A program made the translations under genes and the position numbers. Shown here one piece after another: positions 1-55,287 of a DNA stretch of 55,287 nt. How positions within the stretch are numbered: position 1 is the stretch's first letter; the number at the start of each line of letters is the position of its first letter. The stretch covers positions 1 through 55,287 of the forward strand of contig JBKJOZ010000377.1 of the NCBI GenBank assembly GCA_046595315.1. The letters are read 5' to 3'. The notes under the pieces are model-generated. The model did no database searches. It saw nothing but the letters and a program-made list of their open reading frames with translations, and was not told the origin of the DNA. This DNA is from Limisphaerales bacterium. Lineage in GTDB: Bacteria > Verrucomicrobiota > Verrucomicrobiia > Limisphaerales > CANJXF01.

Positions 1-2262
1 GCGCCGGTAAATTGGTGCGAAGAACTCGGAACCGTTTTGGCCAACGAAGAAGTCATCGACGGCAAAAGCGAAGTCGGTGGATTCCCCGTTGTGCGCCGAC
101 CGATGCGACAATGGATGCTCCGCATCACCGCCTTCGCCGAACGTTTGTTGAACGATTTGGACGGAATTGATTGGAGCCATTCGCTCAAAGAAATGCAGCG
201 CAATTGGATTGGGCGCAGTGAAGGAGCAGAAGTGGATTTTCAGGTCGCAGGATCGAACGAAAAAATCCGCGTGTTCACCACGCGCTCCGACACGTTGTTC
301 GGCGCAACTTACATGGTTCTCGCGCCGGAGCATAAGCTTGTGGATGAAATCGCTCCAAACGAGTGGCCGTCGAACACTCCCGACAGATGGAAAGGTTATA
401 ACAAATCTGCACAGGAAAATCCGCAATCTGCAATCACTGCTTACCGAGCCACTACAGCAAGCAAAAGCGACATTGAACGAGCAGAGTTATCAAAGAATAA
501 AACCGGCGTTTTTACAGGTGCATATGCAATTAACCCTGTTAACGGTAAATCTATTCCAATCTGGATTGCCGACTACGTTCTCGCCAGTTATGGGACGGGC
601 GCCATCATGGCTGTTCCCGCCCATGATGAACGAGATTTCGCTTTTGCACGTCAGTTCCAGCTTTTAATACAAGCAGTCGTTTCTCCGCCGAAAAATTGGT
701 TTTTAGAAAATTTGTATGAGAAAGACACGGGACAAAAACTTTCAGAAATTACGGATCAGCAGCTTCACGACTTTCAAAGTTATTATTCGCGAGATGCAGG
801 AGCAATGCCCACCGCATTTACAGATTGCGGGGTCGCAATCAATTCTAACAACGTTGATATTTCACTGAACGGATTGCCAACCTCCCACGCCAAAAAGAAA
901 ATCACCGACTGGCTCGAAGCAAAAGGTCTCGGCAAAAAAACCATCAACTACAAACTGCGCGACTGGCTTTTCAGCCGTCAGCGTTATTGGGGCGAGCCGT
1001 TCCCGATTATTTGGAAGCGCGACGCGAACGGACCTAGCGGTCAGCCACTTTATCACGAAGCGTTGCCGGAATCCGCGTTGCCATTGATGCCGCCAGAACT
1101 CACCGATTACAAACCCGCGCCCGGTGGCGAACCGCCGCTCTCTCGCGCCAAAGATTGGATGAATTTGCCTGACGGCTCAATTCGCGAAACGAACACGATG
1201 CCGCAATGGGCGGGCAGTTGTTGGTATTATCTGCGTTATCTTGATGCGCAAAATTCGGAAAATTTTGTTGGCGAAGAAGCGGATAATTATTGGATGGCGT
1301 CCAATGGCAAATCCGCCGGAGTAGATTTGTATGTCGGTGGCACGGAACACGCCGTTCTTCATCTGCTTTACGCGCGGTTCTGGCACAAAGTTTTGTTCGA
1401 CCTCGGCTACGTTTCGACGCCCGAACCGTTTTTCAAACTTGTCAATCAAGGACTCATTCTCGGCGAAGACGGACAAAAAATGTCGAAATCGCGCGGCAAC
1501 GTCGTCAATCCCGACGACGTCATCGGCGAATACGGCGCCGACGCTTTTCGCCTTTACGAAATGTTCATGGGCCCGCTCGAAATGGTGAAGCCGTGGAACA
1601 CGAATGGCGTTGCGGGCGTTTATAAATTTCTTGGTCGCGTCTGGCGTCTGTTCGTCGATGAAAAAAGCGAAACCGAATTTGAACAAGCTGAATCAACCAC
1701 AGAGGCACAGAGGCACAGAGAGTTGTTGGAGAAAATCCAGTTGAGCGCGACGATCAAAGATGTTCCCGCTTCACCGTCGCAACTCAAGACGCTTCACGCC
1801 TGCATCAAAAAAGTCACGGATGATTTGGATGGAATGCGTTTTAACACCGCGATTTCCGCGATGATGGTTTTTGTGAACGACGCGATTGTTTGGGAGACGA
1901 AACCAGTTTCGGTGCTGCGAGATTTTTTAATTTTGCTCCAACCGTTCTCGCCCCATCTAGCCGAAGAACTTTGGGAAAAATTGAACCCCGACCAAAAAAT
2001 TGCATTGGCGTATGTAGATTGGCCGAAATTCGATGCGGCGTTGTTGATCGAAAATGAGATCGAAATTCCAATTCAAGTGAACGGAAAATTGCGCGACCGC
2101 CTCGTGCTTTCTGCCGATGCGACTCACAAAGAACTCGAAGGGGCTGCTCTGGCGAGCGACAAGGTCAAACCATTCCTCGAGGGAATGGCAATCAAGAAAA
2201 TCATCGTGGTCCCGAAAAAATTGGTAAACATCGTTGCGGCATACCCCCCGTCCGATAGTTGA
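1..2262 (+). CDS. leuS: Leucine--tRNA ligase, C-terminal ~753 aa (5' end outside window)
   Basis: Frame 1 is open from nt 1 (APVNWCEELGTVLANEEV...) to the stop at 2260-2262. It has the class-I KMSKS loop (GQKMSKSRGN) and LeuRS-typical segments TTRSDTLFGATYMVLAPEH and AVPAHDERDFAFA. Confidence 0.97.
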   Translation, partial: APVNWCEELGTVLANEEVIDGKSEVGGFPVVRRPMRQWMLRITAFAERLLNDLDGIDWSHSLKEMQRNWIGRSEGAEVDFQVAGSNEKIRVFTTRSDTLFGATYMVLAPEHKLVDEIAPNEWPSNTPDRWKGYNKSAQENPQSAITAYRATTASKSDIERAELSKNKTGVFTGAYAINPVNGKSIPIWIADYVLASYGTGAIMAVPAHDERDFAFARQFQLLIQAVVSPPKNWFLENLYEKDTGQKLSEITDQQLHDFQSYYSRDAGAMPTAFTDCGVAINSNNVDISLNGLPTSHAKKKITDWLEAKGLGKKTINYKLRDWLFSRQRYWGEPFPIIWKRDANGPSGQPLYHEALPESALPLMPPELTDYKPAPGGEPPLSRAKDWMNLPDGSIRETNTMPQWAGSCWYYLRYLDAQNSENFVGEEADNYWMASNGKSAGVDLYVGGTEHAVLHLLYARFWHKVLFDLGYVSTPEPFFKLVNQGLILGEDGQKMSKSRGNVVNPDDVIGEYGADAFRLYEMFMGPLEMVKPWNTNGVAGVYKFLGRVWRLFVDEKSETEFEQAESTTEAQRHRELLEKIQLSATIKDVPASPSQLKTLHACIKKVTDDLDGMRFNTAISAMMVFVNDAIVWETKPVSVLRDFLILLQPFSPHLAEELWEKLNPDQKIALAYVDWPKFDAALLIENEIEIPIQVNGKLRDRLVLSADATHKELEGAALASDKVKPFLEGMAIKKIIVVPKKLVNIVAAYPPSDS
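1698..1721 (+). repeat. 8-nt tandem repeat (CACAGAGG x2 + CACAGAGA) inside leuS
   Basis: Read directly from the sequence. The 24 nt total keeps the reading frame and encodes part of TTEAQRHRE. Confidence 0.9.
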
Positions 2263-2303
2263 CAACATTTCCACGAGAGGCGTAATTTGTTCGCGAAACC
2301 ACT

Positions 2304-2834
2304 ATGAAAAATAAAATTCTTTCTGTAATCGCCTCTGTGGCGTGCTTCTTTTTTATCAACGCGGCCCACTCAGCCACGCCAAAAACGGGCGACAAAGCTC
2401 CGTTAGTCGAAGGCAAAAATCAGGATGGAAAAAACTGGAAATTGAGCGAGGCGATTGGTAAAAAAAATGTGCTGCTCTATTTCTATCCTAAAGACGACAC
2501 ATCCGGTTGTACGAAACAGGCCTGCGGATTGCGCGATCGCATGGGCGACTTTAAAAAAGATGGCGTTGAAGTCATCGGCGTGAGCTTTGATTCCTCCGAG
2601 AGCCATCAGAAATTCATCCAAAAGTATAATTTAAATTTCCCGCTTCTCGCTGATACGGACGGAAAAATTGCCGATGCTTATGGCGTCCGCCGTGAGGCCG
2701 GAAAAAACATGGCGCGCCGCGTCAGTTTTCTCATTGGTAAAGACGGAAGAATCGCACACGTCACCGACAGTCCAAGCGCCGATGTTCACTTGGCCGAAAT
2801 GAAAGATGCCATGGGAAAATTGACAAAAAAATAA
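2304..2834 (+). CDS. bcp: Bcp/PrxQ-type thiol peroxidase with N-terminal signal-like segment
   Basis: 176 aa with a hydrophobic N-terminus (ILSVIASVACFFFINAAHSA). The peroxiredoxin core YFYPKDDTSGCTKQACGL has the CxxxxC spacing typical of Bcp. Confidence 0.85.
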   Translation: MKNKILSVIASVACFFFINAAHSATPKTGDKAPLVEGKNQDGKNWKLSEAIGKKNVLLYFYPKDDTSGCTKQACGLRDRMGDFKKDGVEVIGVSFDSSESHQKFIQKYNLNFPLLADTDGKIADAYGVRREAGKNMARRVSFLIGKDGRIAHVTDSPSADVHLAEMKDAMGKLTKK

Positions 2835-2837
2835 GCG

Positions 2838-4706
2838 TCAATTTTTTAAACTGTCATCGAGTTTCAAACTTCTTCCGATAAACATTCGCCACCAAAGTTC
2901 CAGCCAAAGCAGCGTCCAGATTTGATGGGTATGATCTGCGCCAGCTTTGTGTTGCTTCAATGTTTTTGAAATGCAATCGCGATTGAACCACCCGATTTTC
3001 ACGATTTCGCCTTCCAGTAATAGATTGGAAACCACGGGCGCGAATTCTCTTCTTAACCAGTGTTTGAGCGGCAAAGCAAATCCGCGCTTGGGTCGGTAAA
3101 TGACTTCATGCGGCAGGTAGCGTTCCGAAAGTTTCTTGAGTAAATATTTTTGGCAACCGCCCTTGACCTTCAACATCGGATCGATGGATTCAGACAAACG
3201 GCTTATTTCATAGTCCAACAGCGGGCTCCTCAATTCCAGCGCGCTCTTCATTGAGGCGACATCGACCTTGATCAAATAATCATTCGGCAAACGGCCCACA
3301 ATCGTGAGCAACAAATTTTGATCAATGATGCTCAATCCCTTGAGCGCGGATTGGTATTCAGAAAAAATATGATGTGGCTCGTGGTTTCCTAAAAGTGATT
3401 TGAATTGAGGTGTGTAGAGATCTTTTTTGGCGGATGGAGTCCAGCCTTGAGTATAGCTGTGACGAATTGCGGGATTGTCGCTACCATGAACCGAAAGTGT
3501 TTTCAGTTTTTGGATCCCGATATTTCCGAGAGCGCGGATGGTGGATTGTGGCAAAAAGCGATTGAGTTGATGCGAATACCACGAGGCGCGCGCGATGTCG
3601 TAGCCGCCGAACATTTCGTCGCCGCCATCGCCAGTGAGCGCGACGGTCACAAATTGTCGCGCGGCTTTGGAAACGTAATATGTGGGAATGGCGGACGAAT
3701 CTCCAAACGGTTCGCCGTATTCCCAAACGAGCGAGGGGAGAATTTCCAGCACGTCGGGTTTAAGAATAATTTCCTGATGCTCAGTTTTGTAGCGGGCGGC
3801 CACGGCGCGGGAATATTCCAGTTCAGAAAAATCCGCTTCTTCAAAACCGATGGAAAAAGTTTTCGCCGGCTTGTCGCTAAGCTGGCTCATCAAGGCGACA
3901 ATCAAACTGGAATCAATTCCGCCGCTCAAAAATGCGCCCAGCGGAACATCGCTGACGAGACGGCGTTTGACAGCGCCGCGCAATTCGACGTCGATCCGTT
4001 CCAAAACTTCAGGTTCAGAAAATTTTTCTTTGCCGCGAAACGACGGCTGCCAATAACGAATTTCTTTCGAGCCATTCACGTTGAAAATGGTGTAATGCGC
4101 CGGTTTGATTTTTTGAACTTCATTGAAAATGCAGTGGTGTTGCGTCGGAGAAAGATGATGCAAAAAACAATCAATCGCCTCCGGATTGATGGTCAACTTG
4201 GACGACTGTGTTTGCCAAAACGCTTTGATGTCCGAGGCGAATTGAACCGACCCGCCTTGTTCCGTGTAAAAAAGCGGTTTCTTGCCAAAACGGTCGCGGG
4301 CCAAAATTAACGTTTTTTTTCGTGCGTCCCAGATTCCGATGGCGAACATGCCGTTGAGTTTGGAAAAAAGATTTTCGCCCCATTTTTCGTAACCGTGAAC
4401 GATAACTTCGGTATCCGACCTCGATTGAAACTGATGATCGTGCAGTTGCTCGCGCAGTTCCTGAAAATTGTAGATCTCGCCGTTGAAAACAACCCAGACC
4501 GATTTGTCTTCGTTGGGCATCGGCTGGTTTCCATTTGCTGAAAGGTCGATAATTTTCAGCCGACGATGGCCGAGCCCTACATTCTGGTGGAGAAATTCAC
4601 CCCCAAAATCCGGTCCGCGATTGACCATCACGTCGCGCATTGCGACCAGTTCCGATTGGTTCACAGGCTGGCCGCTGAAATTCACGATTCCGCAGATGGC
4701 GCACAT
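2838..4706 (-). CDS. asnB: Asparagine synthase (glutamine-hydrolysing) family amidotransferase, likely the EPS-locus-associated paralogue
   Basis: 622 aa. The Ntn-amidotransferase start MCAICGIV resembles E. coli AsnB MCSIFGVF, and the PP-loop LSGGIDSS is present. It sits at the edge of the glycan locus, convergent with bcp (3-nt gap). Confidence 0.9.
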   Translation of the reverse strand: MCAICGIVNFSGQPVNQSELVAMRDVMVNRGPDFGGEFLHQNVGLGHRRLKIIDLSANGNQPMPNEDKSVWVVFNGEIYNFQELREQLHDHQFQSRSDTEVIVHGYEKWGENLFSKLNGMFAIGIWDARKKTLILARDRFGKKPLFYTEQGGSVQFASDIKAFWQTQSSKLTINPEAIDCFLHHLSPTQHHCIFNEVQKIKPAHYTIFNVNGSKEIRYWQPSFRGKEKFSEPEVLERIDVELRGAVKRRLVSDVPLGAFLSGGIDSSLIVALMSQLSDKPAKTFSIGFEEADFSELEYSRAVAARYKTEHQEIILKPDVLEILPSLVWEYGEPFGDSSAIPTYYVSKAARQFVTVALTGDGGDEMFGGYDIARASWYSHQLNRFLPQSTIRALGNIGIQKLKTLSVHGSDNPAIRHSYTQGWTPSAKKDLYTPQFKSLLGNHEPHHIFSEYQSALKGLSIIDQNLLLTIVGRLPNDYLIKVDVASMKSALELRSPLLDYEISRLSESIDPMLKVKGGCQKYLLKKLSERYLPHEVIYRPKRGFALPLKHWLRREFAPVVSNLLLEGEIVKIGWFNRDCISKTLKQHKAGADHTHQIWTLLWLELWWRMFIGRSLKLDDSLKN

Positions 4707-4869
4707 TTCAGTGAGTTTATCTGGAAATGGACAGGCGGGTCAAAACATCGTGCGAACATAAATGTTGCTCGCAAACCGACTGAAAAATGAAGTAAACTCG
4801 ATTCATGAATAATTCCCTGTTTCGCAAAATCGGCGCAGTTCATCAGCCGGAATTTAATTCTTAATTTGT
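4707..4869. promoter_or_regulatory. Divergent intergenic region between asnB-like gene and the + strand glycan operon (promoters inferred from gene orientation only)
   Basis: A 163-nt non-coding gap between divergently oriented genes. No consensus promoter elements could be assigned by eye. It contains a 19-codon uORF (4805-4864). Confidence 0.3.
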
Positions 4870-6030
4870 ATGGGAATTGTTCGTCTGCTTCTCGCGCTCG
4901 CCGTTGTTATCTCGCACATGAGCGAGAGTCTGCCGCTTTTTGCTCGAACGTTACCGGGGTATGTAGCGGTGGAAGGTTTTTATATTATTTCAGGCTTCTA
5001 CATGGCGTTGATCCTAAACGGCAAATACAATTTTCCGGGTTCGACGTGGATTTTTTACAAACAACGCTATCTCAGGCTGGTGCCGATGTATTGGGTCGCG
5101 GCAATTTGTGTCCTCGGGATTGGTGCTCTCTATAGTTTTCGAGCGAACCACATTGTGGGAAAGCTGGAAGCATGGTCTCAATTTGGGGGCAATTTTTCGT
5201 TCTCCACGTTGCTTTTTCTTTGCGTTTCGCAAGCCACAATGCTTGGGCTTGATTCAGTGATGTTTTTGGGATTGTCGGGCGATCCCCTGACAATGCACTT
5301 CACGACTAATTGGGCGGCGGAGCAATTGCCCGCTGTGAAATTCATGCTGGTTCCGCCAGCCTGGAGTTTATCGGTTGAATTGTTATTTTATCTGGTTGCT
5401 CCATTCATCGTGCGCCGCAGCGTGCGCTTTCAACTCGCCTTCGTTGCGTTTACTTTTGCGCTTAGAATTTCCGCCGCTCAGATGTTCAACCTTTCCGAAG
5501 ACCCATGGCACAATCGATTCTTTCCCTTTGAAGCAGGACTTTTTGTTCTGGGATCACTCGCTTACCGCTTTCTTCCCCGTGCGGAAAATTTCATCCGAAG
5601 CCAACCCGTAACGCGCCATGCCTTCACGCTGGCGATGTGCGCTGCCGTTTTTTTCTACAAAGGCGTTCCCCTGCCTGAAGAAATGCGTCGTTGGGGATTT
5701 CTGGCGCTGACGCTATTGTCAATCCCGCTGCTCTTTGCCGCAACACAACGCAACGTCGCTGATCGAAAAATCGGTGAAATTTCCTATCCACTTTATCTTT
5801 TGCACCCCATCACTCTGTTCGCAGCCGAACCAATTTTAAGAAGATTGCACGGATTGCCCCAGGAAATTGCTATTTTGACAGTGCCGATAGTTGTTGCTGT
5901 TGGCGCATACGTCCTCATCGAAAGGCCATTTGAAGCATGGCGAAGCAGATTTTTTGAACGCCAACTCAAGAGTCAGACAAGACCTTCTTTTTCGGAAGCC
6001 GAACAACCTGCTTTGACAAAATCCGAGTAA
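4870..6030 (+). CDS. Acyltransferase family 3 (OafA/WecH-like integral membrane O-acyltransferase)
   Basis: 386 aa and polytopic (about 10 hydrophobic segments). The N-terminal RLLLALAVVISH-type motif and overall pattern resemble acyltransferase_3. An in-frame stop lies 12 nt upstream of the ATG. Confidence 0.8.
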   Translation: MGIVRLLLALAVVISHMSESLPLFARTLPGYVAVEGFYIISGFYMALILNGKYNFPGSTWIFYKQRYLRLVPMYWVAAICVLGIGALYSFRANHIVGKLEAWSQFGGNFSFSTLLFLCVSQATMLGLDSVMFLGLSGDPLTMHFTTNWAAEQLPAVKFMLVPPAWSLSVELLFYLVAPFIVRRSVRFQLAFVAFTFALRISAAQMFNLSEDPWHNRFFPFEAGLFVLGSLAYRFLPRAENFIRSQPVTRHAFTLAMCAAVFFYKGVPLPEEMRRWGFLALTLLSIPLLFAATQRNVADRKIGEISYPLYLLHPITLFAAEPILRRLHGLPQEIAILTVPIVVAVGAYVLIERPFEAWRSRFFERQLKSQTRPSFSEAEQPALTKSE

Positions 6031-6121
6031 TATCTCGCCGATTCGCGCCGTTTTCGGTTCACCTTACGTTTCCTTGATACAATGCTCGCCCTGTTGTTAC
6101 ACTTTTGGCACCTTCAACTGG

Positions 6122-6985
6122 ATGAGTGCGAAAAGTGAAGTTATGTCCGAGCTACAAACCGTCGAGCGTGTGATACGCCCAAAGAACGGCTTGGCGGCGC
6201 TCGACTTTTCTGAACTTTGGCGGTACCGCGAACTTTTCCTGCAACTCGCATGGAGAAACGTTCTCATCCGTTACAAGCAAACGTATCTCGGAATTTCATG
6301 GGCTATCTTACAACCATTGCTGACGACCGTCGTTTTCACCATCATCTTTGGCAAAATCGCGAAACTGCCAGACCTAGGAGTGCCTTATGCAGTGCTGACC
6401 TTCGCCGGATTGATTCCATGGCAATTTTTTGCGAACGCGTTGACTGAAAGCAGCAACTCACTGGTGATGTCCCAGAACATGGTGACAAAAATCTATTTTC
6501 CGCGAGTCGTCCTTCCTACAGCCGCAGTTCTGAGTGGCTGCATGGATTTTCTAATCACGCTCGGTTTGCTCGTGGGATTTATGATTTGGTATTCAATCCC
6601 GCCTACGCCTTATCTGTTTTTGCTTCCCTTATTTTTTGCAGCGGCTTTTCTTGCTTCGATGGCGGTCGGAATCTGGTTCAGCGCGCTCAATGTTAAATAT
6701 CGCGACGTAAAATACATTGTGCCGTTCATCGTGCGAATCGGTTTCTTCGCCAGTCCCGTCGCATTCTTGTCAAACCTGACCGTGCCGGAAAAGTGGCGGT
6801 TTTGCTACAACTCCTTGAATCCGATGGCTGGAATCATCGAAGGCTTTCGCTTTTGCATTTTGGGACCAAAATTTCAACCGTATTGGCCCGGCTTCTGGGC
6901 GGGTATGGCTGTCGTGTTGTTTCTTCTGGTCACGGGTGCGTATTATTTTCGCACCACGGAAAAAACTTTTGCCGATGTCATTTAA
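6122..6985 (+). CDS. wzm: ABC-2 type polysaccharide export permease (Wzm/TagG-like)
   Basis: About 287 aa from ATG 6122; the ORF track begins at TTG 6074. It has six hydrophobic segments and the motifs YRELFLQLAWRNVLIRYKQTYLGISWAILQPLL and VKYRDVKYIVPF. It is directly followed by the ATPase gene. Confidence 0.85.
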   Translation: MSAKSEVMSELQTVERVIRPKNGLAALDFSELWRYRELFLQLAWRNVLIRYKQTYLGISWAILQPLLTTVVFTIIFGKIAKLPDLGVPYAVLTFAGLIPWQFFANALTESSNSLVMSQNMVTKIYFPRVVLPTAAVLSGCMDFLITLGLLVGFMIWYSIPPTPYLFLLPLFFAAAFLASMAVGIWFSALNVKYRDVKYIVPFIVRIGFFASPVAFLSNLTVPEKWRFCYNSLNPMAGIIEGFRFCILGPKFQPYWPGFWAGMAVVLFLLVTGAYYFRTTEKTFADVI

Positions 6986-6987
6986 GC

Positions 6988-8310
6988 ATGTCCGCCACCA
7001 TCATTTCAGTCCGTAATCTTGGAAAACAATATCGCTTGGGCGCTGCGTTAGCCCATGACAGCTTACGCGACCAAATTGCGCACAGCCTCAGAAACATCAC
7101 TTCAGCCTTTCGGAAAAATGAATCGGAAAAACCAACACGCACCAACGAATTTTGGGCGTTAAAAGATGTTTCTTTCGACGTGAAGGAAGGCGACGTCATC
7201 GGCATTATCGGACGGAATGGCGCGGGGAAATCCACTTTACTCAAAATTCTCAGCCAAATCACCGAACCCACTTGCGGCGAGATTCGCGTGCGTGGCCGCA
7301 TCGCCAGCCTTTTGGAAGTCGGCACTGGCTTTCATCCCGAACTCAGCGGACGAGAAAATATTTTCTTGAACGGCGCAATTCTAGGAATGAAGAAACGGGA
7401 GATTCAAGCGAAGTTCGATGAGATCGTTGAATTTTCTGAAGTCGAAAAATTTCTCGACACACCAGTCAAACGATATTCCTCCGGCATGTATGTGAAACTC
7501 GCTTTTGCTGTCGCCGCACATTTGGAACCGGAAATTCTCGTGGTCGATGAAGTGCTTGCAGTGGGGGACATCCAATTTCAAAAAAAATGTCTCGGGAAAA
7601 TGGCGGATGTTTCACGCTCTGGGCGCACTGTTCTTTTTGTCAGCCACAATCTTGCGGCCGTGCAAAAACTTTGCACTCGGGGAATTCTGCTGGAGCAAGG
7701 CATTTTGAAACATGACGGCGAAACCGCCGATTGCATTGCAAAATATCTTCGAGGCACCAAAGAAGTTCATGGCGAATTTCTCGGATACAATGTGGTCAAC
7801 GATGTTCTGGAGCGTCAGGCAACCGACGCTCCTATCCGAATCACTGAAATCGAAATGTTCAATTCGGAGCAACAACCGCTGCAACATCTGAACACGAACG
7901 AAAGTTTTACGTTGCGCACACATTACGCGTGCAAAGGGGATTTCGCGCGCGGCGCCGTGTCGTTCATGATCAGCATCAAGACGCATCTCGGCCAGGAGAT
8001 TTGCCGTCTCAGCACCATGCCCATCAGCGGCTACAACATTGATGAACTCGGCCAAGCAGGATATTTAGATTTGAAGGTTTGCAATCTACCGTTGGTCGGC
8101 GGGCGCTATTTATTAGATGTAAAAATTTTTCGACCCGCAGTCGAAACAATTCTAGTTCTGCCGGAAGTCGTCGCGTTTGAAGTTGCACCAACCGACGTTT
8201 ACAACAGCGGAATCGGAATGGATCAAACCCGCGGACTGTTCGTGGTCAACCACTGTTGGAACCATCACATCAGCGAACCCAAACAAAAACTGGAACCGGC
8301 GCAATCATGA
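6988..8310 (+). CDS. wzt: Polysaccharide ABC exporter ATP-binding protein (Wzt/TagH-like) with ~190-aa C-terminal extension
   Basis: ATG at 6988, 2 nt after the wzm stop. It has Walker A GRNGAGKST, signature YSSGMYVKLAFA and Walker B ILVVDEVLAVGD. The C-terminal part (from about nt 7735) is predicted beta-rich, as in Wzt carbohydrate-binding domains. Confidence 0.9.
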   Translation: MSATIISVRNLGKQYRLGAALAHDSLRDQIAHSLRNITSAFRKNESEKPTRTNEFWALKDVSFDVKEGDVIGIIGRNGAGKSTLLKILSQITEPTCGEIRVRGRIASLLEVGTGFHPELSGRENIFLNGAILGMKKREIQAKFDEIVEFSEVEKFLDTPVKRYSSGMYVKLAFAVAAHLEPEILVVDEVLAVGDIQFQKKCLGKMADVSRSGRTVLFVSHNLAAVQKLCTRGILLEQGILKHDGETADCIAKYLRGTKEVHGEFLGYNVVNDVLERQATDAPIRITEIEMFNSEQQPLQHLNTNESFTLRTHYACKGDFARGAVSFMISIKTHLGQEICRLSTMPISGYNIDELGQAGYLDLKVCNLPLVGGRYLLDVKIFRPAVETILVLPEVVAFEVAPTDVYNSGIGMDQTRGLFVVNHCWNHHISEPKQKLEPAQS

Positions 8311-9275
8311 TCGGCTTTGGTAAAAAAGTTTTAAAATCCTGCGGCTTCCGGCGCGAGGAACTCCAATCCCTCTGGCTCCAGTTGAATTGCCTCGTTCCCC
8401 TGAAATATCTGCACGTTTGGATTTCGCAACCTGCGTTATTTATTCGCTGGTTTCAAAACAAGCTCGCCGGTCGAACCATTGTTTGTTTCCCAGATCAACC
8501 CCGCGAGCTTGGCTACGAAATTGTCAAAATCAGCCTGATTCTTGGCCTGCGAATTCGCAAGGAATCCGAGCGGCCTCATCTTGGATTGGCTTGGCAGGAC
8601 ACGACCGTCCGAACTTGTTCGTTGCCGCCAAAACCCGCTTATTTTCTCAACAGTCGCTGCCCGGATATTGGCAAAGATAAAATCGAAGAAGTGTTTGAAT
8701 CCGTTTTCGGCTACCCGCTGCGCATTGATCCGACCAAACACAACGGCACTTGCGCCAGAAAATCGGTGCTCAACGCCAAGCACGACGGCATCGTGGTGAA
8801 TTGCCCGATTGAAAAATCTGACCCCGGCTACGTCTATCAACGGCTCATCAATAATAAATTCGATGACGAACACATTTTCGATCTACGCACGCCTTACTAT
8901 CGCAACACGCTCCCGTTGGTTTATCGAAAACTTCGTCCGATCAAAACGCGTTTCAAAGACGCCAACACGAAGGTGGAACTTTTTCGCACGGAAGATGTTT
9001 TTTCCCCCGCCGAACGCGAACTTCTGCTCAAATTTGGCCGCGCCCTCGATTTGGATTATGGCGGCTTTGACGTTTTGCGCGACGTGGGCACGAATAAAAT
9101 TTACGTGGTCGATGTCAACACGACTCCGTTTGGTCCTCCGGTTGAACTTTCCGCGAGCGATCGGAAAACTGCTCTCGCTATTCTCGCTCCAACTTTTCAA
9201 CAACAATTCATTGATGCGTTTCCCCAGATCGTGCGTGAGCGAACTGCTCGTTCAACGCCAGTTGATTTGAAATAA
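8307..9275 (+). CDS. Hypothetical protein, ATP-grasp-like C-terminal half
   Basis: ATG 8307 overlaps the wzt stop (ATGA). The C-terminal GGFDVLRDVGTNKIYVVDVNTTPFGPP resembles the Mg/ATP-binding end of ATP-grasp ligases (xExN..P, with D in place of E). The N-terminal half is unassigned. Confidence 0.5.
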   Translation: MIGFGKKVLKSCGFRREELQSLWLQLNCLVPLKYLHVWISQPALFIRWFQNKLAGRTIVCFPDQPRELGYEIVKISLILGLRIRKESERPHLGLAWQDTTVRTCSLPPKPAYFLNSRCPDIGKDKIEEVFESVFGYPLRIDPTKHNGTCARKSVLNAKHDGIVVNCPIEKSDPGYVYQRLINNKFDDEHIFDLRTPYYRNTLPLVYRKLRPIKTRFKDANTKVELFRTEDVFSPAERELLLKFGRALDLDYGGFDVLRDVGTNKIYVVDVNTTPFGPPVELSASDRKTALAILAPTFQQQFIDAFPQIVRERTARSTPVDLK

Positions 9276-9281
9276 ATACCA

Positions 9282-10604
9282 GTGCCTATGTTACAACTCC
9301 CAAAAGTCGGCTTAGGCTCAGCGAAACTTTTCAAGCTGCTGAACGAGGCAAAAAAGTCGGATGCGAATTGGAAAAACGGCCGGACCTGGAGCCTTGTTTA
9401 CCATGCTGGAGAAAAACATACGCAGCAGTTACTCGACGTTTACAAAATATTCTTTGCGGCAAACGGATTGAGCCCTGCGGCGTTTCCCAGTTTGGGTCGA
9501 TTTGAAAAAGAAGTCGTCAAAATCATGGCCGGTCTTTTGGGCGGGGGCGATCAAGCAGCCGGCACCATGACTTCCGGCGGAACGGAAAGCATTCTGTTGG
9601 CGGTAAAAGCTCACCGAGATTGGTTTCGCAAAAAAAATTCAAAACTTCGTCGGGTGCAAATCGTGATTCCGGCCAGCGCACATCCGGCGTTTTACAAAGC
9701 AGCCCATTATTTTGATTTGGAACCGGTGACGGTGGATTTGAATTCCGCATTCCGACTTGAAGCAAACGAGGTGGCCAATGCGATTACGAAAAATACCGCG
9801 CTCATTGTTGCCTCGGCTCCGTCCTATCCTTACGGAATGGTTGATCCAATTGGGGAACTGGGCGCCCTCGCCCAGCGCCGTAAAATCGGCTTGCACGTCG
9901 ATGCTTGTTTGGGCGGCGCCTTTTTGCCGTTCATGAAAAAACTTGGGCACGCCGTGCCGAAGTTTGATTTTTCTGTCCCCGGTGTTACTTCAATTTCGGC
10001 GGATCTCCATAAATACGGTTTCGCCACCAAGGGAACTTCAGTGGTTCTCTATCGCGATTCTGCGCTCCGACGATTCCAATTTTTTGCCAAGCCAGATTGG
10101 CTCGGTGGCGCCTACGCTTCACCGGCAATGCTTGGAACGCGACCCGGCGGCGGTATCGCCTCAGCATGGGCCAGCCTGATGCTGCTCGGTGAAAATGGCT
10201 ACCTCCAGCTCGTAAAGAAAACATTGAAGCTGCGTGCACAATTATTTGCCGGAATCAAAATTGCAGGATTTAAAATCGTCGGCCAACCCGACATGAGTGT
10301 ATTTTGTTTTACTTCAGATCATTTCGACATTTTCTCCGTCGCCGAGAAACTGGAAAAAAAAGGCTGGCGGATTGATCGTCAGAAAAGTCCGCCTTCGATT
10401 CACATGATTGTAACGCAAAATCATGAAAAATCGGTGAGTGAATTTCTTTGCGACCTGAAAGTGATCGCTGCGACAGAGCCGAAGCGAGACGCCCGGAAAC
10501 CCATCTCTGCTTCTATTTCACTTTACGGCGTCACCAATAAATTTAGCGCCGGAGCTGATCTGGTGGAATCACTTTATCGCGCCATGGAATCCGTTTACGA
10601 TTGA
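9282..10604 (+). CDS. PLP-dependent enzyme of the sphingosine-1-phosphate lyase / group II decarboxylase family (soluble, no N-terminal TM)
   Basis: 440 aa. The start is GTG 9282 or ATG 9288. It has MTSGGTESILLAVKAHRDW and the PLP-lysine motif SISADLHKYGFATKGTSVVLYR, followed by DWLGGAYASPAMLGTRPGG and KKGWRIDRQKSPPSIHM. From memory these closely parallel SGPL1/Dpl1/StSPL. Confidence 0.8.
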   Translation: MPMLQLPKVGLGSAKLFKLLNEAKKSDANWKNGRTWSLVYHAGEKHTQQLLDVYKIFFAANGLSPAAFPSLGRFEKEVVKIMAGLLGGGDQAAGTMTSGGTESILLAVKAHRDWFRKKNSKLRRVQIVIPASAHPAFYKAAHYFDLEPVTVDLNSAFRLEANEVANAITKNTALIVASAPSYPYGMVDPIGELGALAQRRKIGLHVDACLGGAFLPFMKKLGHAVPKFDFSVPGVTSISADLHKYGFATKGTSVVLYRDSALRRFQFFAKPDWLGGAYASPAMLGTRPGGGIASAWASLMLLGENGYLQLVKKTLKLRAQLFAGIKIAGFKIVGQPDMSVFCFTSDHFDIFSVAEKLEKKGWRIDRQKSPPSIHMIVTQNHEKSVSEFLCDLKVIAATEPKRDARKPISASISLYGVTNKFSAGADLVESLYRAMESVYD

Positions 10605-10625
10605 CCAGCCGATGCACCTATTTCG

Positions 10626-12821
10626 ATGCCACGCGAAACCCCAAAACTTTCCTTGCAACAGCCGGAAAACAATCCGCTAAAAACGTTAGCTGCGTCGCGG
10701 GAAATTTCGTTTTCAGGAATCACTCCGTCTCAGGCAAAACTTTTGGACGCAGCCTTGGCGAAAGCGGAAGTTGGTTTGTGCGGCTACTCAACCGCCCTCT
10801 CGGTTCGCGCCACTCTCGAAGTGGATTTTCAAATCGCTGCTGGGCAAATTATTCTCAGCCCGCGCGCGTTTTTTTCGGTGCCGATTCTTAGTTTGCACTT
10901 GCGGCACGCGATTGAATTAACGCTCTGGTCCGAATTGTGTTCACACCAACTCGATCCAACTCGCTCCCTCGCCATCACCCTTTTGGCTGCGTTCACGACC
11001 ACAAAGTTTTTCCTCCAAATGCCACCGTTCGAACGGCAACAAATGGCGCTGGAAATTCCGGACTGGCTCAAAGAGAGCGCGGAAACTGCGGAGATGCTTT
11101 CGGTTAAACAAATTTTTCAAACATTGGGGACGCATCTCCATTCGTTGTTGGCGCTGCAAGAAACGCAATTGGAAACCTCATCGCCAATTGAAGAAGGGAT
11201 TGCCCTCGCCATGAAATACGCGGGCGTGGCAAATCCGACGGAATTTATTCTCACCCAACAAGGCGATGAACGCCTTTTGATCGACCCCGCGACCGGTCTC
11301 AACAGATACGGCTGCAGCCCGCGTCCGCGCCCGGATGCAATCACATTTTCGTCGTGTACCGCATCGTCCGTTTCCGAATATGCCTATCGTGAAACAGAGC
11401 TGCTGCGGCAGCGGTTGATGCAAACGCTGGCGCACGAAAATCTTTCCGAGCAATACGAAATCGAAATTGAATCCGTGCGAAGCAATTTGCGCGAAGTACT
11501 CAATCTCGATGCACGCGAAACGGAAATTATTTTATGCTCCTCTGGAACCGACGTTGAACTTTACCCTCTGGTTTTGCTTCGCTCGGCCGGGAAAACGCTG
11601 GTGAATATTATTGTAGCGCCGGACGAGGTTGGGACCGGCACTGTCTTGGCGGCGGGAGGGCGGCATTTTAGCTCCCATTCTCCGCTTGGAGTGACCCTGC
11701 GCCAAGGCGAGCCGGTTCTGGATGTAGATGCCAGTTCCATTGAAGTCGTTTCCATTCCGATTCGAAAAAATGGCAGCTCCAGTGTGGCCGAAAAGGAATT
11801 AAAAGAGCTCCTCACCGCCGCCATCACGAAAGCAGCCGAGACGGCTGATAACATTATTCTTCACATTGTTGATAACACCAAAACTGGCGTGGTCGCGCCG
11901 GATACAGATTTCGTTCTTGCACTCAAGAAAACCGTGGGCGAAAAACTTCGCGTGGTGGTTGATGCCTGCCAGTTTCGCCTCGAAAAAAGCAACTTGCATC
12001 GCTACCTCTCACACGGTTTTTGCGTGCTGATTACAGGGTCAAAATTTTTTACAGGCCCCCCTTTTTGCGGTGCGCTCTTGATTCCAGCCCAAGTTCAATC
12101 CACCTCCACCAAGGATCCTTTTCCACGAGGATTCGCCGATTATTTTACGCGTAGCGAAATCCCGCCATCATTGCAATCAAGGTCACAACATCTTTCTTCG
12201 GAATTAAATCTAGGTTTACTTTTCCGCTGGGTCGGCGCGCTCAAAGAAATGAAGTATTTTTACAGCGTTTCTTCACCGCAAAGGACGGAGATTTTGCAGA
12301 TGTTTCGCAGTCAACTGATCGCCAGCATTTCCGCCAACGCAGATTTGCTCCTTCTGGAATGTCCGCCATTGCATCGCTGGGAACACGCGGACCAATCACT
12401 TTGGGATGCGCACCCCACGATTTTTTCCTTTGCCGTCCGAGATCCCAATTCGATGGAAGAAAATCAATGGCTGCAAGTTCGTGAACTGAAAAAAATTTAT
12501 TATTTGCTCAATCGCGATTGCTCTATCCAACTACCAAAATTCGCCTTTGAAAACGAGCGCAGCCTTGCCGCTCAGAAATGTCATATCGGCCAGCCGGTCA
12601 TCATTTCCCGCTGCCCGGGAAATGGCGAATCGGGCGCGTTGCGGATCGCTTGCGGCGCCCGCCTCGTTTACGGAATTACTTACGACGAATCGCTTGGCCT
12701 TACTCCACAAGCTCGATTTCAAAGAGAGTTGACCGATGCCCAAACCGTTCTGGCAAAAATTTCCTTGATTCTAAAATACTGGAGCAATCTGTGCGGAGAC
12801 GGGGCATCCGTGAGAAAATAA
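10626..12821 (+). CDS. Large hypothetical protein with a class-V (NifS/MOCOS-like) PLP-fold core and unassigned ~230-aa N-terminal and ~230-aa C-terminal regions
   Basis: 731 aa. The motif series is ILCSSGTDVELYP ... VVVDACQFRL ... LITGSKFFTGPPFCGALLIP, which matches the SGT-D, DAxQ and S-x-K pattern of class-V aminotransferase folds. No TM segment or signal peptide. Confidence 0.55.
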   Translation: MPRETPKLSLQQPENNPLKTLAASREISFSGITPSQAKLLDAALAKAEVGLCGYSTALSVRATLEVDFQIAAGQIILSPRAFFSVPILSLHLRHAIELTLWSELCSHQLDPTRSLAITLLAAFTTTKFFLQMPPFERQQMALEIPDWLKESAETAEMLSVKQIFQTLGTHLHSLLALQETQLETSSPIEEGIALAMKYAGVANPTEFILTQQGDERLLIDPATGLNRYGCSPRPRPDAITFSSCTASSVSEYAYRETELLRQRLMQTLAHENLSEQYEIEIESVRSNLREVLNLDARETEIILCSSGTDVELYPLVLLRSAGKTLVNIIVAPDEVGTGTVLAAGGRHFSSHSPLGVTLRQGEPVLDVDASSIEVVSIPIRKNGSSSVAEKELKELLTAAITKAAETADNIILHIVDNTKTGVVAPDTDFVLALKKTVGEKLRVVVDACQFRLEKSNLHRYLSHGFCVLITGSKFFTGPPFCGALLIPAQVQSTSTKDPFPRGFADYFTRSEIPPSLQSRSQHLSSELNLGLLFRWVGALKEMKYFYSVSSPQRTEILQMFRSQLIASISANADLLLLECPPLHRWEHADQSLWDAHPTIFSFAVRDPNSMEENQWLQVRELKKIYYLLNRDCSIQLPKFAFENERSLAAQKCHIGQPVIISRCPGNGESGALRIACGARLVYGITYDESLGLTPQARFQRELTDAQTVLAKISLILKYWSNLCGDGASVRK

Positions 12822-12824
12822 TCT

Positions 12825-14003
12825 TTGCCCATGCACGCTTGTTTTATTTGCAACGAATATCCGCCTGCGCCCCACGGTGGCACCGGTTCCTCCTATCGCG
12901 ATTTGGCGGAGGGACTTGTTGCCGCTGGACATCAGGCAACCGTCGTCGGCGTTTATGCCAAAAAAAACGGCGGCGGCAGTGAGGAAAAATTAAATGGCGT
13001 GCGCGTGGTTCGGCTTGTTCCTTCGCCAACTTTATTACGCTACAAACTGGGCGCATTAACGGACCGTTATCGTATCTCCCGCTGGCTGGATTGCGAAAAT
13101 AAAAGGACGCCCTTCGATGTGATTGAGGCATCCGACTACGATGGCTGGTTGCGTTTTGGCGGGCCAAAAAATGTTGCGACCGTAGTGCGAATCAGAGGTT
13201 CAAATTATTTTTTTGACACGGAATTACAGCGTCCGGGCAATGCTTTTGAACACAATCTGGAGCGCGAAGCGTTGGCGCGGGCCCATGTCATTGGAGCTGT
13301 TTCACGTTACGCGGCAAAGCAAACGCTGGAGATTTGTAAACTCGCACATCGCCCTTGCACGATTCTTTACAACGCGGTGGACACAGAGCTTTTTTCCCCG
13401 AGCGATGCGGTGAAGATCGAACCGGGGTTGATCATTTTCGTTAATTACATCAATCCAAAAAAAGGAATTGAACAACTGATCGACGCGATGAATATCGTTT
13501 GCCAGTCGCATTCTGAAGCAAAACTTGTCGCAGTTGGACAAGACACGCAAAAGCCAGAGAACGGAAAAACTTATTTGGAAAAATTGAAACAACGAATTCG
13601 CCCCGAATTTCGTGAACGAATTATTTTCACTGGTCGCCTTGATCGCTACAAAGGCGTCGTCGAACAACTTCGTCGCGCTCATATCTGTTGTTATCCATCG
13701 CATATGGAAACATTTGGCATCGCCCCCCTTGAAGCGATGTCGGTGGGCAAGCCGACGATTTTTTCCAAAACCGGGCCAGGGCCGGAAATCATTGAGGACG
13801 GAATTTCCGGTTTGCTTTGCGATCCCCGTTCACCCGAAGACATCGCCGCGAAAATAATGGTTTTGCTCAAGGACGCGCCGCTCGCCAAAATGATGGGCGC
13901 CAACGCCCGGCAAAGAGTTGAAGCGCACTTCGGGAAAAAGGATTGGGTGCGTCGGAACCTGGAATTTTATCACAACTGCGTAACGAACTTGAAAAAGACG
14001 TAG
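12825..14003 (+). CDS. Glycosyltransferase family 4 (GT-B, retaining type)
   Basis: 392 aa. The start is TTG 12825 or ATG 12831. The E-x7-E region reads CYPSHMETFGIAPLEAMSVGKPTIFSKTGPGPEII. Confidence 0.85.
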   Translation: MPMHACFICNEYPPAPHGGTGSSYRDLAEGLVAAGHQATVVGVYAKKNGGGSEEKLNGVRVVRLVPSPTLLRYKLGALTDRYRISRWLDCENKRTPFDVIEASDYDGWLRFGGPKNVATVVRIRGSNYFFDTELQRPGNAFEHNLEREALARAHVIGAVSRYAAKQTLEICKLAHRPCTILYNAVDTELFSPSDAVKIEPGLIIFVNYINPKKGIEQLIDAMNIVCQSHSEAKLVAVGQDTQKPENGKTYLEKLKQRIRPEFRERIIFTGRLDRYKGVVEQLRRAHICCYPSHMETFGIAPLEAMSVGKPTIFSKTGPGPEIIEDGISGLLCDPRSPEDIAAKIMVLLKDAPLAKMMGANARQRVEAHFGKKDWVRRNLEFYHNCVTNLKKT

Positions 14004-14006
14004 GCC

Positions 14007-15503
14007 ATGCTTTTCAATTCATACGTTTTTATTTTCCTGTTCCTGCCCATGTCATTGCTCGTTTTCTTTCAACTGGGCAAACGCGGTTACTATCGGGCTG
14101 CCATCGGTTCGGTGGTTTTGTTCTCGTTCTTTTTCTACGGCTGGTGGGATCCGCGTTATCTGTGGCTGATCGCCGGATCGATGATTTTTAACTACGCCGC
14201 CGGAGTTCGTCTCAGTCTTGGCGCAAAAAGTTTCAAAGCCAAAACTGTCCTGACTCTTTCCGTGGCGGTTAACCTCGCTCTGCTGGGCTATTACAAATAC
14301 GCAAATTTCTTTGTCGAGAATTTGAATACTCTTTCCGGCACTTCGTTTCATCTTCAACAAATTATTCTGCCACTGGGCATTTCCTTTTTTACTTTTACGC
14401 AAATCGCTTATCTCGTGGACGCGTATCGTGGCGAAACGAAGGAATACAACCTTCTGGATTATGGCTTGTTCGTGGTTTTTTTCCCTCACCTGATTGCCGG
14501 CCCCATCATTCATCACAAAGACATCATCCCGCAATTTGAGGATAAAAAAATCTTCCAACCCGATTGGAGTCATCTCTCCACTGGCATTTCCATTTTCGTC
14601 ATTGGGTTGTATAAAAAAGTTGTTCTCGCCGATACGATGGCGGTCTTTGCCAGCCCGATTTTTATCGCGGCAAACAGAGGGGACGCATTGCATTTTTACG
14701 GTTCGTGGGGCGGAGCCTTGGCCTACACGCTACAAATCTATTTCGATTTTTCAGGCTATTCCGACATGGCCATCGGGCTGGCCAGAATGTTCGGCGTCCT
14801 GTTTCCGATCAACTTTCATTCGCCCTATAAAGCAGTAAATATTGTGGAGTTCTGGCGGCGCTGGCACATGACGCTCTCCCGATTTTTGCGTGATTACCTG
14901 TATATTTCCCTTGGCGGAAATCGCTCAGGAAATTTGCGGCGCTATTTCAATATCTTTATCACCATGTTGCTCGGTGGAATCTGGCATGGTGCCGGGTGGA
15001 CATTTGTGGTGTGGGGCGCGCTCCATGGCATTTATCTGATCGGCAATCACGCTTGGCACCATTCGCGCCGTATGCTTGGACAAGATCCAAACCAAAGCAC
15101 GAAATTCGGGAGAGCCGTGTCGATTTTGCTCACCTTCATCTTCGTTGTGATTGGCTGGATATTTTTCCGCGCTGAAACCTTCCACTCCGCCATACTGATT
15201 TTGAAGGGAATGATTCATTTGCAGGAAATTGCTTTCACCATGACAGAGGTAAAAACCGCTTATCACCAAATCCTCTGGACTTGGGGACTCCTCGCCGTTG
15301 TCTGGTTTTTGCCCAACACCCAACAAATTATGGCCCGTTTCCAACCGGCATTGGATTTTCCTGCAAAAGGCAAATCCCTTCCCATGCCCAATCGAATCGC
15401 CTGGCAGCCGAACTTTATTTGGGCGCTTTTCATCTCGTTCGCATTTCTGGTCGCGGTGATGCACCTGTCTCAAATCACAGAATTCCTATATTTTCAATTT
15501 TGA
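14007..15503 (+). CDS. MBOAT family membrane O-acyltransferase (AlgI/DltB-like)
   Basis: 498 aa and polytopic. MBOAT-typical segments include FSGYSDMAIGLARMFG, FWRRWHMTLSRFLRDYLYISLGGNR and the conserved His region GGIWHGAGWTFVVWG. Confidence 0.9.
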   Translation: MLFNSYVFIFLFLPMSLLVFFQLGKRGYYRAAIGSVVLFSFFFYGWWDPRYLWLIAGSMIFNYAAGVRLSLGAKSFKAKTVLTLSVAVNLALLGYYKYANFFVENLNTLSGTSFHLQQIILPLGISFFTFTQIAYLVDAYRGETKEYNLLDYGLFVVFFPHLIAGPIIHHKDIIPQFEDKKIFQPDWSHLSTGISIFVIGLYKKVVLADTMAVFASPIFIAANRGDALHFYGSWGGALAYTLQIYFDFSGYSDMAIGLARMFGVLFPINFHSPYKAVNIVEFWRRWHMTLSRFLRDYLYISLGGNRSGNLRRYFNIFITMLLGGIWHGAGWTFVVWGALHGIYLIGNHAWHHSRRMLGQDPNQSTKFGRAVSILLTFIFVVIGWIFFRAETFHSAILILKGMIHLQEIAFTMTEVKTAYHQILWTWGLLAVVWFLPNTQQIMARFQPALDFPAKGKSLPMPNRIAWQPNFIWALFISFAFLVAVMHLSQITEFLYFQF

Positions 15504-15510
15504 TGTTCCG

Positions 15511-16653
15511 ATGAGCAACGCAAAAGATTTCGAACCGGGGGCCAACGGACTGATGGAGTCAACACAGGCTTCAGCCAAAAATATTTACCGAAAATATTTG
15601 AGCGTATTTTTCAGCGTATTCGCCGTGCTTTCGGTAATTTTGGTCGCGGTTAATTGGTGGATCGATCCGCTTCAGTTTTATCGTCGCGCCGCCTATCCGC
15701 CCTATCTCAGCGGCCAGAAAAGGTTTCAAAATCCCGGCCTCGCTAAACATTACGATTACAATGCAGTGGTGATCGGAACGTCTTTGTCGGAAAATTTTCG
15801 CGCTAAACTCATCAAAGAAAAACTCGGTTTCGATTCCATCAACTTTTCCATGCAGGGCGCTTCCGCCCACGAGCAATCATTGATGCTGCAGCTCGCATTG
15901 CAGACCGGTAAAGTTAAAAATGTTGTTTGGGATGTGCAGTATGAATATTTACGAGGCGATCCAAAGTGGGTGGCCAATTACGATGGAACTTTTCCCTATT
16001 ATTTTTACGACAACAACCCATTTAATGAGATTCATAATTATCTGCTGAACATTGATACGACCAAGAGCAGTTTGAAAATTCTTTTGAAAAGAATCGGTCT
16101 GCACACCTACCAGAGCCAAGACCTGGAAATGCTCTACACGTGGGACACAAAAAAGAAATTTGGCAAAGCCAGCGTGCGGAAGGCGTGGGAACGCGCCACA
16201 ATTCTGCGCCCCGCTTTGCGAAAGCAAAGTTCCGAATTTGCATTGGCCAACCTGAACGCGAACTTCGACATCCATTTCCTGAGTCTGATTAAAAAACATC
16301 CCGAAGTGACCTTTTATCTTTATTTTCCTCCGTTCACGCCGGGCTATTACGTCAATCTCATCGCGGTGTCTCCGGTCATTTTTGAAAACATGCTAGAAAA
16401 CAAAAAATATATTTTCAGCCAGGTGCGCGATTTAAAAAATGTTGAGATCTATGATTTTCAAACCCTGCCCGGTATGATTTTAAATGTGGAAAATTTTTGC
16501 GACGCAATGCATTTCAATCCTGCCGTGAGCGAATACATTATTGATTCGATGGCGGCGCGGCGACATTTAGCCGTCTCAACGGACGCGGAAGAACTAAAGG
16601 CCCTGGTCGCCGGCCCAAAAACGTCGGAGTGGATGGAAACAATTTTGCATTGA
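15511..16653 (+). CDS. Membrane-anchored SGNH-like partner of the MBOAT (DltD/AlgX/DUF1574-like)
   Basis: 380 aa with a single N-terminal TM (YLSVFFSVFAVLSVILVAVNWW). It has a candidate nucleophile block VVIGTSLSENF and a C-terminal D-x-x-H block (FCDAMHFNP), placed as in DltD. It begins 8 nt after the MBOAT stop. Confidence 0.5.
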   Translation: MSNAKDFEPGANGLMESTQASAKNIYRKYLSVFFSVFAVLSVILVAVNWWIDPLQFYRRAAYPPYLSGQKRFQNPGLAKHYDYNAVVIGTSLSENFRAKLIKEKLGFDSINFSMQGASAHEQSLMLQLALQTGKVKNVVWDVQYEYLRGDPKWVANYDGTFPYYFYDNNPFNEIHNYLLNIDTTKSSLKILLKRIGLHTYQSQDLEMLYTWDTKKKFGKASVRKAWERATILRPALRKQSSEFALANLNANFDIHFLSLIKKHPEVTFYLYFPPFTPGYYVNLIAVSPVIFENMLENKKYIFSQVRDLKNVEIYDFQTLPGMILNVENFCDAMHFNPAVSEYIIDSMAARRHLAVSTDAEELKALVAGPKTSEWMETILH

Positions 16654-16669
16654 CGATTCGTCCTACTGC

Positions 16670-17920
16670 ATGTCGCAAAGACTGAACATACTTTGGCTGA
16701 AAACGGGGCCGCTTCATCCGTTGGATACCGGCGGAAAAATTCGCACTTACAACATGCTGCGGGAATTAAAGAAAAAGCATGAGATAACTTTTCTGGCGCT
16801 TTGTTCCCCGGACACAAATAAAACGGCCCAATCTGATGCCGGGGAATTTTCTCATCGGCAAATCTGGATTCCGTGGAAAGAAACGCCTAAACGCAGTCTC
16901 CGTTTTTTTCTAAACCTGGCCGGCAATTTGTTTGCCAGCGGGCCTTACGTGATTCAGAAATATTTTTCGCGGGCCATGTCTGGAAAAATTCGGGAACTCG
17001 ACGCCAGCGGGCAATTCGATCTTATTGTTTGTGATTTTTTGACACCCGCCGTAAATCTTTTCGCGCGAAATCATAAAAACAAAACGCCCACGTTATTATT
17101 TCAACACAATGTTGAATCTTTGATCTGGAAACGGCTTTTTGAAAATGGCGGGGGATTTTTGAAGCGCGCCTACTTCAAAATCCAGTGGAAACGGATGGAA
17201 AAGTTTGAGCGGGAGACTTGCGCCCGGTGCAATGCGGTGGTGGGCGTTTCTGAGGACGATTGCAAGATTCTTCAAGCTCAATTTAATCTAAAAAACATAC
17301 TCGGAGCTGTTCCGACGGGGGTGGATCTTTCCTTTTTTAGTCCTCCCATTCATCCGAGAAAATCATGCTCGCTGGTTTTTCTTGGATCGATGGATTGGAT
17401 GCCGAACATTGATGCGATCTGCTATTTCGCGGAAACAATTTTTCCAAAAATTAAGAAAGAGTTTCCCGCCTCAACCCTTCGCGTCGTCGGTAGAAATCCT
17501 GTGCCACGCGTCAAAAATTTGGAAAAAGCCCACACCGGAATTTCTGTCACTGGAACTGTGGCCGATGTTCGTCCCTATTTAGCTGAGGCTGAAGTGATGA
17601 TCGTCCCTCTTCGTGTCGGCGGCGGGACTCGTATTAAGATTTATGAAGGAATGGCCACAGGGATTCCCATTGTTTCCTCAACTATCGGAGCGGAGGGGTT
17701 GCCGGTCGCTCACGGTGAAAACATTTTTTTGGCGGATTCGCCTGAAGATTTTGCACAGCAGATTTGCCAATTGTTCGCCAACCCAAGACTGGGAAAAAGC
17801 GTGGGACATAATGGTCGCACTCTTGTTCAGCGCCAATTCGGATGGGAATCCGTGACAAAAGTTTTTGAACGCTATTGCCTCGAAGTGAGCGACGGGGGTG
17901 GTAATTTAAGTTCGGGCTAA
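16670..17920 (+). CDS. Glycosyltransferase family 4, resembling the PEP-CTERM/EpsH1-system-associated 'stp1' type (TIGR03087, from memory)
   Basis: 416 aa. The N-terminus is ILWLKTGPLHPLDTGGKIRTYNMLRELKKKHEITFLAL. It also has FLGSMDWMPNIDAICYF and VPLRVGGGTRIKIYEGMATGIPIVSSTIGAEGL. It is a paralogue of the gene at 50589-51830. Confidence 0.85.
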   Translation: MSQRLNILWLKTGPLHPLDTGGKIRTYNMLRELKKKHEITFLALCSPDTNKTAQSDAGEFSHRQIWIPWKETPKRSLRFFLNLAGNLFASGPYVIQKYFSRAMSGKIRELDASGQFDLIVCDFLTPAVNLFARNHKNKTPTLLFQHNVESLIWKRLFENGGGFLKRAYFKIQWKRMEKFERETCARCNAVVGVSEDDCKILQAQFNLKNILGAVPTGVDLSFFSPPIHPRKSCSLVFLGSMDWMPNIDAICYFAETIFPKIKKEFPASTLRVVGRNPVPRVKNLEKAHTGISVTGTVADVRPYLAEAEVMIVPLRVGGGTRIKIYEGMATGIPIVSSTIGAEGLPVAHGENIFLADSPEDFAQQICQLFANPRLGKSVGHNGRTLVQRQFGWESVTKVFERYCLEVSDGGGNLSSG

Positions 17921-19374
17921 TGAACCGCGACTGGAGGTTGCGTTCCGATCATTTGTGTTTTCGAAAGCACCGTTGTGTCGAAAAGGTCTTTCGTTTTCTT
18001 TTCACAAACGCCCCCCCGTAAAATAATCCGCACGGTATCCAGAAGGATAAACACATCCAAAAACAATTTCATGTTTTTGGTGTAATAAAGATCGTATTCG
18101 AGCTTGCGCCGCGCATCTTCGACCGTAGCGCCATAAGGATAATGGACTTGTGCCCAGCCAGTAATGCCAGGCTGTACCATTAATCGCTCTTGAAAATAAG
18201 GGATTTTTTGCGCCAGTTCCTTCACAAACTCCGGTCTCTCTGGGCGCGGGCCAACAAACGACATTTCACCGCGTAGGACATTGATAAGTTGCGGAATCTC
18301 ATCAACTCGATATTTGCGGAGAAAATTTCCGATTGGAGTCACGCGTGAATCATGTTTTTGCGCCCAAACCGCTCCCTCTTTCTCGGCATCAATGCGCATG
18401 GTCCGCAATTTGATGACTTCAAATAATTTACCAAAACGTCCGCATCGAGTCTGACGATAAAAAACGGGCCCTGACGAAGTCGCCTTCACCGCTAGCATGC
18501 CTAAAAGCATGATGGGGCCGAGAAACAACAGTCCCACAAGGGAAGTCGCGATATCAAATCCACGTTTTAATTTCTTGATGTAGAGCATGTGCGGCAGTCC
18601 ACTCGCATTGAGAAGCCACTCCGGCGAGATTAATTCGAGCGGCACCAACTGGTGCACTTCCTCAAACAAGCTGACGAGCGGCATTACCGTAACACCGGAA
18701 TACCGCAACTCACAAAACTGCCGACACATCGCGGGGTCGAGAATACTTTTATTTGTGCACAAGATGCGGCTGATTCTCTCCCTTTGAACGATTTCGAATA
18801 AACTGTTAACTCGACCCAAGACTTTCATGGTGCCGAGTGGCTCGTAAGAGTCGTAACGAACCAGTCCCGCCAGTTCTAAATTTTGTTTCCCGAAAGTTTG
18901 GAAAAGGCGAGCCTCCATTTCATCGAAGGAACAACTGACAATAAAGGCTACCCGTTCTCGATAATTATGAAGCAAATGCAGCAACACTGCGTGGTGGATG
19001 AGAATCAAGACGTAGGCAACAGGAAAACTCCGCAACATCACACCGCGTCCAATCGCCATTGTTTTGATGATGTAGAACAAGCCAAACATGATGGCAAAGG
19101 CTCCGGCGATGCAAAAAATAATAATTAAAGAACGTTTAAAAAGTCCTTCATTGGCACTTTGCGGAGAGTAAAGGCCAAATATATAAATTGCGCTGGGGAC
19201 AAAGAATGCACCTAATAAAATTCCCGGCCAGTAAGATGAAAATTTTTGGCCAACTTCGTCTGGAAGACGCCAATAGGTTGCAATCAGAAAGGCCGCGCAA
19301 AAAATAATGACATCCATTGCGAAATGCAGCGAGACGTGGAGCCAATGCTGTTTTAAAATTCCGTTGGTATTCAT
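17917..19374 (-). CDS. Exopolysaccharide polyprenyl-phosphate glycosyl-1-phosphate transferase (large WbaP/EpsB-type initiating enzyme)
   Basis: 485 aa from ATG 19374; the upstream 83-codon extension of the ORF is not protein-like. It has N-terminal TM segments and the C-terminal sugar-transferase domain KRGFDIATSLVGLLFLGPIMLL, FEVIKLRTM, VDEIPQLINVLRGEMSFVGPRP and QPGITGWAQV. Confidence 0.9.
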   Translation of the reverse strand: MNTNGILKQHWLHVSLHFAMDVIIFCAAFLIATYWRLPDEVGQKFSSYWPGILLGAFFVPSAIYIFGLYSPQSANEGLFKRSLIIIFCIAGAFAIMFGLFYIIKTMAIGRGVMLRSFPVAYVLILIHHAVLLHLLHNYRERVAFIVSCSFDEMEARLFQTFGKQNLELAGLVRYDSYEPLGTMKVLGRVNSLFEIVQRERISRILCTNKSILDPAMCRQFCELRYSGVTVMPLVSLFEEVHQLVPLELISPEWLLNASGLPHMLYIKKLKRGFDIATSLVGLLFLGPIMLLGMLAVKATSSGPVFYRQTRCGRFGKLFEVIKLRTMRIDAEKEGAVWAQKHDSRVTPIGNFLRKYRVDEIPQLINVLRGEMSFVGPRPERPEFVKELAQKIPYFQERLMVQPGITGWAQVHYPYGATVEDARRKLEYDLYYTKNMKLFLDVFILLDTVRIILRGGVCEKKTKDLFDTTVLSKTQMIGTQPPVAVH

Positions 19375-19480
19375 GTACAAACTACCTGTCCAATGAGAAA
19401 AATCTGATAGGAGATAGTATTTAAGACTATAACCAATTGAGAATTTGGAGCAACATTTTTGTGAGCGGAACCCGATGACC

Positions 19481-19981
19481 TCACCGGCTGTAGGGGGCGC
19501 GCCGGACCCTGAGATCGTGCCGCGGCAAGGCAATCGAGCGACCGGATAAGGAACGCAGTCTTGACTCCCATTTTTTTTGAGTCTGGGGGGCGGGGGTAAA
19601 TTTCTTTTCCAACCTCGTATCACGGACTGTCAATGGCTGGCTTTGTCCGTGGCAATTGTTCTCAAAGGAGGGCTTCTCGAAGACGGCTTTTTCAAAAACA
19701 GGCTTTTCCATGCTGTCGTTTCTTCCAATTTCTGGCGTGTCAAATTGTGGTTGTACGAAAACCGGGCGAATCCATAAGGACGTTTCTCGTTTTAATAAAT
19801 TGCGCTCCCAATAAAAAGATGGACTCAAAATCACCGGTTTTTCACGGCAAAGGTCATTAGGCATTGTCCGCGATTTGGGACTATCGGCTGCAGTCACATT
19901 CAAGAGCGCGAGCAATAAAAATAAAAGAATCAACCTCACCGTGGATGTGTTAACACACCGGACTTTTTTTAGCAATTTCAT
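19481..19981 (-). CDS. Small hypothetical secreted protein with (EKxxF)x3 pentapeptide repeat
   Basis: 166 aa from ATG 19981, which overlaps the stop of the upstream GT4 gene (ATGA). It has a signal-like N-terminus (VRLILLFLLLALLNVTAA) and imperfect 15-nt tandem repeats at 19661-19708 encoding EKPVFEKAVFEKPSFE. No family was recognised. Confidence 0.35.
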   Translation of the reverse strand: MKLLKKVRCVNTSTVRLILLFLLLALLNVTAADSPKSRTMPNDLCREKPVILSPSFYWERNLLKRETSLWIRPVFVQPQFDTPEIGRNDSMEKPVFEKAVFEKPSFENNCHGQSQPLTVRDTRLEKKFTPAPQTQKKWESRLRSLSGRSIALPRHDLRVRRAPYSR

Positions 19982-21153
19982 ATCCTTTTCTGGATGGCGG
20001 ATTGAAGAATTTTGAAATATTTCTGCGCGGTGTTTTCCCAAGAAAATTTCGTGGCGTGAAAACGAATTTGTTCGGGCGTTGCAATATGTGAAATCACTTT
20101 ATTCATCGCGTTTGCCATTGTGGACGGGTTGGCCTGTCCAACCAAGTTGCCCAAAAATTCCTCGGATAAAACTTCAGGTATTCCACCGACTTCACGGGCA
20201 ATCACGCGCAGGCCTGAAGCAAATGCCTCCAAGATGACATTGGGGACACCTTCATTGTCGCTCGGCACGCAAAGCAAATCTGCGGCCTGCATATAGCGGG
20301 CAACTTCGCTCGATGGTTTCCCCCCCAATAAAAAAACAAATTCGCCGGTCCCAAGAACCTCCGCTCGATCTCTGATGGCATTTCGCAATGGTCCCATCCC
20401 GATCATGACCAGCGAAACATTTTTATCCACATGCCTCCGGCAAAACTCCGCATGTGCCTCAATAAGAAGCAACGGATTTTTAATGGGTAACAAATTTCCA
20501 ACAAAAAGAAAAATCAAAGCCTCTTGCGGAAGTTTCAGTTCTCTTCTGGCTGCGCCCTTGTCGGCTACTCTAAAAACGTCCAGATCGACACCGTTGTAAA
20601 TTGTGTGAATTTTGCTCTCGGCAATTCCCGCCTCGACCAACTGCCTGCCCAACTCGCAACTGCGCGCAACAATTGCTGAAGCGCGACTTAATGAAACTTC
20701 AATAATTTTTCGTCGTGCCGGAATTTTTAAATATTGATGCACATCACTTCCTTGAGCGATGGCGACAAATGGAAAATTATTGCGCCGGGCCAACTCCGCG
20801 GTGGCACAAGCGTCAGGATAAATCCACGAGCTCAGCACCACATCGAATGCGAATTTTTCGCGAATTTTTCGGAGCGCTGGCTCGATGGAACGGGCCATGA
20901 GTAAATGGTTTAATCGGCTACCAATTTTCGGGATGTAGGCAGAAGGCGGATAAACTGGAGAAAATATTTTTTCCTGCGGCCGACACTCTCGCGCTTTCGG
21001 CAGCCACAATGGCGGAACGCCTCGAGTGGCGCGGGGGGAAAGGACACGAATTTCGCAAAGTTTTGACAAACGCTTCAACAATTGGGCGTTGTAACTGCCG
21101 CGATTTTGCTCGGTCGCATCCGGAAACAAATTGGAAAGAAAAAGCACTTTCAT
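19978..21153 (-). CDS. Glycosyltransferase family 4
   Basis: 391 aa with N-terminus MKVLFLSNLFPDATEQNRGSYN. The C-terminal GT-B motif reads LLCVPSDNEGVPNVILEAFASGLRVIAREVGGIPEV. Confidence 0.85.
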   Translation of the reverse strand: MKVLFLSNLFPDATEQNRGSYNAQLLKRLSKLCEIRVLSPRATRGVPPLWLPKARECRPQEKIFSPVYPPSAYIPKIGSRLNHLLMARSIEPALRKIREKFAFDVVLSSWIYPDACATAELARRNNFPFVAIAQGSDVHQYLKIPARRKIIEVSLSRASAIVARSCELGRQLVEAGIAESKIHTIYNGVDLDVFRVADKGAARRELKLPQEALIFLFVGNLLPIKNPLLLIEAHAEFCRRHVDKNVSLVMIGMGPLRNAIRDRAEVLGTGEFVFLLGGKPSSEVARYMQAADLLCVPSDNEGVPNVILEAFASGLRVIAREVGGIPEVLSEEFLGNLVGQANPSTMANAMNKVISHIATPEQIRFHATKFSWENTAQKYFKILQSAIQKRI

Positions 21154-21166
21154 CGAGCGTAATTCA

Positions 21167-22144
21167 TCAAGCTTCCCTGTCCGATTTTCCTCTCAAAATT
21201 TCGATCGTGAAACGAGCCAAACCGCGCAGTCGAAAAAAGGCGGGCTCATTTAGTTCTCCTGTTTTGAGAAAAAGCGGCCAAGTTAAAATGGAAAGCGCCA
21301 TTTCCCGCAGCGCCTTGAATCGGCGGCCTTCTCCTTGATACATCCAAGCAGTTTGAAAATAGGCAAATGACAAAACCCGCAGCCAAAAAACAAAATCTAG
21401 TTTTGAGACCAGGCCATTGCGGTAGGCTTTTTGGAAAACTTTTCGGGCATTCAACTTCATGCGATCCGCGTGTGTGCTCATGCTGACGGGATGCAATCGA
21501 ATCAACATGAGTCGATCCGGATTGAGCATTACGCGATGCCGGGACGCAATTCGGATCCACATGTCACGGTCCTCCGAACTACGCAAATTTACGTCAAAAT
21601 ATCCACATTCGATCAAAGCGGAACGTCGCGCCACAACCGATGACGGCGAGAATCGCGTTTTCAATAAAATATCGCGGCAGGTAATTTCCTGCGGCAAATC
21701 CGGGGTCAATTTTTTAAGAAGGAGCGGAGCGCCTTGGGCATCGATGTGATTGGAGCGACAGGCCACAATCCCAAATTCTTTTGGGAGTTGCGCAAAACTT
21801 TCCATGGCACGGCTCAGCATATTTGGAAGCCATTCATCATCGGCATCCAGAAAGCCGACGTAATCGAATTTAGCTTCGCGAATCCCAGTGTTCCGCGCTG
21901 CCGGCAAACCGGCATTTTTTTGGTAAATGTAACGAATTTTGTTTGTCGTTTCGGAAAGCGTCGCGACCAATTCAGCGGTTTTATCGGTGGAGCCATCATC
22001 CACCACCACAATTTCCAACAATGGATAATCCTGATTCAGCGCCGAATCGATCGCTTGCTTCAAGAATCGTTCGTAATTGTAAGCGGGAATTACGACCGAA
22101 ACTCCGGGAACTGACGATGGTTTTGTAGGGATCATGATGGACAA
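21167..22144 (-). CDS. Glycosyltransferase family 2 (GT-A)
   Basis: 325 aa with VSVVIPAYNYERFLKQAIDSALNQDYPLLEIVVVDDGSTDKT and the DxD region FLDADDEW. Confidence 0.9.
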   Translation of the reverse strand: MSIMIPTKPSSVPGVSVVIPAYNYERFLKQAIDSALNQDYPLLEIVVVDDGSTDKTAELVATLSETTNKIRYIYQKNAGLPAARNTGIREAKFDYVGFLDADDEWLPNMLSRAMESFAQLPKEFGIVACRSNHIDAQGAPLLLKKLTPDLPQEITCRDILLKTRFSPSSVVARRSALIECGYFDVNLRSSEDRDMWIRIASRHRVMLNPDRLMLIRLHPVSMSTHADRMKLNARKVFQKAYRNGLVSKLDFVFWLRVLSFAYFQTAWMYQGEGRRFKALREMALSILTWPLFLKTGELNEPAFFRLRGLARFTIEILRGKSDREA

Positions 22145-23217
22145 TTTATTTTGCTCACGTATCGGTAATCGCGAAATTTTCCGGCATCTCCGGAATTTCC
22201 ATCTTCTGCTGCATGAATGACATTAACCATCTCCCGCGCCGTCACGAAATGAACGCGATAATCGTTGTCCCGATTATACTCGCCGAGAAGATGTTCGTAA
22301 AAATGCCGCATCGAATCACCCAAAAGCGTTTTCATATTCTGCGGGATTCCTCCATGCGTATGAAGTTTGATAAAAATCCAATTCGGCTTTCCTTGAACCT
22401 GAATTCCTGAATCACGCCAGATTTTCATTCGGTCGGGTCGCGGAGGGTTTGACCCGGTAATTTCTGCATTTTCAATCTTTGGCAGCAGCCCAAATTTTCG
22501 CCGGGACCAGTTCAAGCCGAGCGGCCCTTGCACGAGAAGAAGGGAATTTTCCGGGGCGCGACTGGCCGCAGTTGCCAGCGTTCCCGTGTCGTGCGATTTC
22601 GGTTTCGGCGTATCTACCGCGTAATAAATGCTGTTGATGATGCGCGTTTGTGAAGGATCAGGCGCTGATGGCATCGTGAAATCTGCATAACATCCCGTGT
22701 CTTTTAAAATCCCGAGTTCATTGGATACACCGCAAAAACGACCCTCCGGATGCGAATTATCCAGCGCCCAATTTCCATGGATAAATCCGTAACGAACCTC
22801 ACCCGTTTTGGTTCGCGACAACAGATTGTGTCGTACCAAATCCTCTTTGCCCTGCTCCAATTTTTTGCGCAACGCGTCCGCGGTGTCGTTGTCGTGATGC
22901 AAATGCAATTCGACTTCGCCGCCGCACAACGCGCATAGCTCAGCCAGCTCACCTACGATGTCTTTGTCGTATTGCTCGATTGGATAAAAAAAAGTGTGGC
23001 GCGGCCGGCAATTATCCGCATCACGAAAGGGTTCGATTAATTTTGGATATTCATTTTTCCACCTCTGAATTCTCTCCAACGCAATGCTCTTATCGGCGTG
23101 ATGGAGCGGCTCAAAATGATCACAAATGCAAAACAAAATATCGACGACGCCATCCGGTGCGGGCGGGCGACGACGACGGATGTAGGCGGGCAGCCATAAA
23201 TCCAAAGCTTTGATCAT
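22132..23217 (-). CDS. Hypothetical protein, possibly a metal-dependent polysaccharide deacetylase/hydrolase-like fold
   Basis: 361 aa, soluble. It has His/Asp-rich blocks: ILFCICDHFEP, GEVELHLHHDNDT, GFIHGNWALDN and FIKLHTHG. It overlaps the downstream GT2 gene by 13 nt. The assignment is tentative. Confidence 0.4.
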   Translation of the reverse strand: MIKALDLWLPAYIRRRRPPAPDGVVDILFCICDHFEPLHHADKSIALERIQRWKNEYPKLIEPFRDADNCRPRHTFFYPIEQYDKDIVGELAELCALCGGEVELHLHHDNDTADALRKKLEQGKEDLVRHNLLSRTKTGEVRYGFIHGNWALDNSHPEGRFCGVSNELGILKDTGCYADFTMPSAPDPSQTRIINSIYYAVDTPKPKSHDTGTLATAASRAPENSLLLVQGPLGLNWSRRKFGLLPKIENAEITGSNPPRPDRMKIWRDSGIQVQGKPNWIFIKLHTHGGIPQNMKTLLGDSMRHFYEHLLGEYNRDNDYRVHFVTAREMVNVIHAAEDGNSGDAGKFRDYRYVSKINCPS

Positions 23218-23288
23218 GCGTGAAAGTTATTAAAAAATTGTTTCAAAGGAAATATTCGTTCGGCCAATGGAAAAAATGATGAGATCGC

Positions 23289-24452
23289 TCATGAGTTTTT
23301 TTCTTTTGTGACTGGCCATTTTCCTTGCTCATAGGAACCGCGCCAATAGTGCCAAGCGCCGCTCACGGTCATTCGATTGAGAAAAACGAAACCTGCGGGA
23401 ATTGAAAGCGCGGCATTTCTCGCCGACGAAAACAATAGACCGATGATCGCCAGGAAATAAAAAAAACATTGGCCAATGAAAACGAGTTGATACCAAAACA
23501 AGCCGAGCAACAGCGCATTGGTGAAAAAAAGTGCTAGCAAAAAAACAGGCGACGCCAGCCGTAAGTATTTGTGTGAGATCAATTGCCACCAAAGACGATT
23601 TCGCCATGGCAATAGCCAGCTTGGATAACGAAATAGCATTTGAAAATTTCCTGCCAGCGTGCGCTGTTTCCGAATTTTTTCCCGCGCAGGTTCGAGCGAT
23701 TGCGGGTCAAAAGCCAGCGCCATTGGATCAAAAAGCACGCGATGATTTTGCAAGGCCACCTGCATCGGAATGATCACATCATCGAGTAGCGTGTCCATCG
23801 GCAGATTTTGAAACAGGCCACGGCGAATGGCATAAACCGCGCCGGTGCAACCGATGGACGAATCAAAAAGCGATTCGGAAAATCTCAGAAATTTTTCAAA
23901 TCGCCAATAGGCATCGACTCCACCGCCGACGCTGCTGGCCGCTGACTCGATCATCAACGCCCCACTCACCGCGCCCACTTTTGGATCCTGAAAATGTTCG
24001 GCCAGTTTTGCGATGGTGTTGGGAGCAAAACGTTGGCGGGTATCGGCGAAAACCAGCAAATCGCCGGTCGCCGCAACCGCTGCGGTGTTGAGGCACTGCG
24101 CTTTGCCGGAACGTTGCGGTTGAACAACGAGTTGGATGCGGGAATCGCCAAAGTTTTTGATTATTTCTACTGTTGAATCAGTCGATGCATCGGACACTAC
24201 GACGACGTTTATTTTGTCTTGGGGATATTCTGAGGCGAAGAGATTCTGCAAACGCGCGGCGATGCGTTGTTCTTCATTGTAAGCCGCAAGAACGACCGTC
24301 AGGGTCGGGAGCGTTTGGGAAACTTGGGTGCCCCGTTTTTTTGGCAAAAAACGGCCTAGAAAAAAAATCAGGCAGGGATAGCCGACAAACGTGTAGGCCA
24401 ACACAACGAAGCTGAGCCAAAACAAAAACTGGCAAAAAATTTCTCGGGTCAT
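23289..24452 (-). CDS. Membrane-embedded glycosyltransferase family 2 (N-terminal and C-terminal TM segments)
   Basis: 387 aa with LTVVLAAYNEEQRIAARLQNL, VVVVSDASTDST and LVFADTRQ. It has two N-terminal and about three C-terminal hydrophobic segments. The 'QxxRW' position reads KQRTLAG, so the processivity motif is not intact. Confidence 0.8.
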   Translation of the reverse strand: MTREIFCQFLFWLSFVVLAYTFVGYPCLIFFLGRFLPKKRGTQVSQTLPTLTVVLAAYNEEQRIAARLQNLFASEYPQDKINVVVVSDASTDSTVEIIKNFGDSRIQLVVQPQRSGKAQCLNTAAVAATGDLLVFADTRQRFAPNTIAKLAEHFQDPKVGAVSGALMIESAASSVGGGVDAYWRFEKFLRFSESLFDSSIGCTGAVYAIRRGLFQNLPMDTLLDDVIIPMQVALQNHRVLFDPMALAFDPQSLEPAREKIRKQRTLAGNFQMLFRYPSWLLPWRNRLWWQLISHKYLRLASPVFLLALFFTNALLLGLFWYQLVFIGQCFFYFLAIIGLLFSSARNAALSIPAGFVFLNRMTVSGAWHYWRGSYEQGKWPVTKEKNS

Positions 24453-24486
24453 CAGTTGTTTGCCGCGCCGTTCATTCGAGCGTCAA

Positions 24487-25929
24487 TTAGATGTGGTGCA
24501 TGACTATTTGCCAAAATTTTACCGTCAGGACGGTTAAAACGATCATGGCGACGATATCAATCCAACCCAAACGATTCCAGCGCATGCTGGCTCCTGTCGC
24601 GATGGCAGCGATTTCCGGAGTGAGAGCGGTAGGTTTTACCGGGTCAGGCATAGAAATATTTTCGGATGAACTGCTCGCGGGCGGAGCTTGATCTAAACCG
24701 GTGATCGTGACGGAAGGTGTTTTTATGATTTTCGCTTTGCTGGTTTCCTGTTCCTCAATGGGTCGGGCGCTGGCCAACAATATCCGGTGAAATGCAGCGA
24801 TGCAGGCGACCATCAAGAAGAAGGTGGCGCGATACGACCAACCCACCATCCAGGATGAAACGAGAAATGAAATGAGCAGGACGAACAGGATGCGCCGGAC
24901 GCGTTCCTGCGGGACATCCACCGTTTTGGCGGTCAGCAACGTCCGCACACAGCAATATAAAATGCCTAAAAAAAGAGTCAGGCCGACGTAACCAAGTTCT
25001 GCTCCGACTTGCACGTAAGAGCTGTGCGGAGCTTTTGGGTAATGATTTCTCGACTCGAAACTGCGAACGAAATTTCCATACCCAACGCCTGTGTTTTTTG
25101 TTTTTAAGGTATCCAACCCAAATTGAAATGCGGCCAGACGTCCTTGGATGCCGCCTTCACCTTTGGCGTTTTCCATGTCTTGCATTCGCGGCAACATCTG
25201 GAGCGCTCCCCAGCCTGCGGTAAACGCCAGAAGAAAAATCAAGATTTGCACCGTTTTGGGGCGCCGGAAAACCAACGCGGTGACGACTGTGGCAAAACCC
25301 GAAATGAAGGCACCTTTTGATCCCGTCAGGTAAATGCACCAAAGGGGCAAGAGGAGCAGAAAAATCGTGGCTGTTTTCAAAAAAACCGGACGATTCCAGA
25401 AGCAGATGAAATAGAGCATTACGACGGAGGGAATTATGCTGTGGCCGAGCGCGTTTGGATTATTGAAGATCGAGGTGTTAAGGACGAGCCGACCTTGCAT
25501 GCGGCCATGCGTTAGATCATGTCCGCTATTGACTGGATCAAAGCCGTATTCACTGGCGACGGCTAACGCCGCGATGGCAAGGATGAAGATCGTCCACCAA
25601 TTTAAATAGGACTGGATGCGTTCAATTCGGGAAAGCGCCTGGACCGTCACGAGATAAAAAAGCAGGTGACTATAAACATTTGAAAATGTTCCCCTGACAT
25701 CGGGGGCGGTGCCCACCAGCCAGAAAAAATAAACCAGCATCATCCAATCGTGCGGGGTGCGGAAGAGATTGCCTAAAAACGAACCTTCGCGCCGGTACTT
25801 CATCACCATGGAGGCAATGGCCACCACCATCACCAGTTTTACCGGTTGGATCACAGCAACCCAACTCATCCATTCCTGTGGGCGGATATAATAAAGCCCT
25901 AGAAAAAATACGATCGAGGCAAAGTCCAT
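24487..25929 (-). CDS. O-antigen ligase/polymerase family membrane protein (Wzy_C-type)
   Basis: 480 aa with 10 or more TM segments. The characteristic loop is NHYPKAPHSSYVQVGAELGYVGLTLFLGILY. It has a C-terminal Pro/Ser-rich tail and a final TM. Confidence 0.8.
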   Translation of the reverse strand: MDFASIVFFLGLYYIRPQEWMSWVAVIQPVKLVMVVAIASMVMKYRREGSFLGNLFRTPHDWMMLVYFFWLVGTAPDVRGTFSNVYSHLLFYLVTVQALSRIERIQSYLNWWTIFILAIAALAVASEYGFDPVNSGHDLTHGRMQGRLVLNTSIFNNPNALGHSIIPSVVMLYFICFWNRPVFLKTATIFLLLLPLWCIYLTGSKGAFISGFATVVTALVFRRPKTVQILIFLLAFTAGWGALQMLPRMQDMENAKGEGGIQGRLAAFQFGLDTLKTKNTGVGYGNFVRSFESRNHYPKAPHSSYVQVGAELGYVGLTLFLGILYCCVRTLLTAKTVDVPQERVRRILFVLLISFLVSSWMVGWSYRATFFLMVACIAAFHRILLASARPIEEQETSKAKIIKTPSVTITGLDQAPPASSSSENISMPDPVKPTALTPEIAAIATGASMRWNRLGWIDIVAMIVLTVLTVKFWQIVMHHI

Positions 25930-25938
25930 TGCGGTTAT

Positions 25939-27072
25939 TCAGGTGACCGATTGCGTTCGATTAGCCAGTTGCCGATAAACTGCTTCGTACCTTTGCACCA
26001 TTGTGTGGATGGAAAAATTTTCAACAACATGGTTCCTGGCCATTTCTCCCATTTTGCCCATGGCGCTGGTGTGACCAAGGATTTTTATTAGTTTATCGTA
26101 TATTTGGTCGGACGTGCGAAGGTCGGCCAGAAAGCTGTTTTTATCGGTTTGAATCATTTCGGAATTTCCACAAGCGTCGTGGGCTAACACAGGAATTCCG
26201 CAAGCCATCGCTTCCAAAACCACATTGGAAAGTCCTTCGTTAATGGAGGGAAGCACCAGTAAATCCATCGCTTGATAAAATCGTTGTGGCTCTTTTTGAA
26301 ATCCAGCGAGATGGATGCGGTTAGAGGCGGGGCTCGAGCGAATTTGCTGATGCACTTGTTCGCGAGACGAGCCGCCGTCGCCCACGATCAATAATTGCGC
26401 GGTGGGCATTTTCATCACTAAACGTAAAAACGCTTCAATCAAAACAGAATGCCGTTTATCTCGATCGAAGCGGCCCACGACGCCAATCACGGGGCCTTCG
26501 GCCATCAGGCTGATTTTTTCGCGCGCTGCAACTTTACATGGAGCCGGAAAAAAGCGTTCTGTATCCACGCCATTCAAAAGCACGACCACTTTTTTTACAT
26601 CCAATCCCAGAACAGTCAGGCGCTCACGCAAACCCGTGGACACTGTGTGCACCATGCGGCAGCAACGGTAAAACCAGCGGCGCTGCCGCAAGTAGCGCGG
26701 AGTGCATTGCTCATAAGGCAGGCCATGTTCGCCATGCAAAATGCAGCGAGTCGTCCCGAAACATGTGGCCAGACTGCTGTAAATTAATGGGCCGAGATTG
26801 TGGGTGTGAATGATGTCGGGAGAAATGCGGGAAATGTCACGGGCCAGATGCCGGACTGTTTTCCATGAAAAACCCGACGGCTTATGTAAAATCGAGACTC
26901 GCGCCGGATGGGGAAGCCGTTCGACAAAACTGCCGCCGCGTTCCAAACAGGAAACGTGGACTTCAAATTCATTTTGATTGATGCCGCGGGCCACGTTGAC
27001 CAGCCCATTTTCCATTCCTCCGGGCTCAAGGGAAAAAACAACGTGTAAAATTTTGATGGGCGCTTTGGCCAT
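25939..27072 (-). CDS. Glycosyltransferase family 4, resembling the PEP-CTERM/EpsH1-system-associated 'stp2' type (TIGR03088, from memory)
   Basis: 377 aa with N-terminus IKILHVVFSLEPGGMENGLVNVARGIN. The C-terminal motif reads LLVLPSINEGLSNVVLEAMACGIPVLAHDACGNSEMI. Confidence 0.85.
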   Translation of the reverse strand: MAKAPIKILHVVFSLEPGGMENGLVNVARGINQNEFEVHVSCLERGGSFVERLPHPARVSILHKPSGFSWKTVRHLARDISRISPDIIHTHNLGPLIYSSLATCFGTTRCILHGEHGLPYEQCTPRYLRQRRWFYRCCRMVHTVSTGLRERLTVLGLDVKKVVVLLNGVDTERFFPAPCKVAAREKISLMAEGPVIGVVGRFDRDKRHSVLIEAFLRLVMKMPTAQLLIVGDGGSSREQVHQQIRSSPASNRIHLAGFQKEPQRFYQAMDLLVLPSINEGLSNVVLEAMACGIPVLAHDACGNSEMIQTDKNSFLADLRTSDQIYDKLIKILGHTSAMGKMGEMARNHVVENFSIHTMVQRYEAVYRQLANRTQSVT

Positions 27073-27283
27073 GGATAACTTTGTTGAATTGAATCAGATC
27101 GACCGTCTGTCCACAACTCTGCGCATCGGTTGCCTTTAAGTCGGGGTTTCCTTGAACAGAATGGTTGAAACTCGCCTAACAGAGAAACGTGCGCTTTCCC
27201 GATTCTAAGTCGCGCCTATTCCCTTTTTAATAGGGCATCGGCTTCATGTCTGGAGCTTTGGAAAGAAGTTTATCAAAAAATCT
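27073..27283. promoter_or_regulatory. Divergent intergenic region between the - strand glycan operon and the WD40/GH9 operon (promoters inferred from orientation)
   Basis: A 211-nt non-coding gap between divergent first genes. It contains a small hairpin (CCTATT-N8-AATAGG, around 27213-27240). No promoter consensus was assigned. Confidence 0.3.
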
Positions 27284-30200
27284 ATGCTCAATCCTACATT
27301 TTCACGGAAAATCGCTTTGGCATTCAGTATTTTTTGTTTCGCCATTCACTTTCCCGTCTTGGGCCAAGGCAGCCCCGATATTATTTGGAAACAGCAGGTC
27401 AACATCGATCGCGTCAATAGCGTGATTTTTACTCCGGACGGACAAACCGTGATTTCAGGTGGATCGGATCGGTTGATTCATTTCTGGCGCGCTTCCGATG
27501 GAGTATTGATGCAAACGTTGAACACCAATGCGCCCTTCGTGCATGAAAGTGCCATCGAATGGTTGAGCATCAGCCGAGACGCCAGTCTGCTGGCTTCGTG
27601 CAGTTACAAACTGATTCAACTCTGGGATTTGCCCAGCGGAACAATGCGGCGGCTCAATGGCCATACTGACTGGGTTGTCGCCGTGGCATTCTCACCCGCA
27701 GGAAATTTTCTGGCCTCGGCAAGTTTCGATACCACCGTCCGCATCTGGAATCCGACCGACGGTTCACTAATAAAAACAATCACTGGCACGGGCCAACAGC
27801 GTTGCGTCGCTTTTTCTCCGGACGGTTCTTTGTTGGCGGCAGCCAGTGGCGCGAACGTCGTGCGAGTTTTCCGCACTTCGGATTGGACCCTGGTCAACAC
27901 TTTGACCGGACATACGGATGACGTTTTCACCTGCGCATTTTCGCCCGATGGAAGCATGATTGCCTCGGGCGGCTACGACGACAGCGTCAAATTGTGGAAT
28001 GTGGCCGACGGCTTGTTGAAATATACTTTCAGCGGCAATGGAGGAAATATTTACGGCCTCGCGTTTACGTCAGACGGATCAAAATTGGCTTACACCGATG
28101 GCGAGGGCAACACGGTAAAAATTTACAGCACGGCGGACGGCGCATTGCTCAGAAAGTTCACCGATGAAGTTAATAACGTGCAAACCGTCGCCTTCTCGCC
28201 GGACGGTTTGTTGGCCTATGGGCGTGTTGATACCACTGTAGTTCTGGCGCGAATTACCGGCTCAACTTCGGCGCGGATCACCAGCCCAAGCAGCGGGAGA
28301 ATTTACAATTCCCCGGCGAACATTGCGATTGCCGCCGCCCCGAGCAAAAACGATGGCAGCATCACAAAAATGGAATTTTTCCAGAACGGCACGAAGATCG
28401 GCGAAGATCTCGCTCCACCCTTTTCCTTCACCTGGACGGCGGTGGGCCCTGGAACTTACACATTGACGGCCGTGGATACCGATAACTTGGGGGCCACCAC
28501 CACTTCCGGCCCAGTCACAATAAATGTGGTTGATCAAACCAATACTCCACCCACTCCACCCGCAATTTCCATCACGAGCCCTCGAAATAACGCGACCTTT
28601 TCCGCTGGCAGCGCCATCACCATTTCGGCTAGCGCAACGGCCGGAGCGGGCATAGCTACAGTCGAATTTTTTCAGAACGGATTTAGTCTTGGCGAAGCCA
28701 CCCGCACCCCGTTTTCGTTCCGTTGGGATTCAGTGCCCACCGGAAATTATTCTTTAACCGCCATCGTCACCGATAATGCCGGAGCGACTGCAACAGCGTC
28801 CCCAATCGACATTTCGGTTTCCGAGGCATCTCCAGAAACGGTCAAACCACAGGTTACAATTACTTCCCCAGAAGCCGGCGCGCGGTTGAGCACGCGCGAT
28901 ATGCTCTTAACCGGTTCTGCGAGTGACAACGTTGGTGTAGCGCAAGTTTTGTATTCTTTAAACGGTGCTCCATTTGTCGCCGCAGATGGAGCAGAAAATT
29001 GGGAATCCACCATCACATTGGAGCCTGGTGAAAACCTCATCCAGGTAAAGAGCGTGGATGTCACCGGAAACGAATCCATCATCGTTTCGCGAAAATTCAG
29101 TTACATCATTTCCGGTTTGCTGAGCTTGCAAATCAACGGGCTGGGAACCATCCGCCCATTGCGCGACGGCCAGTCTTTGGAAGTTGGAAAAACTTATTCC
29201 ATTAGTGCTGTTCCCGCCCGCGACCAGGTTTTCGACGGCTGGACCGGGAGCATCGTCACCAATGCAATTGCTTTTTCCTTCACCATGATTTCGAACATGA
29301 ATTTCACGGCCACGTTTGTTCCAAATCCCTTCGCCGCAGTGAAAGGCACCTACGCTGGTCTGGTTCAACCATCGACGCCTAATCACGAACGCACCGGATT
29401 TTTTCAAATGAAAACGACTTCTTCTGGCGGGTTTAGTGGAAAAATAATCATTGGCGGAAAAAATCATTCGCTTCGCGGAAAATTTACCGGCGATGGAAAA
29501 TTTAGCGGAACCAATCCTGAATCGGGTTTGGACCTCAGGTTGCAGCTCGATCTAACCAACGGCACCGATCAAATTACCGGATCCCTTTTCGACGGAATTT
29601 CCACTGCGGCAATCGTGGCAGACCGATCCGTTTTTTCGAATTTTAACCCAGCGCCGCAAGCTGGATCCTACACCATTTTGATTCCACCCAATCCGGCACA
29701 ACCCGATTCGCCGCAAGGAAATGGCTTCGGTATTTTGAAGGTCGCCACTGCGGGAACTCTGCGCATCTCCGGCGCGCTGGCCGACGGAACGCCCTATACT
29801 CAAAGCACCTTCATTTCAAAAAATTCAACCTGGCCATTTTATGTGGCGAGCTATCGCAGCCAGGGTTCCATTTCAGGGTCGCTTAAATTTCGCGATCAAC
29901 CCGGTGTGAGCGACCTCGATGGAGCAGTCAACTGGTTCCGGGCGTCCAGCTCCACCGCAAAAATTTTCGCCGGGGGCTTTGATTCAGAAACGACTTTGAT
30001 TGGCTCTGGATATACCAAGCCTTCCGGCGCGCCTGTTTTGTCGGTGCCCGCCGGAGAAGGTAACGTATTGCTAAACTTCGGGGACGGAAATTTGGAATCG
30101 GAACTGCAACATCCCGCCACGCTCGAAGCGAACAACAAATTTGTGATCAACCAGGCCAGCAACGAAAAAATTCGCGTGAGCATTTCTGCGGTTTCGGGCT

Positions 30201-30463
30201 CGCTAAAAGGTTCGTTTGTCCATCCGGTCACCGGTAGGCCCACCAACCACCGCGGCGTCGTTTTTCAAAAACAAAATTTGGCAGAAGGCTATTTTCTCGG
30301 AGATTCGCAAGCTGGCTTTGTTTCCGTCGTCCCGGCTGATGAAAGTTCCCGCCCATCAACACCTCCCCCTGACGATGTGATTCCGATTCCGGATCCGATC
30401 CTACCAGACATCACTCCCACCGAACCCATTCCAAAGAAAAGAAAAGGCCATTCAAATGATTAA
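27284..30463 (+). CDS. Secreted multidomain protein: signal peptide, 7-bladed WD40 propeller, tandem Ig-like domains, InlB-B-repeat-like domain, large unassigned C-terminal region, Pro-rich tail
   Basis: 1059 aa with signal peptide IALAFSIFCFAIHFPVLGQG. Seven WD-like blades are visible (for example GHTDWVVAVAFSPAGNFLASASFDTTVRIWN and GHTDDVFTCAFSPDGSMIASGGYDDSVKLWN). There are two homologous ~90-aa Ig-like repeats (..EFFQNGTKIGEDLAPPFSFTW.. and ..EFFQNGFSLGEATRTPFSFRW..), then VFDGWTGS. Confidence 0.8.
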   Translation: MLNPTFSRKIALAFSIFCFAIHFPVLGQGSPDIIWKQQVNIDRVNSVIFTPDGQTVISGGSDRLIHFWRASDGVLMQTLNTNAPFVHESAIEWLSISRDASLLASCSYKLIQLWDLPSGTMRRLNGHTDWVVAVAFSPAGNFLASASFDTTVRIWNPTDGSLIKTITGTGQQRCVAFSPDGSLLAAASGANVVRVFRTSDWTLVNTLTGHTDDVFTCAFSPDGSMIASGGYDDSVKLWNVADGLLKYTFSGNGGNIYGLAFTSDGSKLAYTDGEGNTVKIYSTADGALLRKFTDEVNNVQTVAFSPDGLLAYGRVDTTVVLARITGSTSARITSPSSGRIYNSPANIAIAAAPSKNDGSITKMEFFQNGTKIGEDLAPPFSFTWTAVGPGTYTLTAVDTDNLGATTTSGPVTINVVDQTNTPPTPPAISITSPRNNATFSAGSAITISASATAGAGIATVEFFQNGFSLGEATRTPFSFRWDSVPTGNYSLTAIVTDNAGATATASPIDISVSEASPETVKPQVTITSPEAGARLSTRDMLLTGSASDNVGVAQVLYSLNGAPFVAADGAENWESTITLEPGENLIQVKSVDVTGNESIIVSRKFSYIISGLLSLQINGLGTIRPLRDGQSLEVGKTYSISAVPARDQVFDGWTGSIVTNAIAFSFTMISNMNFTATFVPNPFAAVKGTYAGLVQPSTPNHERTGFFQMKTTSSGGFSGKIIIGGKNHSLRGKFTGDGKFSGTNPESGLDLRLQLDLTNGTDQITGSLFDGISTAAIVADRSVFSNFNPAPQAGSYTILIPPNPAQPDSPQGNGFGILKVATAGTLRISGALADGTPYTQSTFISKNSTWPFYVASYRSQGSISGSLKFRDQPGVSDLDGAVNWFRASSSTAKIFAGGFDSETTLIGSGYTKPSGAPVLSVPAGEGNVLLNFGDGNLESELQHPATLEANNKFVINQASNEKIRVSISAVSGSLKGSFVHPVTGRPTNHRGVVFQKQNLAEGYFLGDSQAGFVSVVPADESSRPSTPPPDDVIPIPDPILPDITPTEPIPKKRKGHSND

Positions 30464-30515
30464 CTCTCGCCGTTTCCAATTGCCATTCCATCGCAGTTAA
30501 AATTGGAAAAGTTTT

Positions 30516-33155
30516 ATGATCCGGTTTAAAATTTTTTGCTGCATTTTAATCTTACTTTCCCCTGCCCGCTTTTTTGCCTCAGACCTTCGAACCACCAACG
30601 AAAATTTTTCAGCAATGCCAGAAATCGGTTCACACGGATTGAGAATTCTCTCCTCAAATTTGCTCGAACTGACTTTGATCACCACAAAAACGCCTGACCC
30701 GGCGCGGGTTTCTCAATGGGATTTTATAGGCAACGATTCGCAGCTAAATCTTCCCGCCACCGATCAATTTGTTGTGACTGCGGGAACCAACCGAATCGCT
30801 GTGGAGAAAATCGGATTCAAACGCCGACCAATTTTTGCGCCACTCAAAAAACGCGATCTACGGATCGGAAATTATCTGTACCTGCGATTGGCGAACTCCA
30901 TTCCCAGCGGAGAAATAGTCGAAGTCAAAACAGCGACACCAAAACTTTGGCCACTGACAACGCGATTTGTCGCGCGCGCCGATCCGTTGCGTTGGAGTCC
31001 CGCCATCCACGTGAACCAGGAAGGATACGCGCCCGGGTTCGTGAAAAAAGCGATGGTTGGTTTTTTTCTCGGCAGCCTCGGTGAAATGGAAATCGATCCC
31101 CAGAGCAGCTTCAAATTGATTGAAGCAAATTCCGACAAATCAGTTTTTTCCGGCAAATTGATTCTGCGAAACGATGTCGGTTTCAGCTATCAAGTCATGC
31201 CATATCAACAGGTTTATGTTGCGGATTTTTCTGAGTTCAAGGAACCCGGAGAATATCGAATTCAAATTCCCGGATTGGGGGTGTCGTTTCCCTTTCGAAT
31301 TGACGACGGAATGGCCGCAAACTTTGCGCGCACTTACGCACTGGGCCTTTACCACCAGCGTTGCGGCGGCCCGAATGAACTCCCATTTACCAGATTCACG
31401 CACCGCGCTTGCCACGTCCGATTAGCAGAAATTCCCAACCGAACATTTGAGACGGTTAACGAAGTTTTGGAAAAAGAAACCGGCGATTTTTCCAGCAATC
31501 CGCGCCACACCGCGCCCCAATTGAAAAGCGTCGATGCCAGCCTTTATCCCTTCGTGAACAAAGGAAAAATTGACGTTTCCGGCGGGCATCACGACGCCGG
31601 CGATTACAGCAAATACACGATCAATTCCGCTCAATTAATTCACACGCTGGTTTTCGCGGCCGATTGTTTTCAAGGCGTCGGCGCGCTTGATAATTTGGGA
31701 ATTCCCGAAAGCGGCGACGGCAAAAGTGATTTGCTGCAACTAGCAAAATGGGAAGCCGATTTTGTCGCAAAAATGCAGGATGCCGACGGCGGATTCTATT
31801 TTTTAGTTTATCCGCGCGACCGCCAATATGAACACGACGTTTTGCCGGATAAAGGCGATCCGCAAGTCGTGTTTCCAAAAACAACTTCGGCCACAGCCGC
31901 AGCCGTGGCGGCGCTGGCGCAAACAGCTTCGTCACCACTGTTCAAACAACAATTTCCAGAAGCGGCGACCAATTATTTGGCCAAGGCGAAAAAGGGCTGG
32001 GCGTTTTTGGAACGGGCCATTGCCAAAAATGGACGAGATGGAAGTTATCAAAAAATCACCCATTACGGCGACGAGTTTATGCACGACGACGAACTGGTCT
32101 GGGCAGCGACGGAACTGTTTTTGGCGACGGGTGATAAAAAATTTGAGAAGGAGGTCCTCGAACATTTCAAACCCAACGATCGCGAAACCAAACGCTGGAC
32201 CTGGTGGAGATTATTTGAGTCCTACGGTTGCGCCACTCGTAGTTACGCTTTCGCGGAAAAATCAAAACGCTTACGAAGTGATCAGTTGGATACAAATTTT
32301 TTCCAACGGTGCGAAGCGGAAATTATTTCGGCAGCCCAAGACCAACTACGTTACTCGACCGAGAGCGCCTATGGATCGAGTTTTCCTTCGGAAAGTAAAC
32401 GCTTTCGCAACGCGGGTTGGTTTTTCTCCACTGACCGTGCCTTCGAGCTGGCCACGGCCTGCCAAATCGATTTTCCCAGCCTCAACGATCCACGACCCCA
32501 TTTCATGGAGGCGATTGTGGCCAACATCAATTACGAGGCGGGCTGCAATCCAGTGAACGTCAGTTACGTCACCGGCCTCGGCTGGCAACGTCCGCGCGAA
32601 ATGGTTCACCACTACGCCCAAAATGATTGGAGAGTTTTGCCGCCATCAGGGTTGGCGTTTGGAAATATCCAGGAAGGTTTTCCATATCTGGAACCGTATC
32701 AAAAAGAATTGGGCGCGCTGACTTTTCCGTCAGATGGCGACCAGAATAATCCCACACCGTTTTACGATCGTTGGGGGGATACGTTCAACACCTCGACAGA
32801 ATTTGTTTCGCCTAATATCGCGCGCAGCTTGGCCACCACCGCATTTGTGATGGCTCAAACTTCCACGGCGGGTCAAAAATGGAAATCTGCGCCGGCAAAA
32901 ATCGTCGTGTTTCCTGAGACGATTGCCGCTGGAAAAAAAGCGACGGCTGAAATCCAAGTTGTCGGGTTGGATATTAAAACCGCTCGAGTGGTCTGGGAAA
33001 TTCAAGGCCAGGAACCGGTCACCGTTCGGGGCAAGAAATTTTTGCAATTTACCCCGCAAAACCGGGGAAATACTTTGATCGAAGCAGAAATTCAGTTTCC
33101 CGACGGCCGCCGACTCCACGCTGCAAGCTTTCTCACGGTGACGTCGGGAAACTAG
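30516..33155 (+). CDS. Secreted glycoside hydrolase family 9 (endo-beta-1,4-glucanase-like) with N-terminal Ig-like and C-terminal beta-sandwich domains
   Basis: 879 aa with signal peptide CCILILLSPARFFA. GH9 hallmarks are DVSGGHHDAGDYSKYT, DELVWAATELFLATGD and NYEAGCNPVNVSYVTGLG, plus a distal candidate catalytic Glu (NTSTEFVSPNIA). Confidence 0.85.
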   Translation: MIRFKIFCCILILLSPARFFASDLRTTNENFSAMPEIGSHGLRILSSNLLELTLITTKTPDPARVSQWDFIGNDSQLNLPATDQFVVTAGTNRIAVEKIGFKRRPIFAPLKKRDLRIGNYLYLRLANSIPSGEIVEVKTATPKLWPLTTRFVARADPLRWSPAIHVNQEGYAPGFVKKAMVGFFLGSLGEMEIDPQSSFKLIEANSDKSVFSGKLILRNDVGFSYQVMPYQQVYVADFSEFKEPGEYRIQIPGLGVSFPFRIDDGMAANFARTYALGLYHQRCGGPNELPFTRFTHRACHVRLAEIPNRTFETVNEVLEKETGDFSSNPRHTAPQLKSVDASLYPFVNKGKIDVSGGHHDAGDYSKYTINSAQLIHTLVFAADCFQGVGALDNLGIPESGDGKSDLLQLAKWEADFVAKMQDADGGFYFLVYPRDRQYEHDVLPDKGDPQVVFPKTTSATAAAVAALAQTASSPLFKQQFPEAATNYLAKAKKGWAFLERAIAKNGRDGSYQKITHYGDEFMHDDELVWAATELFLATGDKKFEKEVLEHFKPNDRETKRWTWWRLFESYGCATRSYAFAEKSKRLRSDQLDTNFFQRCEAEIISAAQDQLRYSTESAYGSSFPSESKRFRNAGWFFSTDRAFELATACQIDFPSLNDPRPHFMEAIVANINYEAGCNPVNVSYVTGLGWQRPREMVHHYAQNDWRVLPPSGLAFGNIQEGFPYLEPYQKELGALTFPSDGDQNNPTPFYDRWGDTFNTSTEFVSPNIARSLATTAFVMAQTSTAGQKWKSAPAKIVVFPETIAAGKKATAEIQVVGLDIKTARVVWEIQGQEPVTVRGKKFLQFTPQNRGNTLIEAEIQFPDGRRLHAASFLTVTSGN

Positions 33156-33166
33156 CCAACCCACTA

Positions 33167-33427
33167 TCAGCGACTTCGCTCTGCTCCCGCTGCGTCATAA
33201 ATCCTGGGACCGCTGCTGGGCACTTCAACAACCTGGCGGGAAGTTTGACGATCAATACCCGTTCCAAACTCCGGATGAGTATCAGCTCGGCGTTTGGTTA
33301 GATCCACCGGACGCATATCTGTTCTGGTCACAGCGTAATCGTTGTTTGGCGATGCACATCCCGCCCAAAGCAACGATCCAAACGTCGCTGCCACGACTAA
33401 TCTCACGAGCTTTATTTTGGTATTCAT
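33167..33427 (-). CDS. Small lipoprotein
   Basis: 86 aa with signal peptide and lipobox (VVAATFGSLLWAGC|ASP). No family was recognised. Confidence 0.6.
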   Translation of the reverse strand: MNTKIKLVRLVVAATFGSLLWAGCASPNNDYAVTRTDMRPVDLTKRRADTHPEFGTGIDRQTSRQVVEVPSSGPRIYDAAGAERSR

Positions 33428-33683
33428 ATGTTTAACGCTAATTGATTCAAAAGGGTCGGCAATCAGTGGAAATCCTGCATTTTTTGAACAGTGACATCAC
33501 TTTTTCAGTCATGGAAAAACTGGAACTTTACTAAGTGTTCTCTGAATACTGTCTTGCTGGTTTTCATGGGTGTTCTGTTTTAAGACACCGAAGGACAAGT
33601 TGGCATTCAAAGATGGAATCAAACCGCAGCAAAACCGCCTATTAACGAAAAACTGCTGAATTGGCATCACCACTGCTCAACCA

Positions 33684-34220
33684 ATGGCGATGAGGTTTTC
33701 CATTAAGATTTTAGCAGCGGTATTGCTCATGGCTGGAATGTTTCTTCCCGTGGCTTCTACTAAGGCGATAACCCTCAGTGAGTTGCGGAACATTCCAAAA
33801 TTAACGCCTGAAAAATTCGCCGGTTACTTCGCTGATTTCGAATTCAAGTTTCATGATGAAGTCCAGGATCATGACACATTTCTGGCCACCAAATCCGGCG
33901 ATTGCGACGATTACGCAACGTTGGCGGCTGATATTTTGGGAAGGAACGGTTATACGACTCGCTTAATCGCCGTGCGGATGAAAGGCGAAACTCATGTCAT
34001 TTGCTACGTCAACGAAACGAAAAGTTATTTGGATTATAACTACCGCAAGGACCGGACGAAAACCATTCCAAGCAGTAATTCCATCACGGAAATTGCGCGA
34101 AAAGTGGCTCAATCATTCGAGCGCGACTGGGTTGCAACCTACCAGTTCACCTTCAGTGCCGGAGTGAAAAGATTGGTGCAATCCATCATCACAAATCGCG
34201 CGTCAGATAAAACGGGCTAG
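33684..34220 (+). CDS. Secreted transglutaminase-like cysteine peptidase-fold protein
   Basis: 178 aa with signal peptide ILAAVLLMAGMFLPVASTKA. A candidate Cys-His-Asp set is present: KSGDCDDYATLAADIL, GETHVICYV and YLDYN. Confidence 0.5.
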   Translation: MAMRFSIKILAAVLLMAGMFLPVASTKAITLSELRNIPKLTPEKFAGYFADFEFKFHDEVQDHDTFLATKSGDCDDYATLAADILGRNGYTTRLIAVRMKGETHVICYVNETKSYLDYNYRKDRTKTIPSSNSITEIARKVAQSFERDWVATYQFTFSAGVKRLVQSIITNRASDKTG

Positions 34221-34229
34221 AACGTTGGA

Positions 34230-34346
34230 TTAGGTGCAGCCTCGCAGGAGAAACAGCACCACCAGCACAGAGGTGGGAACTCCCAGAAGCCACAAGAAAG
34301 CCCATCCTGCTGCACCATCAATTTTTTTATTTAACTTCAGTTTCAT
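34230..34346 (-). CDS. Candidate 38-aa single-TM peptide (below ORF-track cutoff)
   Basis: My own translation is MKLKLNKKIDGAAGWAFLWLLGVPTSVLVVLFLLRGCT*. The ATG lies 15 nt after the PRC-barrel gene stop on the same strand, and the basic N-terminus is followed by one hydrophobic helix. No homology evidence. Confidence 0.35.
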   Translation of the reverse strand: MKLKLNKKIDGAAGWAFLWLLGVPTSVLVVLFLLRGCT

Positions 34347-34360
34347 ACTTCCTTTCGTTT

Positions 34361-35182
34361 TTAGTTTTTGTTGATTGCGGGAAGCGAAGGCAATGTTTCC
34401 AACTTAGTTTTCAACACGAATGATTTGTCGTCTTCAGCGCGCGTCAGGTCACTTGGAGTCACGGCGACCAATTTCTCACCCAAACCAAGAAAACCTCCCG
34501 AAGCCAACGCTGCGTAAACCACGCGGCCCGACTCCAGATCCACAGCCACATCTCTGATCTCACCAAGCCGAGTGTCCGCTACCCCTTTCACATCCATGCC
34601 CAACACGTCACTCCCTTTTAAAATTTTTCCTGGAACTAAATTGAATTCCGCGCCAGCCGCTTCGCGAATTTCCAGTCCGGGACGATTCACCGGAGTGACA
34701 CCGCTGGCCACCCCTTGAAAGTGCGCGCGGTTTTTGGCGACCGAATCACCTTTTGAAATTGTTTTCCGGTCCGCCACGGCGGGCCAATTATTCCGGTCCA
34801 TCCCCTGGGCTCTTTTCAACGATTCTTTGTCCGCATTCAAAACAAGTTTCTTGCCGTTCAAATCGACCTTCATGGAGGCTGAAGGCAATGGAATCAATTT
34901 TTCACCCAACCCTAAAAATCCGCCTGTGGAGAAGACCACGTAATTCAACTTTCCTGCAACGACATCCATCGCAATATCTTTTATTTCCCCGATTTTTTCC
35001 TGCTGCTGATTTACGACCTCCATTCCGATCAGCTCGCTGACCAGCGTCGGTTGTTTTCCTTCAGACACGAAAACGGTTTTAGTGGGAATATTTTGGTTGG
35101 TTTGAGCAGCAAGTTTTGTCGCGGCCACGACTGAAAAATAAGCCGCGCCCCCCAACAACAAAATCCATTTAAAGTTTCTCAT
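34361..35182 (-). CDS. Secreted protein with two PRC-barrel domains
   Basis: 273 aa with a signal peptide. It has two PRC-barrel-like repeats: LIGMEVVNQQQEKIGEIKDIAMDVVAGKLNYVVFSTGGFLGLGEKLIPLP and VLGMDVKGVADTRLGEIRDVAVDLESGRVVYAALASGGFLGLGEKLVAV. Confidence 0.8.
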   Translation of the reverse strand: MRNFKWILLLGGAAYFSVVAATKLAAQTNQNIPTKTVFVSEGKQPTLVSELIGMEVVNQQQEKIGEIKDIAMDVVAGKLNYVVFSTGGFLGLGEKLIPLPSASMKVDLNGKKLVLNADKESLKRAQGMDRNNWPAVADRKTISKGDSVAKNRAHFQGVASGVTPVNRPGLEIREAAGAEFNLVPGKILKGSDVLGMDVKGVADTRLGEIRDVAVDLESGRVVYAALASGGFLGLGEKLVAVTPSDLTRAEDDKSFVLKTKLETLPSLPAINKN

Positions 35183-35313
35183 TGGTCATCCTTGAGTGTT
35201 TGGAAAATCCAACCACTTCATTAATAAAAGGCAAATTTGGTAATCTGCAATCGGGCTATTTCCCGTTTTTTCTGAAGGTAAATCGGAGGAATGAGGATTG
35301 AGGTTTTTGCGAA

Positions 35314-35592
35314 TCAACGATGCTGAATATTTTTCCACAACCTGAAACCCAACGTGCAACCACTCCATAATTTAGCGATGCCGCTTTGTTTTTTGGTGGA
35401 GCGAAAAGGCGATAGAAGTGAAATTTTCAGTCTGGAAGCCACCTTGTAAAAACTATAGCCCCGATCAATCCACTCGGCGCCTTCCCGAAGATGACCCGCT
35501 TCCCCCTGCAACTCACGCCGATACAAATCGTTTTGTTTGATCAGCCGCGCCTTGCGGTTCTGGAGCCGTTTTAGTTCCGTCTTTGAAGCCAT
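35314..35592 (-). CDS. YqjK-like small protein
   Basis: 92 aa with an N-terminal basic coiled segment (LKRLQNRKARLIKQNDLYRRELQ). Its position after the YqjD/YqjE-like genes mirrors the E. coli yqjD-yqjE-yqjK order. It overlaps the upstream gene by 22 nt. Confidence 0.45.
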   Translation of the reverse strand: MASKTELKRLQNRKARLIKQNDLYRRELQGEAGHLREGAEWIDRGYSFYKVASRLKISLLSPFRSTKKQSGIAKLWSGCTLGFRLWKNIQHR

Positions 35593-35954
35593 GCGCGATC
35601 TTTTTTGAATTGAGCAATTGTTTCAGAAAAAGGAAGTGGAGCTGTCAAATGCCCTCGCAAAAAAAGAAATGCGGCTAGCGCACCAATTATACAAAACGCA
35701 AGCAGTCCGACCGCGACCCACAATCTTTGCTCCCACAAAAGAAATAAGACCGTGCACGAAATAGCGATCACCGCCATGAAGCTGGAAAATATACAGAGTG
35801 CGCCCCAAATCGCGACCGAGACCAGTCGAGATTTTTCTTCCTTCAATTCGATTGTCGCGAGTTCGATGCGATTTTTTACCATCGAAATACTCGTGTCCAA
35901 GGCGCGCCGCGCTGAGGCGAACAACCCTCCAAAAATAGATTCTAAATCAATCAT
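35571..35954 (-). CDS. YqjE-like / phage-holin-family (DUF1469-type) two-TM membrane protein
   Basis: 127 aa with two hydrophobic helices (VAIWGALCIFSSFMAVIAISCTVLFLLW and VAVGLLAFCIIGALAAFLFL). Its start overlaps the upstream stop (ATGA). Confidence 0.6.
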   Translation of the reverse strand: MIDLESIFGGLFASARRALDTSISMVKNRIELATIELKEEKSRLVSVAIWGALCIFSSFMAVIAISCTVLFLLWEQRLWVAVGLLAFCIIGALAAFLFLRGHLTAPLPFSETIAQFKKDRAWLQRRN

Positions 35955-36346
35955 GATTTTCGTTTAAGTAAAAACCCGGCCAGAAATCCCACACCCACGG
36001 CGATTCCAATGGCGCGATAAGGATTTTCGCGAATCACCTTGTCAGCTTGTTTTATTCCCTCCCCAGCGCGTTCTTCCAAATTGGCACAAGCTTCTTTAGC
36101 GTCGTCCAGCGCGACTTTCAAACGCTCTCGAACTTCACGGGTTTTCTCGGCGAGCTCCGCGCCGCTGGCCTTGATTAATTCCTCAGTGTCCTCAGCGACG
36201 AGCCGCAAATCATCCGCCAGCCGGGATTTGGCTTCTCGAAACCCGCTCAACTCATGTCCACCATTTCGTTTTGGCATAAATTTATTTTCCCCAATCTTAA
36301 GGAGAGTCAGGCCACTCGCAATCGGGTCGCTGAAGGCTTTTCGCAT
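35951..36346 (-). CDS. DUF883 (ElaB/YqjD/YgaM-like) tail-anchored stress protein
   Basis: The C-terminal anchor NPYRAIGIAVGVGFLAGFLLKRKS is typical of the family. The start is more likely ATG 36277 (108 aa) than 36346 (131 aa). Confidence 0.75.
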   Translation of the reverse strand: MRKAFSDPIASGLTLLKIGENKFMPKRNGGHELSGFREAKSRLADDLRLVAEDTEELIKASGAELAEKTREVRERLKVALDDAKEACANLEERAGEGIKQADKVIRENPYRAIGIAVGVGFLAGFLLKRKS

Positions 36347-36434
36347 CAGGTAAATTTCCCGTTAACGATCAGGGTTCTCCACGCTGACAAATTAATGCCG
36401 CCCGACTAGACTCTGGCCGTTACGACTGAAAACT
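36347..36434. promoter_or_regulatory. Divergent intergenic region between the stress-type operon and the + strand glycan operon (inferred from orientation)
   Basis: An 88-nt gap between divergently transcribed first genes. No consensus elements were assigned. Confidence 0.25.
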
Positions 36435-37634
36435 ATGAAATTGCTTTTTGTTCACGAACGATTCGGCGCTCTGGCGGGCGCGGAAGCCAATGCCCACATC
36501 ACCGCAACGGAATTGAAGCGTCGCGGCCATAGCATCGGAATTCTTCATGGCCCAGCGACCGGCAAGGGCGAGGCCGCCTGGTTGCAAACTTTTTCCAAAC
36601 GTTTTTCCCTCGCAGCGAAAGGCAATGGGGCGCGCGTTCATGCGGCGCTGGAATTTTTTCAGCCGGATCTTGTTTACGTTCACAAAATGGCCGATCTTGA
36701 GGTGATTGCCTCGCTGGTTGCGGCCAAAGTTCCCGTCGTGCGCATGGTTCATGATCACGACATCTACTGCATGCGCAGTTACAAATATCATTATCTCACT
36801 CGCAAAATTTGCACCCGCGCGGCCGGACCCTTTTGTGTTTTCCCATGCGGCAGTTTTATAACGCGCAATCATGAAAGCGGCCTTCCGATAAAATTCGTAA
36901 GCTATCAGGAGAAGAAAAAAGAAATTTTTTTAAACCAACAATTTCAGCGCATGATCGTGGTGACGCAATACATGAAAGAGGAATTGCTGCGTAATGGATT
37001 TTCCGACGACAAAATCGAAATTCACGCGCCGGTTCCCCGCATGGGCGACCCAGATTTGCGCAGTAGTTTTAGCGAACGGAATTTAATTGTTTACGCCGGA
37101 CAAATCATTCGAGGAAAGGGTGTCGATATCTTACTCGAATCGCTCGCGCGGATGACGGTGCCTTTTGAATGCATTATTCTCGGCGACGGCAGCCACCGGC
37201 CTTACTGCGAAAAATTATGCAAAAAACTTGGTCTCAACGACCGCGTTCGTTTCATGGGATTTGTTCCCCAGGAAGAACTTAAAAATTTTTATCGCGAATG
37301 CACCGTGATGGCCATTAGCTCCGTTTGGCCTGAGCCATTCGCCACCATCGGCATGGAAGCGATGCGCTACGGAATTCCAGTGGTTGCTTTCGATGCAGGT
37401 GGCATCAAGGACTGGCTCCATGATGGTCAAAACGGTTTTCTCGTTCCCTGGATGGATCGCGACCGATACGCCGCACGAATCGAACAGCTTTTGAGAAACA
37501 AAGCACTCGCACGCGAAATGGGCGAACACGGTCATCGCGTTGTCGATGAACAATTCAGTTTTTCTCAATATATCCTCGACCTCGAAAACACCTTTCAAAA
37601 AGTGGTGGATGAATCGCGCCTGGTGGCGGCGTAA
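36435..37634 (+). CDS. Glycosyltransferase family 4
   Basis: 399 aa starting MKLLFVHERFGALAGAE. The C-terminal motif reads VMAISSVWPEPFATIGMEAMRYGIPVVAFDAGGIKDWL. Confidence 0.85.
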   Translation: MKLLFVHERFGALAGAEANAHITATELKRRGHSIGILHGPATGKGEAAWLQTFSKRFSLAAKGNGARVHAALEFFQPDLVYVHKMADLEVIASLVAAKVPVVRMVHDHDIYCMRSYKYHYLTRKICTRAAGPFCVFPCGSFITRNHESGLPIKFVSYQEKKKEIFLNQQFQRMIVVTQYMKEELLRNGFSDDKIEIHAPVPRMGDPDLRSSFSERNLIVYAGQIIRGKGVDILLESLARMTVPFECIILGDGSHRPYCEKLCKKLGLNDRVRFMGFVPQEELKNFYRECTVMAISSVWPEPFATIGMEAMRYGIPVVAFDAGGIKDWLHDGQNGFLVPWMDRDRYAARIEQLLRNKALAREMGEHGHRVVDEQFSFSQYILDLENTFQKVVDESRLVAA

Positions 37635-37771
37635 CATGCGGTTGATCAAGGACAAATCCTTACCGGAGCGGGGTGAATTTTCCGTGCCTTCGAACAGCCC
37701 TCTCCTGATTGTGGAACCCGCTTCCAAAGTTTTAAATCGTCCTGCAACAGAGGAATAAAAATCGCAACGAT

Positions 37772-38413
37772 TTGAAAAAAAACAGACCACAATTTATCGC
37801 CATCGTCGGCGGCAGCGGCTCAGGAAAAACCTGGCTTGCCGACCGGCTCGGAAAATCATTTGGTAAAAAAGTCGCGCGCATTTCCCTCGATGATTTTTAT
37901 CGGGACCGCTCCCATCTCTCCGTCAAACAACGGAACCAAATCAACTTCGATCATCCCCGGGCAATTGATTGGAAAAATGTGGAGCGTGTGCTCAATGATT
38001 TTGCCGCAGGCCGCGCCGTGCGCACACCAAAATACAATTTTACGACTCACGCGCGCGAAGAAAAATCAATTTCAATGAAACCCAAGCCGCTCATCATCAT
38101 GGACGGACTTTGGCTCTTGCGCCGCCCGGTTCTGAGACGTCTTTTTTCTTGCCGCATCTTCGTCGATTGCCCGGGTTCAATATGTCTGCGCCGACGTCTG
38201 GAGCGAGACCTCGCTGAACGCGGCCGTGACGCTTCCGCTGTGCGAAAACAATTTCTCAAACATGTCCTGCCCATGCAGGAACGGTTCGTTGCCTCACAAC
38301 TGCGCTGGGCCAATGTCGTGATCAAACAACCGAGCGAGAATCAAATCAGCCAACTGACCGAACAATTAAAAACAATTTTGAAAACAAATAATTATGAGCG
38401 AACAGCAAATTAA
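37772..38413 (+). CDS. udk: Uridine kinase
   Basis: 213 aa with a TTG start. It has the P-loop IAIVGGSGSGKTWLA and is collinear with E. coli Udk (FYRDRSHLSVKQRNQINFDHPRAIDW, IIMDGLWLL, IFVDCPGSICLRRRLERDLAERGR). Confidence 0.85.
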   Translation: MKKNRPQFIAIVGGSGSGKTWLADRLGKSFGKKVARISLDDFYRDRSHLSVKQRNQINFDHPRAIDWKNVERVLNDFAAGRAVRTPKYNFTTHAREEKSISMKPKPLIIMDGLWLLRRPVLRRLFSCRIFVDCPGSICLRRRLERDLAERGRDASAVRKQFLKHVLPMQERFVASQLRWANVVIKQPSENQISQLTEQLKTILKTNNYERTAN

Positions 38414-39122
38414 CGCATTGCTCGTGAAACGTTTTCTTCAAACGCAAACTGTTTGGGGCCGGCAGCGGCTTCGTTTGGCCGTACACTGGAAACAATTTTC
38501 CTGGCGCGTCGTGGTTTCGTCCGCCCTCTTCCTCAAGCGGACTTTTGATGTTGTCGCGAGTTTTGTTTTCCTGGTGGTTTTCTCGCCGCTATTTCTGCTC
38601 ATCTCGGCGCTGATAAAACTGGAAGATGGCGGCCCGGTTTTCTTTGGGCAAACCCGGATTGGGAAATTTGGTTCCAAGTTCAAAATGTGGAAGTTTCGTT
38701 CCATGTGCATTGATGCCGAGGCTCGCATGAAGGATTTGCTTGCCAAAAACCAGCACAAGGATGGAGTAACCTTCAAAATTAAAGACGATCCGCGCGTTAC
38801 CAAAGTGGGTAAATGGCTTCGCAAATTTTCCCTCGATGAATTACCCCAATTTTTCAACGTCTTCATTGGCAATATGTCGCTGGTTGGCCCACGTCCGCCG
38901 GTGCCGCGCGAGGTCGCGCTCTACACCTTATCGGATCGACGTCGCCTCGCGGCACTTCCTGGAATTACCTGCTTCTGGCAAATCGGCGGTCGCAGCGAAA
39001 TTGATTTTTCTGGGCAAGTGCAGCTCGATGTTCGTTACATCGAGAGCCAAAGTTTTTGGTTGGATATTAAAATTTTAGCCAAAACCGTTCCAGCGGTTTT
39101 GTTCAGCAAAGGGGCATATTAA
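38394..39122 (+). CDS. Small monotopic phosphoglycosyl transferase (PglC/WcaJ-C-terminal type bacterial sugar transferase)
   Basis: 242 aa with a re-entrant helix carrying the Ser-Pro break (FVFLVVFSPLFLLISAL). It has GPVFFGQTRIGKFGSKFKMWKFRSM, the catalytic DE in SLDELPQFFNVFIGNMSLVGPRP, and LPGITCFWQIGGR. It overlaps udk by 20 nt. Confidence 0.9.
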   Translation: MSEQQINALLVKRFLQTQTVWGRQRLRLAVHWKQFSWRVVVSSALFLKRTFDVVASFVFLVVFSPLFLLISALIKLEDGGPVFFGQTRIGKFGSKFKMWKFRSMCIDAEARMKDLLAKNQHKDGVTFKIKDDPRVTKVGKWLRKFSLDELPQFFNVFIGNMSLVGPRPPVPREVALYTLSDRRRLAALPGITCFWQIGGRSEIDFSGQVQLDVRYIESQSFWLDIKILAKTVPAVLFSKGAY

Positions 39123-40417
39123 TGAAAGCTGTCCTTATTTGTCCTGCGGAGCGTGCGGAAGTTAGCGCACTCGAAGAATTTACGCCTTTGGTAAATCTTT
39201 CCATTCTGGGCAATCCCTTCATCCATCACTGGCTTGAATATCTCGCGGTCTGCGGGATTAAAAATGTGACCGTTCTCGCGGCAGATCGTCCCGAGCAAAT
39301 TCGCGCCGAAGTGGGCGACGGTTCACGCTGGGGAGTGCAAGTAGAAATTATTCCCGAATCTCACGAGCTCACTCTTGAAGAAGCACGCCAAAAATTGGGC
39401 GGCTCTGACGACATTATTTTGATCGACCACTTGCCGGGGTTGCCCACCGAAAAACTTTTTGCGAGTTATGTCGCTTTTTATTCTACCGTTCACAGGTGGA
39501 TCGAGAAAAATTCTCACCTAATGCAAATCGGTTTAAAAGAAATTCGTCCTGGCATCTGGGCTGGACTACACAGTCAAATTTCTCCGCGTGCGACACTGAC
39601 TGCGCCTTGCTGGATCGGTGAAAATGTTTTGATCAACGCAGACGCCGAGGTCGGCCCAATGACGATTTTAGAACGTGGCGTGGTTGTCGAAAGCGGCGCA
39701 ACAATCACCCATGCGTGGATCGGCAAAGAAACTTTTGTCGGCAACTTTACTCAGGTGAATAACTCCCTCGCCTTCGGAAACACGTTGGTAAATTTCATGA
39801 ACGCCTCCGTCGTGATAATCACCGATCCATTTTTGCTGTGCGCTTTGCAAGACCGGGAAATTTCTGTGAGTGCCGGAAATTTGTTTGGACGATGCGTAGC
39901 CCTCATCGTTCTGGCCTTAACCTCCCCGTTCGCCCTCGTGACAATGCTGAAAGCCAGATTCTTGGGTCACCGCACTTTTCGTCAGCGCCGAGCTATCGCA
40001 TCGCATTCGACCCCCCAACAATATCCAACGTTTATTTATTACGAATTTTCTTCGGCAAACGGATGGTGGAAACGCTGGCCGCAGTTATGGAGCATCGTGT
40101 GTGGCGAATTCACTTGGGTCGGCAACCGTCCGCTCACAACTTTTCAGGCCGGACAATTAGCCAATGAATTTGAGCGGCTCTGGCTCGCGGCGCCGATTGG
40201 ATTAATTTCCAAGGGTGATTCAGAAGGTTGCTCTGATTTGTCTTCCGACGAAGCCCATGCTCACGCCAGCTTCTATGCGGCACAAGCCAACTGGCGTTTA
40301 GATCTGATGATTCTTTTTCGCACCGTCAAACACTTGGCCGGGCGGAAAAAACCGGCCTCCGTGCAAAACGATTCAGCCACACTGAAAACGCGCCGTTTCA
40401 CCTTGCTGGCGCGTTAG
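39122..40417 (+). CDS. Fusion protein: degenerate NTP-transferase-like domain + left-handed beta-helix (hexapeptide) + degenerate sugar-transferase (pseudo-PGT) domain
   Basis: 431 aa; the ATG overlaps the PGT stop (TAATG). The N-terminus keeps the nucleotidyl-transferase layout (NLSILGNPFIHHWLEYLAVCGIKNVTVL..GDGSRWGV) but lacks the GxGxR loop. Hexapeptide repeats span about aa 150-235. The C-terminus has PGT-like blocks (LALTSPFALV, WPQLWSIVCGEFTWVGNRPL, AAPIGLIS, NWRLDLMILFRTV) with KR in place of the catalytic DE. Confidence 0.6.
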   Translation: MKAVLICPAERAEVSALEEFTPLVNLSILGNPFIHHWLEYLAVCGIKNVTVLAADRPEQIRAEVGDGSRWGVQVEIIPESHELTLEEARQKLGGSDDIILIDHLPGLPTEKLFASYVAFYSTVHRWIEKNSHLMQIGLKEIRPGIWAGLHSQISPRATLTAPCWIGENVLINADAEVGPMTILERGVVVESGATITHAWIGKETFVGNFTQVNNSLAFGNTLVNFMNASVVIITDPFLLCALQDREISVSAGNLFGRCVALIVLALTSPFALVTMLKARFLGHRTFRQRRAIASHSTPQQYPTFIYYEFSSANGWWKRWPQLWSIVCGEFTWVGNRPLTTFQAGQLANEFERLWLAAPIGLISKGDSEGCSDLSSDEAHAHASFYAAQANWRLDLMILFRTVKHLAGRKKPASVQNDSATLKTRRFTLLAR

Positions 40418-40607
40418 CCCCTAAATTTTATAATTTTTTCCCCTCAGGGGTTTCAGGCGAACACTGAGAAAAATGTGCGGCCATCGCCGCTGGAAGAAAG
40501 GTGCCCCCCCTGATTGTTGAGCCGTCTTTGCGCAACCTATAGTCAACGCGTATTTCCGAGCAGGAAGCAGGCAAATCCAAGGTCTTGCAGAAATAAAAAA
40601 AACATCT

Positions 40608-40910
40608 ATGAAAGTTCAAATTTGCGGAGACACATTAAGCATCACCGGTATGAAAGAATTAGGCGCGTCCAACGCTAATTCGTTTCGCGACCACGTTCGT
40701 GCAGCGCTGACCGAAGCAAACAAAATTATCGAGATCGATCTTTCCCAAACCATGTTCGTGGACAGCTGCGGACTGGGGGCGTTGATTTCGCTTCATAAAG
40801 TTGCCTGCACGCGAAATGGGCAAGTGCGCCTGCTCAATCCCACTCCGCCCGTCCAGCAGATTCTGGAACTCACCCGGATGCATCGCATTTTTGAAATCGT
40901 AAAACGCTGA
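40608..40910 (+). CDS. STAS-domain anti-sigma-factor-antagonist-like protein (SpoIIAA/RsbV/SypA-like)
   Basis: 100 aa. The phospho-acceptor context is conserved (MFVDS53CGLGALISL), followed by LNPTPPVQQILELTRMHRIFEI. Confidence 0.85.
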   Translation: MKVQICGDTLSITGMKELGASNANSFRDHVRAALTEANKIIEIDLSQTMFVDSCGLGALISLHKVACTRNGQVRLLNPTPPVQQILELTRMHRIFEIVKR

Positions 40911-40914
40911 GGAC

Positions 40915-42702
40915 ATGCCGCCCTCCCTCCCAATGCCATCGACCGCACGCCTCGGGTTTTCCATGGCGTGCGAATTGGAAGAAGTCCGCCCGATTGCCAA
41001 AGCCACGCGCGAATTTTTAGCCGCCAAAGGATTATCAGAAAATGAACTCATGGCGTGCGAATTGGTTTTGGTTGAGGCGTGCAACAACGCGGTGCTCTAC
41101 GTGATTCCATCGAGGCAACTCGAGCCAATCGGCGTTGAAATCTTCTGCGACGATTCGAAAATTGAGATCCAGATTCACGACCACACTGCTGGTTTTGAAC
41201 TGCCCGAACAGGTTGATCTGACCGACCTAGAAAGCGAAAGCGGGCGCGGTCTTTTCATCATCCAATCTTTGATGGATGACGTCAGTTACGCTGGGGGATT
41301 TGGGGAAAACACTCTGACGCTTCGCAAAATCCGCCCGCCGCAAAACAAAGAAATCATCTCAGAGAAAACGATTGAAAAACTGAAATTAAAACTGGCCGAG
41401 AACGAACAGATCATTGATGACATGACCGAGGAAATCAGTTCCTGCTACGAAAGTTTGTCTGCCATCTTTAGGAGCGGCGCTGAACTCGGGAAGTCTCACA
41501 ATCTCCAAACTTTCTCGCGATCATTGTGCGACGATTTGCTGAAAATTAATTCTGCTGACTGGTTTTTGCTCCGCATCGCACCGAAGGACGATACTGCGTT
41601 ATCCGTTTTCGTTTCGTCAGATTCCTCGGTTCAACTGCCCAGCATTTCTCCGGTTAATTCGGACGTTCATTCATTTGCGGAGATTAAGGCCGCCACCAGC
41701 CAAAAAGATGTTTGGTTCAATTCGAGAAATCCGCTCCACCCAAATGATCCGCTTCACGCCATGCCAGCGGCGCGCGTTGGATTGGTTCACCCGTTCTATT
41801 TTTCCGAAACTCTCATTGGAACTTTAGCCATTGGCAAAACACGAGCAGAACATCCTTTTACGTCAGCACATCTCAACGTGATCCATACGGTTTCCGATTT
41901 TTTAGCCATGCAGATCGTCAATGCTCGCCTTTACGAGGAACGACTCAATCACGGCTTGGTGACCCGTGAATTGGAAATTGCACGCGAAATTCAACGCGCT
42001 TTGCTCCCGAAAAAATTGCCGCGATTGCCCGGCTTTGCTCTCGCCGGTTTTTGCGAAAGTGCAAGACATGTGGGTGGAGATTTTTACGACGCCGTTCAAA
42101 TCGATGAACATTCTGCGCTGCTCGTGATCGCTGATGTGATGGGGAAAGGTGTCCCGGCGGCAATGTTCGCCGCGATTTTGCGCAGCATTTTGCGCGGTTC
42201 ACCAGAACTGGTCCGCCAACCCGCCGCGCTGCTGACCCGCGTGAACGGATTACTTCACGAAGAACTTTCCGATGTCGAAATGTTTATCACGGCACAACTG
42301 GCGTTCATCGACGTGCGTAAGCGTGAACTGATCGTCGCCAATGCCGGACATTGCCCTGCCCTGCTCTTTTGCGAAAACAATCCGGTGCCCAAACAAATTT
42401 CTCCGGAGGGAATGCCGCTCGGTATTTTGCGAAACGCTCTTTTCACCGAGGTGAAGGAACCATTGTTCCACCAATGCCGGGTTGTCTTCTACACCGATGG
42501 AGTTACGGAATCGCGCAACGCCAATGATCAATTTTTTGGGCATCAACGTCTCGTCGATTGGATGAGCGCGACGGCCGGAAAATTTCTAACGGCGGAACAA
42601 TTGAAAGAGTCTCTCGCGGCGGAGTTGAACCTTTTTCGGGATCGTAGCGCCCCGAGTGACGACCAGACATTTTTAATTTTGGCAGAGAATTTTCTAAACT
42701 GA
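40915..42702 (+). CDS. Fused RsbW/SpoIIAB-type serine kinase - GAF-like - SpoIIE/PP2C serine phosphatase
   Basis: 595 aa. The kinase half has ELVLVEACNNAVLY, HDHTAGFE and ESGRGLFIIQSLMD. The GAF-like middle ends LIGTLAIGK...FLAMQIVNARLYEE. The PP2C half has REIQRALLP, GGDFYD, IADVMGKGVPAAMF, FYTDGVTES and DDQTFLIL. Confidence 0.85.
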   Translation: MPPSLPMPSTARLGFSMACELEEVRPIAKATREFLAAKGLSENELMACELVLVEACNNAVLYVIPSRQLEPIGVEIFCDDSKIEIQIHDHTAGFELPEQVDLTDLESESGRGLFIIQSLMDDVSYAGGFGENTLTLRKIRPPQNKEIISEKTIEKLKLKLAENEQIIDDMTEEISSCYESLSAIFRSGAELGKSHNLQTFSRSLCDDLLKINSADWFLLRIAPKDDTALSVFVSSDSSVQLPSISPVNSDVHSFAEIKAATSQKDVWFNSRNPLHPNDPLHAMPAARVGLVHPFYFSETLIGTLAIGKTRAEHPFTSAHLNVIHTVSDFLAMQIVNARLYEERLNHGLVTRELEIAREIQRALLPKKLPRLPGFALAGFCESARHVGGDFYDAVQIDEHSALLVIADVMGKGVPAAMFAAILRSILRGSPELVRQPAALLTRVNGLLHEELSDVEMFITAQLAFIDVRKRELIVANAGHCPALLFCENNPVPKQISPEGMPLGILRNALFTEVKEPLFHQCRVVFYTDGVTESRNANDQFFGHQRLVDWMSATAGKFLTAEQLKESLAAELNLFRDRSAPSDDQTFLILAENFLN

Positions 42703-42703
42703 T

Positions 42704-43060
42704 ATGTCCAGAAAAATATTAATCATCGATGACAAGCCGTTTATGGTGCGACTGATTCAGCACCACTTGGAGCGCGCGGGTTATGAATTGATCAAGGCGC
42801 GAAATCCACAGGAAGCGGCCGACGCCATCGCCCTGCAATCTCCTGAACTCGTCTTGTTGGATGAATCAGGTGCCAATCAAATCACGCTCGGCGATTTCAA
42901 AGCAAAAGAACCGGCTCATCGCTTGCCGGTGATTCGCATGACCGACATGCCACAGACTCTCGATGAAAACCACCCCGGCAACGAAGTCGTTTTAACCAGA
43001 CCGTTCAGCCCGACTCACTTGGTCGCGGAAGTAAAACGGTTAGTGCGCGAAACCAAATAA
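42704..43060 (+). CDS. Stand-alone receiver (REC) domain protein, atypical
   Basis: 118 aa with the acidic pocket ILIIDDK, phospho-acceptor LVLLDES and Thr in VIRMTD. The conserved Lys position reads Arg (LTRPFSP) and the post-Asp 'MP..dG' turn is absent. Confidence 0.75.
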   Translation: MSRKILIIDDKPFMVRLIQHHLERAGYELIKARNPQEAADAIALQSPELVLLDESGANQITLGDFKAKEPAHRLPVIRMTDMPQTLDENHPGNEVVLTRPFSPTHLVAEVKRLVRETK

Positions 43061-43065
43061 ATAAA

Positions 43066-44259
43066 ATGAAATCTGTTCTCCCTATTTTTATCATGATCGA
43101 CGCCTGCGGTTGGGAAATCGTGAAGCGCGATCCTTTTCTCAACTCGATTGCGCCGGAACGGAAAAAGCTCGGCTCCGTTTTCGGTTACAGCTCGACTTGC
43201 GTGCCCTCCATTCTCTCCGGGCGCTGGCCCGTCGAACATCGCAATTGGTGCTACTTTGTTTACGACCCAAAAAATTCTCCGTTCAAATTTCTTAAGCCGT
43301 TACGCTGGTTGCCCTCGGCCCTCACCAGTCGTCGTATTTTCCGGCGCTGGCTCACGAAGCTCGTTCGCCGCCACCTTGGCTTCGAAGGCTATTTTGATCT
43401 CTACAACATTCCGTTCAAACACATCACGCTTTACGACTTCAGTGAAAAGAAAAGCCCACTCAAGCCCAAGGGAATGAATCGTGGCTCAAATATTTTTGAT
43501 TTTCTGGGCGAGAACAAAATTCCTTATTTCGTGAGCAACCCCGACAAAACGGAGCCGGAAAATTTTGAAAATCTCCTCACCACAATCAAAGGCGAGAAAA
43601 TTGATTTCGCATTTTCTTACTGGCCCGGACTCGACGGACTGCTGCACAGCGTCGGCAATCAATCGCCCGAGGTTCCAAAACGCCTGCGTCATTATGAACA
43701 GTGGATCGAAAAAGTGATGGCGACGGCGCGCGAACATTACGACGAAGTGAAGCTCTACGTTTTCAGCGATCATGGGATGGCCAATTGTGATGAGTTAATC
43801 GATTTGAAAGCCAAGATCGATGCGCTTGATGTGAAAATGGAAAAGGATTACGCCGTGGTTTACGACTCCACCATGGCACGCTTTTGGTTCTTCAACAAAA
43901 ACGCTCGCGAGAAAATTTCCCGTTGCCTGCAAGGTGTTCCAGAAGGCCGGATCCTGCCTGATTCCGAACTGGAAGAAATGCGCGCTCTTTTTCCAGATCG
44001 CTATTTTGGGGAATTAATTTTCCTCGTAAAAGAGGGCGTTTTGATTGTGCCAAGTCACATGGGCGAACGCCCCATTCGCGCCATGCATGGCTATCATCCT
44101 TCGGACAAACACAGTTACGCCGCGCTGTTCACGAACCAGACAGAAATTCCCGACGACATCAATGCCATCCCCGATATTTATAAATTGATGACGCAGGAGG
44201 CTGAACAGGCGCGCATCGAAAACAAAAAACCATCGGCGGTTCATGCCGCCGCAATTTAA
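43066..44259 (+). CDS. Alkaline-phosphatase-superfamily type I phosphodiesterase/nucleotide pyrophosphatase-like enzyme (cytoplasmic)
   Basis: 397 aa with no signal peptide or TM. It has the metal/nucleophile blocks FIMIDACGWE and GYSSTCVPSILSGRWPVEH, plus GLDGLLHSVG, VFSDHGM and AMHGYH. Confidence 0.7.
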   Translation: MKSVLPIFIMIDACGWEIVKRDPFLNSIAPERKKLGSVFGYSSTCVPSILSGRWPVEHRNWCYFVYDPKNSPFKFLKPLRWLPSALTSRRIFRRWLTKLVRRHLGFEGYFDLYNIPFKHITLYDFSEKKSPLKPKGMNRGSNIFDFLGENKIPYFVSNPDKTEPENFENLLTTIKGEKIDFAFSYWPGLDGLLHSVGNQSPEVPKRLRHYEQWIEKVMATAREHYDEVKLYVFSDHGMANCDELIDLKAKIDALDVKMEKDYAVVYDSTMARFWFFNKNAREKISRCLQGVPEGRILPDSELEEMRALFPDRYFGELIFLVKEGVLIVPSHMGERPIRAMHGYHPSDKHSYAALFTNQTEIPDDINAIPDIYKLMTQEAEQARIENKKPSAVHAAAI

Positions 44260-44271
44260 CCCAAAATCAAG

Positions 44272-46956
44272 ATGCCTACCTTGACTGCTTCAACCACTTT
44301 AGTTCGCTCCGAAAGTTTTCCACGAACGAAAAGAAAATCTCCCGTTGATGTTGGCTTGCAACAATGGTTCGAGGCCAAAGCGTCTGAATTTCCAAAAGCA
44401 GTCGCGGTATCCTTTCCGGAAAATTCCAAACAACAGGAAATTAGCTATGGCGAATTAAATTTTCGCGCCAATCAACTCGCGCGACACCTGCGCAAAGCGG
44501 GCGTCGGGCCGGACGTTGTCGTCGGCATTTGCGCCGAGCGTTCGTTTGAATTGATCGTTGCCGCCCTCGCCGTCATCAAAGCGGGCGGCGCGTACCTTCC
44601 CCTCGATCCCACTTATCCAAAGGAACGTTTGTCGTTCATGCTCGAAGACACCAGTGCGCCGATAATTTTAACACAAGAAAAGCTCGCCCCGACTTTGCCG
44701 AAGAACGATGCACATTTGCTTTGTCTCGATACCGATTGGAAAGCCATCGCCAAAGAGCCGGGCGAAAATCTCGACTGCATCGCCAGCCACGATCATCTGG
44801 CTTATCTGATTTATACATCCGGATCGACCGGAAAACCGAAAGGCGTCGCCATGCGCCACGGCCCGCTGGTCAATCTGTTATTGTGGCAATTCCAGAACTG
44901 GAGCGCGCGCCCGGACGCCAAAACGTTGCAGTTTGCTTCGCTCAATTTTGACGTTTCGTTTCAGGAAATTTTTTCGACGCTCGGCTCCGGCGGAACGCTC
45001 GTCCTGGTCTCCGAAGAATTACGCCGAGATTCCAATCGGCTCCTCAATTTTTTGGATGAACAGCAAGTTGAAAGAATTTTTTTACCGTTTGTCGCGTTGA
45101 AACATTTGGCGGATGCCTCGGAGCGCGAACAAATTTTCCCACGACAACTGCGCGAAGTCATCACGGCGGGAGAACAATTGCAGATCACGCCGCAAGTGAC
45201 GCGATTTTTCAGCAAACTGCCTCGCTGTACGTTGCACAATCAGTATGGACCTTCGGAAACCCACGTCGTCACCGCGTTTGATTTGAAAGGTTCGCCGCAA
45301 AACTGGCCGGCGCTTCCGTCCATAGGGAAAGCCATTTTCAACACGCAAATTTTTATTTTGGACGAACAGCTTCGACCTGTAGAACCCGGCACGCCGGGCG
45401 AGTTGTTCATCGGCGGTGATTGTCTGGCGCGTGGATATTTGAATCGCCCCGAGTTGACCGCCGAAAAATTTATCGCCAGTCCATTCGCGCAAAATTCCCG
45501 GCTGTATAAAACGGGAGATCTCGCTCGTCAGTTGCCGGACGGAAATTTTGAGTTTCTCGGACGCATCGATCATCAAGTTAAAATTCGCGGATTCCGGATC
45601 GAGCTCGGGGAAATTGAAACCGTTTTGAGCCAGCATCCGGCCATTCGCGAAGTCGTTGTCGTCGCCAAAGAAAGCGCCAACAGCGACAAAAAACTGGTCG
45701 CCTACATCGTGGCCAATCCTGGGGCCGCAGCCACTTCGTCGGAGCTAAGAAAATTTCTCACCAACAAAATTCCGAGCTACGCAGTTCCCTCAATTTTCAT
45801 GCAGCTCCCGGCATTTCCGTTGACGCCAAATGGCAAGGTGGATCGGCGCGCTTTGCCCGAGCCTGTGGTCGAGGAGGATTTTTCAGCGCAAATCAAACCG
45901 CCGCAAAGCCCGTTAGAAATGCAATTGCAACTCGTGTTCGAAAAATTTCTCAATCGTCGGCCAATTGGAATTGACGTGAGCTTTTTCGAACTGGGCGGCG
46001 ATTCCCTGCAAGCTCTGAAGTTGATCGTCGAAATCGAGCGGTTCACGGGGAAGAAATTGCCGCTCGAAATTCTTTTTCAAAATTCCACGATCGAATCGCT
46101 GGCGACATACATCCAAAATTCTTCCGGCGACTTCAAATTTTCCTCCATGGTTCCGCTCCAGCCCTTAGGAAATCGGCCGCCGCTATTTTTCATCCACACC
46201 ACGCCCGGCGATGTGCTGGCTTACGGCGCATTGATTTATCATCTAGGCCTGGATCAGCCGTGCTACGGATTTCAGTCACTCGGTTTTGGCCGCAAGGAAG
46301 AAAGTCACACGCGCGTCGATCAAATGGCAGCGTATTACATCAAGCAACTCCGGACGATCCAACCGCATGGCCCCTATTATCTCAGCGGCTGGTGCTACGG
46401 TGGAATTGTCGCTGTCGAAATGGGGCATCAACTTTTGGCCGCCGGTGAAGAAGTGGCTTTGATGGCGTTGATTGAAACGCCGGCTCCGGCTCCGGCTCCG
46501 GCCAAATCCAATTTTCGATTTTATGTGCGGCGCATCGGTTGCGTGCTGAAAATGAGTCCGCGGCAATGGCGGATTTATCTCGCTGAAAAAATTAAATATT
46601 ACCGGGGCGTTAAACGAGAAAACGAAATGCGTTTTCGTCGGGTAGATCAATCCGAAAACCCAGATAAAATCGACGAGATCAATCAGCATCTCGAACAACT
46701 CGAGCATGTTTATCACACCAATCTCGACGCGCTGAATTCTTACAACGTTCGTCCATATCCGCGCAAAGTGGTGTTATTCAACGCGCAAGATCAAGATCCT
46801 GCACAGGTCATCGATCCGCTCTACGGCTGGCCGAGTCTCGCGTCGCAAATCGAAGTCCACAGCGTGTCTGGAAATCACGACACAATTTTAATGGAGCCAC
46901 ACGTCCGGCAACTCGCAGAAAAATTCTCCGACTGTCTGGTGCGCTCCCAACATTAA
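44272..46956 (+). CDS. NRPS-like single-module enzyme: adenylation - thiolation (PCP) - thioesterase, no condensation domain
   Basis: 894 aa. A-domain cores are LAYLIYTSGSTGKPKGV, FDVSFQEIF, NQYGPSE, GELFIGGDCLARGY, YKTGDLA, GRIDHQVKIRGFRIELGEIE and PNGKVDR. The PCP motif is FFELGGDS578LQALKL. The TE has PLFFIHTTPGD, GWC708YGG and GNHDTIL. Confidence 0.9.
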   Translation: MPTLTASTTLVRSESFPRTKRKSPVDVGLQQWFEAKASEFPKAVAVSFPENSKQQEISYGELNFRANQLARHLRKAGVGPDVVVGICAERSFELIVAALAVIKAGGAYLPLDPTYPKERLSFMLEDTSAPIILTQEKLAPTLPKNDAHLLCLDTDWKAIAKEPGENLDCIASHDHLAYLIYTSGSTGKPKGVAMRHGPLVNLLLWQFQNWSARPDAKTLQFASLNFDVSFQEIFSTLGSGGTLVLVSEELRRDSNRLLNFLDEQQVERIFLPFVALKHLADASEREQIFPRQLREVITAGEQLQITPQVTRFFSKLPRCTLHNQYGPSETHVVTAFDLKGSPQNWPALPSIGKAIFNTQIFILDEQLRPVEPGTPGELFIGGDCLARGYLNRPELTAEKFIASPFAQNSRLYKTGDLARQLPDGNFEFLGRIDHQVKIRGFRIELGEIETVLSQHPAIREVVVVAKESANSDKKLVAYIVANPGAAATSSELRKFLTNKIPSYAVPSIFMQLPAFPLTPNGKVDRRALPEPVVEEDFSAQIKPPQSPLEMQLQLVFEKFLNRRPIGIDVSFFELGGDSLQALKLIVEIERFTGKKLPLEILFQNSTIESLATYIQNSSGDFKFSSMVPLQPLGNRPPLFFIHTTPGDVLAYGALIYHLGLDQPCYGFQSLGFGRKEESHTRVDQMAAYYIKQLRTIQPHGPYYLSGWCYGGIVAVEMGHQLLAAGEEVALMALIETPAPAPAPAKSNFRFYVRRIGCVLKMSPRQWRIYLAEKIKYYRGVKRENEMRFRRVDQSENPDKIDEINQHLEQLEHVYHTNLDALNSYNVRPYPRKVVLFNAQDQDPAQVIDPLYGWPSLASQIEVHSVSGNHDTILMEPHVRQLAEKFSDCLVRSQH
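46480..46503 (+). repeat. Hexanucleotide tandem repeat (CCGGCT)x3 + CCGGCC inside the TE domain
   Basis: Read directly from the sequence. It is in frame and encodes PAPAPAPA. Confidence 0.9.
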
Positions 46957-46976
46957 TTTTTTAGAAATTACCCACC

Positions 46977-48530
46977 ATGACCAACCAAGATGTCACTCGA
47001 AATATTTGGCGGAATTCCATTTCCAATTACGTTTGCACCGCGATCCGGATGGTCGTCGGCCTTCTGATGTTTCGGATGCTTTATCAACATCTGTCACGTG
47101 AAGAATTTGGTTTTTGGGCGCTGCTTTGGAGCGTGTTTGGTTACGGCATCCTGCTCGATTTCGGATTCGGTTTTACAGCCGAGAAAAGAGTGGCAGAGCT
47201 TTCGGTTCATCAAGAATGGGATCGCTTGAGCCGCATTCTCAGCACCATCTTTTTTGTCTATCTTGCCATCGGAATTTTGATGGTCTTGACGATCCTTTTA
47301 ACTTCCAGTCACGTGATTGATTTTTTTAACGTCACCTCAGGGAACCACGAACGTTTTCGCAAAATTTTAGTCTGGTTCTTTGCGGGAATGGCAATTGCAT
47401 TTCCACTCGGAATTTTTCCAGAAATCTTGATCGGCCAGCAAAGGATTTGCCTGACCAATATTATTTTTTCCACCGGCGTCGTCGCCAATTTTGTTTTTGT
47501 CGCGTTGGCCGTCCATTTTCACTGGAAGCTGCAAACCATTTTCATCATTGCGCTGCTCAGCGGCATTCTCCCGTGCGTGGTTTCGGCAATGTTCGCCTTT
47601 CAATATTTACCCAAGGTGAAAATTCGACTGAGCTATTTTTCGTGGGGGACTATTCGTGAGACGATGCAGTTTTCCATTTTTGCTTATATCAGCACGGTCA
47701 GTAACATCATCGTCGCCAAGACAGATCAACTGGTGATTAGCGCAGCCTTGTCCGTATCGGCAGTGGCAGTTTATCAAGTCAGCGCCAAGCTAGCGGAAAC
47801 GTTTGGCGGGTTTACTCAACAATTGCCGAGCACATTTTCTCCTGCGGCGGCGCACATGCACGCCAAGGGAGACAAAGCATTTCTCAAAAATCTCCTCATC
47901 GACGGCACTCGCTTCACGCTAATGATTGGCACGCCGCTTTATTTTATCTGCGCGTTTTACATGGAGGGCATTCTTTCCATTTTGACCGGTGACAAAATCC
48001 CGAGCCACGAAACGTTTTGGATCGGGCAGGTTCTTCTCTTCTGGTGCTACATGGTTTTGGTCACGCAAAGTGTATCCAAACGCATTTTCATGATGTGCGG
48101 ACACGAACGCATTTTGATGAAATTAAGCTGCGGTGAAGCGCTGCTGAATCTCGCGTTGAGCATCGGATTGGTTCTTTATTTCAAAAATGTTTTGTGCGTC
48201 GCCCTCGGCTCACTGATCTCCACGATGATCTTTGGTTGGTTTTTCGTCTGGCCCATGGCGGCACGCGAAGCGGAAATGTCCTGCTGGCAACTGGCGCGCA
48301 CTGTCTTGATTCCAATCTGGCTAGCGTCGCTGCCGTTGTTGGGCTTTCTCTTGCTCGGTCGATTTGTCCCGTGGTTTGATTTTCGCACCAGCACGCTTCT
48401 GTTTTTTGCAGAATGCGCAGTGGCAGTTTTGGTCGCTGCCATCAGTTTTTGGCACGCAGCCCTTAAACGAAACGAACGCGAACATCTCACCGCGCGATTT
48501 GGAAAATATTTCAGGATTACCCCGGTATGA
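46977..48530 (+). CDS. wzx: Wzx-type oligosaccharide/polysaccharide flippase (MOP superfamily)
   Basis: 517 aa with about 12-14 TM segments. The N-terminal pattern NSISNYVCTAIRMVVGLLMFRMLYQHLSREEFGFWALLWSVFGYGILLDFGFG is typical of polysaccharide biosynthesis (Wzx) proteins. Confidence 0.75.
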   Translation: MTNQDVTRNIWRNSISNYVCTAIRMVVGLLMFRMLYQHLSREEFGFWALLWSVFGYGILLDFGFGFTAEKRVAELSVHQEWDRLSRILSTIFFVYLAIGILMVLTILLTSSHVIDFFNVTSGNHERFRKILVWFFAGMAIAFPLGIFPEILIGQQRICLTNIIFSTGVVANFVFVALAVHFHWKLQTIFIIALLSGILPCVVSAMFAFQYLPKVKIRLSYFSWGTIRETMQFSIFAYISTVSNIIVAKTDQLVISAALSVSAVAVYQVSAKLAETFGGFTQQLPSTFSPAAAHMHAKGDKAFLKNLLIDGTRFTLMIGTPLYFICAFYMEGILSILTGDKIPSHETFWIGQVLLFWCYMVLVTQSVSKRIFMMCGHERILMKLSCGEALLNLALSIGLVLYFKNVLCVALGSLISTMIFGWFFVWPMAAREAEMSCWQLARTVLIPIWLASLPLLGFLLLGRFVPWFDFRTSTLLFFAECAVAVLVAAISFWHAALKRNEREHLTARFGKYFRITPV

Positions 48531-49444
48531 ACGATCCACTTGTCAGCATCATTTTGCGTTCCTACAACGAAGCCTGGGCTTTGGGCGCCACTCTTGCTGC
48601 CTTGCAAGCGCAGGAGTATAAAAACTGGGAACTGATCGTAATCGACTCCGGCTCCACCGACGGCTCCGCTGATTTAATTCGCAAAGCCAACCCGCGTCAT
48701 TTTCATCAAATCAAGCCATCTGAATACAATCCCAGCCGCGTGATGAACTGGGGAATGCGCCTGGCGAAAGGTGATTATGGAATTTTTCTCAACGCCGACG
48801 CCCTTCCCCAAAACGAAAATTGGCTCCGCCCGCTGGTTGAGCCACTCCTGAATCCTAAAACGGCCGCCGTTTTCGGGAGGCAGATTCCGCGCCTGGATTG
48901 CCAGGCCGTTTACGCCTGCGATTACGAACGCTGTTTTGGCCCGCATCGCGAGTCAGCAAATTGGGATCATTTTTTCAGCATGGTGAGCAGCGGACTTCGT
49001 AAAGACATTTGGGCGCAACGCGGTTTCCTTGAAAAACTTCAATACGCCGAAGACGACGAATATACGCGTTGGTGCAAAACCGAAAATTATCGGGTGGTTT
49101 ATTGCCCCGAATCGGTCGTCATGCACTCGCACAATTACACTCCGGCGCAATCCTACAAACGTAGCTTTGGCGATGCGCGCGCGCTGGCCGCTTCGTGGCA
49201 GAATGATCCAAATTATTTTAATTTTTTCCGAACCGTTTTGCTCGGCTCGATCAGCGACCTTCGGCATGACTTTCGATTTTGCGCGCAGCACCGCCGCTTG
49301 CCGGAATTTCCACACGCTGCACAAATCCGATGGCATCAACGTCGCGGAAAACTCGATGGATTTCGCGCCGGTTGGAAAGATTATCGAATAAACGACACGA
49401 CGTGCGTGCCACAAACGTTGTCGGCTGTTTTATCTGGAAAATGA
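48527..49444 (+). CDS. Glycosyltransferase family 2
   Basis: 305 aa; the start overlaps the wzx stop (ATGA). It has VSIILRSYNEAWALGATLAALQAQEYKNWELIVIDSGSTDGS and FLNADALP. Confidence 0.85.
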   Translation: MNDPLVSIILRSYNEAWALGATLAALQAQEYKNWELIVIDSGSTDGSADLIRKANPRHFHQIKPSEYNPSRVMNWGMRLAKGDYGIFLNADALPQNENWLRPLVEPLLNPKTAAVFGRQIPRLDCQAVYACDYERCFGPHRESANWDHFFSMVSSGLRKDIWAQRGFLEKLQYAEDDEYTRWCKTENYRVVYCPESVVMHSHNYTPAQSYKRSFGDARALAASWQNDPNYFNFFRTVLLGSISDLRHDFRFCAQHRRLPEFPHAAQIRWHQRRGKLDGFRAGWKDYRINDTTCVPQTLSAVLSGK

Positions 49445-50583
49445 ATTCCCGTTTCACAATTGATGGAAGTGACGTGCTGGAAAATCATTTAACGCAGACC
49501 TGCCAGCGCGTTGCCACTGGCGTCCGAAAAATTATCCCCAATGGCGAGCTGGAGGCACTCCTGCTTGGTGGCGGTTATGGTCGAGGCCAAGGCGGCGTTC
49601 TCAAAACCGATTCCGGCGATCAACCTTACAACGATCTCGAGTTTTACGTCTGTCTGCAAGGCAGCGAACTTTTGAATCGAAGAAAATATCGGCGCGCCAT
49701 CCATCATCTCGCCGAGAAACTTTCCCCTGAGGCTGGGCTTGAAGTGGAATTTAAAATTACCTCGCTCGATAAGTTGCGGAAAAATCCGCCGACCATGTTC
49801 AGCTACGATTTAGCCTGCGGACATCGCTCGTTTTTGGGCGACGATAATTCGTTTGCTAAAAATTCGGCACCGAACGCGGAAAGCATCCCGCAATGCGAGG
49901 CGACGCGGCTCCTGATGAATCGTTGCTCTGGTTTGCTCTTCGCCAAAGAGCATTTGCAACGCAAACCGTTTACCGAACAAGACGCTGATTTCGTCGGGCG
50001 CAACCACGCCAAGGCGCAACTCGCGTTCGGCGATGTTATCCTGACGGCGCACGGCCAATATCATTGGGATTGTCGCGAGCGAAATCGGCGGCTTGCCCAT
50101 TTTTCGTCTCAGGCACTGCCGTGGATAAACGAAGTCCGCCGTCATCACGACATCGGGTTGCAATTCAAACTTTATCCCCAGCGCAGCCGCGATTCCATGG
50201 ATGTTTTGTGCGAGCGCCAACGCGCCTTGACGGACCTCGGTTTGAAAATATGGCTTTGGCTAGAGAGCACGCGGCTTAAAAGAACGTTCACCTCCGCCCG
50301 TAATTACGCTTTCGATACTTGCGACAAATGTCCCGAAACCAATTCGCTGCGTAATTTGTTGATCAATGCTCGAACATTCGGCATTGCCATTTTGTTTGAA
50401 AGCAATCCGCTCCGCTATCCGCGCCAACGATTGCTTCATGCTTTGGCGCTGTTGCTGTGGGAACCAACCGCCTTGACCAAGCCAAGTTTATGGCAACGGC
50501 TCCAGACTGAGCTGAGCACGAACGCAGTGCAGTTTCCCGAGTTGGTCAAAGCCTACGAATTTTTGTGGAAACAATTCAACTAA
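49441..50583 (+). CDS. Hypothetical protein, weak nucleotidyltransferase-fold-like N-terminus
   Basis: 380 aa from ATG 49441, which overlaps the GT2 stop (ATGA). The stretch ALLLGGGYGRGQGGV...PYNDLEFYVCL loosely resembles the G[SG]-x(n)-DxD/E pattern of pol-beta-type NTases. The rest is helical-looking and unassigned. Confidence 0.35.
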   Translation: MNSRFTIDGSDVLENHLTQTCQRVATGVRKIIPNGELEALLLGGGYGRGQGGVLKTDSGDQPYNDLEFYVCLQGSELLNRRKYRRAIHHLAEKLSPEAGLEVEFKITSLDKLRKNPPTMFSYDLACGHRSFLGDDNSFAKNSAPNAESIPQCEATRLLMNRCSGLLFAKEHLQRKPFTEQDADFVGRNHAKAQLAFGDVILTAHGQYHWDCRERNRRLAHFSSQALPWINEVRRHHDIGLQFKLYPQRSRDSMDVLCERQRALTDLGLKIWLWLESTRLKRTFTSARNYAFDTCDKCPETNSLRNLLINARTFGIAILFESNPLRYPRQRLLHALALLLWEPTALTKPSLWQRLQTELSTNAVQFPELVKAYEFLWKQFN

Positions 50584-50588
50584 CGCCC

Positions 50589-51830
50589 ATGAAAATTCTT
50601 GTTTTTTATCCTTACATTCCTTGGCCGCTAGATCGCGGAACCTACCAGCGCACTTTCAACCTCCTGCGCGAACTTGCGAAAACGCACGAAGTTGATTTGC
50701 TCGCACTCGCTTCAAATGGAGAGGGAGTCGAACACAAAGCGCTTTTCGAAACATTCTGTCGGCGTGTGGAATTCGTTCCATTCCAACATCCGCAATGGGA
50801 AAAACTTTTTCCCACACGCCTGCTTAACCCGCTTCCCACCAGCATCGCGCACTGGACAATGCCGCATGTGCAACAGGCTGTGGACAAGATGCTCGCCAGC
50901 GAAAAATACGATGCGGTTCACGCGTGCGACATCGTCCTCGCCCAATATTTCATGCGTCACCATCGCGCCATGCCACTAGTTATCGACCGAAGCCGCGTCG
51001 ATCTCCAATTCCAATTGATGGAACATCAACGAATGAATTTTTCCGCGCGCACTAAACTTCTCCGGTGCGAAGGTTATTTAAAAATGTGGATCTACGAACG
51101 GGCTGTGGCGCGCCGCGCCGCGCTGGAAATTGTTTGCGGGCCGGACGACGAAATATTTTTACGCAAATATGTCAGCCGGAAGATGCCGGTCTCCGTCCTC
51201 GTCAACGGCGTCGATTTAGATTTTTTCCGCCGGGAAAATTCCGATGCGCCACGAGCGCAAAAGCCAACGCTCATTTTTTGTGGCGCGATGGATTACAACC
51301 CGAACATCGACGCGTTACGCTGGTATTTTCAGGAAATTCATGAGTCGTTGCGCAAACAAGTTCCTGAGCTGGAAGTATTGGTGGTCGGCAAACAACCGAC
51401 CGCCGAAGTGCTGGCTTACGGACAAAAGCCCAGTGTGACTGTAACGGGCAGCGTGCCGGATGTGCGCCCGTTTTATCGGCGCGCCTGGTTGCAAATCGTG
51501 CCGCTTCGCATCGGTGGCGGAACGCGTTTAAAAATCGTTGAATCGATGGCGATGGGAACACCCATCATCTCCACCACGATCGGCGCTCAAGGACTCAACC
51601 TGCGTCATGACCATGACATTCTCTTGGCCGATCGCGCTGAAGATTTCGTGCAACAAACTGCGCGTGCTCTGCGCGAGACGGTGCTGCGGAATCATTTGGA
51701 GAAAGCCGGATTGGAAACGGTTCACGCGCGCTTTTCCTGGACAAAACTGGGCGGAGAACTGGGCGGGCTTTACAGCAAAAATGCGCGTGAAAAGAACGGC
51801 AAAGCTCACTTCACGCCAGCTTGCGCATGA
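50589..51830 (+). CDS. Glycosyltransferase family 4, second 'stp1'/TIGR03087-like paralogue
   Basis: 413 aa from ATG 50589. It has MKILVFYPYIPWPLDRGTYQRTFNLLRELAKTHEVDLLAL, FCGAMDYNPNIDALRWYF and VPLRIGGGTRLKIVESMAMGTPIISTTIGAQGL. Confidence 0.85.
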   Translation: MKILVFYPYIPWPLDRGTYQRTFNLLRELAKTHEVDLLALASNGEGVEHKALFETFCRRVEFVPFQHPQWEKLFPTRLLNPLPTSIAHWTMPHVQQAVDKMLASEKYDAVHACDIVLAQYFMRHHRAMPLVIDRSRVDLQFQLMEHQRMNFSARTKLLRCEGYLKMWIYERAVARRAALEIVCGPDDEIFLRKYVSRKMPVSVLVNGVDLDFFRRENSDAPRAQKPTLIFCGAMDYNPNIDALRWYFQEIHESLRKQVPELEVLVVGKQPTAEVLAYGQKPSVTVTGSVPDVRPFYRRAWLQIVPLRIGGGTRLKIVESMAMGTPIISTTIGAQGLNLRHDHDILLADRAEDFVQQTARALRETVLRNHLEKAGLETVHARFSWTKLGGELGGLYSKNAREKNGKAHFTPACA

Positions 51831-51872
51831 AACATTAAAATATTTTTAACCTCCAAAGCGAAACCGAATCCA

Positions 51873-52379
51873 TCACTCTTTTCCTTGGACAAACGAACTC
51901 AGGTTTTCCGGGGGCGGTGGAATCTGAATGACCTCCAAATAATTTTTAATGCTCTCTGCCATTTTGACTGTTCCATTAAAATCATTCGGCTTGTGCAATA
52001 AACTGTTTGCGGCCAAATCATAAACTAGACGCGATCGCAACTCGCTTTTGTCCGAGGTGAGAATAAAAACCAAAAGCCTTTTGTGTTCGGGTTGCTCCCG
52101 AATCCAAGTCAACAGTTGTATGCCATCCGTTTCGGGCATGTTCAAATCCAGCAACAAGCAAACGGGATAGGGAAATTTATTACGATCCGCAAACTTTCCT
52201 TCCCCTTTGAGATAAGCTTTGGTTTCGTCCCCGCTGCGAGTCGAGAGGAGTGGCTTTGCCCAACCGACCTGAGTAAATGCCTCATGAAAAAGAAAGAAAT
52301 GATCTTCGTTATCGTCGGCCAAAAGAATTGTTCCGTTCAGCTTCATAAAAGGCGCGGACCCGATATTTGCATTGATCAA
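51873..52379 (-). CDS. Stand-alone response-regulator receiver protein (canonical)
   Basis: 168 aa; the start may instead be Met13 at 52343. It has ILLADDNED, LLLDLNMPETDG, FILTSD and LHKPNDF. Confidence 0.8.
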   Translation of the reverse strand: MINANIGSAPFMKLNGTILLADDNEDHFFLFHEAFTQVGWAKPLLSTRSGDETKAYLKGEGKFADRNKFPYPVCLLLDLNMPETDGIQLLTWIREQPEHKRLLVFILTSDKSELRSRLVYDLAANSLLHKPNDFNGTVKMAESIKNYLEVIQIPPPPENLSSFVQGKE

Positions 52380-52423
52380 CGCAGGTGTCGAATCTGTTTG
52401 AAAATAATTTCTGAAAATAAAAG

Positions 52424-52960
52424 TCAGTAATTAATTGCGACAATTTCCAGTTCCTCTTCGCCCGCAGGAAAGCGAAAAAGAACATGTTGAGCTATCCGCG
52501 AATTAAGGAGTGCGCGGGCAATCGGTGACCGCCAACTCACCCAATCGCGGTCGATATCCGTTTCGTCAACTCCCACAATCCGGTACTCGGTTTCGATTCC
52601 CCTTTTATTTCGCACTTTGACCGTTGCGCCAAATCGCACCACTTCTTCGGGCGCGCTGGGTGGTTGAACGATTTCAGCAGATTGCAAACTCACTCCTAGG
52701 TAGGCGATTCGTTGATCTAAAATTTGTAATTGGCGACGCGCATCGGAAACAACGGCATCCGTTCCTTCCGTGGAAGATTTTGAAATTTGACTGGAAAGTC
52801 GCGGGCGCTCTATTTGAATCAAAGCATCCAATTCGTGCCGCAACCGTTTCGCGCCGTCCGGCGTCAGATAATTTTTTACGCCCGGCGGCAATGGTGATGG
52901 CGCAACCCGTAGGAGTGGCTCTTCTGCCAAATCGTCTTCTCGCGTAAATGCCTTGCTCAT
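52424..52960 (-). CDS. GreA/GreB-family transcription factor-like protein
   Basis: 178 aa with an N-terminal coiled-coil-like region. The C-terminal Gre-type domain reads VRFGATVKVRNKRG..EYRIVGVDETDIDRDWVSWRSPIARALLNSR. Confidence 0.75.
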   Translation of the reverse strand: MSKAFTREDDLAEEPLLRVAPSPLPPGVKNYLTPDGAKRLRHELDALIQIERPRLSSQISKSSTEGTDAVVSDARRQLQILDQRIAYLGVSLQSAEIVQPPSAPEEVVRFGATVKVRNKRGIETEYRIVGVDETDIDRDWVSWRSPIARALLNSRIAQHVLFRFPAGEEELEIVAINY

Positions 52961-53020
52961 GCACTAAGGTACCCGCGTTTCCGAAACAAAACTACCGGGC
53001 AACGCTTTTCCCCCATCGGT

Positions 53021-53428
53021 TCAAACCACCTTCACATTTTGCAACTGTTCCATCGCGTTTTGCACTCCTTGGAGTGAATGAAGCATTTGCGCGCGCATCT
53101 CATCGGTGGGCGGAACTTTGGGGTCGTTGATCAACTTCGACATTTCTTCGAGAAGCACGGGTGTCCGCTTTTGCAAACTCGCCATCTGCTTTTCCCAAAT
53201 CAACTTCTTATTCGCGCATTTCAACAAATCGGTTAGGTAATCAATATCTTCCCGCGTCGTTCTGCGTCCCTCGTGTTTTACGTTCACTGCGTCCAACTCG
53301 GCTTTCAAATCGGTGATTGTTTTCTGGCAACGTTCGATATCTGCGACCAACGTTTGGAGATCCAAAATAACCTGGCGCTGTTGCACGGCGCTTTTTTCGA
53401 TCAATTGCTTGAGTGACATAGAATTCAA
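53021..53428 (-). CDS. Hypothetical coiled-coil protein
   Basis: 135 aa with heptad-like, charged composition. No family was recognised. Confidence 0.4.
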   Translation of the reverse strand: MNSMSLKQLIEKSAVQQRQVILDLQTLVADIERCQKTITDLKAELDAVNVKHEGRRTTREDIDYLTDLLKCANKKLIWEKQMASLQKRTPVLLEEMSKLINDPKVPPTDEMRAQMLHSLQGVQNAMEQLQNVKVV

Positions 53429-53502
53429 CGACCTTTTTCGCCACGTCTGTCAGCTGGCGTGCTGCATCTGTGACAGGTGCAAGTTAAAGTGGTCGTAACA
53501 AC

Positions 53503-54396
53503 TTATTGGCCCGCTCCACTTTTAGAGGGAACAGGAGGAGCAAGTGCGGGAACTGGAGCAACCACAGGCGTCGCGGCACCAGTGGGATTTTGCGGAAAAT
53601 TTTCCATTAAATAAGTTACGAGCGAATCAATTTGTTCTTTCTTCAATGGGCCACCGTCTTTCTCGCCAAAAGCTGGCATCAACGAACCGGGGCGACCGTA
53701 GGTAATCCAGTTAATCCAATATGCTTGATCGCGAGGAGCCTTGGGCGCGCGCAAATCAGCCACCATCGGCGCGCGGTGCGGTGTGTCATGGCAAATGCCG
53801 CAGTCCGCCGCAAAAAGTTCCTTGCCCATTTTTCCAACACCTTTGTCCACATGACAGGAACGGCAATCACCTTGAAATACAACCTGCCGATCCGCTTTGG
53901 CTTTTTCCATGTTGGCATTACGATCACCGCGAAGATTTTCGGCGGCGGTGACGGGCGCGGGCGGTGCAATGTTCACATTGACGAGCAACGCCTTGGATCC
54001 ATCCGTTGAGGTGACCGTGACCTGCTTTGTGACGCGCCCCTGCTTGCCCACCAGATTCATCGTCACTTTAATTTCGCCCGTCGCTCCTGGCGCGATCGGC
54101 CATGGTTGTTTTGGCAGTTGCGCAACGGTGCAACCACAGGAAGTCAGTGCGCTGTTAATAACCACTTCCGCCGGAGAAACATTGGTAAAAGTAAAAGCAA
54201 ATGGCGCGCTTACTTCGCCGGGTTTAGCATCGTAATCCTGGCTTTCAGAACTCCAGACCAGCGCCGGAGCTTTAGGTGCGGCGGGAACAATCGCTGGCGG
54301 TATCGGCGCAACTCCCGAAAGATTGGGAGCCGTCTGTGCCAAAAGCGTTCCAACCAGACTGAAACTTAAAAAAATTGTAGCGGCCATTGAATTCAT
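53503..54396 (-). CDS. Secreted DUF1573-domain protein fused to a c-type cytochrome domain (two CxxCH sites)
   Basis: 297 aa with a signal peptide. The DUF1573-like block is FAFTFTNVSPAEVVINSALTSCGCTVAQLP. Haem-binding motifs are CRSCH and CGICH. The C-terminal tail is Pro/Ala-rich. Confidence 0.75.
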   Translation of the reverse strand: MNSMAATIFLSFSLVGTLLAQTAPNLSGVAPIPPAIVPAAPKAPALVWSSESQDYDAKPGEVSAPFAFTFTNVSPAEVVINSALTSCGCTVAQLPKQPWPIAPGATGEIKVTMNLVGKQGRVTKQVTVTSTDGSKALLVNVNIAPPAPVTAAENLRGDRNANMEKAKADRQVVFQGDCRSCHVDKGVGKMGKELFAADCGICHDTPHRAPMVADLRAPKAPRDQAYWINWITYGRPGSLMPAFGEKDGGPLKKEQIDSLVTYLMENFPQNPTGAATPVVAPVPALAPPVPSKSGAGQ

Positions 54397-54453
54397 AATC
54401 GCGCAAAAGATACCAAACTCGTCGCAGAATTAAAGCACCTTTTGACCCGGTTT

Positions 54454-55278
54454 TCACTGGATGACAGGCGGAAGTTCCGGACGCGTTTGAGCCGGTCGCG
54501 ACTGGAACCAGGCCAAGCGGTTGGGTTTGGCTTGAAACCGTTGCGTGGCAACATCGCGGAAACGCGTTCGCAAATTCCGCTTTGCCCAGTTGATGAAAAT
54601 TAAATTATTGATCACGCAAAGGCTCAGCCAATAAAGCAACACAACCGTTTCGTCCCAATGAAAACTGGAGAGCAGTGAGGCGGCTCCGGCAATTGTCAGG
54701 GACAAAAGGAACACCATCCACGGCAGAACGAGAATGCGGCCGATGGCGGCGTTGCTCGCGCGATTGACTTTCCGGCTGGTCAAGGCGACCCACATGCTGA
54801 CCCAGCTCAACGCAAACAAATCCATTACGAACACGCCTATTCCAGCGAGCCAAAGCACAATCCAGAAGATTCGTTCGTCGCCGCGATTGAGGCTTTGATT
54901 TTTCAATCCCAAATAAAGAAAAAGAAAATCAATAACGAGAACACAGATTACAGGCCCTGCAAATTGCCGGAAAAGCGCCAAACGTTGTCCGCGCAAAATT
55001 TCCTCAACGCTCAACGGTGTGGATAGCAAAAGTTCAAGCGCGCTGTTTTTCCGGTCTTCCACGAGGCGATAGCACGCTTCAGAAGCGAGCCAGAATTTCA
55101 AAATGACGTGCAGGACAATCGCGGTGAAAATGTAATTGGGGATCTCCAGCCAATTGCGCGGCCATTTGGCCAGGCCCCAAAGCCAGAGGAGCGCCAGCAT
55201 AAAAAGTGTCGCCCAGACAAAGGTTGTCTTCATCGGGTCGCGCGCGGCGAGCCAAAGGAAGGGATTAATTTCCAGCAA
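54454..55278 (-). CDS. Polytopic membrane protein, ABC-2-permease-like; may extend beyond the window edge
   Basis: 274 aa from Met 55278, and the frame stays open to nt 55287. It has about 6 TM segments. The block NSALELLLSTPLSVEEILRGQRLA resembles ABC-2 family permeases. Confidence 0.5.
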   Translation of the reverse strand: MLEINPFLWLAARDPMKTTFVWATLFMLALLWLWGLAKWPRNWLEIPNYIFTAIVLHVILKFWLASEACYRLVEDRKNSALELLLSTPLSVEEILRGQRLALFRQFAGPVICVLVIDFLFLYLGLKNQSLNRGDERIFWIVLWLAGIGVFVMDLFALSWVSMWVALTSRKVNRASNAAIGRILVLPWMVFLLSLTIAGAASLLSSFHWDETVVLLYWLSLCVINNLIFINWAKRNLRTRFRDVATQRFQAKPNRLAWFQSRPAQTRPELPPVIQ

Positions 55279-55287
55279 ACGAGTGCG

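Follow-up and report, generated by a model that had tools for sequence, protein, structure and literature searches.

A sphingosine-1-phosphate-lyase-like enzyme and its conserved orphan PLP-fold partner in a Wzm/Wzt glycan-export operon of a Limisphaerales bacterium

Organisation of the glycan-export operon

The window, the whole 55,287-nucleotide stretch of DNA that was analysed (Limisphaerales bacterium, contig JBKJOZ010000377.1), contains a compact block of genes on the + strand that includes the gene for a pyridoxal phosphate (PLP) enzyme resembling sphingosine-1-phosphate lyases (SPLs), here called P0001. The block opens with a membrane acyltransferase of the Acyl_transf_3 family (positions 4870–6030, + strand; PF01757, E 1e-22). 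This is followed by Wzm, the ABC-2 permease of a glycan exporter (6074–6985, + strand; PF01061, E 2e-14), which also matches the NCBIfam galactan Wzm/RfbD model weakly and to which the Wzm copies in related loci are 48–65% identical. Wzt (6988–8310, + strand; PF00005 and PF14524) consists of an ABC ATPase with a carboxy-terminal Wzt_C domain that binds glycan ends (48 bits, above the cut-off of 30.4). Its reading frame was listed from a GTG at 6793; judging from the sequence, translation likely starts at the ATG at 6988, 2 nucleotides past the wzm stop codon.

Next come the three genes of the module described here. The first encodes X (8307–9275, + strand), a protein of 322 amino acids with a predicted ATP-grasp fold, the ATG of which overlaps the wzt stop codon. 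P0001 itself (9288–10604, + strand, with an alternative GTG start at 9282) is followed by Y (10626–12821, + strand), an orphan protein of 731 amino acids with a predicted PLP-enzyme fold. Downstream lies a GT4 glycosyltransferase (12825–14003, + strand; PF00534/PF13439), of which 54–68% identical copies occupy the same place after Y in loci L001, L002, L009 and L011. It is succeeded by a DltB/AlgI-like membrane O-acyltransferase of the MBOAT family (14007–15503, + strand; PF03062, E 1e-31), scored by the NCBIfam DltB model at 189 bits, under its cut-off; a 44% identical copy adjoins the SPL-like gene and Y in locus L094. A protein of 380 amino acids (15511–16653, + strand) that matches neither Pfam nor NCBIfam may, by its position only, be a partner of the MBOAT protein, and a second, TIGR03087-like GT4 gene (16670–17920, + strand) closes the block.

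The module genes are chained behind wzm and wzt and ahead of the GT4 gene, overlapping or with gaps of 3–21 nucleotides. A Wzm/Wzt glycan pathway with an end-recognition domain and GT4 genes are found in one operon, in which the gaps between genes measure 0–21 nucleotides. The original prediction had placed the SPL-like gene inside a Wzm/Wzt operon, between an ATP-grasp-like gene and a second PLP-fold gene; the tightly packed wzm and Wzt_C-containing wzt genes upstream agree with this location, and both flanking assignments are upheld by the predicted folds.

Family and active site of the SPL-like enzyme

The frame of P0001 encodes 440 amino acids from the GTG or 438 from the ATG, the latter start being favoured because the database copy has 438 amino acids. 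The peptides quoted in the original prediction (SISADLHKYGFATKGTSVVLYR, FFAKPDWLGGAYASPAMLGTRPGG, LLGENGY and KKGWRIDRQKSPPSIHM) are all present in it. When compared with PDB chains using phmmer, P0001 matches human SGPL1 (E 6e-104, 351 bits, query residues 5–418), the Symbiobacterium enzyme StSPL (E 4e-102, 345 bits), yeast Dpl1 (E 1e-87, 298 bits) and Burkholderia S1PL (E 3e-87, 296 bits). Scores to decarboxylases are far lower: E 5e-33 and 117 bits for MfnA (PDB entry 3F9T), and E 1e-18 for GadB, with glutamate decarboxylases at about 70–76 bits. MfnA, an archaeal tyrosine/aspartate decarboxylase, and GadB share with P0001 the fold and the fold-type I, group II decarboxylase-family domain PF00282 (73 bits in P0001, above the cut-off of 27), MfnA being the decarboxylase subfamily nearest to it. 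The NCBIfam models for MfnA (TIGR03812, 249.8 bits) and glutamate decarboxylase (TIGR01788, 117.3 bits) stay below their curated cut-offs of 299.4 and 380.4, respectively. On sequence grounds P0001 is a soluble member of the SPL branch of the group II PLP enzymes, as opposed to MfnA or Gad, and the proposed resemblance survives a real alignment, with core identities over about 400 residues of 42.6% to human SGPL1 and 44.0% to StSPL.

P0001 aligns from its residue 5 onwards, opposite residue 69 of StSPL and residue 115 of the human enzyme. This leaves no space for an amino-terminal membrane anchor, the absence of which had been predicted. The amino-terminal flexible region of the StSPL type is also absent; in the subfamily of P0001 the median amino-terminal extension is 5 residues. 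Only one copy of the gene is present, and none of 400 further genomes sampled from the phylum has an SPL-like gene.

More than 7,900 SPL-like homologues were retrieved. The tree contains two characterised SPLs, human and StSPL, and E. coli GadB was dropped as its outgroup, being misplaced on a branch of length 10. The human and Symbiobacterium enzymes fall into a clade of 17 rows with 99/99 support, which includes four context-checked members without Y. P0001 is not part of this clade, nor is any of the Y-linked rows, and these stay outside when either long branch, human or Symbiobacterium, is dropped.

For the comparison of active sites the residue table of the SPLs was taken from the literature (Table 3 of PMC6148460). 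In the alignment, P0001 retains the PLP-site residues K244, D207, H134, C209, G100, T101 and H243, while Ser353 of StSPL (Ser395 in human SGPL1) is Thr286; the PLP-lysine motif SxSADxHKYG is common to all three proteins. Three of the five residues that contact the substrate phosphate are retained: Y40, N61 and K250, equivalent to Y105, N126 and K317 of StSPL and to Y150, N171 and K359 of the human enzyme. At the other two positions, S64 replaces H129 of StSPL (human H174) and L38 replaces A103 (human T148). The "substrate entry" tyrosine is kept, as Y415 (human Y526). The bacterial homologues of about 440 amino acids that were examined all have the leucine at position 38, and serine, asparagine or glycine at position 64. 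Since these two phosphate residues differ in all of them, the bound anion need not be phosphate. The active Burkholderia S1PL carries glutamine and threonine at these two sites (PMC6148460).

When P0001 is compared with StSPL (PDB entries 3MAD and 3MAU) and human SGPL1 (4Q6R and 8AYF; EC 4.1.2.27), the likeness lies in the PLP-binding Asp, His and Cys and in the phosphate cup. The differences are the missing anchor or flexible region, the serine and leucine just described, the location in a glycan-export operon, membership of a different, well-supported clade, and the constant presence of Y directly after the gene, usually with an ATP-grasp gene nearby.

The partner proteins and conservation of the module

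Searches of X and Y against Pfam, NCBIfam and PDB sequences gave nothing usable, and both were placed by predicted structure alone. The AF2 model of X has a pLDDT of 93.6, and its best Foldseek matches are all ATP-grasp enzymes (DdlB, ArgX/LysX, RimK and PsnB). The family profile matches RimK (E 3e-5), and the Mg/ATP motif D269-x-N271 is invariant. By its model, X is an ATP-grasp fold.

In Y, a helical region of about 230 residues at the amino terminus precedes a PLP domain of fold type I, which is class-V-like and has the motifs SSGTD, DACQ and S472-K473; D446, Q449 and K473 are invariant. The AF2 model (pLDDT 88.9) matches C-S lyase, NifS, SufS, PvdN and SHMT in Foldseek; its likeness to desulfurases and C-S lyases is as good as that to aminotransferases. 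The predicted structure makes Y a class-V-like PLP fold outside any Pfam family. Its own family comprises 2,571 representative clusters.

Y comes directly after an SPL-like gene at 15 distinct loci, which represent four phyla or more: the window, four MAGs of Verrucomicrobiota, MAGs of Gammaproteobacteria, Burkholderiales and Desulfobacteraceae, and metagenome contigs. At 11 of these loci the pair has an ATP-grasp gene as its neighbour, the gene order being variable. In P0310 the two proteins are naturally fused, the SPL-like part being 49% identical to P0001. The fixed core of the module is the SPL-like enzyme followed by Y, usually accompanied by an ATP-grasp protein. These ATP-grasp proteins belong to two families without detectable sequence similarity. 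Among them are members of PF14397, a family that Pfam links with sugar transfer. An hhalign comparison of the X family with the PF14397 genes and three other clusters of Y neighbours gave no significant similarity, and the ATP-grasp genes are for this reason not called orthologues.

The order Wzm-Wzt(Wzt_C)-X-SPL-Y-GT4 is conserved in the Verrucomicrobiota loci L001, L009 and L011, and L002, also from Verrucomicrobiota, has the same order without X. In an independent lineage, L094, the order is MBOAT-unknown-SPL-Y-Wzm-GH43-like-Wzt(Wzt_C), so the pair has come to lie inside ABC-exported glycan loci twice independently. Within the DNA that was fetched, no Wzm or Wzt homologue was found at nine of the 15 loci, and glycan genes are merely scattered among the seven of these nine that were scanned. 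The link to glycans is therefore not universal.

Neither partner is confined to the module. Among 80 metagenome loci with X homologues of 35–45% identity, none carries an SPL-like gene or Y, and the idea that the X family is specific to the module was rejected; these distant homologues lie next to genes for MBL-fold hydrolases and peptide-transport permeases, and in some cases for GT4s. Nor does Y always come with an SPL: most Y loci are without one, among them those of Acetobacteraceae, Gemmatimonadales, Nitrospirales and Magnetospirillum. Elsewhere Y is fused to or adjoins DDC-like group II decarboxylases, which suggests a decarboxylase-type, amine-forming role for its SPL-like partner. In L003, genes of small-molecule metabolism surround a decarboxylase::Y fusion. 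At 30 loci in Acetobacteraceae, Y is paired with a His_Phos_1 phosphatase, which hints at a phosphorylated product.

Candidate functions of the module

A literature search for the triad of SPL-like enzyme, Y and ATP-grasp protein, for phosphoserine decarboxylase and for PF14397 returned nothing relevant, and we regard the three-enzyme set as conserved and undescribed. The reading we tentatively prefer, with somewhat less than even confidence, is that the module makes an anionic amine of the 2-aminoethyl type with which the exported glycan is decorated through an amide bond. The SPL-like enzyme and Y would together make this small amine, the role assigned to Y being a guess. The leading candidate for the amine is phosphoethanolamine, which is also the amine that SPL itself releases. 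The pocket formed by Y40, N61 and K250 might serve to cleave a short 2-amino-3-hydroxy phosphate in a retro-aldol reaction; alternatively, it might serve decarboxylation of O-phosphoserine, with the carboxylate placed where C3 of a sphingoid base would lie. Decarboxylation of an acidic or phosphorylated amino acid is no worse a fit than retro-aldol lyase chemistry, and may be a better one. The ATP-grasp enzyme would then link the amine, as an amide, to a carboxyl group of the glycan that the ABC transporter exports, or to one at the chain end, the part that is read by the carboxy-terminal domain of Wzt. The original prediction of a phospho-amino-alcohol substituent in place of sphingolipid turnover gains from the adjacency of the SPL-like gene and Y across phyla, their fusion, the recurring ATP-grasp gene and the tree position; it is still to be read as conditional, and it is weakened by the occurrence of the module core outside glycan loci, by the two altered substrate-phosphate positions and by the lack of SPL-like genes and Y beside the distant X homologues.

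The closest known parallel is the ABC-transporter capsule pathway of Campylobacter jejuni, in which two PLP enzymes make ethanolamine phosphate and serinol phosphate, both of which are joined to glucuronate by an ATP-dependent amidoligase before a phosphatase acts (PMC11800397). In serotype HS:2 these are the L-serine-phosphate decarboxylase Cj1436, the dihydroxyacetone phosphate transaminase Cj1437, which leads to serinol phosphate, the amidoligase Cj1438C and the phosphatase Cj1435 (PMC11800397). The window module would be a non-homologous counterpart of Cj1436, Cj1437 and Cj1438C, the likeness (a pair of PLP enzymes and an ATP-dependent ligase, encoded in the locus of a glycan exported by an ABC transporter) being one of function and architecture only. 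Cj1436 belongs to the CobD-like class I/II enzymes and not to the SPL branch. The Cj1435 phosphatase has a counterpart in the Acetobacteraceae partner of Y; in the window neither a phosphatase gene nor a uronic-acid synthesis gene was seen, the latter counting against the glycan-amide reading.

It is also conceivable, but unlikely, that P0001 decarboxylates an acidic amino acid that is not phosphorylated (aspartate to beta-alanine, glutamate to GABA, or cysteate or cysteine sulfinate to taurine or hypotaurine), with the ATP-grasp enzyme ligating the amine to the glycan and the SPL likeness reflecting ancestry. The MfnA model comes near its cut-off (250 against 299 bits), the other partners of Y are true group II decarboxylases and often fused to it, relatives in the clade of characterised SPLs adjoin amino-acid permeases, the triad locus L005 is near sulfate-activation genes, and the substrate-phosphate histidine (H129 of StSPL, H174 of SGPL1) is a serine. 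However, bit scores to lyases are about three times those to any decarboxylase, Y40, N61, K250 and the entry tyrosine are strictly kept, and the Acetobacteraceae phosphatase points to phospho-compounds. Rather improbable, in our estimate, is that the product of the triad is a free small molecule, for instance an osmolyte, a signal or a metabolite of the amide or peptide-like kind, the glycan operon being an incidental or secondary location. The module may yield such a product, given the nine loci without Wzm/Wzt and their scattered glycan genes: the triad stands apart from Wzm/Wzt and from any adjacent glycosyltransferase, among heterogeneous neighbours, in L005, L014, L015, L017, L025, L031 and L093, and the L003 fusion has its small-molecule surroundings. 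Set against this are the Wzm/Wzt loci with MBOAT and glycosyltransferase genes in two lineages (Verrucomicrobiota and L094), the translational chaining of the window genes to wzt and the GT4 gene, the sugar-transfer association of PF14397, and the heparinase-like, Wzy_C or Polysacc_synt-type neighbours in L014.

That P0001 is an ordinary lyase of sphingoid-base phosphates, acting on the cell's own or scavenged sphingolipids and located in a polysaccharide locus by chance, we consider very unlikely. Its top database matches are experimentally characterised SPLs, soluble S1P-cleaving enzymes are known from Symbiobacterium and Burkholderia (PMC6148460), and its PLP site is preserved, as is most of the substrate site. 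Yet the conserved adjacency to Y and the SPL::Y fusion, the position outside the human and StSPL clade, the lack of the amino-terminal region found in StSPL and the eukaryotic enzymes, the single copy with no SPL-like gene in the 400 other genomes of the phylum, and the translational chaining with glycan genes all argue against it.

Returning to the glycan-amine reading, its chemistry would, if true, be a new reaction for the SPL fold, a function for the orphan family Y, which is present in culturable Acetobacteraceae and Magnetospirillum, and a second way, non-homologous to the first, of decorating surface polysaccharides with aminoalcohol phosphates. Soluble SPL-like proteins occur very widely among bacteria not known for sphingolipid synthesis; through the fixed partnership with Y, the window locus offers a testable handle on one subfamily.

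In E. coli O9a, a WbdD-type chain terminator adds a phosphomethyl cap that is read by the carboxy-terminal domain of Wzt. No WbdD-type kinase/methyltransferase was found in the window; the likeness is that Wzt here also has a Wzt_C domain and that the gene coupled downstream encodes a modifying enzyme other than a glycosyltransferase. That the module product is such a chain-end cap is pure conjecture by analogy. It is doubtful, as a fuller version would have it, that the SPL-like enzyme, Y and the ATP-grasp ligase form a pathway not described before, in which an enzyme of the SPL fold has turned into a short-chain lyase or a decarboxylase of the phosphoserine type and supplies aminoethyl phosphate or a related anionic amine, and that in Verrucomicrobiota this unit is the export cap read by Wzt_C; were this so, there would be a new reaction for the SPL family and a new kind of O-antigen or EPS terminator.

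The SPL-like enzyme and its active site

The open reading frame of P0001, the sphingosine-1-phosphate lyase (SPL)-like enzyme, starts at position 9282 or 9288 and ends at 10604 on the + strand, encoding 438–440 amino acids and containing all the peptides cited in the original prediction. It belongs to the group II PLP decarboxylase family (Pfam PF00282, 73 bits). When all PDB chains are searched, the top matches are experimentally characterised sphingosine-1-phosphate lyases, namely human SGPL1 (E-value 6e-104, 351 bits, query residues 5–418), StSPL from Symbiobacterium (4e-102), yeast Dpl1 (1e-87) and Burkholderia S1PL (3e-87), while the closest decarboxylases, MfnA (5e-33, 117 bits) and GadB (1e-18), score far more weakly. 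The NCBIfam equivalog cut-offs for MfnA (249.8 versus 299.4 bits) and glutamate decarboxylase (117 versus 380 bits) are not reached either, and the resemblance to SPL thus survives a real alignment, with identities of 42.6% to the human enzyme and 44.0% to StSPL. At the sequence level the protein does not come out as an ordinary Glu/Tyr/Asp decarboxylase, the alternative named in the original prediction.

In a maximum-likelihood tree of 64 sequences, rooted on DDC-like decarboxylases, the human and Symbiobacterium SPLs form a clade (support 99/99) that also holds short bacterial homologues. All sequences linked to Y, the PLP-fold protein encoded downstream of P0001, fall outside this clade; P0001 itself is located in a Verrucomicrobiota clade (98/94), the sister group of which contains the protein from locus L094. 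Omitting either the human or the Symbiobacterium SPL, both long branches, leaves the placement of the other unchanged. Four context-checked members of the human/Symbiobacterium clade (L091, L092, L095 and L096) are without Y and are adjoined by transport-type membrane genes (AA_permease twice, DUF819 and MFS), an arrangement closer to decarboxylase/antiporter pairs than to lipid catabolism. The alignment of P0001 to SPLs starts at residue 5, which leaves the protein without the N-terminal anchor or flexible region; the N-terminal extension in its subfamily has a median of 5 residues. Judged by sequence, P0001 is a member of the SPL branch; since it has neither this N-terminal region nor a place in the clade of characterised SPLs, it is described here as a member of an SPL-like subfamily and not as an S1P lyase.

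The SPL residue table (PMC6148460, Table 3) was transferred to P0001 via two HMMER alignments, and the map is validated by the StSPL and human numbering landing on identical positions. The PLP lysine (K311 in StSPL, K353 in human) corresponds to K244, the PLP aspartate (D274, D315) to D207 and the PLP sandwich (H201 and C276; H242 and C317) to H134 and C209. The PLP phosphate cup (G168, T169 and H310; G210, T211 and H352) is formed by G100, T101 and H243, with T286, from the other subunit, in the place of serine (S353, S395); this position is threonine in all but one of the aligned bacterial homologues of about 440 amino acids. Of the substrate phosphate residues, Y105, N126 and K317 (Y150, N171 and K359) are retained as Y40, N61 and K250. 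Unlike in the characterised SPLs, two substrate-pocket residues are changed: H129 (H174) is S64 and A103 (T148) is L38. Leucine 38 is common to all aligned bacterial homologues of about 440 amino acids, in which position 64 is mostly serine, otherwise asparagine or glycine; histidine at 64 and alanine or threonine at 38 are confined, in this alignment, to the human and Symbiobacterium enzymes. The substrate entry tyrosine (Y482, Y526) maps, via the human alignment only, to Y415, kept in 60 of 60 homologues examined. By this mapping the PLP site is intact and the anion pocket is conserved in part.

The operon and the flanking proteins

P0001 is located in a tightly packed + strand block (4870–17920), in which no convincing terminator was found between genes; around the cassette the intergenic gaps are −4 to 21 nt. 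The block starts with an Acyl_transf_3 protein (4870–6030), followed by Wzm (6074–6985), Wzt with a Wzt_C domain (6988–8310), X (8307–9275), P0001 (9288–10604), Y (10626–12821), a GT4 glycosyltransferase (12825–14003), an MBOAT protein (14007–15503), an unassigned protein (15511–16653) and a second GT4 (16670–17920). A mechanical Wzt frame from GTG 6793 would overlap wzm by 193 nt; from ATG 6988, 2 nt past the wzm stop, the protein has 440 residues, like its homologues (441 in locus L001).

X has no Pfam match. The top PDB fold matches of its predicted structure (pLDDT 93.6) are all ATP-grasp proteins (DdlB, ArgX/LysX, RimK, PsnB and inositol-phosphate kinases), the X-family profile matches RimK (E-value 3e-5) and the D-x-N metal/ATP motif is invariant in the family, confirming the predicted ATP-grasp-like neighbour. 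Y has no sequence relative in Pfam, NCBIfam or the PDB, profile search included. In its predicted structure (pLDDT 88.9), the last 500 or so residues resemble class-V fold-type I PLP enzymes (C-S lyase, NifS, SufS, PvdN and SHMT), and D446-A-C-Q449 and S472-K473 are invariant, which confirms the predicted second PLP-fold gene as well. The reading frame, PDB scores and neighbours thus bear out an SPL-family PLP enzyme in an ABC-export operon. The interpretation is supported in part: the SPL branch, the neighbours and the Wzm/Wzt setting stand, and synthesis of an amino-alcohol or phospho-amino-alcohol substituent is an inference.

The window has a second glycan gene block, in which a stand-alone NRPS-like protein (44272–46956; adenylation, carrier and thioesterase) adjoins GT2/GT4 genes and a Wzx-like flippase. 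Near its cassette, locus L001 encodes AMP-binding and PP-binding functions in separate genes, and also an FkbH_N protein. No uronic-acid gene was seen within the window.

Conservation of the SPL-Y-ATP-grasp module

The nearest homologues of P0001 (67–89% identity) are from Verrucomicrobiota MAGs, and the order Wzm-Wzt-X-SPL-Y-GT4 is kept in L001, L009 and L011. In L002, X is replaced by a 519-residue protein (8445–10004) with no Pfam match; two methyltransferase genes between it and Wzt are reminiscent of WbdD-type terminators. In 15 distinct loci (the window, L001, L002, L009, L011, L005, L014, L015, L017, L019, L025, L031, L033, L093 and L094) the gene immediately preceding Y is SPL-like; the taxa represented include Verrucomicrobiota, Gammaproteobacteria, Burkholderiales and Desulfobacteraceae. 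An ATP-grasp gene adjoins the pair, before or after it, in 11 of the 15, being of the X type in four and of the PF14397 type in seven, two types with no detectable sequence similarity. P0310 (1,187 residues) is a natural fusion of Y with an SPL-like domain that shares 49% identity with P0001. The SPL-like enzyme has a fixed partnership with Y, fusion included, and frequent ATP-grasp company.

L094, from a separate lineage, has the order MBOAT-unknown-SPL-Y-Wzm-GH43-like-Wzt(Wzt_C)-methyltransferase, with 44–62% identity between its MBOAT, Wzm and Wzt and their window counterparts; the module is inserted in Wzm/Wzt loci in two lineages. Many loci with the triad are outside glycan clusters. The P0001 gene is single-copy in its own MAG (3.2 Mb, 83% complete), and no homologue was found at E ≤ 1e-40 in 400 other genomes sampled from the phylum, making the cassette rare and patchy in Verrucomicrobiota, like a serotype-type decoration.

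Y is a sizeable orphan PLP-fold family lacking a Pfam model, with relatives in 429 GTDB species and in 2,571 of 1.84 billion representative clusters. It recurs in at least four contexts (window; loci L004, L006, L003 and L029–L085): after an SPL-like gene; fused to, or two genes downstream of, a DDC-like decarboxylase; with a His_Phos_1 phosphatase beside rml genes in Acetobacter, Gluconobacter and Asaia; and, in Gemmatimonadales, before a GH2-like 950-residue protein. In twelve further long proteins Y is fused to a group II decarboxylase of the DDC/Trp-decarboxylase-like kind, and Magnetospirillum-type loci have a decarboxylase of the same kind two genes upstream. Thirty Acetobacteraceae loci have Y followed by His_Phos_1, with no SPL nearby.

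A possible role in glycan decoration

No paper describing the module was found in the literature; among pathways whose steps have been worked out, that of the Campylobacter jejuni HS:2 capsule comes closest. In that pathway, serine phosphate is decarboxylated by Cj1436 and DHAP is transaminated by Cj1437; Cj1438C then links the aminoalcohol phosphate to glucuronate as an amide, and the phosphate is finally removed by Cj1435 (PMC11800397). By our proposal, the SPL-like enzyme and Y would make a small amine with an anionic group, which the ATP-grasp ligase would join to the exported glycan by an amide bond. Phosphoethanolamine is the leading candidate, as it is the amine product of SPL itself. 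Two routes to it are equally conceivable: a short amino-diol phosphate could be split in a retro-aldol reaction, or phosphoserine, its phosphate in the same pocket, could be decarboxylated, the carboxylate then lying on the scissile bond. True decarboxylases take the place of the SPL-like partner at other Y loci, which favours a decarboxylase-type role, and the phosphatase that accompanies Y in Acetobacteraceae speaks for phosphorylated intermediates. A single locus hints that the anionic group could instead be sulfur-based, giving a taurine-like product: sulfate-activation genes of the CysNC and CysD types lie about 5 kb away from the SPL-Y-ATP-grasp locus in L005 (15404–18219).

An MBOAT followed by an unassigned protein of 320–380 residues accompanies SPL-Y in both lineages (window 14007–16653; L094 4372–6821), the two MBOATs being 44% identical; the pair may O-acylate the same glycan on the extracytoplasmic side.

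What the first reader, a model, noticed from the sequence alone, without database searches (positions are those of the whole stretch)
38394..40417. Active small phosphoglycosyl transferase followed by a fused pseudo-NTP-transferase / beta-helix / pseudo-PGT
Seen in sequence:
- The 242-aa PGT has all hallmark blocks, including the catalytic Asp-Glu (SLDELPQFF).
- The next gene starts within its stop codon (TAATG). It encodes a nucleotidyl-transferase-like N-terminus without the GxGxR loop, then hexapeptide repeats.
- Its C-terminal domain keeps the PGT skeleton: a re-entrant helix with the Ser-Pro break (LALTSPFALV), WPQLWSIVCGEFTWVGNRPL, AAPIGLIS and NWRLDLMILFRTV.
- In that domain Lys-Arg (40070-40075) stands where the catalytic DE should be.

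Established knowledge: the DE dyad is required for catalysis in PglC/WbaP-type PGTs.

Inference: this is a membrane-docked pseudoenzyme built from two degenerate sugar-activation domains. It may scaffold or regulate the adjacent initiating transferase or sense NDP-sugar levels.
Basis: partly seen in the sequence, partly recalled or inferred. Interest (0 to 1): 0.6.

Follow-up and report, generated by a model that had tools for sequence, protein, structure and literature searches.

The report
Dead sugar-enzyme partner of a glycan starter
Next to the enzyme that starts a surface-sugar polymer lies a conserved membrane protein built from catalytically dead copies of two sugar-handling enzymes, and gene order plus natural gene fusions suggest it links that starter enzyme to a phosphorylation switch.

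Summary
The ORF at 38394-39122 encodes a complete small phosphoglycosyl transferase (PGT) with the DE dyad. The ORF at 39122-40417 (TAATG overlap) encodes a truncated nucleotidyltransferase-like domain without GxGxR, then a beta-helix, a membrane helix and a PGT-fold domain without DE.

The C-terminal domain models confidently (pLDDT 87.6). In the PDB it matches only PglC and WbaP.

This is a large conserved family, not decay. There are 832 50%-identity clusters at E<=1e-30, and none of 240 homologues has DE or GxGxR.

In about 65 Verrucomicrobiota genomes the order is GT4, uridine-kinase-like, small PGT, fusion, STAS, (kinase/PP2C, receiver), phosphodiesterase. Among 41 relatives the orthologous small PGT occurs in exactly the 14 genomes that carry the fusion, always adjacent.

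Longer relatives in Chlamydiota-, Acidobacteriota- and Desulfobacterales-labelled records mostly keep a small PGT alongside; every locus examined has STAS-domain genes. Four members carry a fused C-terminal STAS domain.

Best reading, inferred only: a pseudoenzyme adaptor coupling a SypA/SypE-like STAS phospho-switch to the initiating PGT. I found no description of a dead-PGT family in the literature I could search. Binding and regulation are untested.

The parts
38394..39122 (+). Small monotopic phosphoglycosyl transferase (242 aa), predicted active. It has the re-entrant helix motif KR...SP, KFRSM, DPRVT, the D148-E149 dyad, GPRP and PGITxxWQ. About 45 aa precede the helix and carry a conserved WGRxRL...WK motif.
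   Evidence: PF02397 1-178/179, E 1.1e-67. WbaP catalytic domain E 2e-51. DE is kept in 64 of 66 orthologues; the other two are one N-masked sequence and one regex mismatch. Conservation profile.
39122..40417 (+). Fusion pseudoenzyme (431 aa): NTP-transferase-like domain, left-handed beta-helix, membrane helix and dead PGT domain. Its start overlaps the PGT stop codon (TAATG).
39122..39526 (+). Truncated nucleotidyltransferase-like domain (aa 1-135). Only the N-terminal nucleotide-binding lobe is present and the sugar-binding lobe is absent.
   Evidence: AF2 pLDDT above 90. Foldseek superposes it on MurU over 97 columns, rmsd 2.4 A, 31% identity. Pfam PF00483 covers only profile 26-83 of 245.
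39140..39154 (+). C7-P8-A-E-R11, the family signature that replaces the G-x-G-x-R phosphate-binding loop.
   Evidence: C7 in 65/67, P8 in 67/67, R11 in 58/67. GxGxR occurs in 0 of 240 homologues. MurU alignment.
39527..39850 (+). Left-handed beta-helix (hexapeptide repeats, aa 136-243) of the non-catalytic GMPPB_C / eIF2B-epsilon type. No conserved His.
   Evidence: PF00132 E 1.1e-7 and PF25084 2.4e-4. There is no His among the invariant or 95%-conserved columns. The model shows beta-strands at pLDDT about 90.
39875..39961 (+). Hydrophobic helix (aa 252-280) with conserved R257, A260, T267 and P269, flanked by basic residues. Predicted re-entrant membrane helix homologous to the PGT helix.
   Evidence: hhalign aligns it to the partner PGT's helix with Pro on Pro. 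Conservation. Helix at aa 254-280 in the model. C-terminal STAS fusions require both ends to be cytoplasmic.
39977..40336 (+). Dead PGT globular domain (beta-hairpin aa 286-309 and core aa 313-405). It is the best-conserved segment of the protein.
   Evidence: AF2 on the 66-sequence alignment gives pLDDT 87.6, pTM 0.80. The only Foldseek PDB hits below E=1 are PglC (8e37, 8g1n; TM 0.61-0.66) and WbaP (8t53; TM 0.66). Mean column conservation is 0.676, against 0.60 for the other domains.
40070..40075 (+). K317-R318, immediately before the invariant W319-P320-Q321. This is where the Asp-Glu dyad would precede LPQ in an active PGT.
   Evidence: The pairs here are RR, KR, RF, QR and similar, with no acidic residue, in 119 of 120 homologues and 66 of 67 genome loci; in the remaining sequence of each set the motif pattern did not match. 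hhalign instead places a 5-residue deletion that removes DE.
40121..40132 (+). G334-N335-R336-P337, the counterpart of the PGT G-P-R-P ('PRP') nucleotide-binding motif. It is kept as an invariant N-R-P.
   Evidence: G334 67/67, N335 67/67, R336 66/67, P337 67/67. The motif's role is described in PMC10186338.
36435..37634 (+). GT4 glycosyltransferase, the first gene of the conserved unit.
   Evidence: PF00534 E 3.6e-36. Synteny in most of about 65 loci.
37772..38413 (+). Uridine-kinase/PRK-family P-loop protein. It overlaps the PGT start by 20 nt.
   Evidence: PF00485 E 3.9e-34. Conserved position in most loci.
40608..40910 (+). Single-domain STAS protein (contains FVDSCGLG). The gene immediately follows the fusion in nearly all relatives and is fused to the fusion's C-terminus in some.
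   Evidence: PF01740 E 6.5e-15. Synteny. STAS-fused members P0129, P0143, P0167 and P0181; locus L090.
40915..42702 (+). RsbW-type kinase (HATPase_c_2), GAF and PP2C (SpoIIE) fusion, the presumed kinase/phosphatase for the STAS protein.
   Evidence: PF07228 E 1.8e-41 and PF13581 2e-20. Conserved in most loci and, in rearranged forms, in other phyla.
42704..43060 (+). Single-domain response-regulator receiver.
   Evidence: PF00072 E 7.3e-8. Synteny.
43066..44259 (+). AP-superfamily type I phosphodiesterase / nucleotide pyrophosphatase-like protein. It has the highest phmmer bit scores of the operon's genes between loci.
   Evidence: PF01663 E 5.6e-19. phmmer bit scores of about 530-800 across loci with a complete gene.

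Best explanation
Shown by computation: the 431-aa protein has lost the catalytic signatures of both enzyme families from which it is built, yet it is conserved and keeps their folds.

Inferred: it acts as a membrane-anchored, non-catalytic partner of the small PGT encoded immediately upstream. The steps below are all inference.
1. [quoted passage not shown] This gives a small PGT the kind of accessory module that large PGTs such as WbaP carry in cis.
2. Its cytoplasmic NTP-transferase-like/beta-helix part is the docking surface for the neighbouring STAS protein.
3. The phosphorylation state of that STAS protein is set by the adjacent RsbW-type kinase/PP2C phosphatase and receiver.
4. [quoted passage not shown] This would be like SypA/SypE in Vibrio fischeri or the STAS-PGT fusion All4160 in Anabaena.

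The direction of control (activation or inhibition) cannot be told from sequence.
For: Loss of catalysis.
- No DE dyad and no GxGxR loop in any of 240 homologues or 67 genome loci.
- The Lys of PKP is lost.
- The sugar-binding lobe is absent: PF00483 covers only profile 26-83 of 245, and the domain is 135 aa.
- The beta-helix has no conserved His.

Retained structure and constraint.
- The C-terminal domain has pLDDT 87.6 and matches only PglC and WbaP in the PDB.
- 56 columns are at least 95% conserved in 67 sequences, and the dead PGT core is the most conserved segment.
- The family has 832 50%-identity clusters at E<=1e-30.

Coupling to the PGT.
- The PGT lies directly upstream in every locus that holds upstream DNA.
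- Among 41 relatives, the orthologous small PGT is present in exactly the 14 genomes that have the fusion and absent from the other 27, which have only a large PGT.
- The pairing recurs in loci from records labelled Chlamydiota, Acidobacteriota and Desulfobacterales.

Coupling to the STAS switch.
- A STAS gene follows the fusion in nearly all Verrucomicrobiota loci.
- STAS, kinase, PP2C and receiver domains accompany the pair in other phyla.
- Four divergent members have STAS fused to their C-terminus.
- In L090 the fused STAS replaces the separate gene at the same operon position.

Precedents.
- WbaP is a dimer with a nucleotide-sensing accessory domain (PMC10942596).
- EpsW activates the PGT EpsZ by direct interaction, proposed from modelling to promote its dimer (PMC12802240).
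- The STAS-PGT fusion All4160 is controlled by a partner-switching kinase and phosphatase (bioRxiv 10.64898/2026.04.08.717354).
- Foldseek matches to the GMPPA/GMPPB and VTC1-KONJAC (KJC2) complex entries and to eIF2B show the same NTP-transferase/LbH architecture. From my own knowledge, GMPPA and KONJAC are the catalytically inactive regulatory subunits of those complexes.
Against: - No physical interaction has been shown or modelled.
- Gene fusion and synteny indicate functional linkage, not the mechanism.
- Short forms with only the NTP-like and beta-helix part, lacking the membrane helix and dead PGT domain, sit in the same operon in a closed genome (L096) and in G029 (L091). Pairing of dead PGT with live PGT therefore cannot be essential everywhere.
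- One long-form locus (L093) shows no small PGT next to the fusion, although it lies near a contig end.
- Several loci lack the kinase/phosphatase in the operon (L016, L018, L020, L096).
- The conserved C-P-x-E-R, Y-x-E and N-R-P motifs could form a new active or ligand-binding site that sequence analysis cannot recognise.
Confidence: 0.55

Rival explanations
1. Metabolon scaffold or nucleotide sensor without a direct STAS link. The dead domains bind a uridine nucleotide, a UDP-sugar or Und-P, or they recruit soluble enzymes. Candidates are an active GMPPB-like pyrophosphorylase (through beta-helix oligomerisation), the uridine kinase-like protein or the phosphodiesterase. The protein would then tune or channel substrate to the PGT. 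The STAS genes would act elsewhere, for example on a glycosyltransferase.
For: - The PGT nucleotide-binding PRP motif survives as an invariant N-R-P.
- WbaP's accessory domain binds UMP/UDP/UTP and UMP inhibits the enzyme (PMC10942596).
- Foldseek matches the GMPPA/GMPPB and VTC1-KONJAC complex entries. From my own knowledge, those pseudoenzymes act by binding their active paralogues.
- Active NTP_transferase genes sit next to the pair in L088 and in the locus.
- The operon also encodes a uridine-kinase-like protein and a nucleotide pyrophosphatase-like protein.
- WecG-STAS fusions show that STAS can attach to other enzymes of the pathway.
Against: - The NTP-transferase-like domain has lost the phosphate loop, the Lys and the sugar lobe.
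- The window operon contains no active pyrophosphorylase.
- STAS is fused directly to this protein in four members, and it sits immediately downstream in nearly all loci.
Confidence: 0.25
2. An active enzyme with a relocated or new active site. The PGT-fold domain, the C-P-x-E-R site or both catalyse a different reaction. Examples would be transfer to or from a polyprenyl-linked intermediate, or a modification step. 'Pseudoenzyme' would then be a misnomer.
For: The substituted positions are themselves almost invariant: C7, P8, R11, Y306, E308, W319, N335 and R336. That pattern suits a functional site better than a mere scaffold. Reviews note that some apparent pseudoenzymes have migrated catalytic residues (PMC10211241 abstract).
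Against: - All characterised monotopic PGTs need the Asp-Glu dyad and Mg2+ (PMC10519829). Here basic or hydrophobic residues occupy or flank that site.
- No conserved His, or Asp/Glu pair, lies near the former active-site helix.
- Short forms dispense with the whole PGT-fold domain while the operon is otherwise unchanged.
Confidence: 0.1
3. A decaying duplicate with no function of its own: a relic of a bifunctional pyrophosphorylase-PGT kept only by operon inertia.
For: It evolves faster than its PGT partner (44-48% against 63% mean identity to the window copy). Parts of it are lost in some lineages.
Against: - Intact ORFs of conserved length occur in about 68 species-level genomes and in hundreds of metagenomic clusters across several phyla.
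- 56 columns are at least 95% conserved.
- No stop codons lie inside any match.
- It is gained and lost together with the PGT.
Confidence: 0.03

Closest known systems
Bifunctional monotopic PGTs (Bi-PGTs) of the PglC/WbaP superfamily
   Same: A monotopic PGT-fold domain with a re-entrant helix is fused to another sugar-pathway domain (acetyltransferase- or glycosyltransferase-type fusions are described in PMC11626204 and PMC10942596). The architecture is N-terminal accessory domain, membrane helix, then PGT fold.
   Different: Both fused modules lack their catalytic signatures (no DE dyad, no GxGxR). The active PGT is a separate, adjacent gene. I found no description of a dead-PGT family in the papers I could search. 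The 2021 network census (O'Toole et al.) was not available to me.
Large PGT WbaP (S. enterica): four-helix bundle and nucleotide-sensing DUF fused to the catalytic domain; functional homodimer
   Same: A PGT catalytic core works together with a cytoplasmic, non-catalytic, nucleotide-binding-type accessory domain that also mediates oligomerisation and regulation (PMC10942596).
   Different: Here the accessory module would be supplied in trans by a second polypeptide that has a dead PGT fold. The accessory fold is NTP-transferase/LbH, not the PF13727 Rossmann-like DUF.
GMPPA-GMPPB, KONJAC-VTC1 and eIF2B gamma/epsilon (NTP-transferase + LbH pseudoenzymes)
   Same: Best structural matches of the N-terminal two-thirds (Foldseek E 1e-6 to 5e-10). 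That these are catalytically inactive NTP-transferase/LbH regulators of an active partner is from my own knowledge.
   Different: - Those proteins are soluble and full length, and they pair with an active paralogue of the same fold.
- This one is truncated to the first lobe and is membrane-anchored.
- Its likely client is a PGT rather than a pyrophosphorylase.
Anabaena All4160 / Synechocystis XssP (STAS domain fused to an active PGT)
   Same: A STAS domain sits on the initiating PGT machinery, with control by a partner-switching-type kinase and PP2C phosphatase (bioRxiv 10.64898/2026.04.08.717354).
   Different: There STAS is fused directly to the active PGT. Here STAS is free, or fused to the pseudoenzyme, and the PGT is a separate small protein.
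SypA/SypE of the Vibrio fischeri syp polysaccharide locus
   Same: A STAS protein plus an RsbW-kinase/PP2C-phosphatase regulator lies inside a polysaccharide locus. [quoted passage not shown]
   Different: No NTP-transferase/LbH/PGT pseudoenzyme is known to me in the syp locus (from memory, not tested here). SypE carries its receiver domain internally.
EpsW-EpsZ of Myxococcus xanthus
   Same: A small signalling protein activates an initiating PGT after translation by direct interaction, proposed from modelling to promote its dimer (PMC12802240). A single-domain receiver is also encoded in this operon.
   Different: EpsZ is a large PGT, and no pseudoenzyme or STAS protein is involved.

Membership tests
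Monotopic phosphoglycosyl transferase superfamily (PF02397; PglC/WbaP), as an enzyme | Re-entrant membrane helix with a helix-breaking Pro and flanking basic residues | tested here: met
   P269 66/67, T267 57/67 and R257 64/67; K277 and R279 follow the helix. hhalign aligns the helix Pro on Pro with the partner PGT. The re-entrant topology itself is predicted, not measured.
Monotopic phosphoglycosyl transferase superfamily (PF02397; PglC/WbaP), as an enzyme | PGT globular fold | tested here: met
   AF2 pLDDT 87.6. Foldseek finds PglC at TM 0.61-0.66 and WbaP at TM 0.66, with no other PDB hit below E=1.
Monotopic phosphoglycosyl transferase superfamily (PF02397; PglC/WbaP), as an enzyme | Asp-Glu catalytic dyad preceding (L)PQ (PMC10519829) | tested here: not met
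   K317-R318 in the window. No DE and no acidic residue in the 119 Verrucomicrobiota-type homologues and 66 genome loci where the motif pattern matched. No DE in the 42 of 120 long forms where it matched. hhalign deletes the dyad.
Monotopic phosphoglycosyl transferase superfamily (PF02397; PglC/WbaP), as an enzyme | P-R-P nucleotide-binding motif (PMC10186338) | tested here: inconclusive
   It is present as an invariant N335-R336-P337. Whether it still binds a nucleotide is unknown.
Monotopic phosphoglycosyl transferase superfamily (PF02397; PglC/WbaP), as an enzyme | Phosphosugar transfer from UDP-sugar to polyprenyl phosphate | not testable with these tools
   Needs a UMP-release assay.
Sugar-1-phosphate nucleotidylyltransferases (PF00483; RmlA/MurU/GMPPB) | G-x-G-x-R phosphate-binding loop and the Lys of the PKP motif | tested here: not met
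   The loop reads CPAERAE, and TPLVN stands in place of TPKPL in the MurU alignment. GxGxR occurs in 0 of 240 homologues.
Sugar-1-phosphate nucleotidylyltransferases (PF00483; RmlA/MurU/GMPPB) | Complete two-lobed fold with a sugar-binding lobe | tested here: not met
   Only about 135 aa precede the beta-helix. PF00483 matches profile 26-83 of 245. Foldseek aligns only 97 columns to MurU. Long-form relatives keep about 200 aa.
LbH (hexapeptide) acyl/acetyltransferases | Hexapeptide beta-helix | tested here: met
   PF00132 E 1.1e-7. The model shows beta-strands across aa 138-241.
LbH (hexapeptide) acyl/acetyltransferases | Conserved catalytic His / acyl-CoA site | tested here: not met
   No His is among the invariant or at least 95% conserved columns. 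The best LbH models are the non-catalytic GMPPB_C and eIF2B-epsilon types.
NTP-transferase/LbH pseudoenzyme regulators (GMPPA, KONJAC, eIF2B gamma/epsilon) | NTP-transferase-like plus LbH architecture with lost catalytic residues | tested here: met
   Foldseek top hits are 8yre, 7d72 and eIF2B entries. The catalytic motifs are absent.
NTP-transferase/LbH pseudoenzyme regulators (GMPPA, KONJAC, eIF2B gamma/epsilon) | Forms a complex with, and regulates, an active partner enzyme | not testable with these tools
   Only synteny and co-occurrence with the PGT are available.
STAS partner-switching control of polysaccharide initiation (SypA/SypE-like; All4160-like) | STAS protein plus RsbW-type kinase and PP2C phosphatase encoded with the pathway | tested here: met
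   Pfam hits in the window. Conserved in about 60 loci and in other phyla.
STAS partner-switching control of polysaccharide initiation (SypA/SypE-like; All4160-like) | Physical link between STAS and the initiating-enzyme machinery | tested here: inconclusive
   Natural fusions of this pseudoenzyme to STAS exist (P0129, P0143, P0167, P0181). This supports association, but binding and its dependence on phosphorylation are untested.

The most novel reading that the evidence does not exclude
This family is the missing output adaptor of SypA-type STAS switches. A doubly dead enzyme pairs through its dead PGT domain with a small active PGT and converts STAS phosphorylation state into on/off control of the first lipid-linked step of glycan synthesis. 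That would be a pseudo-PGT/PGT heteromer, a type of regulation not described for any PGT and present in at least four phyla.
Probability: 0.35. Interest if true: 0.8.

Novelty: new variant of a known kind. Interest (0 to 1): 0.68.

Why it matters
The initiating PGT commits scarce undecaprenyl phosphate and nucleotide sugars to one glycan pathway. How bacteria gate that step after translation is only now being worked out, with WbaP nucleotide sensing, EpsW-EpsZ and All4160.

A widespread, doubly dead enzyme always paired with a small PGT and a STAS phospho-switch offers three things.
1. A concrete, testable candidate for what STAS proteins in polysaccharide loci act on. The abstract of PMC4517449 says SypA acts by an as-yet unknown mechanism.
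2. The first candidate pseudo-PGT that I could find.
3. A correction to annotation. Members are currently labelled 'sugar transferase', 'NDP-sugar synthase' or 'LpxD', which would mislead pathway reconstruction in Verrucomicrobiota, Chlamydiota and others.

Tried and rejected
1. Whole-protein AF2 with 30 sequences left aa 334-390 below pLDDT 50. Refolding aa 236-431 alone with 66 sequences solved this.
2. I considered the beta-helix as an active acetyltransferase, as in known Bi-PGTs. I rejected it because there is no conserved His and the best models are non-catalytic LbH types.
3. I first read G029's short form as a STAS fusion. I rejected that because the two ORFs overlap in different frames and are better read as separate genes.
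4. A phylum-wide search with the divergent STAS-fused member P0181 found only 3 of 301 genomes. The sample was dominated by small-genome families and the first-look filter scored only 5 candidates per genome. It shows patchiness but is not a reliable prevalence figure.
5. The 2021 PGT network census (O'Toole et al.) could not be read by DOI or PMC id. I therefore cannot exclude that this architecture was listed there.
6. Searches for 'monoPGT or pseudoenzyme' and for 'phosphoglycosyl transferase / catalytically inactive / partner-switching' found no paper on a dead PGT.
7. The promoter/terminator scan gave nothing above chance.
8. A look-up of earlier scan findings by sequence returned nothing.

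Full report
**What is there**

The window carries two overlapping + strand ORFs exactly as described: 38394..39122 (242 aa) and 39122..40417 (431 aa). The junction reads TAATG.

The first ORF is a complete small monotopic phosphoglycosyl transferase (PGT). It matches PF02397 over the whole profile (E 1.1e-67). It matches the catalytic domain of Salmonella WbaP at E 2e-51, with KFRSM, DPRVT, SLDELPQ, GPRP and PGITxxWQ all present.

The second ORF has four parts.
- **aa 1-135.** These align with the first lobe of sugar-1-phosphate nucleotidylyltransferases (NCBIfam E 2.5e-10; MurU E 8.5e-6). The G-x-G-x-R loop reads C-P-A-E-R, and the Lys of PKP is Leu.
- **aa 136-243.** These are hexapeptide repeats of the non-catalytic GMPPB_C / eIF2B-epsilon type.
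- **aa 252-280.** This is a hydrophobic helix with a central T-S-P.
- **aa 286-405.** This region matches the second half of PF02397 (profile 92-177, E 1.5e-9).

**Are the catalytic residues really gone?**

An ungapped reading puts K317-R318 where D-E precedes LPQ. A profile-profile alignment of the C-terminal domain family against the partner-PGT family (hhalign, probability 96%, E 2e-9) gives a different register. It aligns the membrane helices Pro on Pro, aligns WKR with the LRK of LRKFSLDELPQ, and deletes five residues including DE. In both readings there is no acidic dyad.

This holds across the family.
- Of 120 close homologues, 119 have a basic or hydrophobic pair (RR, KR, RF and similar) before W-P-Q and none has an acidic residue; in the remaining one the motif pattern did not match. 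The same holds in 66 of 67 genome loci.
- No long-form relative in which the motif could be located has DE.
- GxGxR occurs in 0 of 240 homologues.
- The partner PGTs keep DE in 64 of 66 cases. The other two are one N-masked sequence and one mismatch of my search pattern.
- No His is conserved anywhere in the protein, which argues against an acetyltransferase role for the beta-helix.

**Is it folded and under selection?**

Whole-protein AlphaFold2 gave pLDDT above 90 for the N-domain and the beta-helix, but a poor C-terminus. Refolding aa 236-431 with 66 sequences from genome loci gave pLDDT 87.6 and pTM 0.80. Foldseek against the PDB then returned only PglC (TM 0.61-0.66, E 2.5e-8) and WbaP (TM 0.66) below E=1. 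The domain therefore has the full PGT fold.

The N-terminal two-thirds resemble tlr0611, VTC1-KONJAC, GMPPA/GMPPB and eIF2B gamma/epsilon.

In 67 non-identical orthologues, 56 columns are at least 95% conserved. The dead PGT core is the best-conserved segment (0.676, against about 0.60 for the other domains). The replacement motifs are themselves nearly invariant: C7-P8, R11, Y306, E308, W-P-Q and G-N-R-P. G-N-R-P corresponds to the PGT 'PRP' nucleotide-binding motif (PMC10186338).

**How widespread is it?**

- A word-indexed search found 511 homologues. The top 120 all share this architecture, and the records that carry an organism label are mostly labelled Verrucomicrobiota.
- A profile search of 1.84 billion representatives found 832 clusters at E<=1e-30.
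- Short forms (about 290 aa) have the NTP-like and beta-helix part only.
- Long forms (about 460-520 aa) have a fuller NTP-transferase-like domain. They occur in records labelled Chlamydiae, Acidobacteriota, Deltaproteobacteria and Desulfobacterales.
- One long form (P0254) keeps D-R and matches the full PF02397 profile (E 4e-26). It looks like an intermediate stage.
- Members are annotated as 'sugar transferase', 'NDP-sugar synthase' or even an LpxD-type acyltransferase.

**Genomic context**

A scan of species-representative genomes returned 76 loci, about 68 of them full-length and nearly all labelled Verrucomicrobiota. I called ORFs and scored them against the window's proteins. The order GT4, uridine-kinase-like, small PGT, fusion, STAS, (RsbW-kinase/GAF/PP2C), (receiver), AP-type phosphodiesterase is kept almost everywhere. 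The PGT lies directly upstream of the fusion in every locus that holds upstream DNA.

Among the 41 nearest species genomes the match is exact.
- The fusion is present in 14.
- A full-length orthologue of this small PGT (E<=1e-78) is present in exactly those 14, always adjacent.
- The other 27 have only a 460-510-aa large PGT.

In other phyla the pairing and the signalling genes recur in rearranged forms.
- **Two long-form loci on 1.3- and 2.3-Mb contigs, close homologues of Chlamydiae-labelled members (L087, L094).** REC-PP2C-kinase-STAS fusion, small PGT, fusion, WecG-STAS fusion.
- **Desulfobacterales (L089).** REC-PP2C, kinase, STAS, small PGT, fusion.
- **Acidobacteriota (L088).** A GAF-PP2C-kinase protein and a receiver on the opposite strand, then NTP-transferase, small PGT, PGT-WecG fusion and the pseudoenzyme fusion.
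- **Unnamed record.** Receiver, GAF-PP2C-kinase, STAS, NTP-transferase/LbH, small PGT, PGT-WecG fusion and the pseudoenzyme fusion, all on one strand.

One locus (L093) shows WecG-STAS followed by the fusion, without a visible small PGT.

**Link to the STAS switch**

Four divergent members (P0129, P0143, P0167, P0181) carry a C-terminal STAS domain (PF01740, E 4e-8 to 4e-14). P0181 lies on a 91-kb scaffold of assembly GCA_000378105.1. There the order is PGT, fusion-STAS as a single 511-aa ORF, kinase/PP2C, receiver, phosphodiesterase. No separate STAS gene is present.

This gene fusion argues that the pseudoenzyme and the STAS protein work together. A C-terminal STAS that cytoplasmic kinases must reach also implies that both ends of the protein are cytoplasmic, which fits a re-entrant helix.

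An earlier report of this scan had independently read the downstream genes as a SypA/SypE-like switch with no known output.

**Mechanism proposed**

Loss of catalysis, retention of fold, conservation, co-occurrence and STAS fusion are shown by computation. Everything in the following three points is inferred.
1. The protein is a non-catalytic partner that sits beside the small PGT in the membrane.
2. It supplies in trans the kind of accessory or regulatory module that large PGTs carry in cis. WbaP, for example, is a dimer whose accessory domain senses uridine nucleotides (PMC10942596).
3. It presents a docking surface for the STAS protein, so that STAS phosphorylation gates initiation.

Precedents make direct control of PGTs plausible.
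- Phospho-EpsW activates EpsZ by direct interaction, proposed from modelling to promote its dimer (PMC12802240).
- Anabaena All4160 is a STAS-PGT fusion. It is switched by a partner-switching-type kinase and the phosphatase HenR (bioRxiv 10.64898/2026.04.08.717354).

I put this reading at about 0.55.

**Caveats and rivals**

- Short forms without the membrane helix and dead PGT domain occupy the same operon position in a closed genome (L096) and in G029 (L091). The NTP-like/beta-helix part may therefore be the core. Pairing of dead and live PGT domains cannot be universal.
- Some loci lack the kinase/phosphatase.
- A scaffold or nucleotide-sensor role without STAS (0.25) remains open.
- A new catalytic activity at the conserved replacement motifs (0.10) remains open.
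- Simple decay is contradicted by the conservation (0.03).

**Novelty**

Each ingredient is known: bifunctional PGTs, NTP-transferase/LbH pseudoenzyme regulators, and STAS control of polysaccharide synthesis. I found no description of a dead PGT-fold protein, of a doubly dead fusion, or of its strict pairing with a small PGT and a STAS switch.

The 2021 PGT network census could not be read, so prior listing of the architecture cannot be excluded. I class this as a new variant of a known kind, with interest 0.68.

Noticed in passing
window 38394-38530 (PGT aa 1-45): The small PGT has an extension of about 45 aa before its re-entrant helix, with a conserved WGRxRL...WK...W motif. PglC has only about 6 residues there. 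It could be a docking element for the pseudoenzyme or for STAS.
   Followed up: partly
window 43066-44259: The AP-superfamily phosphodiesterase / nucleotide pyrophosphatase-like gene has the highest phmmer bit scores of the operon's genes (about 530-800 between loci with a complete gene). It stays next to STAS even where the kinase/phosphatase is missing. Its substrate is unknown.
   Followed up: partly
L096 6740-7627 (closed genome G277); L091 5999-6895 (G029): Short forms of the family (about 295 aa, NTP-like and beta-helix only, no membrane helix or dead PGT domain) occupy the same operon slot between the PGT and STAS.
   Followed up: partly
L087 7422-8957; L094 7499-9052; L093 4434-5993; L090 3017-4105 (minus strand): WecG/TagA-family glycosyltransferases with Pfam STAS hits (unmarked in L090, weak or faint in the others) lie next to the PGT/pseudoenzyme pair in other lineages. 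STAS domains may therefore be attached to more than one early enzyme of the pathway.
   Followed up: no
L088 4604-6004 and the locus: PGT-WecG fusions (about 470 aa) lie between the small PGT and the pseudoenzyme, so these loci hold three PGT-fold domains in a row. I did not check whether the middle one keeps DE.
   Followed up: no
P0254 (515 aa): This long-form member matches the full PF02397 profile (E 4e-26) and NTP_transferase (E 9e-21) but reads LDRLPELW, with D-R in place of D-E. It may be an evolutionary intermediate.
   Followed up: partly
L052-L061, L066, L075 (loci labelled Verrucomicrobia subdivision 3, Verrucomicrobiota or Limisphaerales): Two STAS-matching ORFs follow the fusion in several loci. 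Some of the pairs overlap each other or the neighbouring kinase/phosphatase ORF in my longest-ORF calls.
   Followed up: no
G000:C320:1708-2307 (own genome, another contig): The genome also encodes a conventional large PGT (472-aa ORF), as do nearly all relatives. The small PGT plus pseudoenzyme is therefore an accessory second initiation system.
   Followed up: partly
(source annotations): Public annotations call family members 'sugar transferase', 'NDP-sugar synthase', 'NDP-sugar pyrophosphorylase family protein' or 'UDP-3-O-(3-hydroxymyristoyl)glucosamine N-acyltransferase'. All of these imply activities that the sequences do not support.
   Followed up: yes

Follow-up and report, generated by a model that had tools for sequence, protein, structure and literature searches.

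A partner-switch-type trio with a kinase-GAF-phosphatase protein in a sugar-polymer operon of Verrucomicrobiota

The genome of a Limisphaerales bacterium contains three adjacent genes, coding for a STAS protein, a fusion of a serine kinase and a PP2C phosphatase around a GAF domain, and a single-domain receiver, which represent an uncharacterised but recognisable phospho-switch found in a sugar-polymer operon across the Verrucomicrobiota. Its probable role is to turn the synthesis of polysaccharide on and off, with no sigma factor involved. The window, by which the whole analysed stretch of 55,287 nucleotides (55 kb) is meant, had been described in an earlier note made from the sequence alone, in which the trio was read as a partner switch with kinase and phosphatase in one protein; Pfam families, motifs and PDB profile and fold matches all support that reading. 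The nearest relative of the window proteins was identified in a Limisphaerales MAG (61%). The features of the operon are the following:

36435..37634, + strand: GT4 glycosyltransferase, with which the cassette begins, in 9/16 loci
37772..38413, + strand: protein of the uridine kinase family, belonging to the conserved first part of the cassette (PF00485, 3.9e-34)
38394..39122, + strand: small Bac_transf priming phosphoglycosyl transferase, 242 aa (PF02397, 1.1e-67)
39122..40417, + strand: pseudo-PGT, a 431-aa NTP-transferase-like/LbH protein with a re-entrant helix (profile and sequence comparison)
40514..40543, + strand: weak candidate for an internal promoter (TTGTTG-N18-TATAGT), located in the 190 nt that precede the STAS gene (direct reading)
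40608..40910, + strand: single-domain STAS protein, 100 aa, with predicted phospho-acceptor Ser53 in DSCGLG (PF01740, PF13466, TIGR00377)
40915..42702, + strand: predicted bifunctional kinase-GAF-PP2C protein, 595 aa, whole ORF (Pfam, alignment, AF2 model)
40972..41328, + strand: RsbW/SpoIIAB-type GHKL serine kinase domain, residues 20-138 (PF13581)
41362..41490, + strand: long signalling helix formed by residues 150-192, carrying EE(I/L)SSCYESLSAIFR, a motif specific to the family (AF2, alignment)
41497..41907, + strand: divergent GAF sensor domain, residues 195-331 (sub-threshold GAF_2 match, relatives, fold)
42106..42681, + strand: SpoIIE/RsbU-type PP2C domain, residues 398-589, with a helix (317-363) before it (PF07228)
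42704..43060, + strand: stand-alone receiver, 118 aa, with D9, D10, D53 and T80 kept, Lys replaced by Arg99 and a shortened β3-α3 loop (PF00072)
43066..44259, + strand: type I phosphodiesterase/alkaline-phosphatase-superfamily protein, just downstream of the switch (PF01663, 5.6e-19)
44272..46956, + strand: NRPS-like A-T-TE enzyme, a lineage-specific passenger of the operon
46977..51830, + strand: Wzx-type flippase, GT2, an unknown protein of 434 aa and GT4, which belong to the downstream part of this operon

The three genes of the trio are separated by 4 nt (STAS to fusion) and 1 nt (fusion to receiver), and an operon-like spacing of 1-5 nt between the genes was identified. The ORF coordinates and translations agree with the lengths and spacing given in the earlier note, all motifs quoted there were found in the translations, and the profiles for STAS, kinase, PP2C and receiver (PF01740, PF13581, PF07228 and PF00072) were all matched.

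The STAS protein was identified by PF01740 (E=6.5e-15) and PF13466 (1.7e-11), and with 56.9 bits it scores above the cut-off of TIGR00377, the anti-sigma factor antagonist family. A weak match to MlaB (E=4e-4) was also obtained. Ser53 is located in the context D52-S53-C54-G55-L56-G57 and is invariant in the alignment of 23 orthologues. The segment D52-S53-C54-G55, which we take to be equivalent to D57-S58-S59-G60 of SpoIIAA, has the DS(S/C)G form of the phosphorylatable serine motif in partner-switch STAS proteins. Phosphorylation of Ser53 and a post-translational mode of control, both of which had been proposed, are plausible.

The fusion protein was modelled by AF2 with a mean pLDDT of 82.6. 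Its N-terminal part matches HATPase_c_2 with 2e-20 and its C-terminal part matches SpoIIE with 1.8e-41. In an alignment of about 28 relatives, none of the catalytic or metal-binding residues is missing: the N box (E54/N58), G1 (D89xTxG93) and G2 (G110RG112) of the kinase are invariant, as are D389, D407, D528/G529 and D582/D583 of the PP2C domain. In one distant, Terrimicrobiaceae-like relative (L031), the G1 and G2 motifs of the kinase are degenerate. Among the PDB entries, the kinase half matched the profiles of RsbW (6M36), SpoIIAB (1L0O/1TH8) and the kinase half of Rv1364c, and Rv1364c (3KE6) was the best sequence match for both halves of the fusion. For the PP2C domain, Foldseek identified SiaA (6K4E, TM 0.80) as the best structural match, together with RssB, SpoIIE, RsbX and Rv1364c. 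Relatives of the fusion are already present in the databases under the automatic annotation 'SpoIIE family protein phosphatase'.

For the middle part of the fusion, residues 195-331 reached E=1.7e-5 and 25.5 bits for GAF_2, just under the Pfam gathering score of 28.6. However, PF01590 was matched by the corresponding segments of 19/19 family members. Since whole-chain Foldseek searches were dominated by the PP2C domain and were uninformative for the middle, residues 146-365 were modelled alone. This AF2 sub-model (pLDDT 86.8) gave GAF domains for all of the top 50 PDB matches, for example 3TRC with a TM of 0.77. Relatives and model thus bear out the GAF domain that had been suspected for the middle, and we assign it as such on these predictions. 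The helix that AF2 places in front of it carries the residues E173, S175, C177, Y178, E179, L181, S182, I184, F185 and R186, which are invariant in the alignment of about 28 relatives, and its motif is still recognisable in relatives from the Opitutae.

The receiver matched PF00072 with 7.3e-8 and 33 bits, compared to a cut-off of 30.2. The exchange of the conserved Lys by Arg, which had been noticed before, is present in the window, where the segment reads T-R99-P-F; it is not a trait of the family, since T-K-P-F was found in 16/16 orthologues and Arg99 is unique to the window receiver among the orthologues aligned. A receiver gene directly downstream of the fusion was identified in 15/22 family loci, and judged from the orthologous sequences the stand-alone receiver appears to be the ancestral, canonical partner in this family. 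In the branch of the window it seems to be decaying, because the DxxMPxMDG loop is absent from the receivers of the window and its closest relatives, and the gene is missing from four relatives.

For the conservation of the neighbourhood, 23 kinase-first loci were compared, with denominators that vary by neighbour. In 21/23 of them, the STAS gene lies next to the fusion gene. The module was identified as a conserved Verrucomicrobiota cassette, and the partners conserved with the switch are the upstream pair of Bac_transf and pseudo-Bac_transf and the downstream phosphodiesterase-family protein. Of the glycan neighbours, two are conserved best: Bac_transf, which precedes the switch in 13/17 loci, and the pseudo-PGT, adjoining it in 14/20 loci; this linkage is kept to about 35% identity and is rearranged in the Opitutae. 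The phosphodiesterase-family gene follows the module in 11/20 loci, and is found directly after the fusion where the receiver is absent. The uridine-kinase-family ORF (NF004018, 195 bits at a cut-off of 180) is present in 9/16 loci, and synteny of the downstream operon genes was also seen in loci of relatives. A tie of the module to the 'aminoacyl' pathway, which had been proposed, was abandoned, since the A-T-TE enzyme is present in 4/17 loci only.

The Bac_transf protein scores 294 bits for TIGR03025 and has kept the DE dyad in KFSLDELPQ. The pseudo-PGT, however, contains only the C-terminal half of Bac_transf and is devoid of the KFRSM...DE segment, and by this comparison it is a presumably catalytically dead relative of Bac_transf. 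Its family comprises 511 matches, with the named members belonging to the Verrucomicrobiota except one labelled Candidatus Acidoferrales. In the reverse direction, starting from the pseudo-PGT, the switch was found in 3/4 long contigs; one locus from this look-up carries the cassette without the switch. In some relatives the trio occurs with no glycan genes nearby, and in two of them (L013 and L020) it precedes a MacB-like ABC transporter. The STAS output partner therefore does not appear to be fixed.

The observation that no sigma factor is encoded nearby holds for the 55-kb window and for the annotated neighbourhoods of about ten relatives. Neither the window ORFs of at least 150 aa nor the smaller ORFs tested matched sigma-70 or anti-sigma families, and no sigma or anti-sigma genes were found beside the module in these relatives. 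Two ECF-sized ORFs at 51873-52960 were considered as a sigma/anti-sigma pair and were rejected, since they code for a second receiver and GreA. Six window ORFs gave no match in Pfam at all. GGDEF or EAL genes were not found in the 55-kb window, and the Rfam scan of the whole window gave no matches. With z=+0.66, the fold of the 190 nt ahead of the STAS gene is not unusual, and this leader therefore gave no riboswitch-like element. The candidate promoter in this leader is partly conserved in two relatives (L001 and L004) and was not reported by the consensus promoter scan; the promoter and terminator scan gave fewer sites than shuffled sequences, so that no usable operon boundary was obtained from it.

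We consider it fairly probable that the trio works as a phospho-toggle of the partner-switch type which is independent of sigma factors and serves one Wzx/Wzy-type glycan operon. Phosphotransfer, the sense in which it regulates, the GAF ligand and the protein on which STAS acts are predictions of the following model. Ser53 of the adjacent STAS protein would receive a phosphate from the GHKL kinase at the N-terminus of the fusion, and the C-terminal PP2C domain of the fusion would remove it. The balance between both activities would be set allosterically by a ligand of the central GAF domain, transmitted through two long helices, and in most relatives also by the phosphorylation state of the cotranscribed single-domain receiver. 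In the window, where the receiver is degenerate, the signal probably comes mainly from the GAF domain. STAS would be active when unphosphorylated. In this form it would directly contact the glycan-initiation machinery encoded immediately upstream, namely Bac_transf, possibly via its dead paralogue, and would thereby gate polymer synthesis post-translationally.

By analogy to the All4160 fusions, the priming transferase encoded next to the switch is the probable target of unphosphorylated STAS; this contact is suggested by the STAS-Bac_transf gene fusion in another phylum (a 'Rosetta stone') and by the gene adjacency. The pseudo-PGT is possibly an alternative STAS partner. The location of the trio before a MacB-like ABC transporter, outside glycan operons, again provides a neighbour which is not a sigma factor and counts for sigma-independence. 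The 190-nt gap with its possible own promoter, which separates the upstream genes from STAS, counts against the model, as do the relatives in which the trio lies away from glycan genes, the locus that has the cassette and no switch, and the sub-threshold GAF score of the window protein. A more specific version can be put forward only tentatively for the Verrucomicrobiota as a whole, in which the kinase/phosphatase, controlled by a GAF ligand, would determine whether a free-standing STAS protein is phosphorylated. This STAS protein would bind either the priming transferase or, as a scaffold, the LbH-fused dead paralogue, would turn it on or off, and would thus gate glycan initiation post-translationally.

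A classical partner switch with transcriptional output is unlikely. In this case, the kinase or STAS would sequester a sigma factor or an anti-sigma factor such as FlgM encoded elsewhere, and the site in the operon would reflect co-regulation only. CrsR/CrsA-RpoS and HsbR/HsbA are models for such a system, and RpoS-controlling REC-PP2C-kinase fusions are documented (PMC6482189). The TIGR00377 score of the STAS protein and the homology of the kinase half to the anti-sigma factors RsbW and SpoIIAB fit this explanation as well, and since the view is limited to 55 kb of the genome, the kinase domain could bind a sigma factor encoded outside of it. However, no sigma or anti-sigma gene lies beside the module in the window or in about ten relatives, and the tight and deep conservation next to a priming transferase in a biosynthetic operon rather fits SypA and All4160, whose outputs are non-transcriptional.

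That the switch is real and STAS has a different target was judged to be quite improbable; candidates would be the phosphodiesterase-family enzyme conserved downstream or the flippase, or else an enzyme of second-messenger metabolism whose gene lies elsewhere, comparable to SiaC-SiaD. Among STAS proteins, MlaB is an example of a regulator of ABC transporters, and both the weak MlaB match and the ABC transporter following the trio in L013 and L020 point in this direction, as do the position of the phosphodiesterase gene directly after the module and the PP2C domain of SiaA as top structural match. On the other hand, Bac_transf and the pseudo-PGT are linked to the switch more consistently than the phosphodiesterase, GGDEF and EAL proteins were not found in the window, and a documented fusion precedent exists for STAS-Bac_transf only (PMC13555669). 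It is very improbable that one catalytic half is a pseudo-enzyme, leaving a GAF-regulated phosphatase only (or a kinase only) with the opposing activity supplied in trans or not at all. Here the degenerate G1/G2 motifs of L031 and the example of RssB, a PP2C fold able to lose catalysis, stand against the invariance of every motif residue of kinase (E54, N58, D89, G93, G110-R-G112) and PP2C in about 28 sequences.

Partner switches have long been regarded as sigma-factor regulators. Evidence that they control polysaccharide enzymes directly has appeared only recently and is still sparse: the work on All4160 dates from 2026, and for SypA a target has yet to be identified. The phospho-switch described here is not a new principle. 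In literature searches, neither a Verrucomicrobial description nor the combination HATPase_c_2/GAF/SpoIIE/STAS was found. The cassette is phylum-wide, compact and genetically separable, with a free STAS protein, one predicted bifunctional GAF enzyme and an adjoining priming transferase with its pseudo-enzyme paralogue, and with it the question of STAS output could be put to a direct test. Capsule/EPS regulation would likewise become accessible in the Verrucomicrobiota, a phylum that is poorly studied but ecologically abundant. If the priming transferase is indeed the target, the cassette would correspond, in unfused form, to the STAS-Bac_transf enzymes of cyanobacteria and would reveal the kind of target which is sought for SypA.

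Among the known systems, SypE/SypA from the syp locus of Vibrio fischeri had been named as the closest likeness. The output of this system lies downstream of transcription and unphosphorylated STAS is the active form (PMC3610818, PMC8256260). The likeness holds for the domain order, with an N-terminal RsbW-like serine kinase (Asn52 in SypE, Asn58 here), a central regulatory domain and a C-terminal PP2C domain, and for the setting, with the gene for the STAS substrate in a polysaccharide locus with no associated sigma factor. It does not extend to membership in the SypE family. Here, the middle is a GAF domain and not a receiver, the receiver is encoded by a separate, often canonical gene, and the phylum is Verrucomicrobiota. 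The description of the receiver as 'split off' implied a SypE-like ancestor. However, a receiver insert between kinase and phosphatase was found in none of the relatives examined: all of the best matches to the kinase half either contain a GAF domain or have no insert, with the insert-less kinase-first relatives comprising 394-419 aa. Since the nearest kinase-first relatives never contain a receiver, convergence or domain swapping rather than SypE orthology is suggested, and judged by the domain layout of its relatives the fusion is best regarded as a functional SypE analogue set apart from the SypE family.

In HsbR/HsbA from Pseudomonas, CrsR/CrsA from Shewanella and Rv1364c from M. tuberculosis, PP2C and an RsbW-like kinase are likewise fused and have a STAS partner. 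In contrast, HsbR, CrsR and Rv1364c have the order sensor-PP2C-kinase, their outputs are sigma factors or FlgM, and they are not located inside glycan operons. This order was found only in non-Verrucomicrobial loci, and there in all fused ones among the matches, whereas the window kinase is N-terminal. With RsbU/RsbV/RsbW and SpoIIE/SpoIIAA/SpoIIAB, the trio shares the three protein families and the phospho-Ser motif; in those systems, however, the activities are present on separate proteins and the defining output is the release of a cognate sigma factor whose gene lies in the same operon. Such a gene was not found here, in the 55-kb window or beside the module in about ten relatives.

Like HenR/Alr3423/All4160 from Anabaena (and XssP), the trio combines a SpoIIE-type phosphatase and an RsbW-type kinase with a STAS serine. 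The Anabaena system controls a polysaccharide-priming Bac_transf enzyme, takes its input from a receiver and involves no sigma factor, and in All4160, a fusion of STAS to Bac_transf, the genetics of a non-phosphorylatable variant indicate that phosphorylation of Ser74 inhibits it (PMC13555669). There, STAS and Bac_transf are fused, kinase and phosphatase are separate, and the receiver is located on the phosphatase. Here, the covalent STAS-Bac_transf fusion is absent and the Bac_transf gene is located 1.5 kb upstream of STAS on the same strand; STAS is free-standing, kinase and phosphatase are fused around the GAF domain, and the receiver is free-standing.

The three genes of the switch were re-read from the window, and their positions, sizes and spacings were identical to those in the earlier note, whose motif strings were all found in the translations:

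40608-40910, STAS protein, 100 aa
40915-42702, fusion protein, 595 aa, starting 4 nt past the STAS stop codon
42704-43060, receiver, 118 aa, starting 1 nt past the fusion stop codon

In Pfam, the STAS protein was identified as PF01740 (6.5e-15), fusion residues 20-138 as HATPase_c_2 (2e-20), fusion residues 398-589 as SpoIIE (1.8e-41), and the receiver, narrowly, as Response_reg (33 bits; cut-off 30.2). In NCBIfam, the STAS protein scores above the TIGR00377 cut-off (anti-sigma factor antagonist), and the phosphatase and kinase halves of the fusion align with SiaA/SpoIIE/RssB and with RsbW/SpoIIAB, respectively.

Residue conservation was analysed in an alignment of the fusion with 27 full-length relatives (49-67% identity). 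In the kinase half, N-box E54 and N58, G1-box D89xTxG93 and G2-box G110-R-G112 are invariant, as are D389 (GGDFYD), D407 (ADVMGKG), D528-G529 (YTDG) and D582-D583 (DDQT) in the PP2C half. The profile of this alignment matched Rv1364c (3KE6, both halves), SiaA (6K4E), RssB, RsbW (6M36), SpoIIAB and SpoIIE in the PDB. The AlphaFold2 model of the fusion (mean pLDDT 82.6) consists of the kinase (12-139), a long helix (150-192), an α/β domain (197-308), a second long helix (317-363) and PP2C (374-591); a whole-chain Foldseek search with it identified SiaA (TM 0.80), RssB, SpoIIE, RsbX and Rv1364c.

The middle domain had been described as GAF-like. In the window's own fusion the Pfam match is sub-threshold, with residues 195-331 reaching only 25.5 bits for GAF_2 (gathering score 28.6), but PF01590 is matched by 19 of 19 family middle segments (best 7e-9), and GAF_2 and GAF_3 by 15 of 19 each. 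For a sub-model of residues 146-365 (pLDDT 86.8, pTM 0.76), every one of the 50 best PDB matches was a GAF domain, among them the PtsP GAF 3TRC (TM 0.77, E=1e-6). Since family profiles and modelled fold agree, the GAF domain is genuine. In the helix N-terminal to it there is a motif, EE(I/L)SSCYESLSAIFR, that is specific to the family and nearly invariant (alignment of 28) and is discernible even in Opitutae relatives of ~28% identity.

The DS(C/S)GLG motif of the STAS protein, including Ser53, is invariant across 23 loci; it aligns with D57-S58 of SpoIIAA. The receiver retains D9, D10, D53 and T80. The exchange of its conserved Lys for Arg, noted earlier, is true of the window but is not a family trait: Lys (TKPFSP) is kept in 16 of 16 orthologues and Arg is confined to the window, where it is a local oddity and no design feature. 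The receivers of the window and of L001 and L004, its two closest relatives, lack the usual DxxMPxMDG loop, and the REC gene is missing at four relatives' loci (L002, L003, L005, L006). Together with the Lys conserved in the orthologues, this argues that the module ancestrally included a canonical receiver, which is degenerating or lost in the window's branch. At one locus (L017 5525-7588; MAG label Akkermansia muciniphila), there is an apparent frameshift in the fusion gene, which reflects either an assembly error or a pseudogene, and a proline-rich read-through connects PP2C to REC.

The best 120 database matches to the fusion are all full length and of one common architecture, and the named members among them are Verrucomicrobiota; family members are automatically annotated as 'SpoIIE family protein phosphatase' or 'RsbU/anti-sigma regulatory factor'. 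Among species-representative genomes, those of Limisphaerales (61%), Pedosphaera, Verrucomicrobiaceae, an Akkermansia-labelled MAG, Opitutae and Terrimicrobiaceae contain matches over the full length. The matches outside Verrucomicrobiota cover mainly PP2C, and any fused kinase sits C-terminal to the phosphatase.

Genes near the fusion in 23 kinase-first loci, with window proteins as tblastn probes (denominators are loci with sufficient flank)
STAS, 21/23
REC, 15/22
431-aa LbH/Bac_transf-remnant protein, 14/20
Bac_transf, 13/17
Phosphodiest, 11/20
Wzx, 9/15
GT2, 8/14
PRK, 9/16
GT4, 9/16
A-T-TE, 4/17

The gene tables of long contigs gave the order GT4, PRK, Bac_transf, LbH protein, STAS, fusion, REC, Phosphodiest. 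Among the glycan genes, those most consistently kept beside the switch are two that abut:

38394-39122, small Bac_transf priming transferase, catalytic DE dyad present
39122-40417, plus strand, 431-aa LbH/Bac_transf-remnant protein

The latter consists of a sugar-1-P nucleotidyltransferase-like N-terminus, LbH, a re-entrant hydrophobic helix and the C-terminal half only of Bac_transf; in the absence of the KFRSM…DE catalytic segment, the protein is interpreted as a pseudo-phosphoglycosyl transferase (pseudo-PGT). Its family is small and comprises 511 matches, with named members from Verrucomicrobiota and a single exception, Candidatus Acidoferrales, and always abuts a real Bac_transf gene. In the reverse test from this family, the switch adjoins in three of four long contigs. 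The fourth (L087) has a two-component pair downstream and no switch: its GT4-PRK-Bac_transf-pseudoPGT-Phosphodiest cassette (1849-9544) is without STAS, fusion and REC, and a REC-HisKA_3-HATPase_c kinase and a REC-GerE regulator lie two genes beyond, as if a two-component system had taken the place of the partner switch. The trio was also identified outside glycan operons in three relatives (the contig of P0030, L013 and L020). In the marine Verrucomicrobia L013 (9633-14059) and L020 (9632-14033), it lies directly 5' of a MacB-like ABC ATPase and permease, which suggests a portable module that may act on different machinery depending on its neighbours.

Elsewhere in the operon, a uridine-kinase equivalog (37772-38413, plus strand; NF004018, 195 bits, cut-off 180) is conserved in the cassette, and its gene shares 20 nt with the Bac_transf gene, an unusual location for a nucleoside salvage enzyme. 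An NRPS-like A-T-TE enzyme with a DltA-like adenylation domain (44272-46956, plus strand) was found in the closest relatives only, with an additional N-terminal acetyltransferase domain in L002; together with a DltB-like MBOAT in another glycan cluster 30 kb away (14007-15503, plus strand), it hints at glycan aminoacylation. A 434-aa ORF (49279-50583) has no Pfam or NCBIfam match, yet is kept in many relatives' operons. The 190-nt gap before STAS (40418-40607; ~160-260 nt in relatives with gene tables read) contains a weak TTGTTG-N18-TATAGT, partly conserved in L001 and L004, which may be an internal promoter setting the switch and what follows it apart from the genes for the priming enzymes. 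Promoter and terminator scans stayed under background, RNA folding of the gap revealed no unusual structure, and an Rfam scan of the window gave zero matches.

Elsewhere in the window, at least two more glycan gene sets lie within 4870-27072. One comprises a Wzm/Wzt ABC-transporter set (6074-8310) together with AsnB, an acyltransferase, a PLP decarboxylase-like enzyme and GT4s. Another, on the minus strand (17917-27072), encodes a 568-aa Bac_transf, GT2s, GT4s and a Wzy_C polymerase. A 1059-aa WD40 and Big_7 protein and, after it, a GH9 cellulase-family protein that has a CelD_N domain are encoded at 27284-33155 (plus strand); in L085, too, a GH9 gene is located upstream of the cassette. Just 5' of the cassette (34361-36346, minus strand) are genes for a PRC-barrel protein, a small ORF, a holin-superfamily-III-like protein and a DUF883 protein, a conserved neighbour set also present upstream in L001 (PRC+BON, holin-like, DUF883_C). 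Six ORFs of 274-731 aa had no Pfam match (8256-9275, 10626-12821, 15511-16653, 22132-23217, 49279-50583, 54454-55278).

The statement that no sigma factor is nearby was confirmed: sigma-70, ECF and anti-sigma families gave zero matches among ORFs of at least 150 aa and the smaller ORFs tested within the 55 kb, and no such genes were seen beside the relatives examined. ECF-sized ORFs at 51.9-53.0 kb (51873-52960, minus strand), considered as a sigma/anti-sigma pair, are actually a second stand-alone receiver (168 aa) and GreA. A distant sigma partner could be encoded beyond the window; the most economical reading, given the precedents of SypE/SypA and Anabaena HenR/Alr3423/All4160, would be a kinase/PP2C toggle of STAS Ser53 with contact-based output. 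In such a toggle, the N-terminal kinase would phosphorylate Ser53 and the C-terminal PP2C would reverse this, the helix-GAF-helix module would set the balance through a GAF ligand, the phosphorylated receiver would ancestrally have been an additional input, and the output would be direct protein contact without a sigma factor.

SypE (kinase-REC-PP2C) phosphorylates SypA within the syp locus and acts downstream of syp transcription, with unphosphorylated SypA as the active form and its target unknown (PMC3610818; PMC8256260). In Anabaena, HenR (a SpoIIE phosphatase) and Alr3423 (a kinase) control All4160, a STAS fused to a Bac_transf domain; genetic work on a variant that cannot be phosphorylated indicated that Ser74 phosphorylation is inhibitory, and STAS-Bac_transf fusions, frequent among cyanobacteria, seldom occur elsewhere (PMC13555669; preprint). 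The synechan priming transferase is XssP (PMC8205485). By gene-fusion logic, since such fusions exist and the Bac_transf/pseudo-PGT pair is the best conserved of the glycan genes beside the switch, this pair is a tentative, rather doubtful candidate for the target of the STAS protein.

Literature searches turned up no description of the Verrucomicrobial module or of the HATPase_c_2/GAF/SpoIIE/STAS combination; the module is conserved, uncharacterised and experimentally attractive, without implying a new principle. The likeness to SypA/SypE holds for the way of working, but the fusion lacks the central REC, the defining feature of SypE. That the REC was split off is not supported, because in an exhaustive search with the kinase and helix segment (221 representative clusters at E≤1e-10), the closest kinase-first relatives have GAF or no insert (394-419 aa), and none has a REC insert. 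HsbR, CrsR and Rv1364c differ from the fusion in domain order, and the Anabaena system differs from the trio in which parts are fused.

Follow-up and report, generated by a model that had tools for sequence, protein, structure and literature searches.

A predicted Verrucomicrobiota glycan-assembly locus with a candidate partner switch and an NRPS-type aminoacyl enzyme

In Vibrio fischeri, production of the syp polysaccharide is shut off when SypE phosphorylates SypA at Ser56 (PMC4517449). In the HenR/Alr3423/All4160 system of Anabaena, a kinase and a SpoIIE-type phosphatase act on a STAS domain to directly gate a polysaccharide-synthesis enzyme, and both All4160 and Synechocystis XssP are STAS-sugar-transferase fusions under kinase/SpoIIE phosphatase control (bioRxiv 10.64898/2026.04.08.717354). 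In another setting, the thioesterase (TE) domain of Pks13 releases an acyl chain (mycolate) onto trehalose (PMC12933137). Here we describe nine tightly packed genes on the + strand (40608 to 51830) in a window of 55,287 nucleotides from a Limisphaerales bacterium (Table 1). With somewhat better than even confidence, we read them as the distal operon, probably driven by its own promoter, within a 13-gene locus (36435 to 51830) that would combine lipid-linked oligosaccharide assembly, amino-acid decoration and partner-switch gating.

Table 1. Features of the locus and its boundaries (window coordinates)
Feature	Coordinates	Strand	Basis or remark
GT4 glycosyltransferase, at the start of the co-conserved upstream block	36435..37634	+	Pfam Glycos_transf_1, 124.7 bits
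PRK/uridine-kinase family protein (Udk-like)	37772..38413	+	Pfam PF00485, 118.6 bits
Small monotopic phosphoglycosyl transferase (initiating PGT)	38394..39122	+	Pfam Bac_transf, 227.4 bits
Pseudo-enzyme fusion (pseudo-PGT)	39122..40417	+	NTP-transferase-like N-terminus, left-handed beta-helix (LbH), C-terminal PGT-like half
Promoter-like motif TGATTGTTG-N18-TATAGT	40511..40543	+	Inside the 190-nt spacer
Single-domain STAS protein, anti-sigma-antagonist type	40608..40910	+	Pfam STAS, 55.2 bits; TIGR00377, 56.9 bits (above cut-off)
Fused RsbW-type serine kinase, GAF and PP2C (SpoIIE) phosphatase	40915..42702	+	Pfam
Stand-alone receiver domain, degenerate in this clade	42704..43060	+	Pfam Response_reg, 33 bits
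Cytoplasmic NPP-type alkaline-phosphatase-superfamily phosphodiesterase	43066..44259	+	Pfam Phosphodiest, 69.4 bits
Condensation-free NRPS-type A-T-TE	44272..46956	+	TIGR01733, 443.8 bits (cut-off 317.4); PP-binding; Thioesterase
Wzx-type (MOP superfamily) flippase	46977..48530	+	Pfam Polysacc_synt_3, 46.9 bits; Polysacc_synt, 39.7 bits
GT2 glycosyltransferase	48527..49444	+	Pfam Glycos_transf_2, 81.5 bits
Uncharacterised pol-beta-fold nucleotidyltransferase-like (NTase-like) protein, helical C-terminal domain	49441..50583	+	AF2 model and Foldseek
Terminal GT4 glycosyltransferase	50589..51830	+	Pfam Glyco_trans_1_4, 86.7 bits
Convergent receiver-domain gene	51873..52379	-	Pfam Response_reg, 41.7 bits; downstream boundary, 42 nt past the GT4 stop

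Layout and conservation of the locus

A sequence-only reading of the window had described nine genes with gaps of 20 nt or less. The ORF listing and a script reproduced its spacings (4, 1, 5, 12, 20, -4, -4 and 5 nt from the STAS gene to the terminal GT4 gene), the 190-nt non-coding gap upstream (40418 to 40607) and the convergent gene downstream, which lies outside the conserved locus in most relatives. The starts of the NTase-like and terminal GT4 genes are internal ATGs of the 49279 and 50565 ORFs. Pfam and NCBIfam agreed with the proposed gene content, in which a regulator stands together with an aminoacyl enzyme, a flippase and glycosyltransferases, with the 380-aa "unknown" matching no family, and Bac_transf and PF00485 matches bore out the initiating PGT and udk genes placed in the preceding block.

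The spaces between the nine genes are too small for a terminator, and we infer that the genes are read as one transcript. Generic promoter and terminator scans of the sequence performed at chance level, and a generic sigma-70 scan did not flag the promoter-like motif in the spacer. This motif is preceded by a conserved hairpin (about 40477 to 40490), and its GATTGT and CTATA-TCA columns are invariant across six genomes, including one from another family (G032). It occurs once in the 3.2-Mb genome, with no occurrence of a reversed-pattern control, and was also found in one more distant locus (L102) and partly in another (L101). Its position precisely in the sole large gap argues against a division of the nine genes. 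The eight junctions do so too: none exceeds 20 nt, two are ATGA overlaps, they leave no space for intergenic promoters or terminators, and the spacing in relatives is as tight (3, 3, -4, -4, 5, -4, -4, 16, -4 and 3 nt in L102). We therefore consider it rather unlikely that internal promoters, for example within the coding sequence before the phosphodiesterase or Wzx gene, uncouple regulators from enzymes, or that the real unit comprises 13 genes from 36435. Such readings would fit the independent gain and loss of regulators and enzymes, and the scan found no + strand terminator in the 190-nt gap. The upstream block also abuts the STAS gene in several distant relatives, where little or no spacer separates STAS from the pseudo-PGT gene before it, so that upstream read-through looks like the ancestral state.

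The nine-gene block is collinear in seven genomes of three genera (G003, G004, G006, G007 and G008 from the same genus, G009 from the same family and G032 from another family of the order). The same gene order and tight gaps are found in all six of the independent loci L100 to L105, and the locus is recognisable in dozens of Verrucomicrobiota loci. It is wholly absent from three near-complete congeners (92-97% complete); the A-T-TE and NTase-like genes are both present in the seven relatives and both missing from these three. Because of this distribution, the locus is, on comparative grounds, an accessory gene cluster and not a chance run. Gene-order conservation had been proposed as a check, and the synteny across genera indicates that the nine genes are inherited as one tightly coupled unit.

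The block is not the self-contained module that it had been thought to be, because the GT4-Udk-PGT-pseudoPGT genes (36435 to 40417) are co-conserved directly upstream and travel with it. By gene content, the nine genes make up the latter half of a predicted sugar-chain assembly locus common to many Verrucomicrobiota. The first GT4 has orthologues (78% identical) 5' of the locus in G003 and G007, and the gene has the same position in L102 and L104. The Udk-like gene overlaps the PGT gene by 20 nt, and a PRK gene is immediately 5' of the PGT gene in L100, L102, L103 and L104. The PGT, with an LDELPQ catalytic block readable in translation, has orthologues of 69-75% identity in G003, G007 and G032. 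The pseudo-PGT, which is conserved 5' of STAS in many loci, matches Pfam Hexapep and only positions 92-177 of the Bac_transf profile, and its C-terminal half lacks the Asp-Glu dyad: the BLASTP alignment with the PGT begins at PQ, so that WKRW stands opposite the LDEL of the PGT.

Counts over the 38 loci with sufficient flanking sequence were 37 for GT2, 27 for the phosphodiesterase, 16 for STAS, 11 for the kinase and at least 6 for the A-T-TE. Comparison of gene content showed a phylum-wide core consisting of the NPP-type phosphodiesterase and the GT2/NTase-like pair, with STAS frequent across the phylum and the kinase/phosphatase and receiver genes variable. It also showed that the interval between the phosphodiesterase and GT2 genes is a hypervariable "decoration" slot, which houses the A-T-TE here and in some lineages only. 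In 11 loci without an A-T-TE the slot holds a gene-sized stretch of about 1.3-1.4 kb, which proved to be a distinct GT4 in both of those examined; in L048 it holds Acyl_transf_3, DUF2334, GT4, Wzy_C and methyltransferase genes. Given this slot and the count of at least 6 of 38, the A-T-TE is not the fixed part of the module that it had seemed.

A candidate partner switch

The locus encodes each of the three partner-switch domain types, in which the catalytic motifs and the DSxG serine are retained. In the STAS protein, Ser53, phosphorylatable by motif, lies in DSCGLG, and D-S-x-G-[LVF]-G is conserved in 17 of 18 aligned homologues (the exception, L088, reads DGAGLG). The kinase/phosphatase protein scores 73.5 bits for HATPase_c_2, 142.6 bits for SpoIIE and 25.5 bits, below cut-off, for GAF_2; EACNNA, GRGL, GGDFYD, DVMGKG, YTDGVTE and DDQT motifs are readable in its translation. 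The alignment of the receiver shows a shortened alpha3 region and Arg in place of the conserved Lys (TRPF); its L044 orthologue carries Thr in place of the acceptor Asp, and the gene is absent from several related loci. Some loci have STAS without the kinase, so the switch may vary in its target and logic.

We propose that the switch would gate output post-translationally. The kinase/GAF/PP2C protein would phosphorylate or dephosphorylate Ser53 in response to a ligand sensed by the GAF domain, and unphosphorylated STAS would activate a biosynthetic enzyme, most likely the PGT/pseudo-PGT pair encoded immediately 5', as the cyanobacterial STAS-sugar-transferase fusions suggest by analogy. No sigma-factor gene was found between 36000 and 55287 or in L100 to L105, which argues against a classical partner switch acting on a sigma factor or transcription regulator elsewhere and controlling expression of the locus instead of enzyme activity. 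Such a switch would explain the likeness of the HATPase_c_2 domain to the anti-sigma factors RsbW and SpoIIAB and the above-cut-off match of the STAS protein to the anti-sigma-antagonist superfamily model, and the genome-unique motif 5' of STAS could serve a dedicated regulator or alternative sigma factor. We still hold it to be improbable, as STAS persists without the kinase directly beside the enzymes in L105 and the best-studied polysaccharide-linked cases work without a known sigma factor.

Proposed glycan assembly and the aminoacyl enzyme

Under the mechanism that we favour, a lipid-linked oligosaccharide would be assembled at the cytoplasmic face of the membrane. The small PGT would initiate the glycan on undecaprenyl phosphate, the GT4, GT2 and GT4 enzymes would extend it, and the NTase-like protein and NPP-type enzyme would add a phosphate-linked or nucleotide-activated substituent, or process one. 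In this lineage, the A-T-TE would adenylate a proline-like amino acid and load its own carrier domain, after which the Cys708 TE would hand the amino acid to the lipid-linked glycan, at one of its hydroxyl or amino groups, and not to water (compare Pks13). The finished unit would then be flipped by Wzx. Genes for Wzy, Wzz and outer-membrane export are missing from the nine-gene block, so a short glycan repeat is a possible product, and its final form may be an EPS, an O-unit or a protein glycan.

The NPP-type phosphodiesterase is among the best-conserved enzymes of the locus (82-84% identity within the genus), and in Foldseek its AF2 model (pLDDT 83.5) best matches ENPP6/5/7 and a Xanthomonas NPP (E about 1e-14, TM about 0.6). 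The flippase scores 48.6 bits, below cut-off, against NCBIfam WZX_like. The GT2 gene shares ATGA overlaps with both neighbours. In 37 of 38 loci it precedes the NTase-like gene, in most of them as its immediate neighbour; a terminal GT4 orthologue directly follows the NTase-like gene in 17 of 71. The NTase-like protein has no sequence match in Pfam, NCBIfam or the PDB, and belongs to a family of 2395 representative clusters with invariant GGYGRG, Asp65 and Asp123 and with Glu67 at least 90% conserved. Its AF2 model (pLDDT 93.8) weakly suggests a nucleotidyltransferase fold, the best Foldseek matches being ANT(4'), AAD(9) and HalB (probability 1.0, E about 3e-3, TM 0.36-0.48). GT2-NTase-like fusion proteins also occur (P0266 and P0129).

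The A-T-TE consists of AMP-binding, PP-binding and Thioesterase domains, with the carrier Ser within GGDSL and Cys708 in GWCYGG (codon 46393-46395). Among single modules in the PDB, TycB module 1 (9bfd_B) matches it best. Scored against the TIGR03098 acyl-CoA ligase family, the A domain falls short (203 vs 592 bits), and we assign it to the amino-acid adenylation domains. Its code, taken from motif positions in the alignment and not from a trained predictor, is the Pro-like DVQVIAQVVK, which matches canonical Pro codes (published examples are DVQYIAHVVK and DVQFVSQVMK) at 8 of 10 positions and differs at 2; Gln at position 322 is shared with one published code. This code and the TE Cys are invariant among orthologues, and the 1449 relatives comprise four architectures. 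At least four code classes occur in the family, and the Cys is present in 121 of 121 sequences. TE domains usually hydrolyse or cyclise. Among solved TEs, only that of Pks13 aligns over the full length, and by this analogy we argue that the TE may transfer the amino acid to a sugar. The A-T-TE probably attaches a proline-like amino acid to the sugar chain.

Alternatively, the A-T-TE may be a passenger natural-product enzyme inserted into a permissive variable region, its product being a free or lipid-bound amino-acid derivative (such as a prolyl ester, thioacid or N-acyl amino acid) and not a glycan substituent. The enzyme is missing from most related loci and has no recognisable acceptor-binding domain, the genome has further NRPS genes, and Cys-type TEs are associated with unusual release chemistry in small-molecule pathways, the ObiF1 structure 6n8e being among the PDB matches. 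We judge this to be unlikely, as L100 to L105, with three architectures and at least two code classes, all have the A-T-TE at one position, between the phosphodiesterase (or an FkbM methyltransferase) and Wzx, where the gaps range from -4 to +31 nt. The slot is filled elsewhere by glycan-decorating genes (GT4, acyltransferase_3, methyltransferase and Wzy), and the tailoring, export and resistance genes typical of small-molecule clusters are absent. Glycan attachment remains our preferred reading. The gene combination had not been recognised from any described pathway; this holds for an NRPS-type aminoacyl cassette within a Wzx locus, of which we found no description in the literature, but not for the pairing of regulator and glycan genes, which has analogues in SypA/SypE and HenR/All4160.

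Comparison with known systems

The locus shares several features with PEP-CTERM/XrtA (exosortase) exopolysaccharide loci: TIGR03087 "stp1" is the nearest family to the terminal GT4, an exosortase is encoded in the genome, and the window contains asparagine-synthase and PLP-decarboxylase genes like those of such loci. However, the exosortase is on another contig and the GT4 score is below cut-off (251.4 vs 316.65 bits). As in DltABCD, which is responsible for teichoic acid D-alanylation, an adenylation enzyme would load a phosphopantetheinyl carrier for a cell-surface polymer, and DltA models match the A domain at 270-284 bits, below cut-offs. Unlike DltABCD, the block has no DltB (MBOAT) or DltD gene, the A domain, carrier and Cys thioesterase are fused, the code is Pro-like and not D-Ala, and transfer is expected on the cytoplasmic side, before Wzx. 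The TE resembles that of Pks13, where a sugar is the release nucleophile, but Pks13 moves a long lipid and uses Ser. The GWC-x-GG elbow aligns with that of Acinetobacter baumannii AB3403 (C-A-T-TE, PDB 4zxh), which in contrast has a full condensation domain and makes a small molecule. Neither of these two enzymes is encoded in a Wzx locus.

The regulators most resemble those of syp, where a single-domain STAS protein (SypA) is also encoded first in a polysaccharide locus (PMC4517449) without a sigma factor. As in SypE, opposing Ser-kinase and PP2C domains share one protein (known here from sequence), and the serine lies in a D-S-x-G context (Ser56 in SypA, Ser53 here). Whereas SypE has a central receiver, the central domain here is GAF and a separate degenerate receiver gene follows; the organisms differ as well (Verrucomicrobiota vs Vibrionaceae), and the biosynthetic content, with the NPP-type enzyme, the NTase-like protein and the A-T-TE, is unrelated. 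The Anabaena kinase and phosphatase are separate proteins, unlike the fused pair here, and STAS is a separate protein here, unlike in All4160. As its gene directly follows the PGT/pseudo-PGT genes, the STAS protein may be a split form of the STAS-sugar-transferase fusions represented by All4160 and XssP.

Layout and conservation of the locus

The nine genes at 40608-51830 are one version of a widespread locus, whose constant part is the phosphodiesterase together with the GT2/NTase-like pair; STAS is a common member of this locus, and the kinase and the receiver are optional ones. An ORF list and a junction script reproduced exactly the layout that the sequence-only reading had described, with nine + strand genes separated by gaps of 4, 1, 5, 12, 20, -4, -4 and 5 nt, a 190-nt non-coding stretch upstream and a convergent gene downstream. 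The domain calls of all block genes were confirmed with Pfam and NCBIfam and are, in gene order, STAS; HATPase_c_2-GAF-SpoIIE; Response_reg; Phosphodiest; AMP-binding/PP-binding/Thioesterase (the A-T-TE protein); Wzx-like; GT2; a 380-aa protein without a family (NTase-like); and GT4. The initiating PGT and the Udk gene are present in the preceding block as claimed, and the pseudo-PGT fusion of that block has WKRW at the position of the LDEL catalytic block of the PGT. The coordinates of all features are collected in the table.

Coordinates of features in the window and in two related loci
Feature	Position	Strand	Description
Proteins of 339, 731 and 361 aa	8256-9275, 10626-12821, 22132-23217		glycan island
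MBOAT gene	14007-15503	+	AlgI/DltB-like; separate sub-locus 26 kb away
MBOAT gene and next gene	14007-16653	+	after 7 nt, a 380-aa protein without family
Wzy_C protein	24487-25929	opposite	11 kb upstream of the locus
WD40 and GH9 proteins	27284-33155		1059-aa WD40 beta-propeller/Big_7 protein; GH9 cellulase-type glycoside hydrolase with CelD_N
Upstream block	36435-40417		GT4, PRK/Udk, small PGT, NTP-transferase-like/beta-helix/PGT-C fusion (pseudo-PGT)
Non-coding stretch	40418-40607		190 nt
Hairpin	40477-40490		GCGGC...GCCGC
Spacer motif	40511-40543		TGATTGTTG-N18-TATAGT
Nine-gene block	40608-51830	+	STAS to terminal GT4
Receiver	42704-43060	+	118 aa
Phosphodiesterase	43066-44259	+	NPP fold
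Cys45 codon	43198-43200	+	motif C-V-P-S
A-T-TE	44272-46956	+	adenylation-carrier-thioesterase
NTase-like gene	49441-50583	+	380 aa
Convergent gene	51873-52379		receiver-domain; 42 nt past the block
DHH-CBS-DHHA2 gene, locus L015	13566-15200	-	family II pyrophosphatase-like
FkbM methyltransferase gene, locus L015	11578-12348	-	
Gene string, locus L102	1-889		DUF883/holin-like (YqjD/YqjE-type); directly 5' of the locus

When all proteins of the window were compared with the contigs of relatives by tblastn, the nine genes were collinear in every relative compared, and GT4-Udk-PGT-pseudoPGT adjoined them upstream wherever the contig extends that far. The nine genes are thus a real and conserved unit and far from lacking synteny in relatives, and the locus reaches further upstream than the "self-contained module" that had been proposed. 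Seven genomes, namely five congeners, one member of a sister genus and one of another family, have a full-length orthologue of the A-T-TE protein (63-78% identity). Neither A-T-TE nor the NTase-like gene is present in three congeners with a completeness of 92-97%, which indicates that the whole locus is gained or lost together.

With an alignment of the 380-aa protein as the probe, more than 530 loci were recovered, nearly all of them labelled as Verrucomicrobiota MAGs. Genes were counted in 38 loci, those whose upstream flank spans 9 kb or more; because the flank extends to 10 kb at most, the counts are lower bounds. GT2 was found in at least 37 of these loci, the NPP-type phosphodiesterase in at least 27, Wzx in at least 18, STAS in at least 16, the pseudo-PGT in at least 13, the kinase/PP2C protein in at least 11, the receiver in at least 9 and A-T-TE in at least 6. 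The aminoacyl enzyme, which had been taken for a regular member of the module, is therefore an exchangeable cassette instead. Six context look-ups that started from diverse A-T-TE relatives (loci L100-L105) all showed one common gene order, (GT4)-PRK-PGT-LbH protein-STAS-kinase/PP2C-(REC)-phosphodiesterase-(FkbM methyltransferase)-[A-T-TE variant]-Wzx-GT2-(GT4)-NTase-like-GT4, with intergenic gaps as tight as in the window. One of the six (L105) is a reduced locus without the PRK-PGT-LbH genes and without the kinase. None of the best 120 homologues comes from a cultured, named strain; all are MAG or metagenome proteins labelled "hypothetical".

Some loci carry additional genes. In the other-family genome (locus L015), a DHH-CBS-DHHA2 protein is encoded between the receiver and phosphodiesterase genes, and an FkbM methyltransferase precedes an A-T-TE with a condensation remnant. 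The FkbM gene recurs in five of the six look-up loci and is missing from the window. A string of DUF883/holin-like genes lies directly 5' of the locus in L102.

The 13-gene locus formed by both blocks holds parts of a Wzx/Wzy-type system, namely the PGT (Bac_transf, 227 bits), three GTs and a Wzx flippase (Polysacc_synt_3/Polysacc_synt; its NCBIfam match is below the cut-off). No Wzy polymerase, chain-length or export components were found within 36435-51830; a Wzy_C protein is encoded upstream on the opposite strand. A PEP-CTERM/XrtA exosortase locus was considered and rejected, as the GT4 scores 251.4 bits with TIGR03087, under the cut-off of 316.65, and the exosortase is unlinked: the sole match in the genome, a fragmented Verrucomicrobiota MAG, is on another contig (C140). 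The entire 55-kb window consists of a mosaic of glycan loci, and base composition is uniform across it. The MBOAT gene and its neighbor sit in a different + strand sub-locus, which also encodes an ABC-2/Wzt transporter, a PLP decarboxylase and GT4s; the two genes could form an O-acylation module that has nothing to do with the block. The WD40 and GH9 proteins lie between glycan sub-loci, and the 339-, 731- and 361-aa proteins of the glycan island gave no Pfam family at E<=0.01.

The phosphodiesterase and the GT2/NTase-like pair

The 380-aa protein gave no match in Pfam, NCBIfam or a PDB profile search. Its AF2 model has a pLDDT of 93.8, and the best Foldseek neighbors are nucleotidyltransferases, namely ANT(4') and AAD(9), which act on aminoglycosides, and HalB, although these matches are weak (E ~3e-3, TM 0.36-0.48). 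GGYGRG, Asp65 and Asp123 are invariant and Glu67 is at least 90% conserved, which agrees with the pol-beta catalytic pattern. The family comprises 2395 representative clusters, none of them annotated and all "hypothetical". Taken alone, the marker gene occurs in 66 of the 301 genomes sampled from the phylum (E<=1e-30); outside the class of the window, many of these hits are distant homologues. Natural fusions of GT2 with the NTase-like protein exist (P0266 and P0129, of 676 and 710 aa), and they speak for joint action of the two.

The phosphodiesterase has the NPP fold and matches the Phosphodiest family of Pfam. The metal ligands D12, D190, H194, D235, H236 and H341 are invariant. The expected nucleophile, Thr44, is replaced by Ala in 9 of 25 orthologues, whereas Cys45, in the motif C-V-P-S at the N-terminus of a predicted helix, is invariant. 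This suggests that the nucleophile may be a Cys or a modified Cys. The motif recalls the formylglycine motif C-x-P-x-R of sulfatases, but the Arg is absent. If true, this would make the nucleophile, a thiol or modified Cys, unusual for an NPP fold.

The A-T-TE protein in a variable slot

Loci differ in what lies between the phosphodiesterase and GT2. In 11 loci without A-T-TE, the distance from the phosphodiesterase to Wzx is about 1.3-1.4 kb, and in both such loci that were inspected the slot gene is a GT4. Relatives have an extra GT4 between GT2 and the NTase-like gene; that the slot GT4 is this gene relocated was rejected (27% identity over half the length). One slot (L048) holds an Acyl_transf_3 acyltransferase, DUF2334, a GT4, a Wzy_C protein and a methyltransferase, and in four loci the phosphodiesterase abuts GT2. 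Such variability is like that of the serotype-determining middle of O-antigen and capsule loci. The fact that A-T-TE occupies the slot of decorating enzymes is the best evidence available that its product would end on the glycan.

A-T-TE has a genuine NRPS adenylation domain (TIGR01733, 443.8 bits; cut-off, 317.4), followed by a carrier (PP-binding, 54.3 bits) with its Ser in GGDSL. The top single-module PDB match is the first module of TycB, which activates proline. The Stachelhaus code is DVQVIAQVVK, its ten positions having been placed from motifs and traced in a MAFFT alignment; it is unchanged in eight orthologues with overall identity down to 58%. The canonical proline code is DVQLIAHVVK. 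Proline codes in the literature include DVQYIAHVVK, DVQYVAHVVK and DVQFVSQVMK; the window code agrees with published Pro codes at 8 of 10 positions, and one of these shares the Gln at 322. The Val that replaces an aromatic residue at 278 may leave space for a substituted proline or pipecolate. There is no PF00668 match, and thus no condensation domain, in the A-T-TE of the window. Three relatives (in L015, L044 and L063) have an N-terminal extension and a length of about 1130-1150 aa, and the extension of L015, the one that was scanned, is a truncated condensation remnant (profile positions 185-280 of 456). As judged from these sequences, the condensation domain persists as a remnant in the other-family orthologue and is lost in the genus of the window.

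The thioesterase (PF00975, 85.3 bits) carries a Cys in its nucleophile elbow, GWC708YGG, and the His in GNHDTIL is conserved. This Cys is present in all 121 family members. For the carrier-TE half, 1449 relatives were found at E<=1e-10; those with a name are almost all Verrucomicrobiota. Four architectures occur in the family (A-T-TE, truncated-C-A-T-TE, GNAT-(C)-A-T-TE and A(methyltransferase)-T-TE), and the 121 sequences fall into at least four adenylation-code classes. A Pro-like code is found in 42 of them and a DAEAIGAIAK-type code in about 72, mostly long forms with a GNAT domain. The Ala-like code DLFSNAL[VT]YK is found in two, one in a methyltransferase-containing form, and DILSGGLVYK in a single methyltransferase-containing form. 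The N-terminal half of the TE is nearest to NRPS thioesterases, and the AB3403 thioesterase has the same Cys elbow. Among structural neighbors, a full-length alignment was obtained with the Pks13 TE alone. Pks13 passes its acyl chain to trehalose on release (PMC12933137), so acylation of a sugar by a TE has a precedent. A Dlt-like aminoacylation system was rejected: neither DltB (MBOAT) nor DltD is encoded in the block or in L100-L105, and the MBOAT gene of the window is in a distant sub-locus.

Transcription, proposed partner-switch control and comparison with known systems

The sole large gap contains the spacer motif, which is invariant in six genomes, including one of another family, and is also found in L102. 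Since it occurs only once in the genome, it was rejected as the general promoter consensus of the organism. The hairpin 5' of the motif follows an A-run and is shared, with base changes, by the aligned relatives; it scored as terminator-like on the - strand only, and no gene converges there. Generic consensus scans of 36000-53000 are uninformative, as the numbers of promoter-like sites (4; 13 expected) and terminator-like sites (32; 29 expected) are under or near expectation. All terminator-like sites on the + strand in this region are inside coding sequence, and Rfam at a permissive threshold gave no match there. The block is quite probably carried by one transcript from about 40550 to 51830. 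The alternative is that the block is read through from 36435, where the upstream genes begin. In more distant relatives STAS lies close behind the pseudo-PGT gene, so a separate promoter before STAS may be a feature of the clade of the window.

The STAS protein (PF01740, 55.2 bits; TIGR00377, 56.9 bits, cut-off 53.45) has Ser53 in DSCGLG, a D-S-x-G loop; 17 of 18 homologues retain this serine. The adjacent 595-aa protein combines an RsbW-type HATPase_c_2 domain (73.5 bits) with a SpoIIE/PP2C domain (142.6 bits); the N and G boxes of the kinase and all PP2C aspartate motifs are readable. Based on these partner-switch domain types, it is the predicted kinase/phosphatase of STAS. Its central domain is a GAF domain (GAF_2, 25.5 bits, residues 195-331). 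In several loci STAS adjoins the phosphodiesterase without a kinase. The receiver is degenerate in the clade, with a shortened alpha3 region and Arg in place of the conserved Lys, and one orthologue (in L044) has Thr at the acceptor Asp position. The stand-alone receiver is thus eroding and may be a pseudo-receiver.

The arrangement is that of SypA/SypE, except that the central receiver domain of SypE is missing; the GAF domain is in its place and the receiver is a separate 118-aa gene. Phosphorylation of SypA Ser56 by SypE blocks syp polysaccharide production, and dephosphorylation allows it (PMC4517449). For Anabaena, a 2026 preprint shows that the sugar transferase All4160, of which XssP is a homologue, carries a fused STAS domain under the control of a kinase and of the SpoIIE phosphatase HenR, and that this control gates heterocyst polysaccharide synthesis (bioRxiv 10.64898/2026.04.08.717354). 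No sigma-factor gene was found at 36000-55287 or in L100-L105, and we infer that the switched partner here would be an enzyme. As the STAS gene directly follows the PGT and pseudo-PGT genes, STAS may, by analogy, gate the initiation of the glycan.

A tentative joint reading is that Verrucomicrobiota have an undescribed route in which lipid-linked glycans would be aminoacylated by an exchangeable A-T-TE and the pathway would be gated by a partner switch directed at enzymes. An NRPS-derived, self-contained A-T-TE, encoded in a conserved Wzx locus at its serotype-like variable slot, would use its invariant Cys thioesterase as an aminoacyl transferase to sugar. Interchangeable versions would be Pro-like; DAEAIGAIAK-type, mostly with an N-terminal GNAT; and Ala-/Gly-like, with a methyltransferase domain in two of three. 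The GAF-sensing partner switch would gate the whole pathway via enzymes and not via a sigma factor. If this is true, the identity of the attached amino acid would change from strain to strain in the manner of sugar side-branches.

Soil, freshwater and guts are rich in Verrucomicrobiota. To our knowledge, almost nothing has been learned about their surface glycans, and we know of no target of the post-translational partner switch in the Vibrio model. The locus unites putative partner-switch control of a glycan, a GT2/NTase-like/NPP trio of uncharacterized chemistry and an NRPS-type cassette. The Cys-thioesterase family, with more than 1400 members and at least four codes in one slot, would be a natural variant set showing how release domains choose acceptors other than water.

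The sequence-only reading recognized this gene combination from no described pathway, which holds in part. Partner-switch control of polysaccharide synthesis is already known, whereas our literature search found neither an NRPS-type enzyme inside a Wzx/glycan locus nor this locus of Verrucomicrobia. The NRPS-type Cys-TE aminoacyl cassette in a Wzx locus and the conserved GT2/NTase-like/NPP core are the parts for which this search gave no earlier description. The cassette, if the reading is true, would represent a third route for amino acids onto envelope polymers, beside Dlt and the tRNA-dependent transferases.
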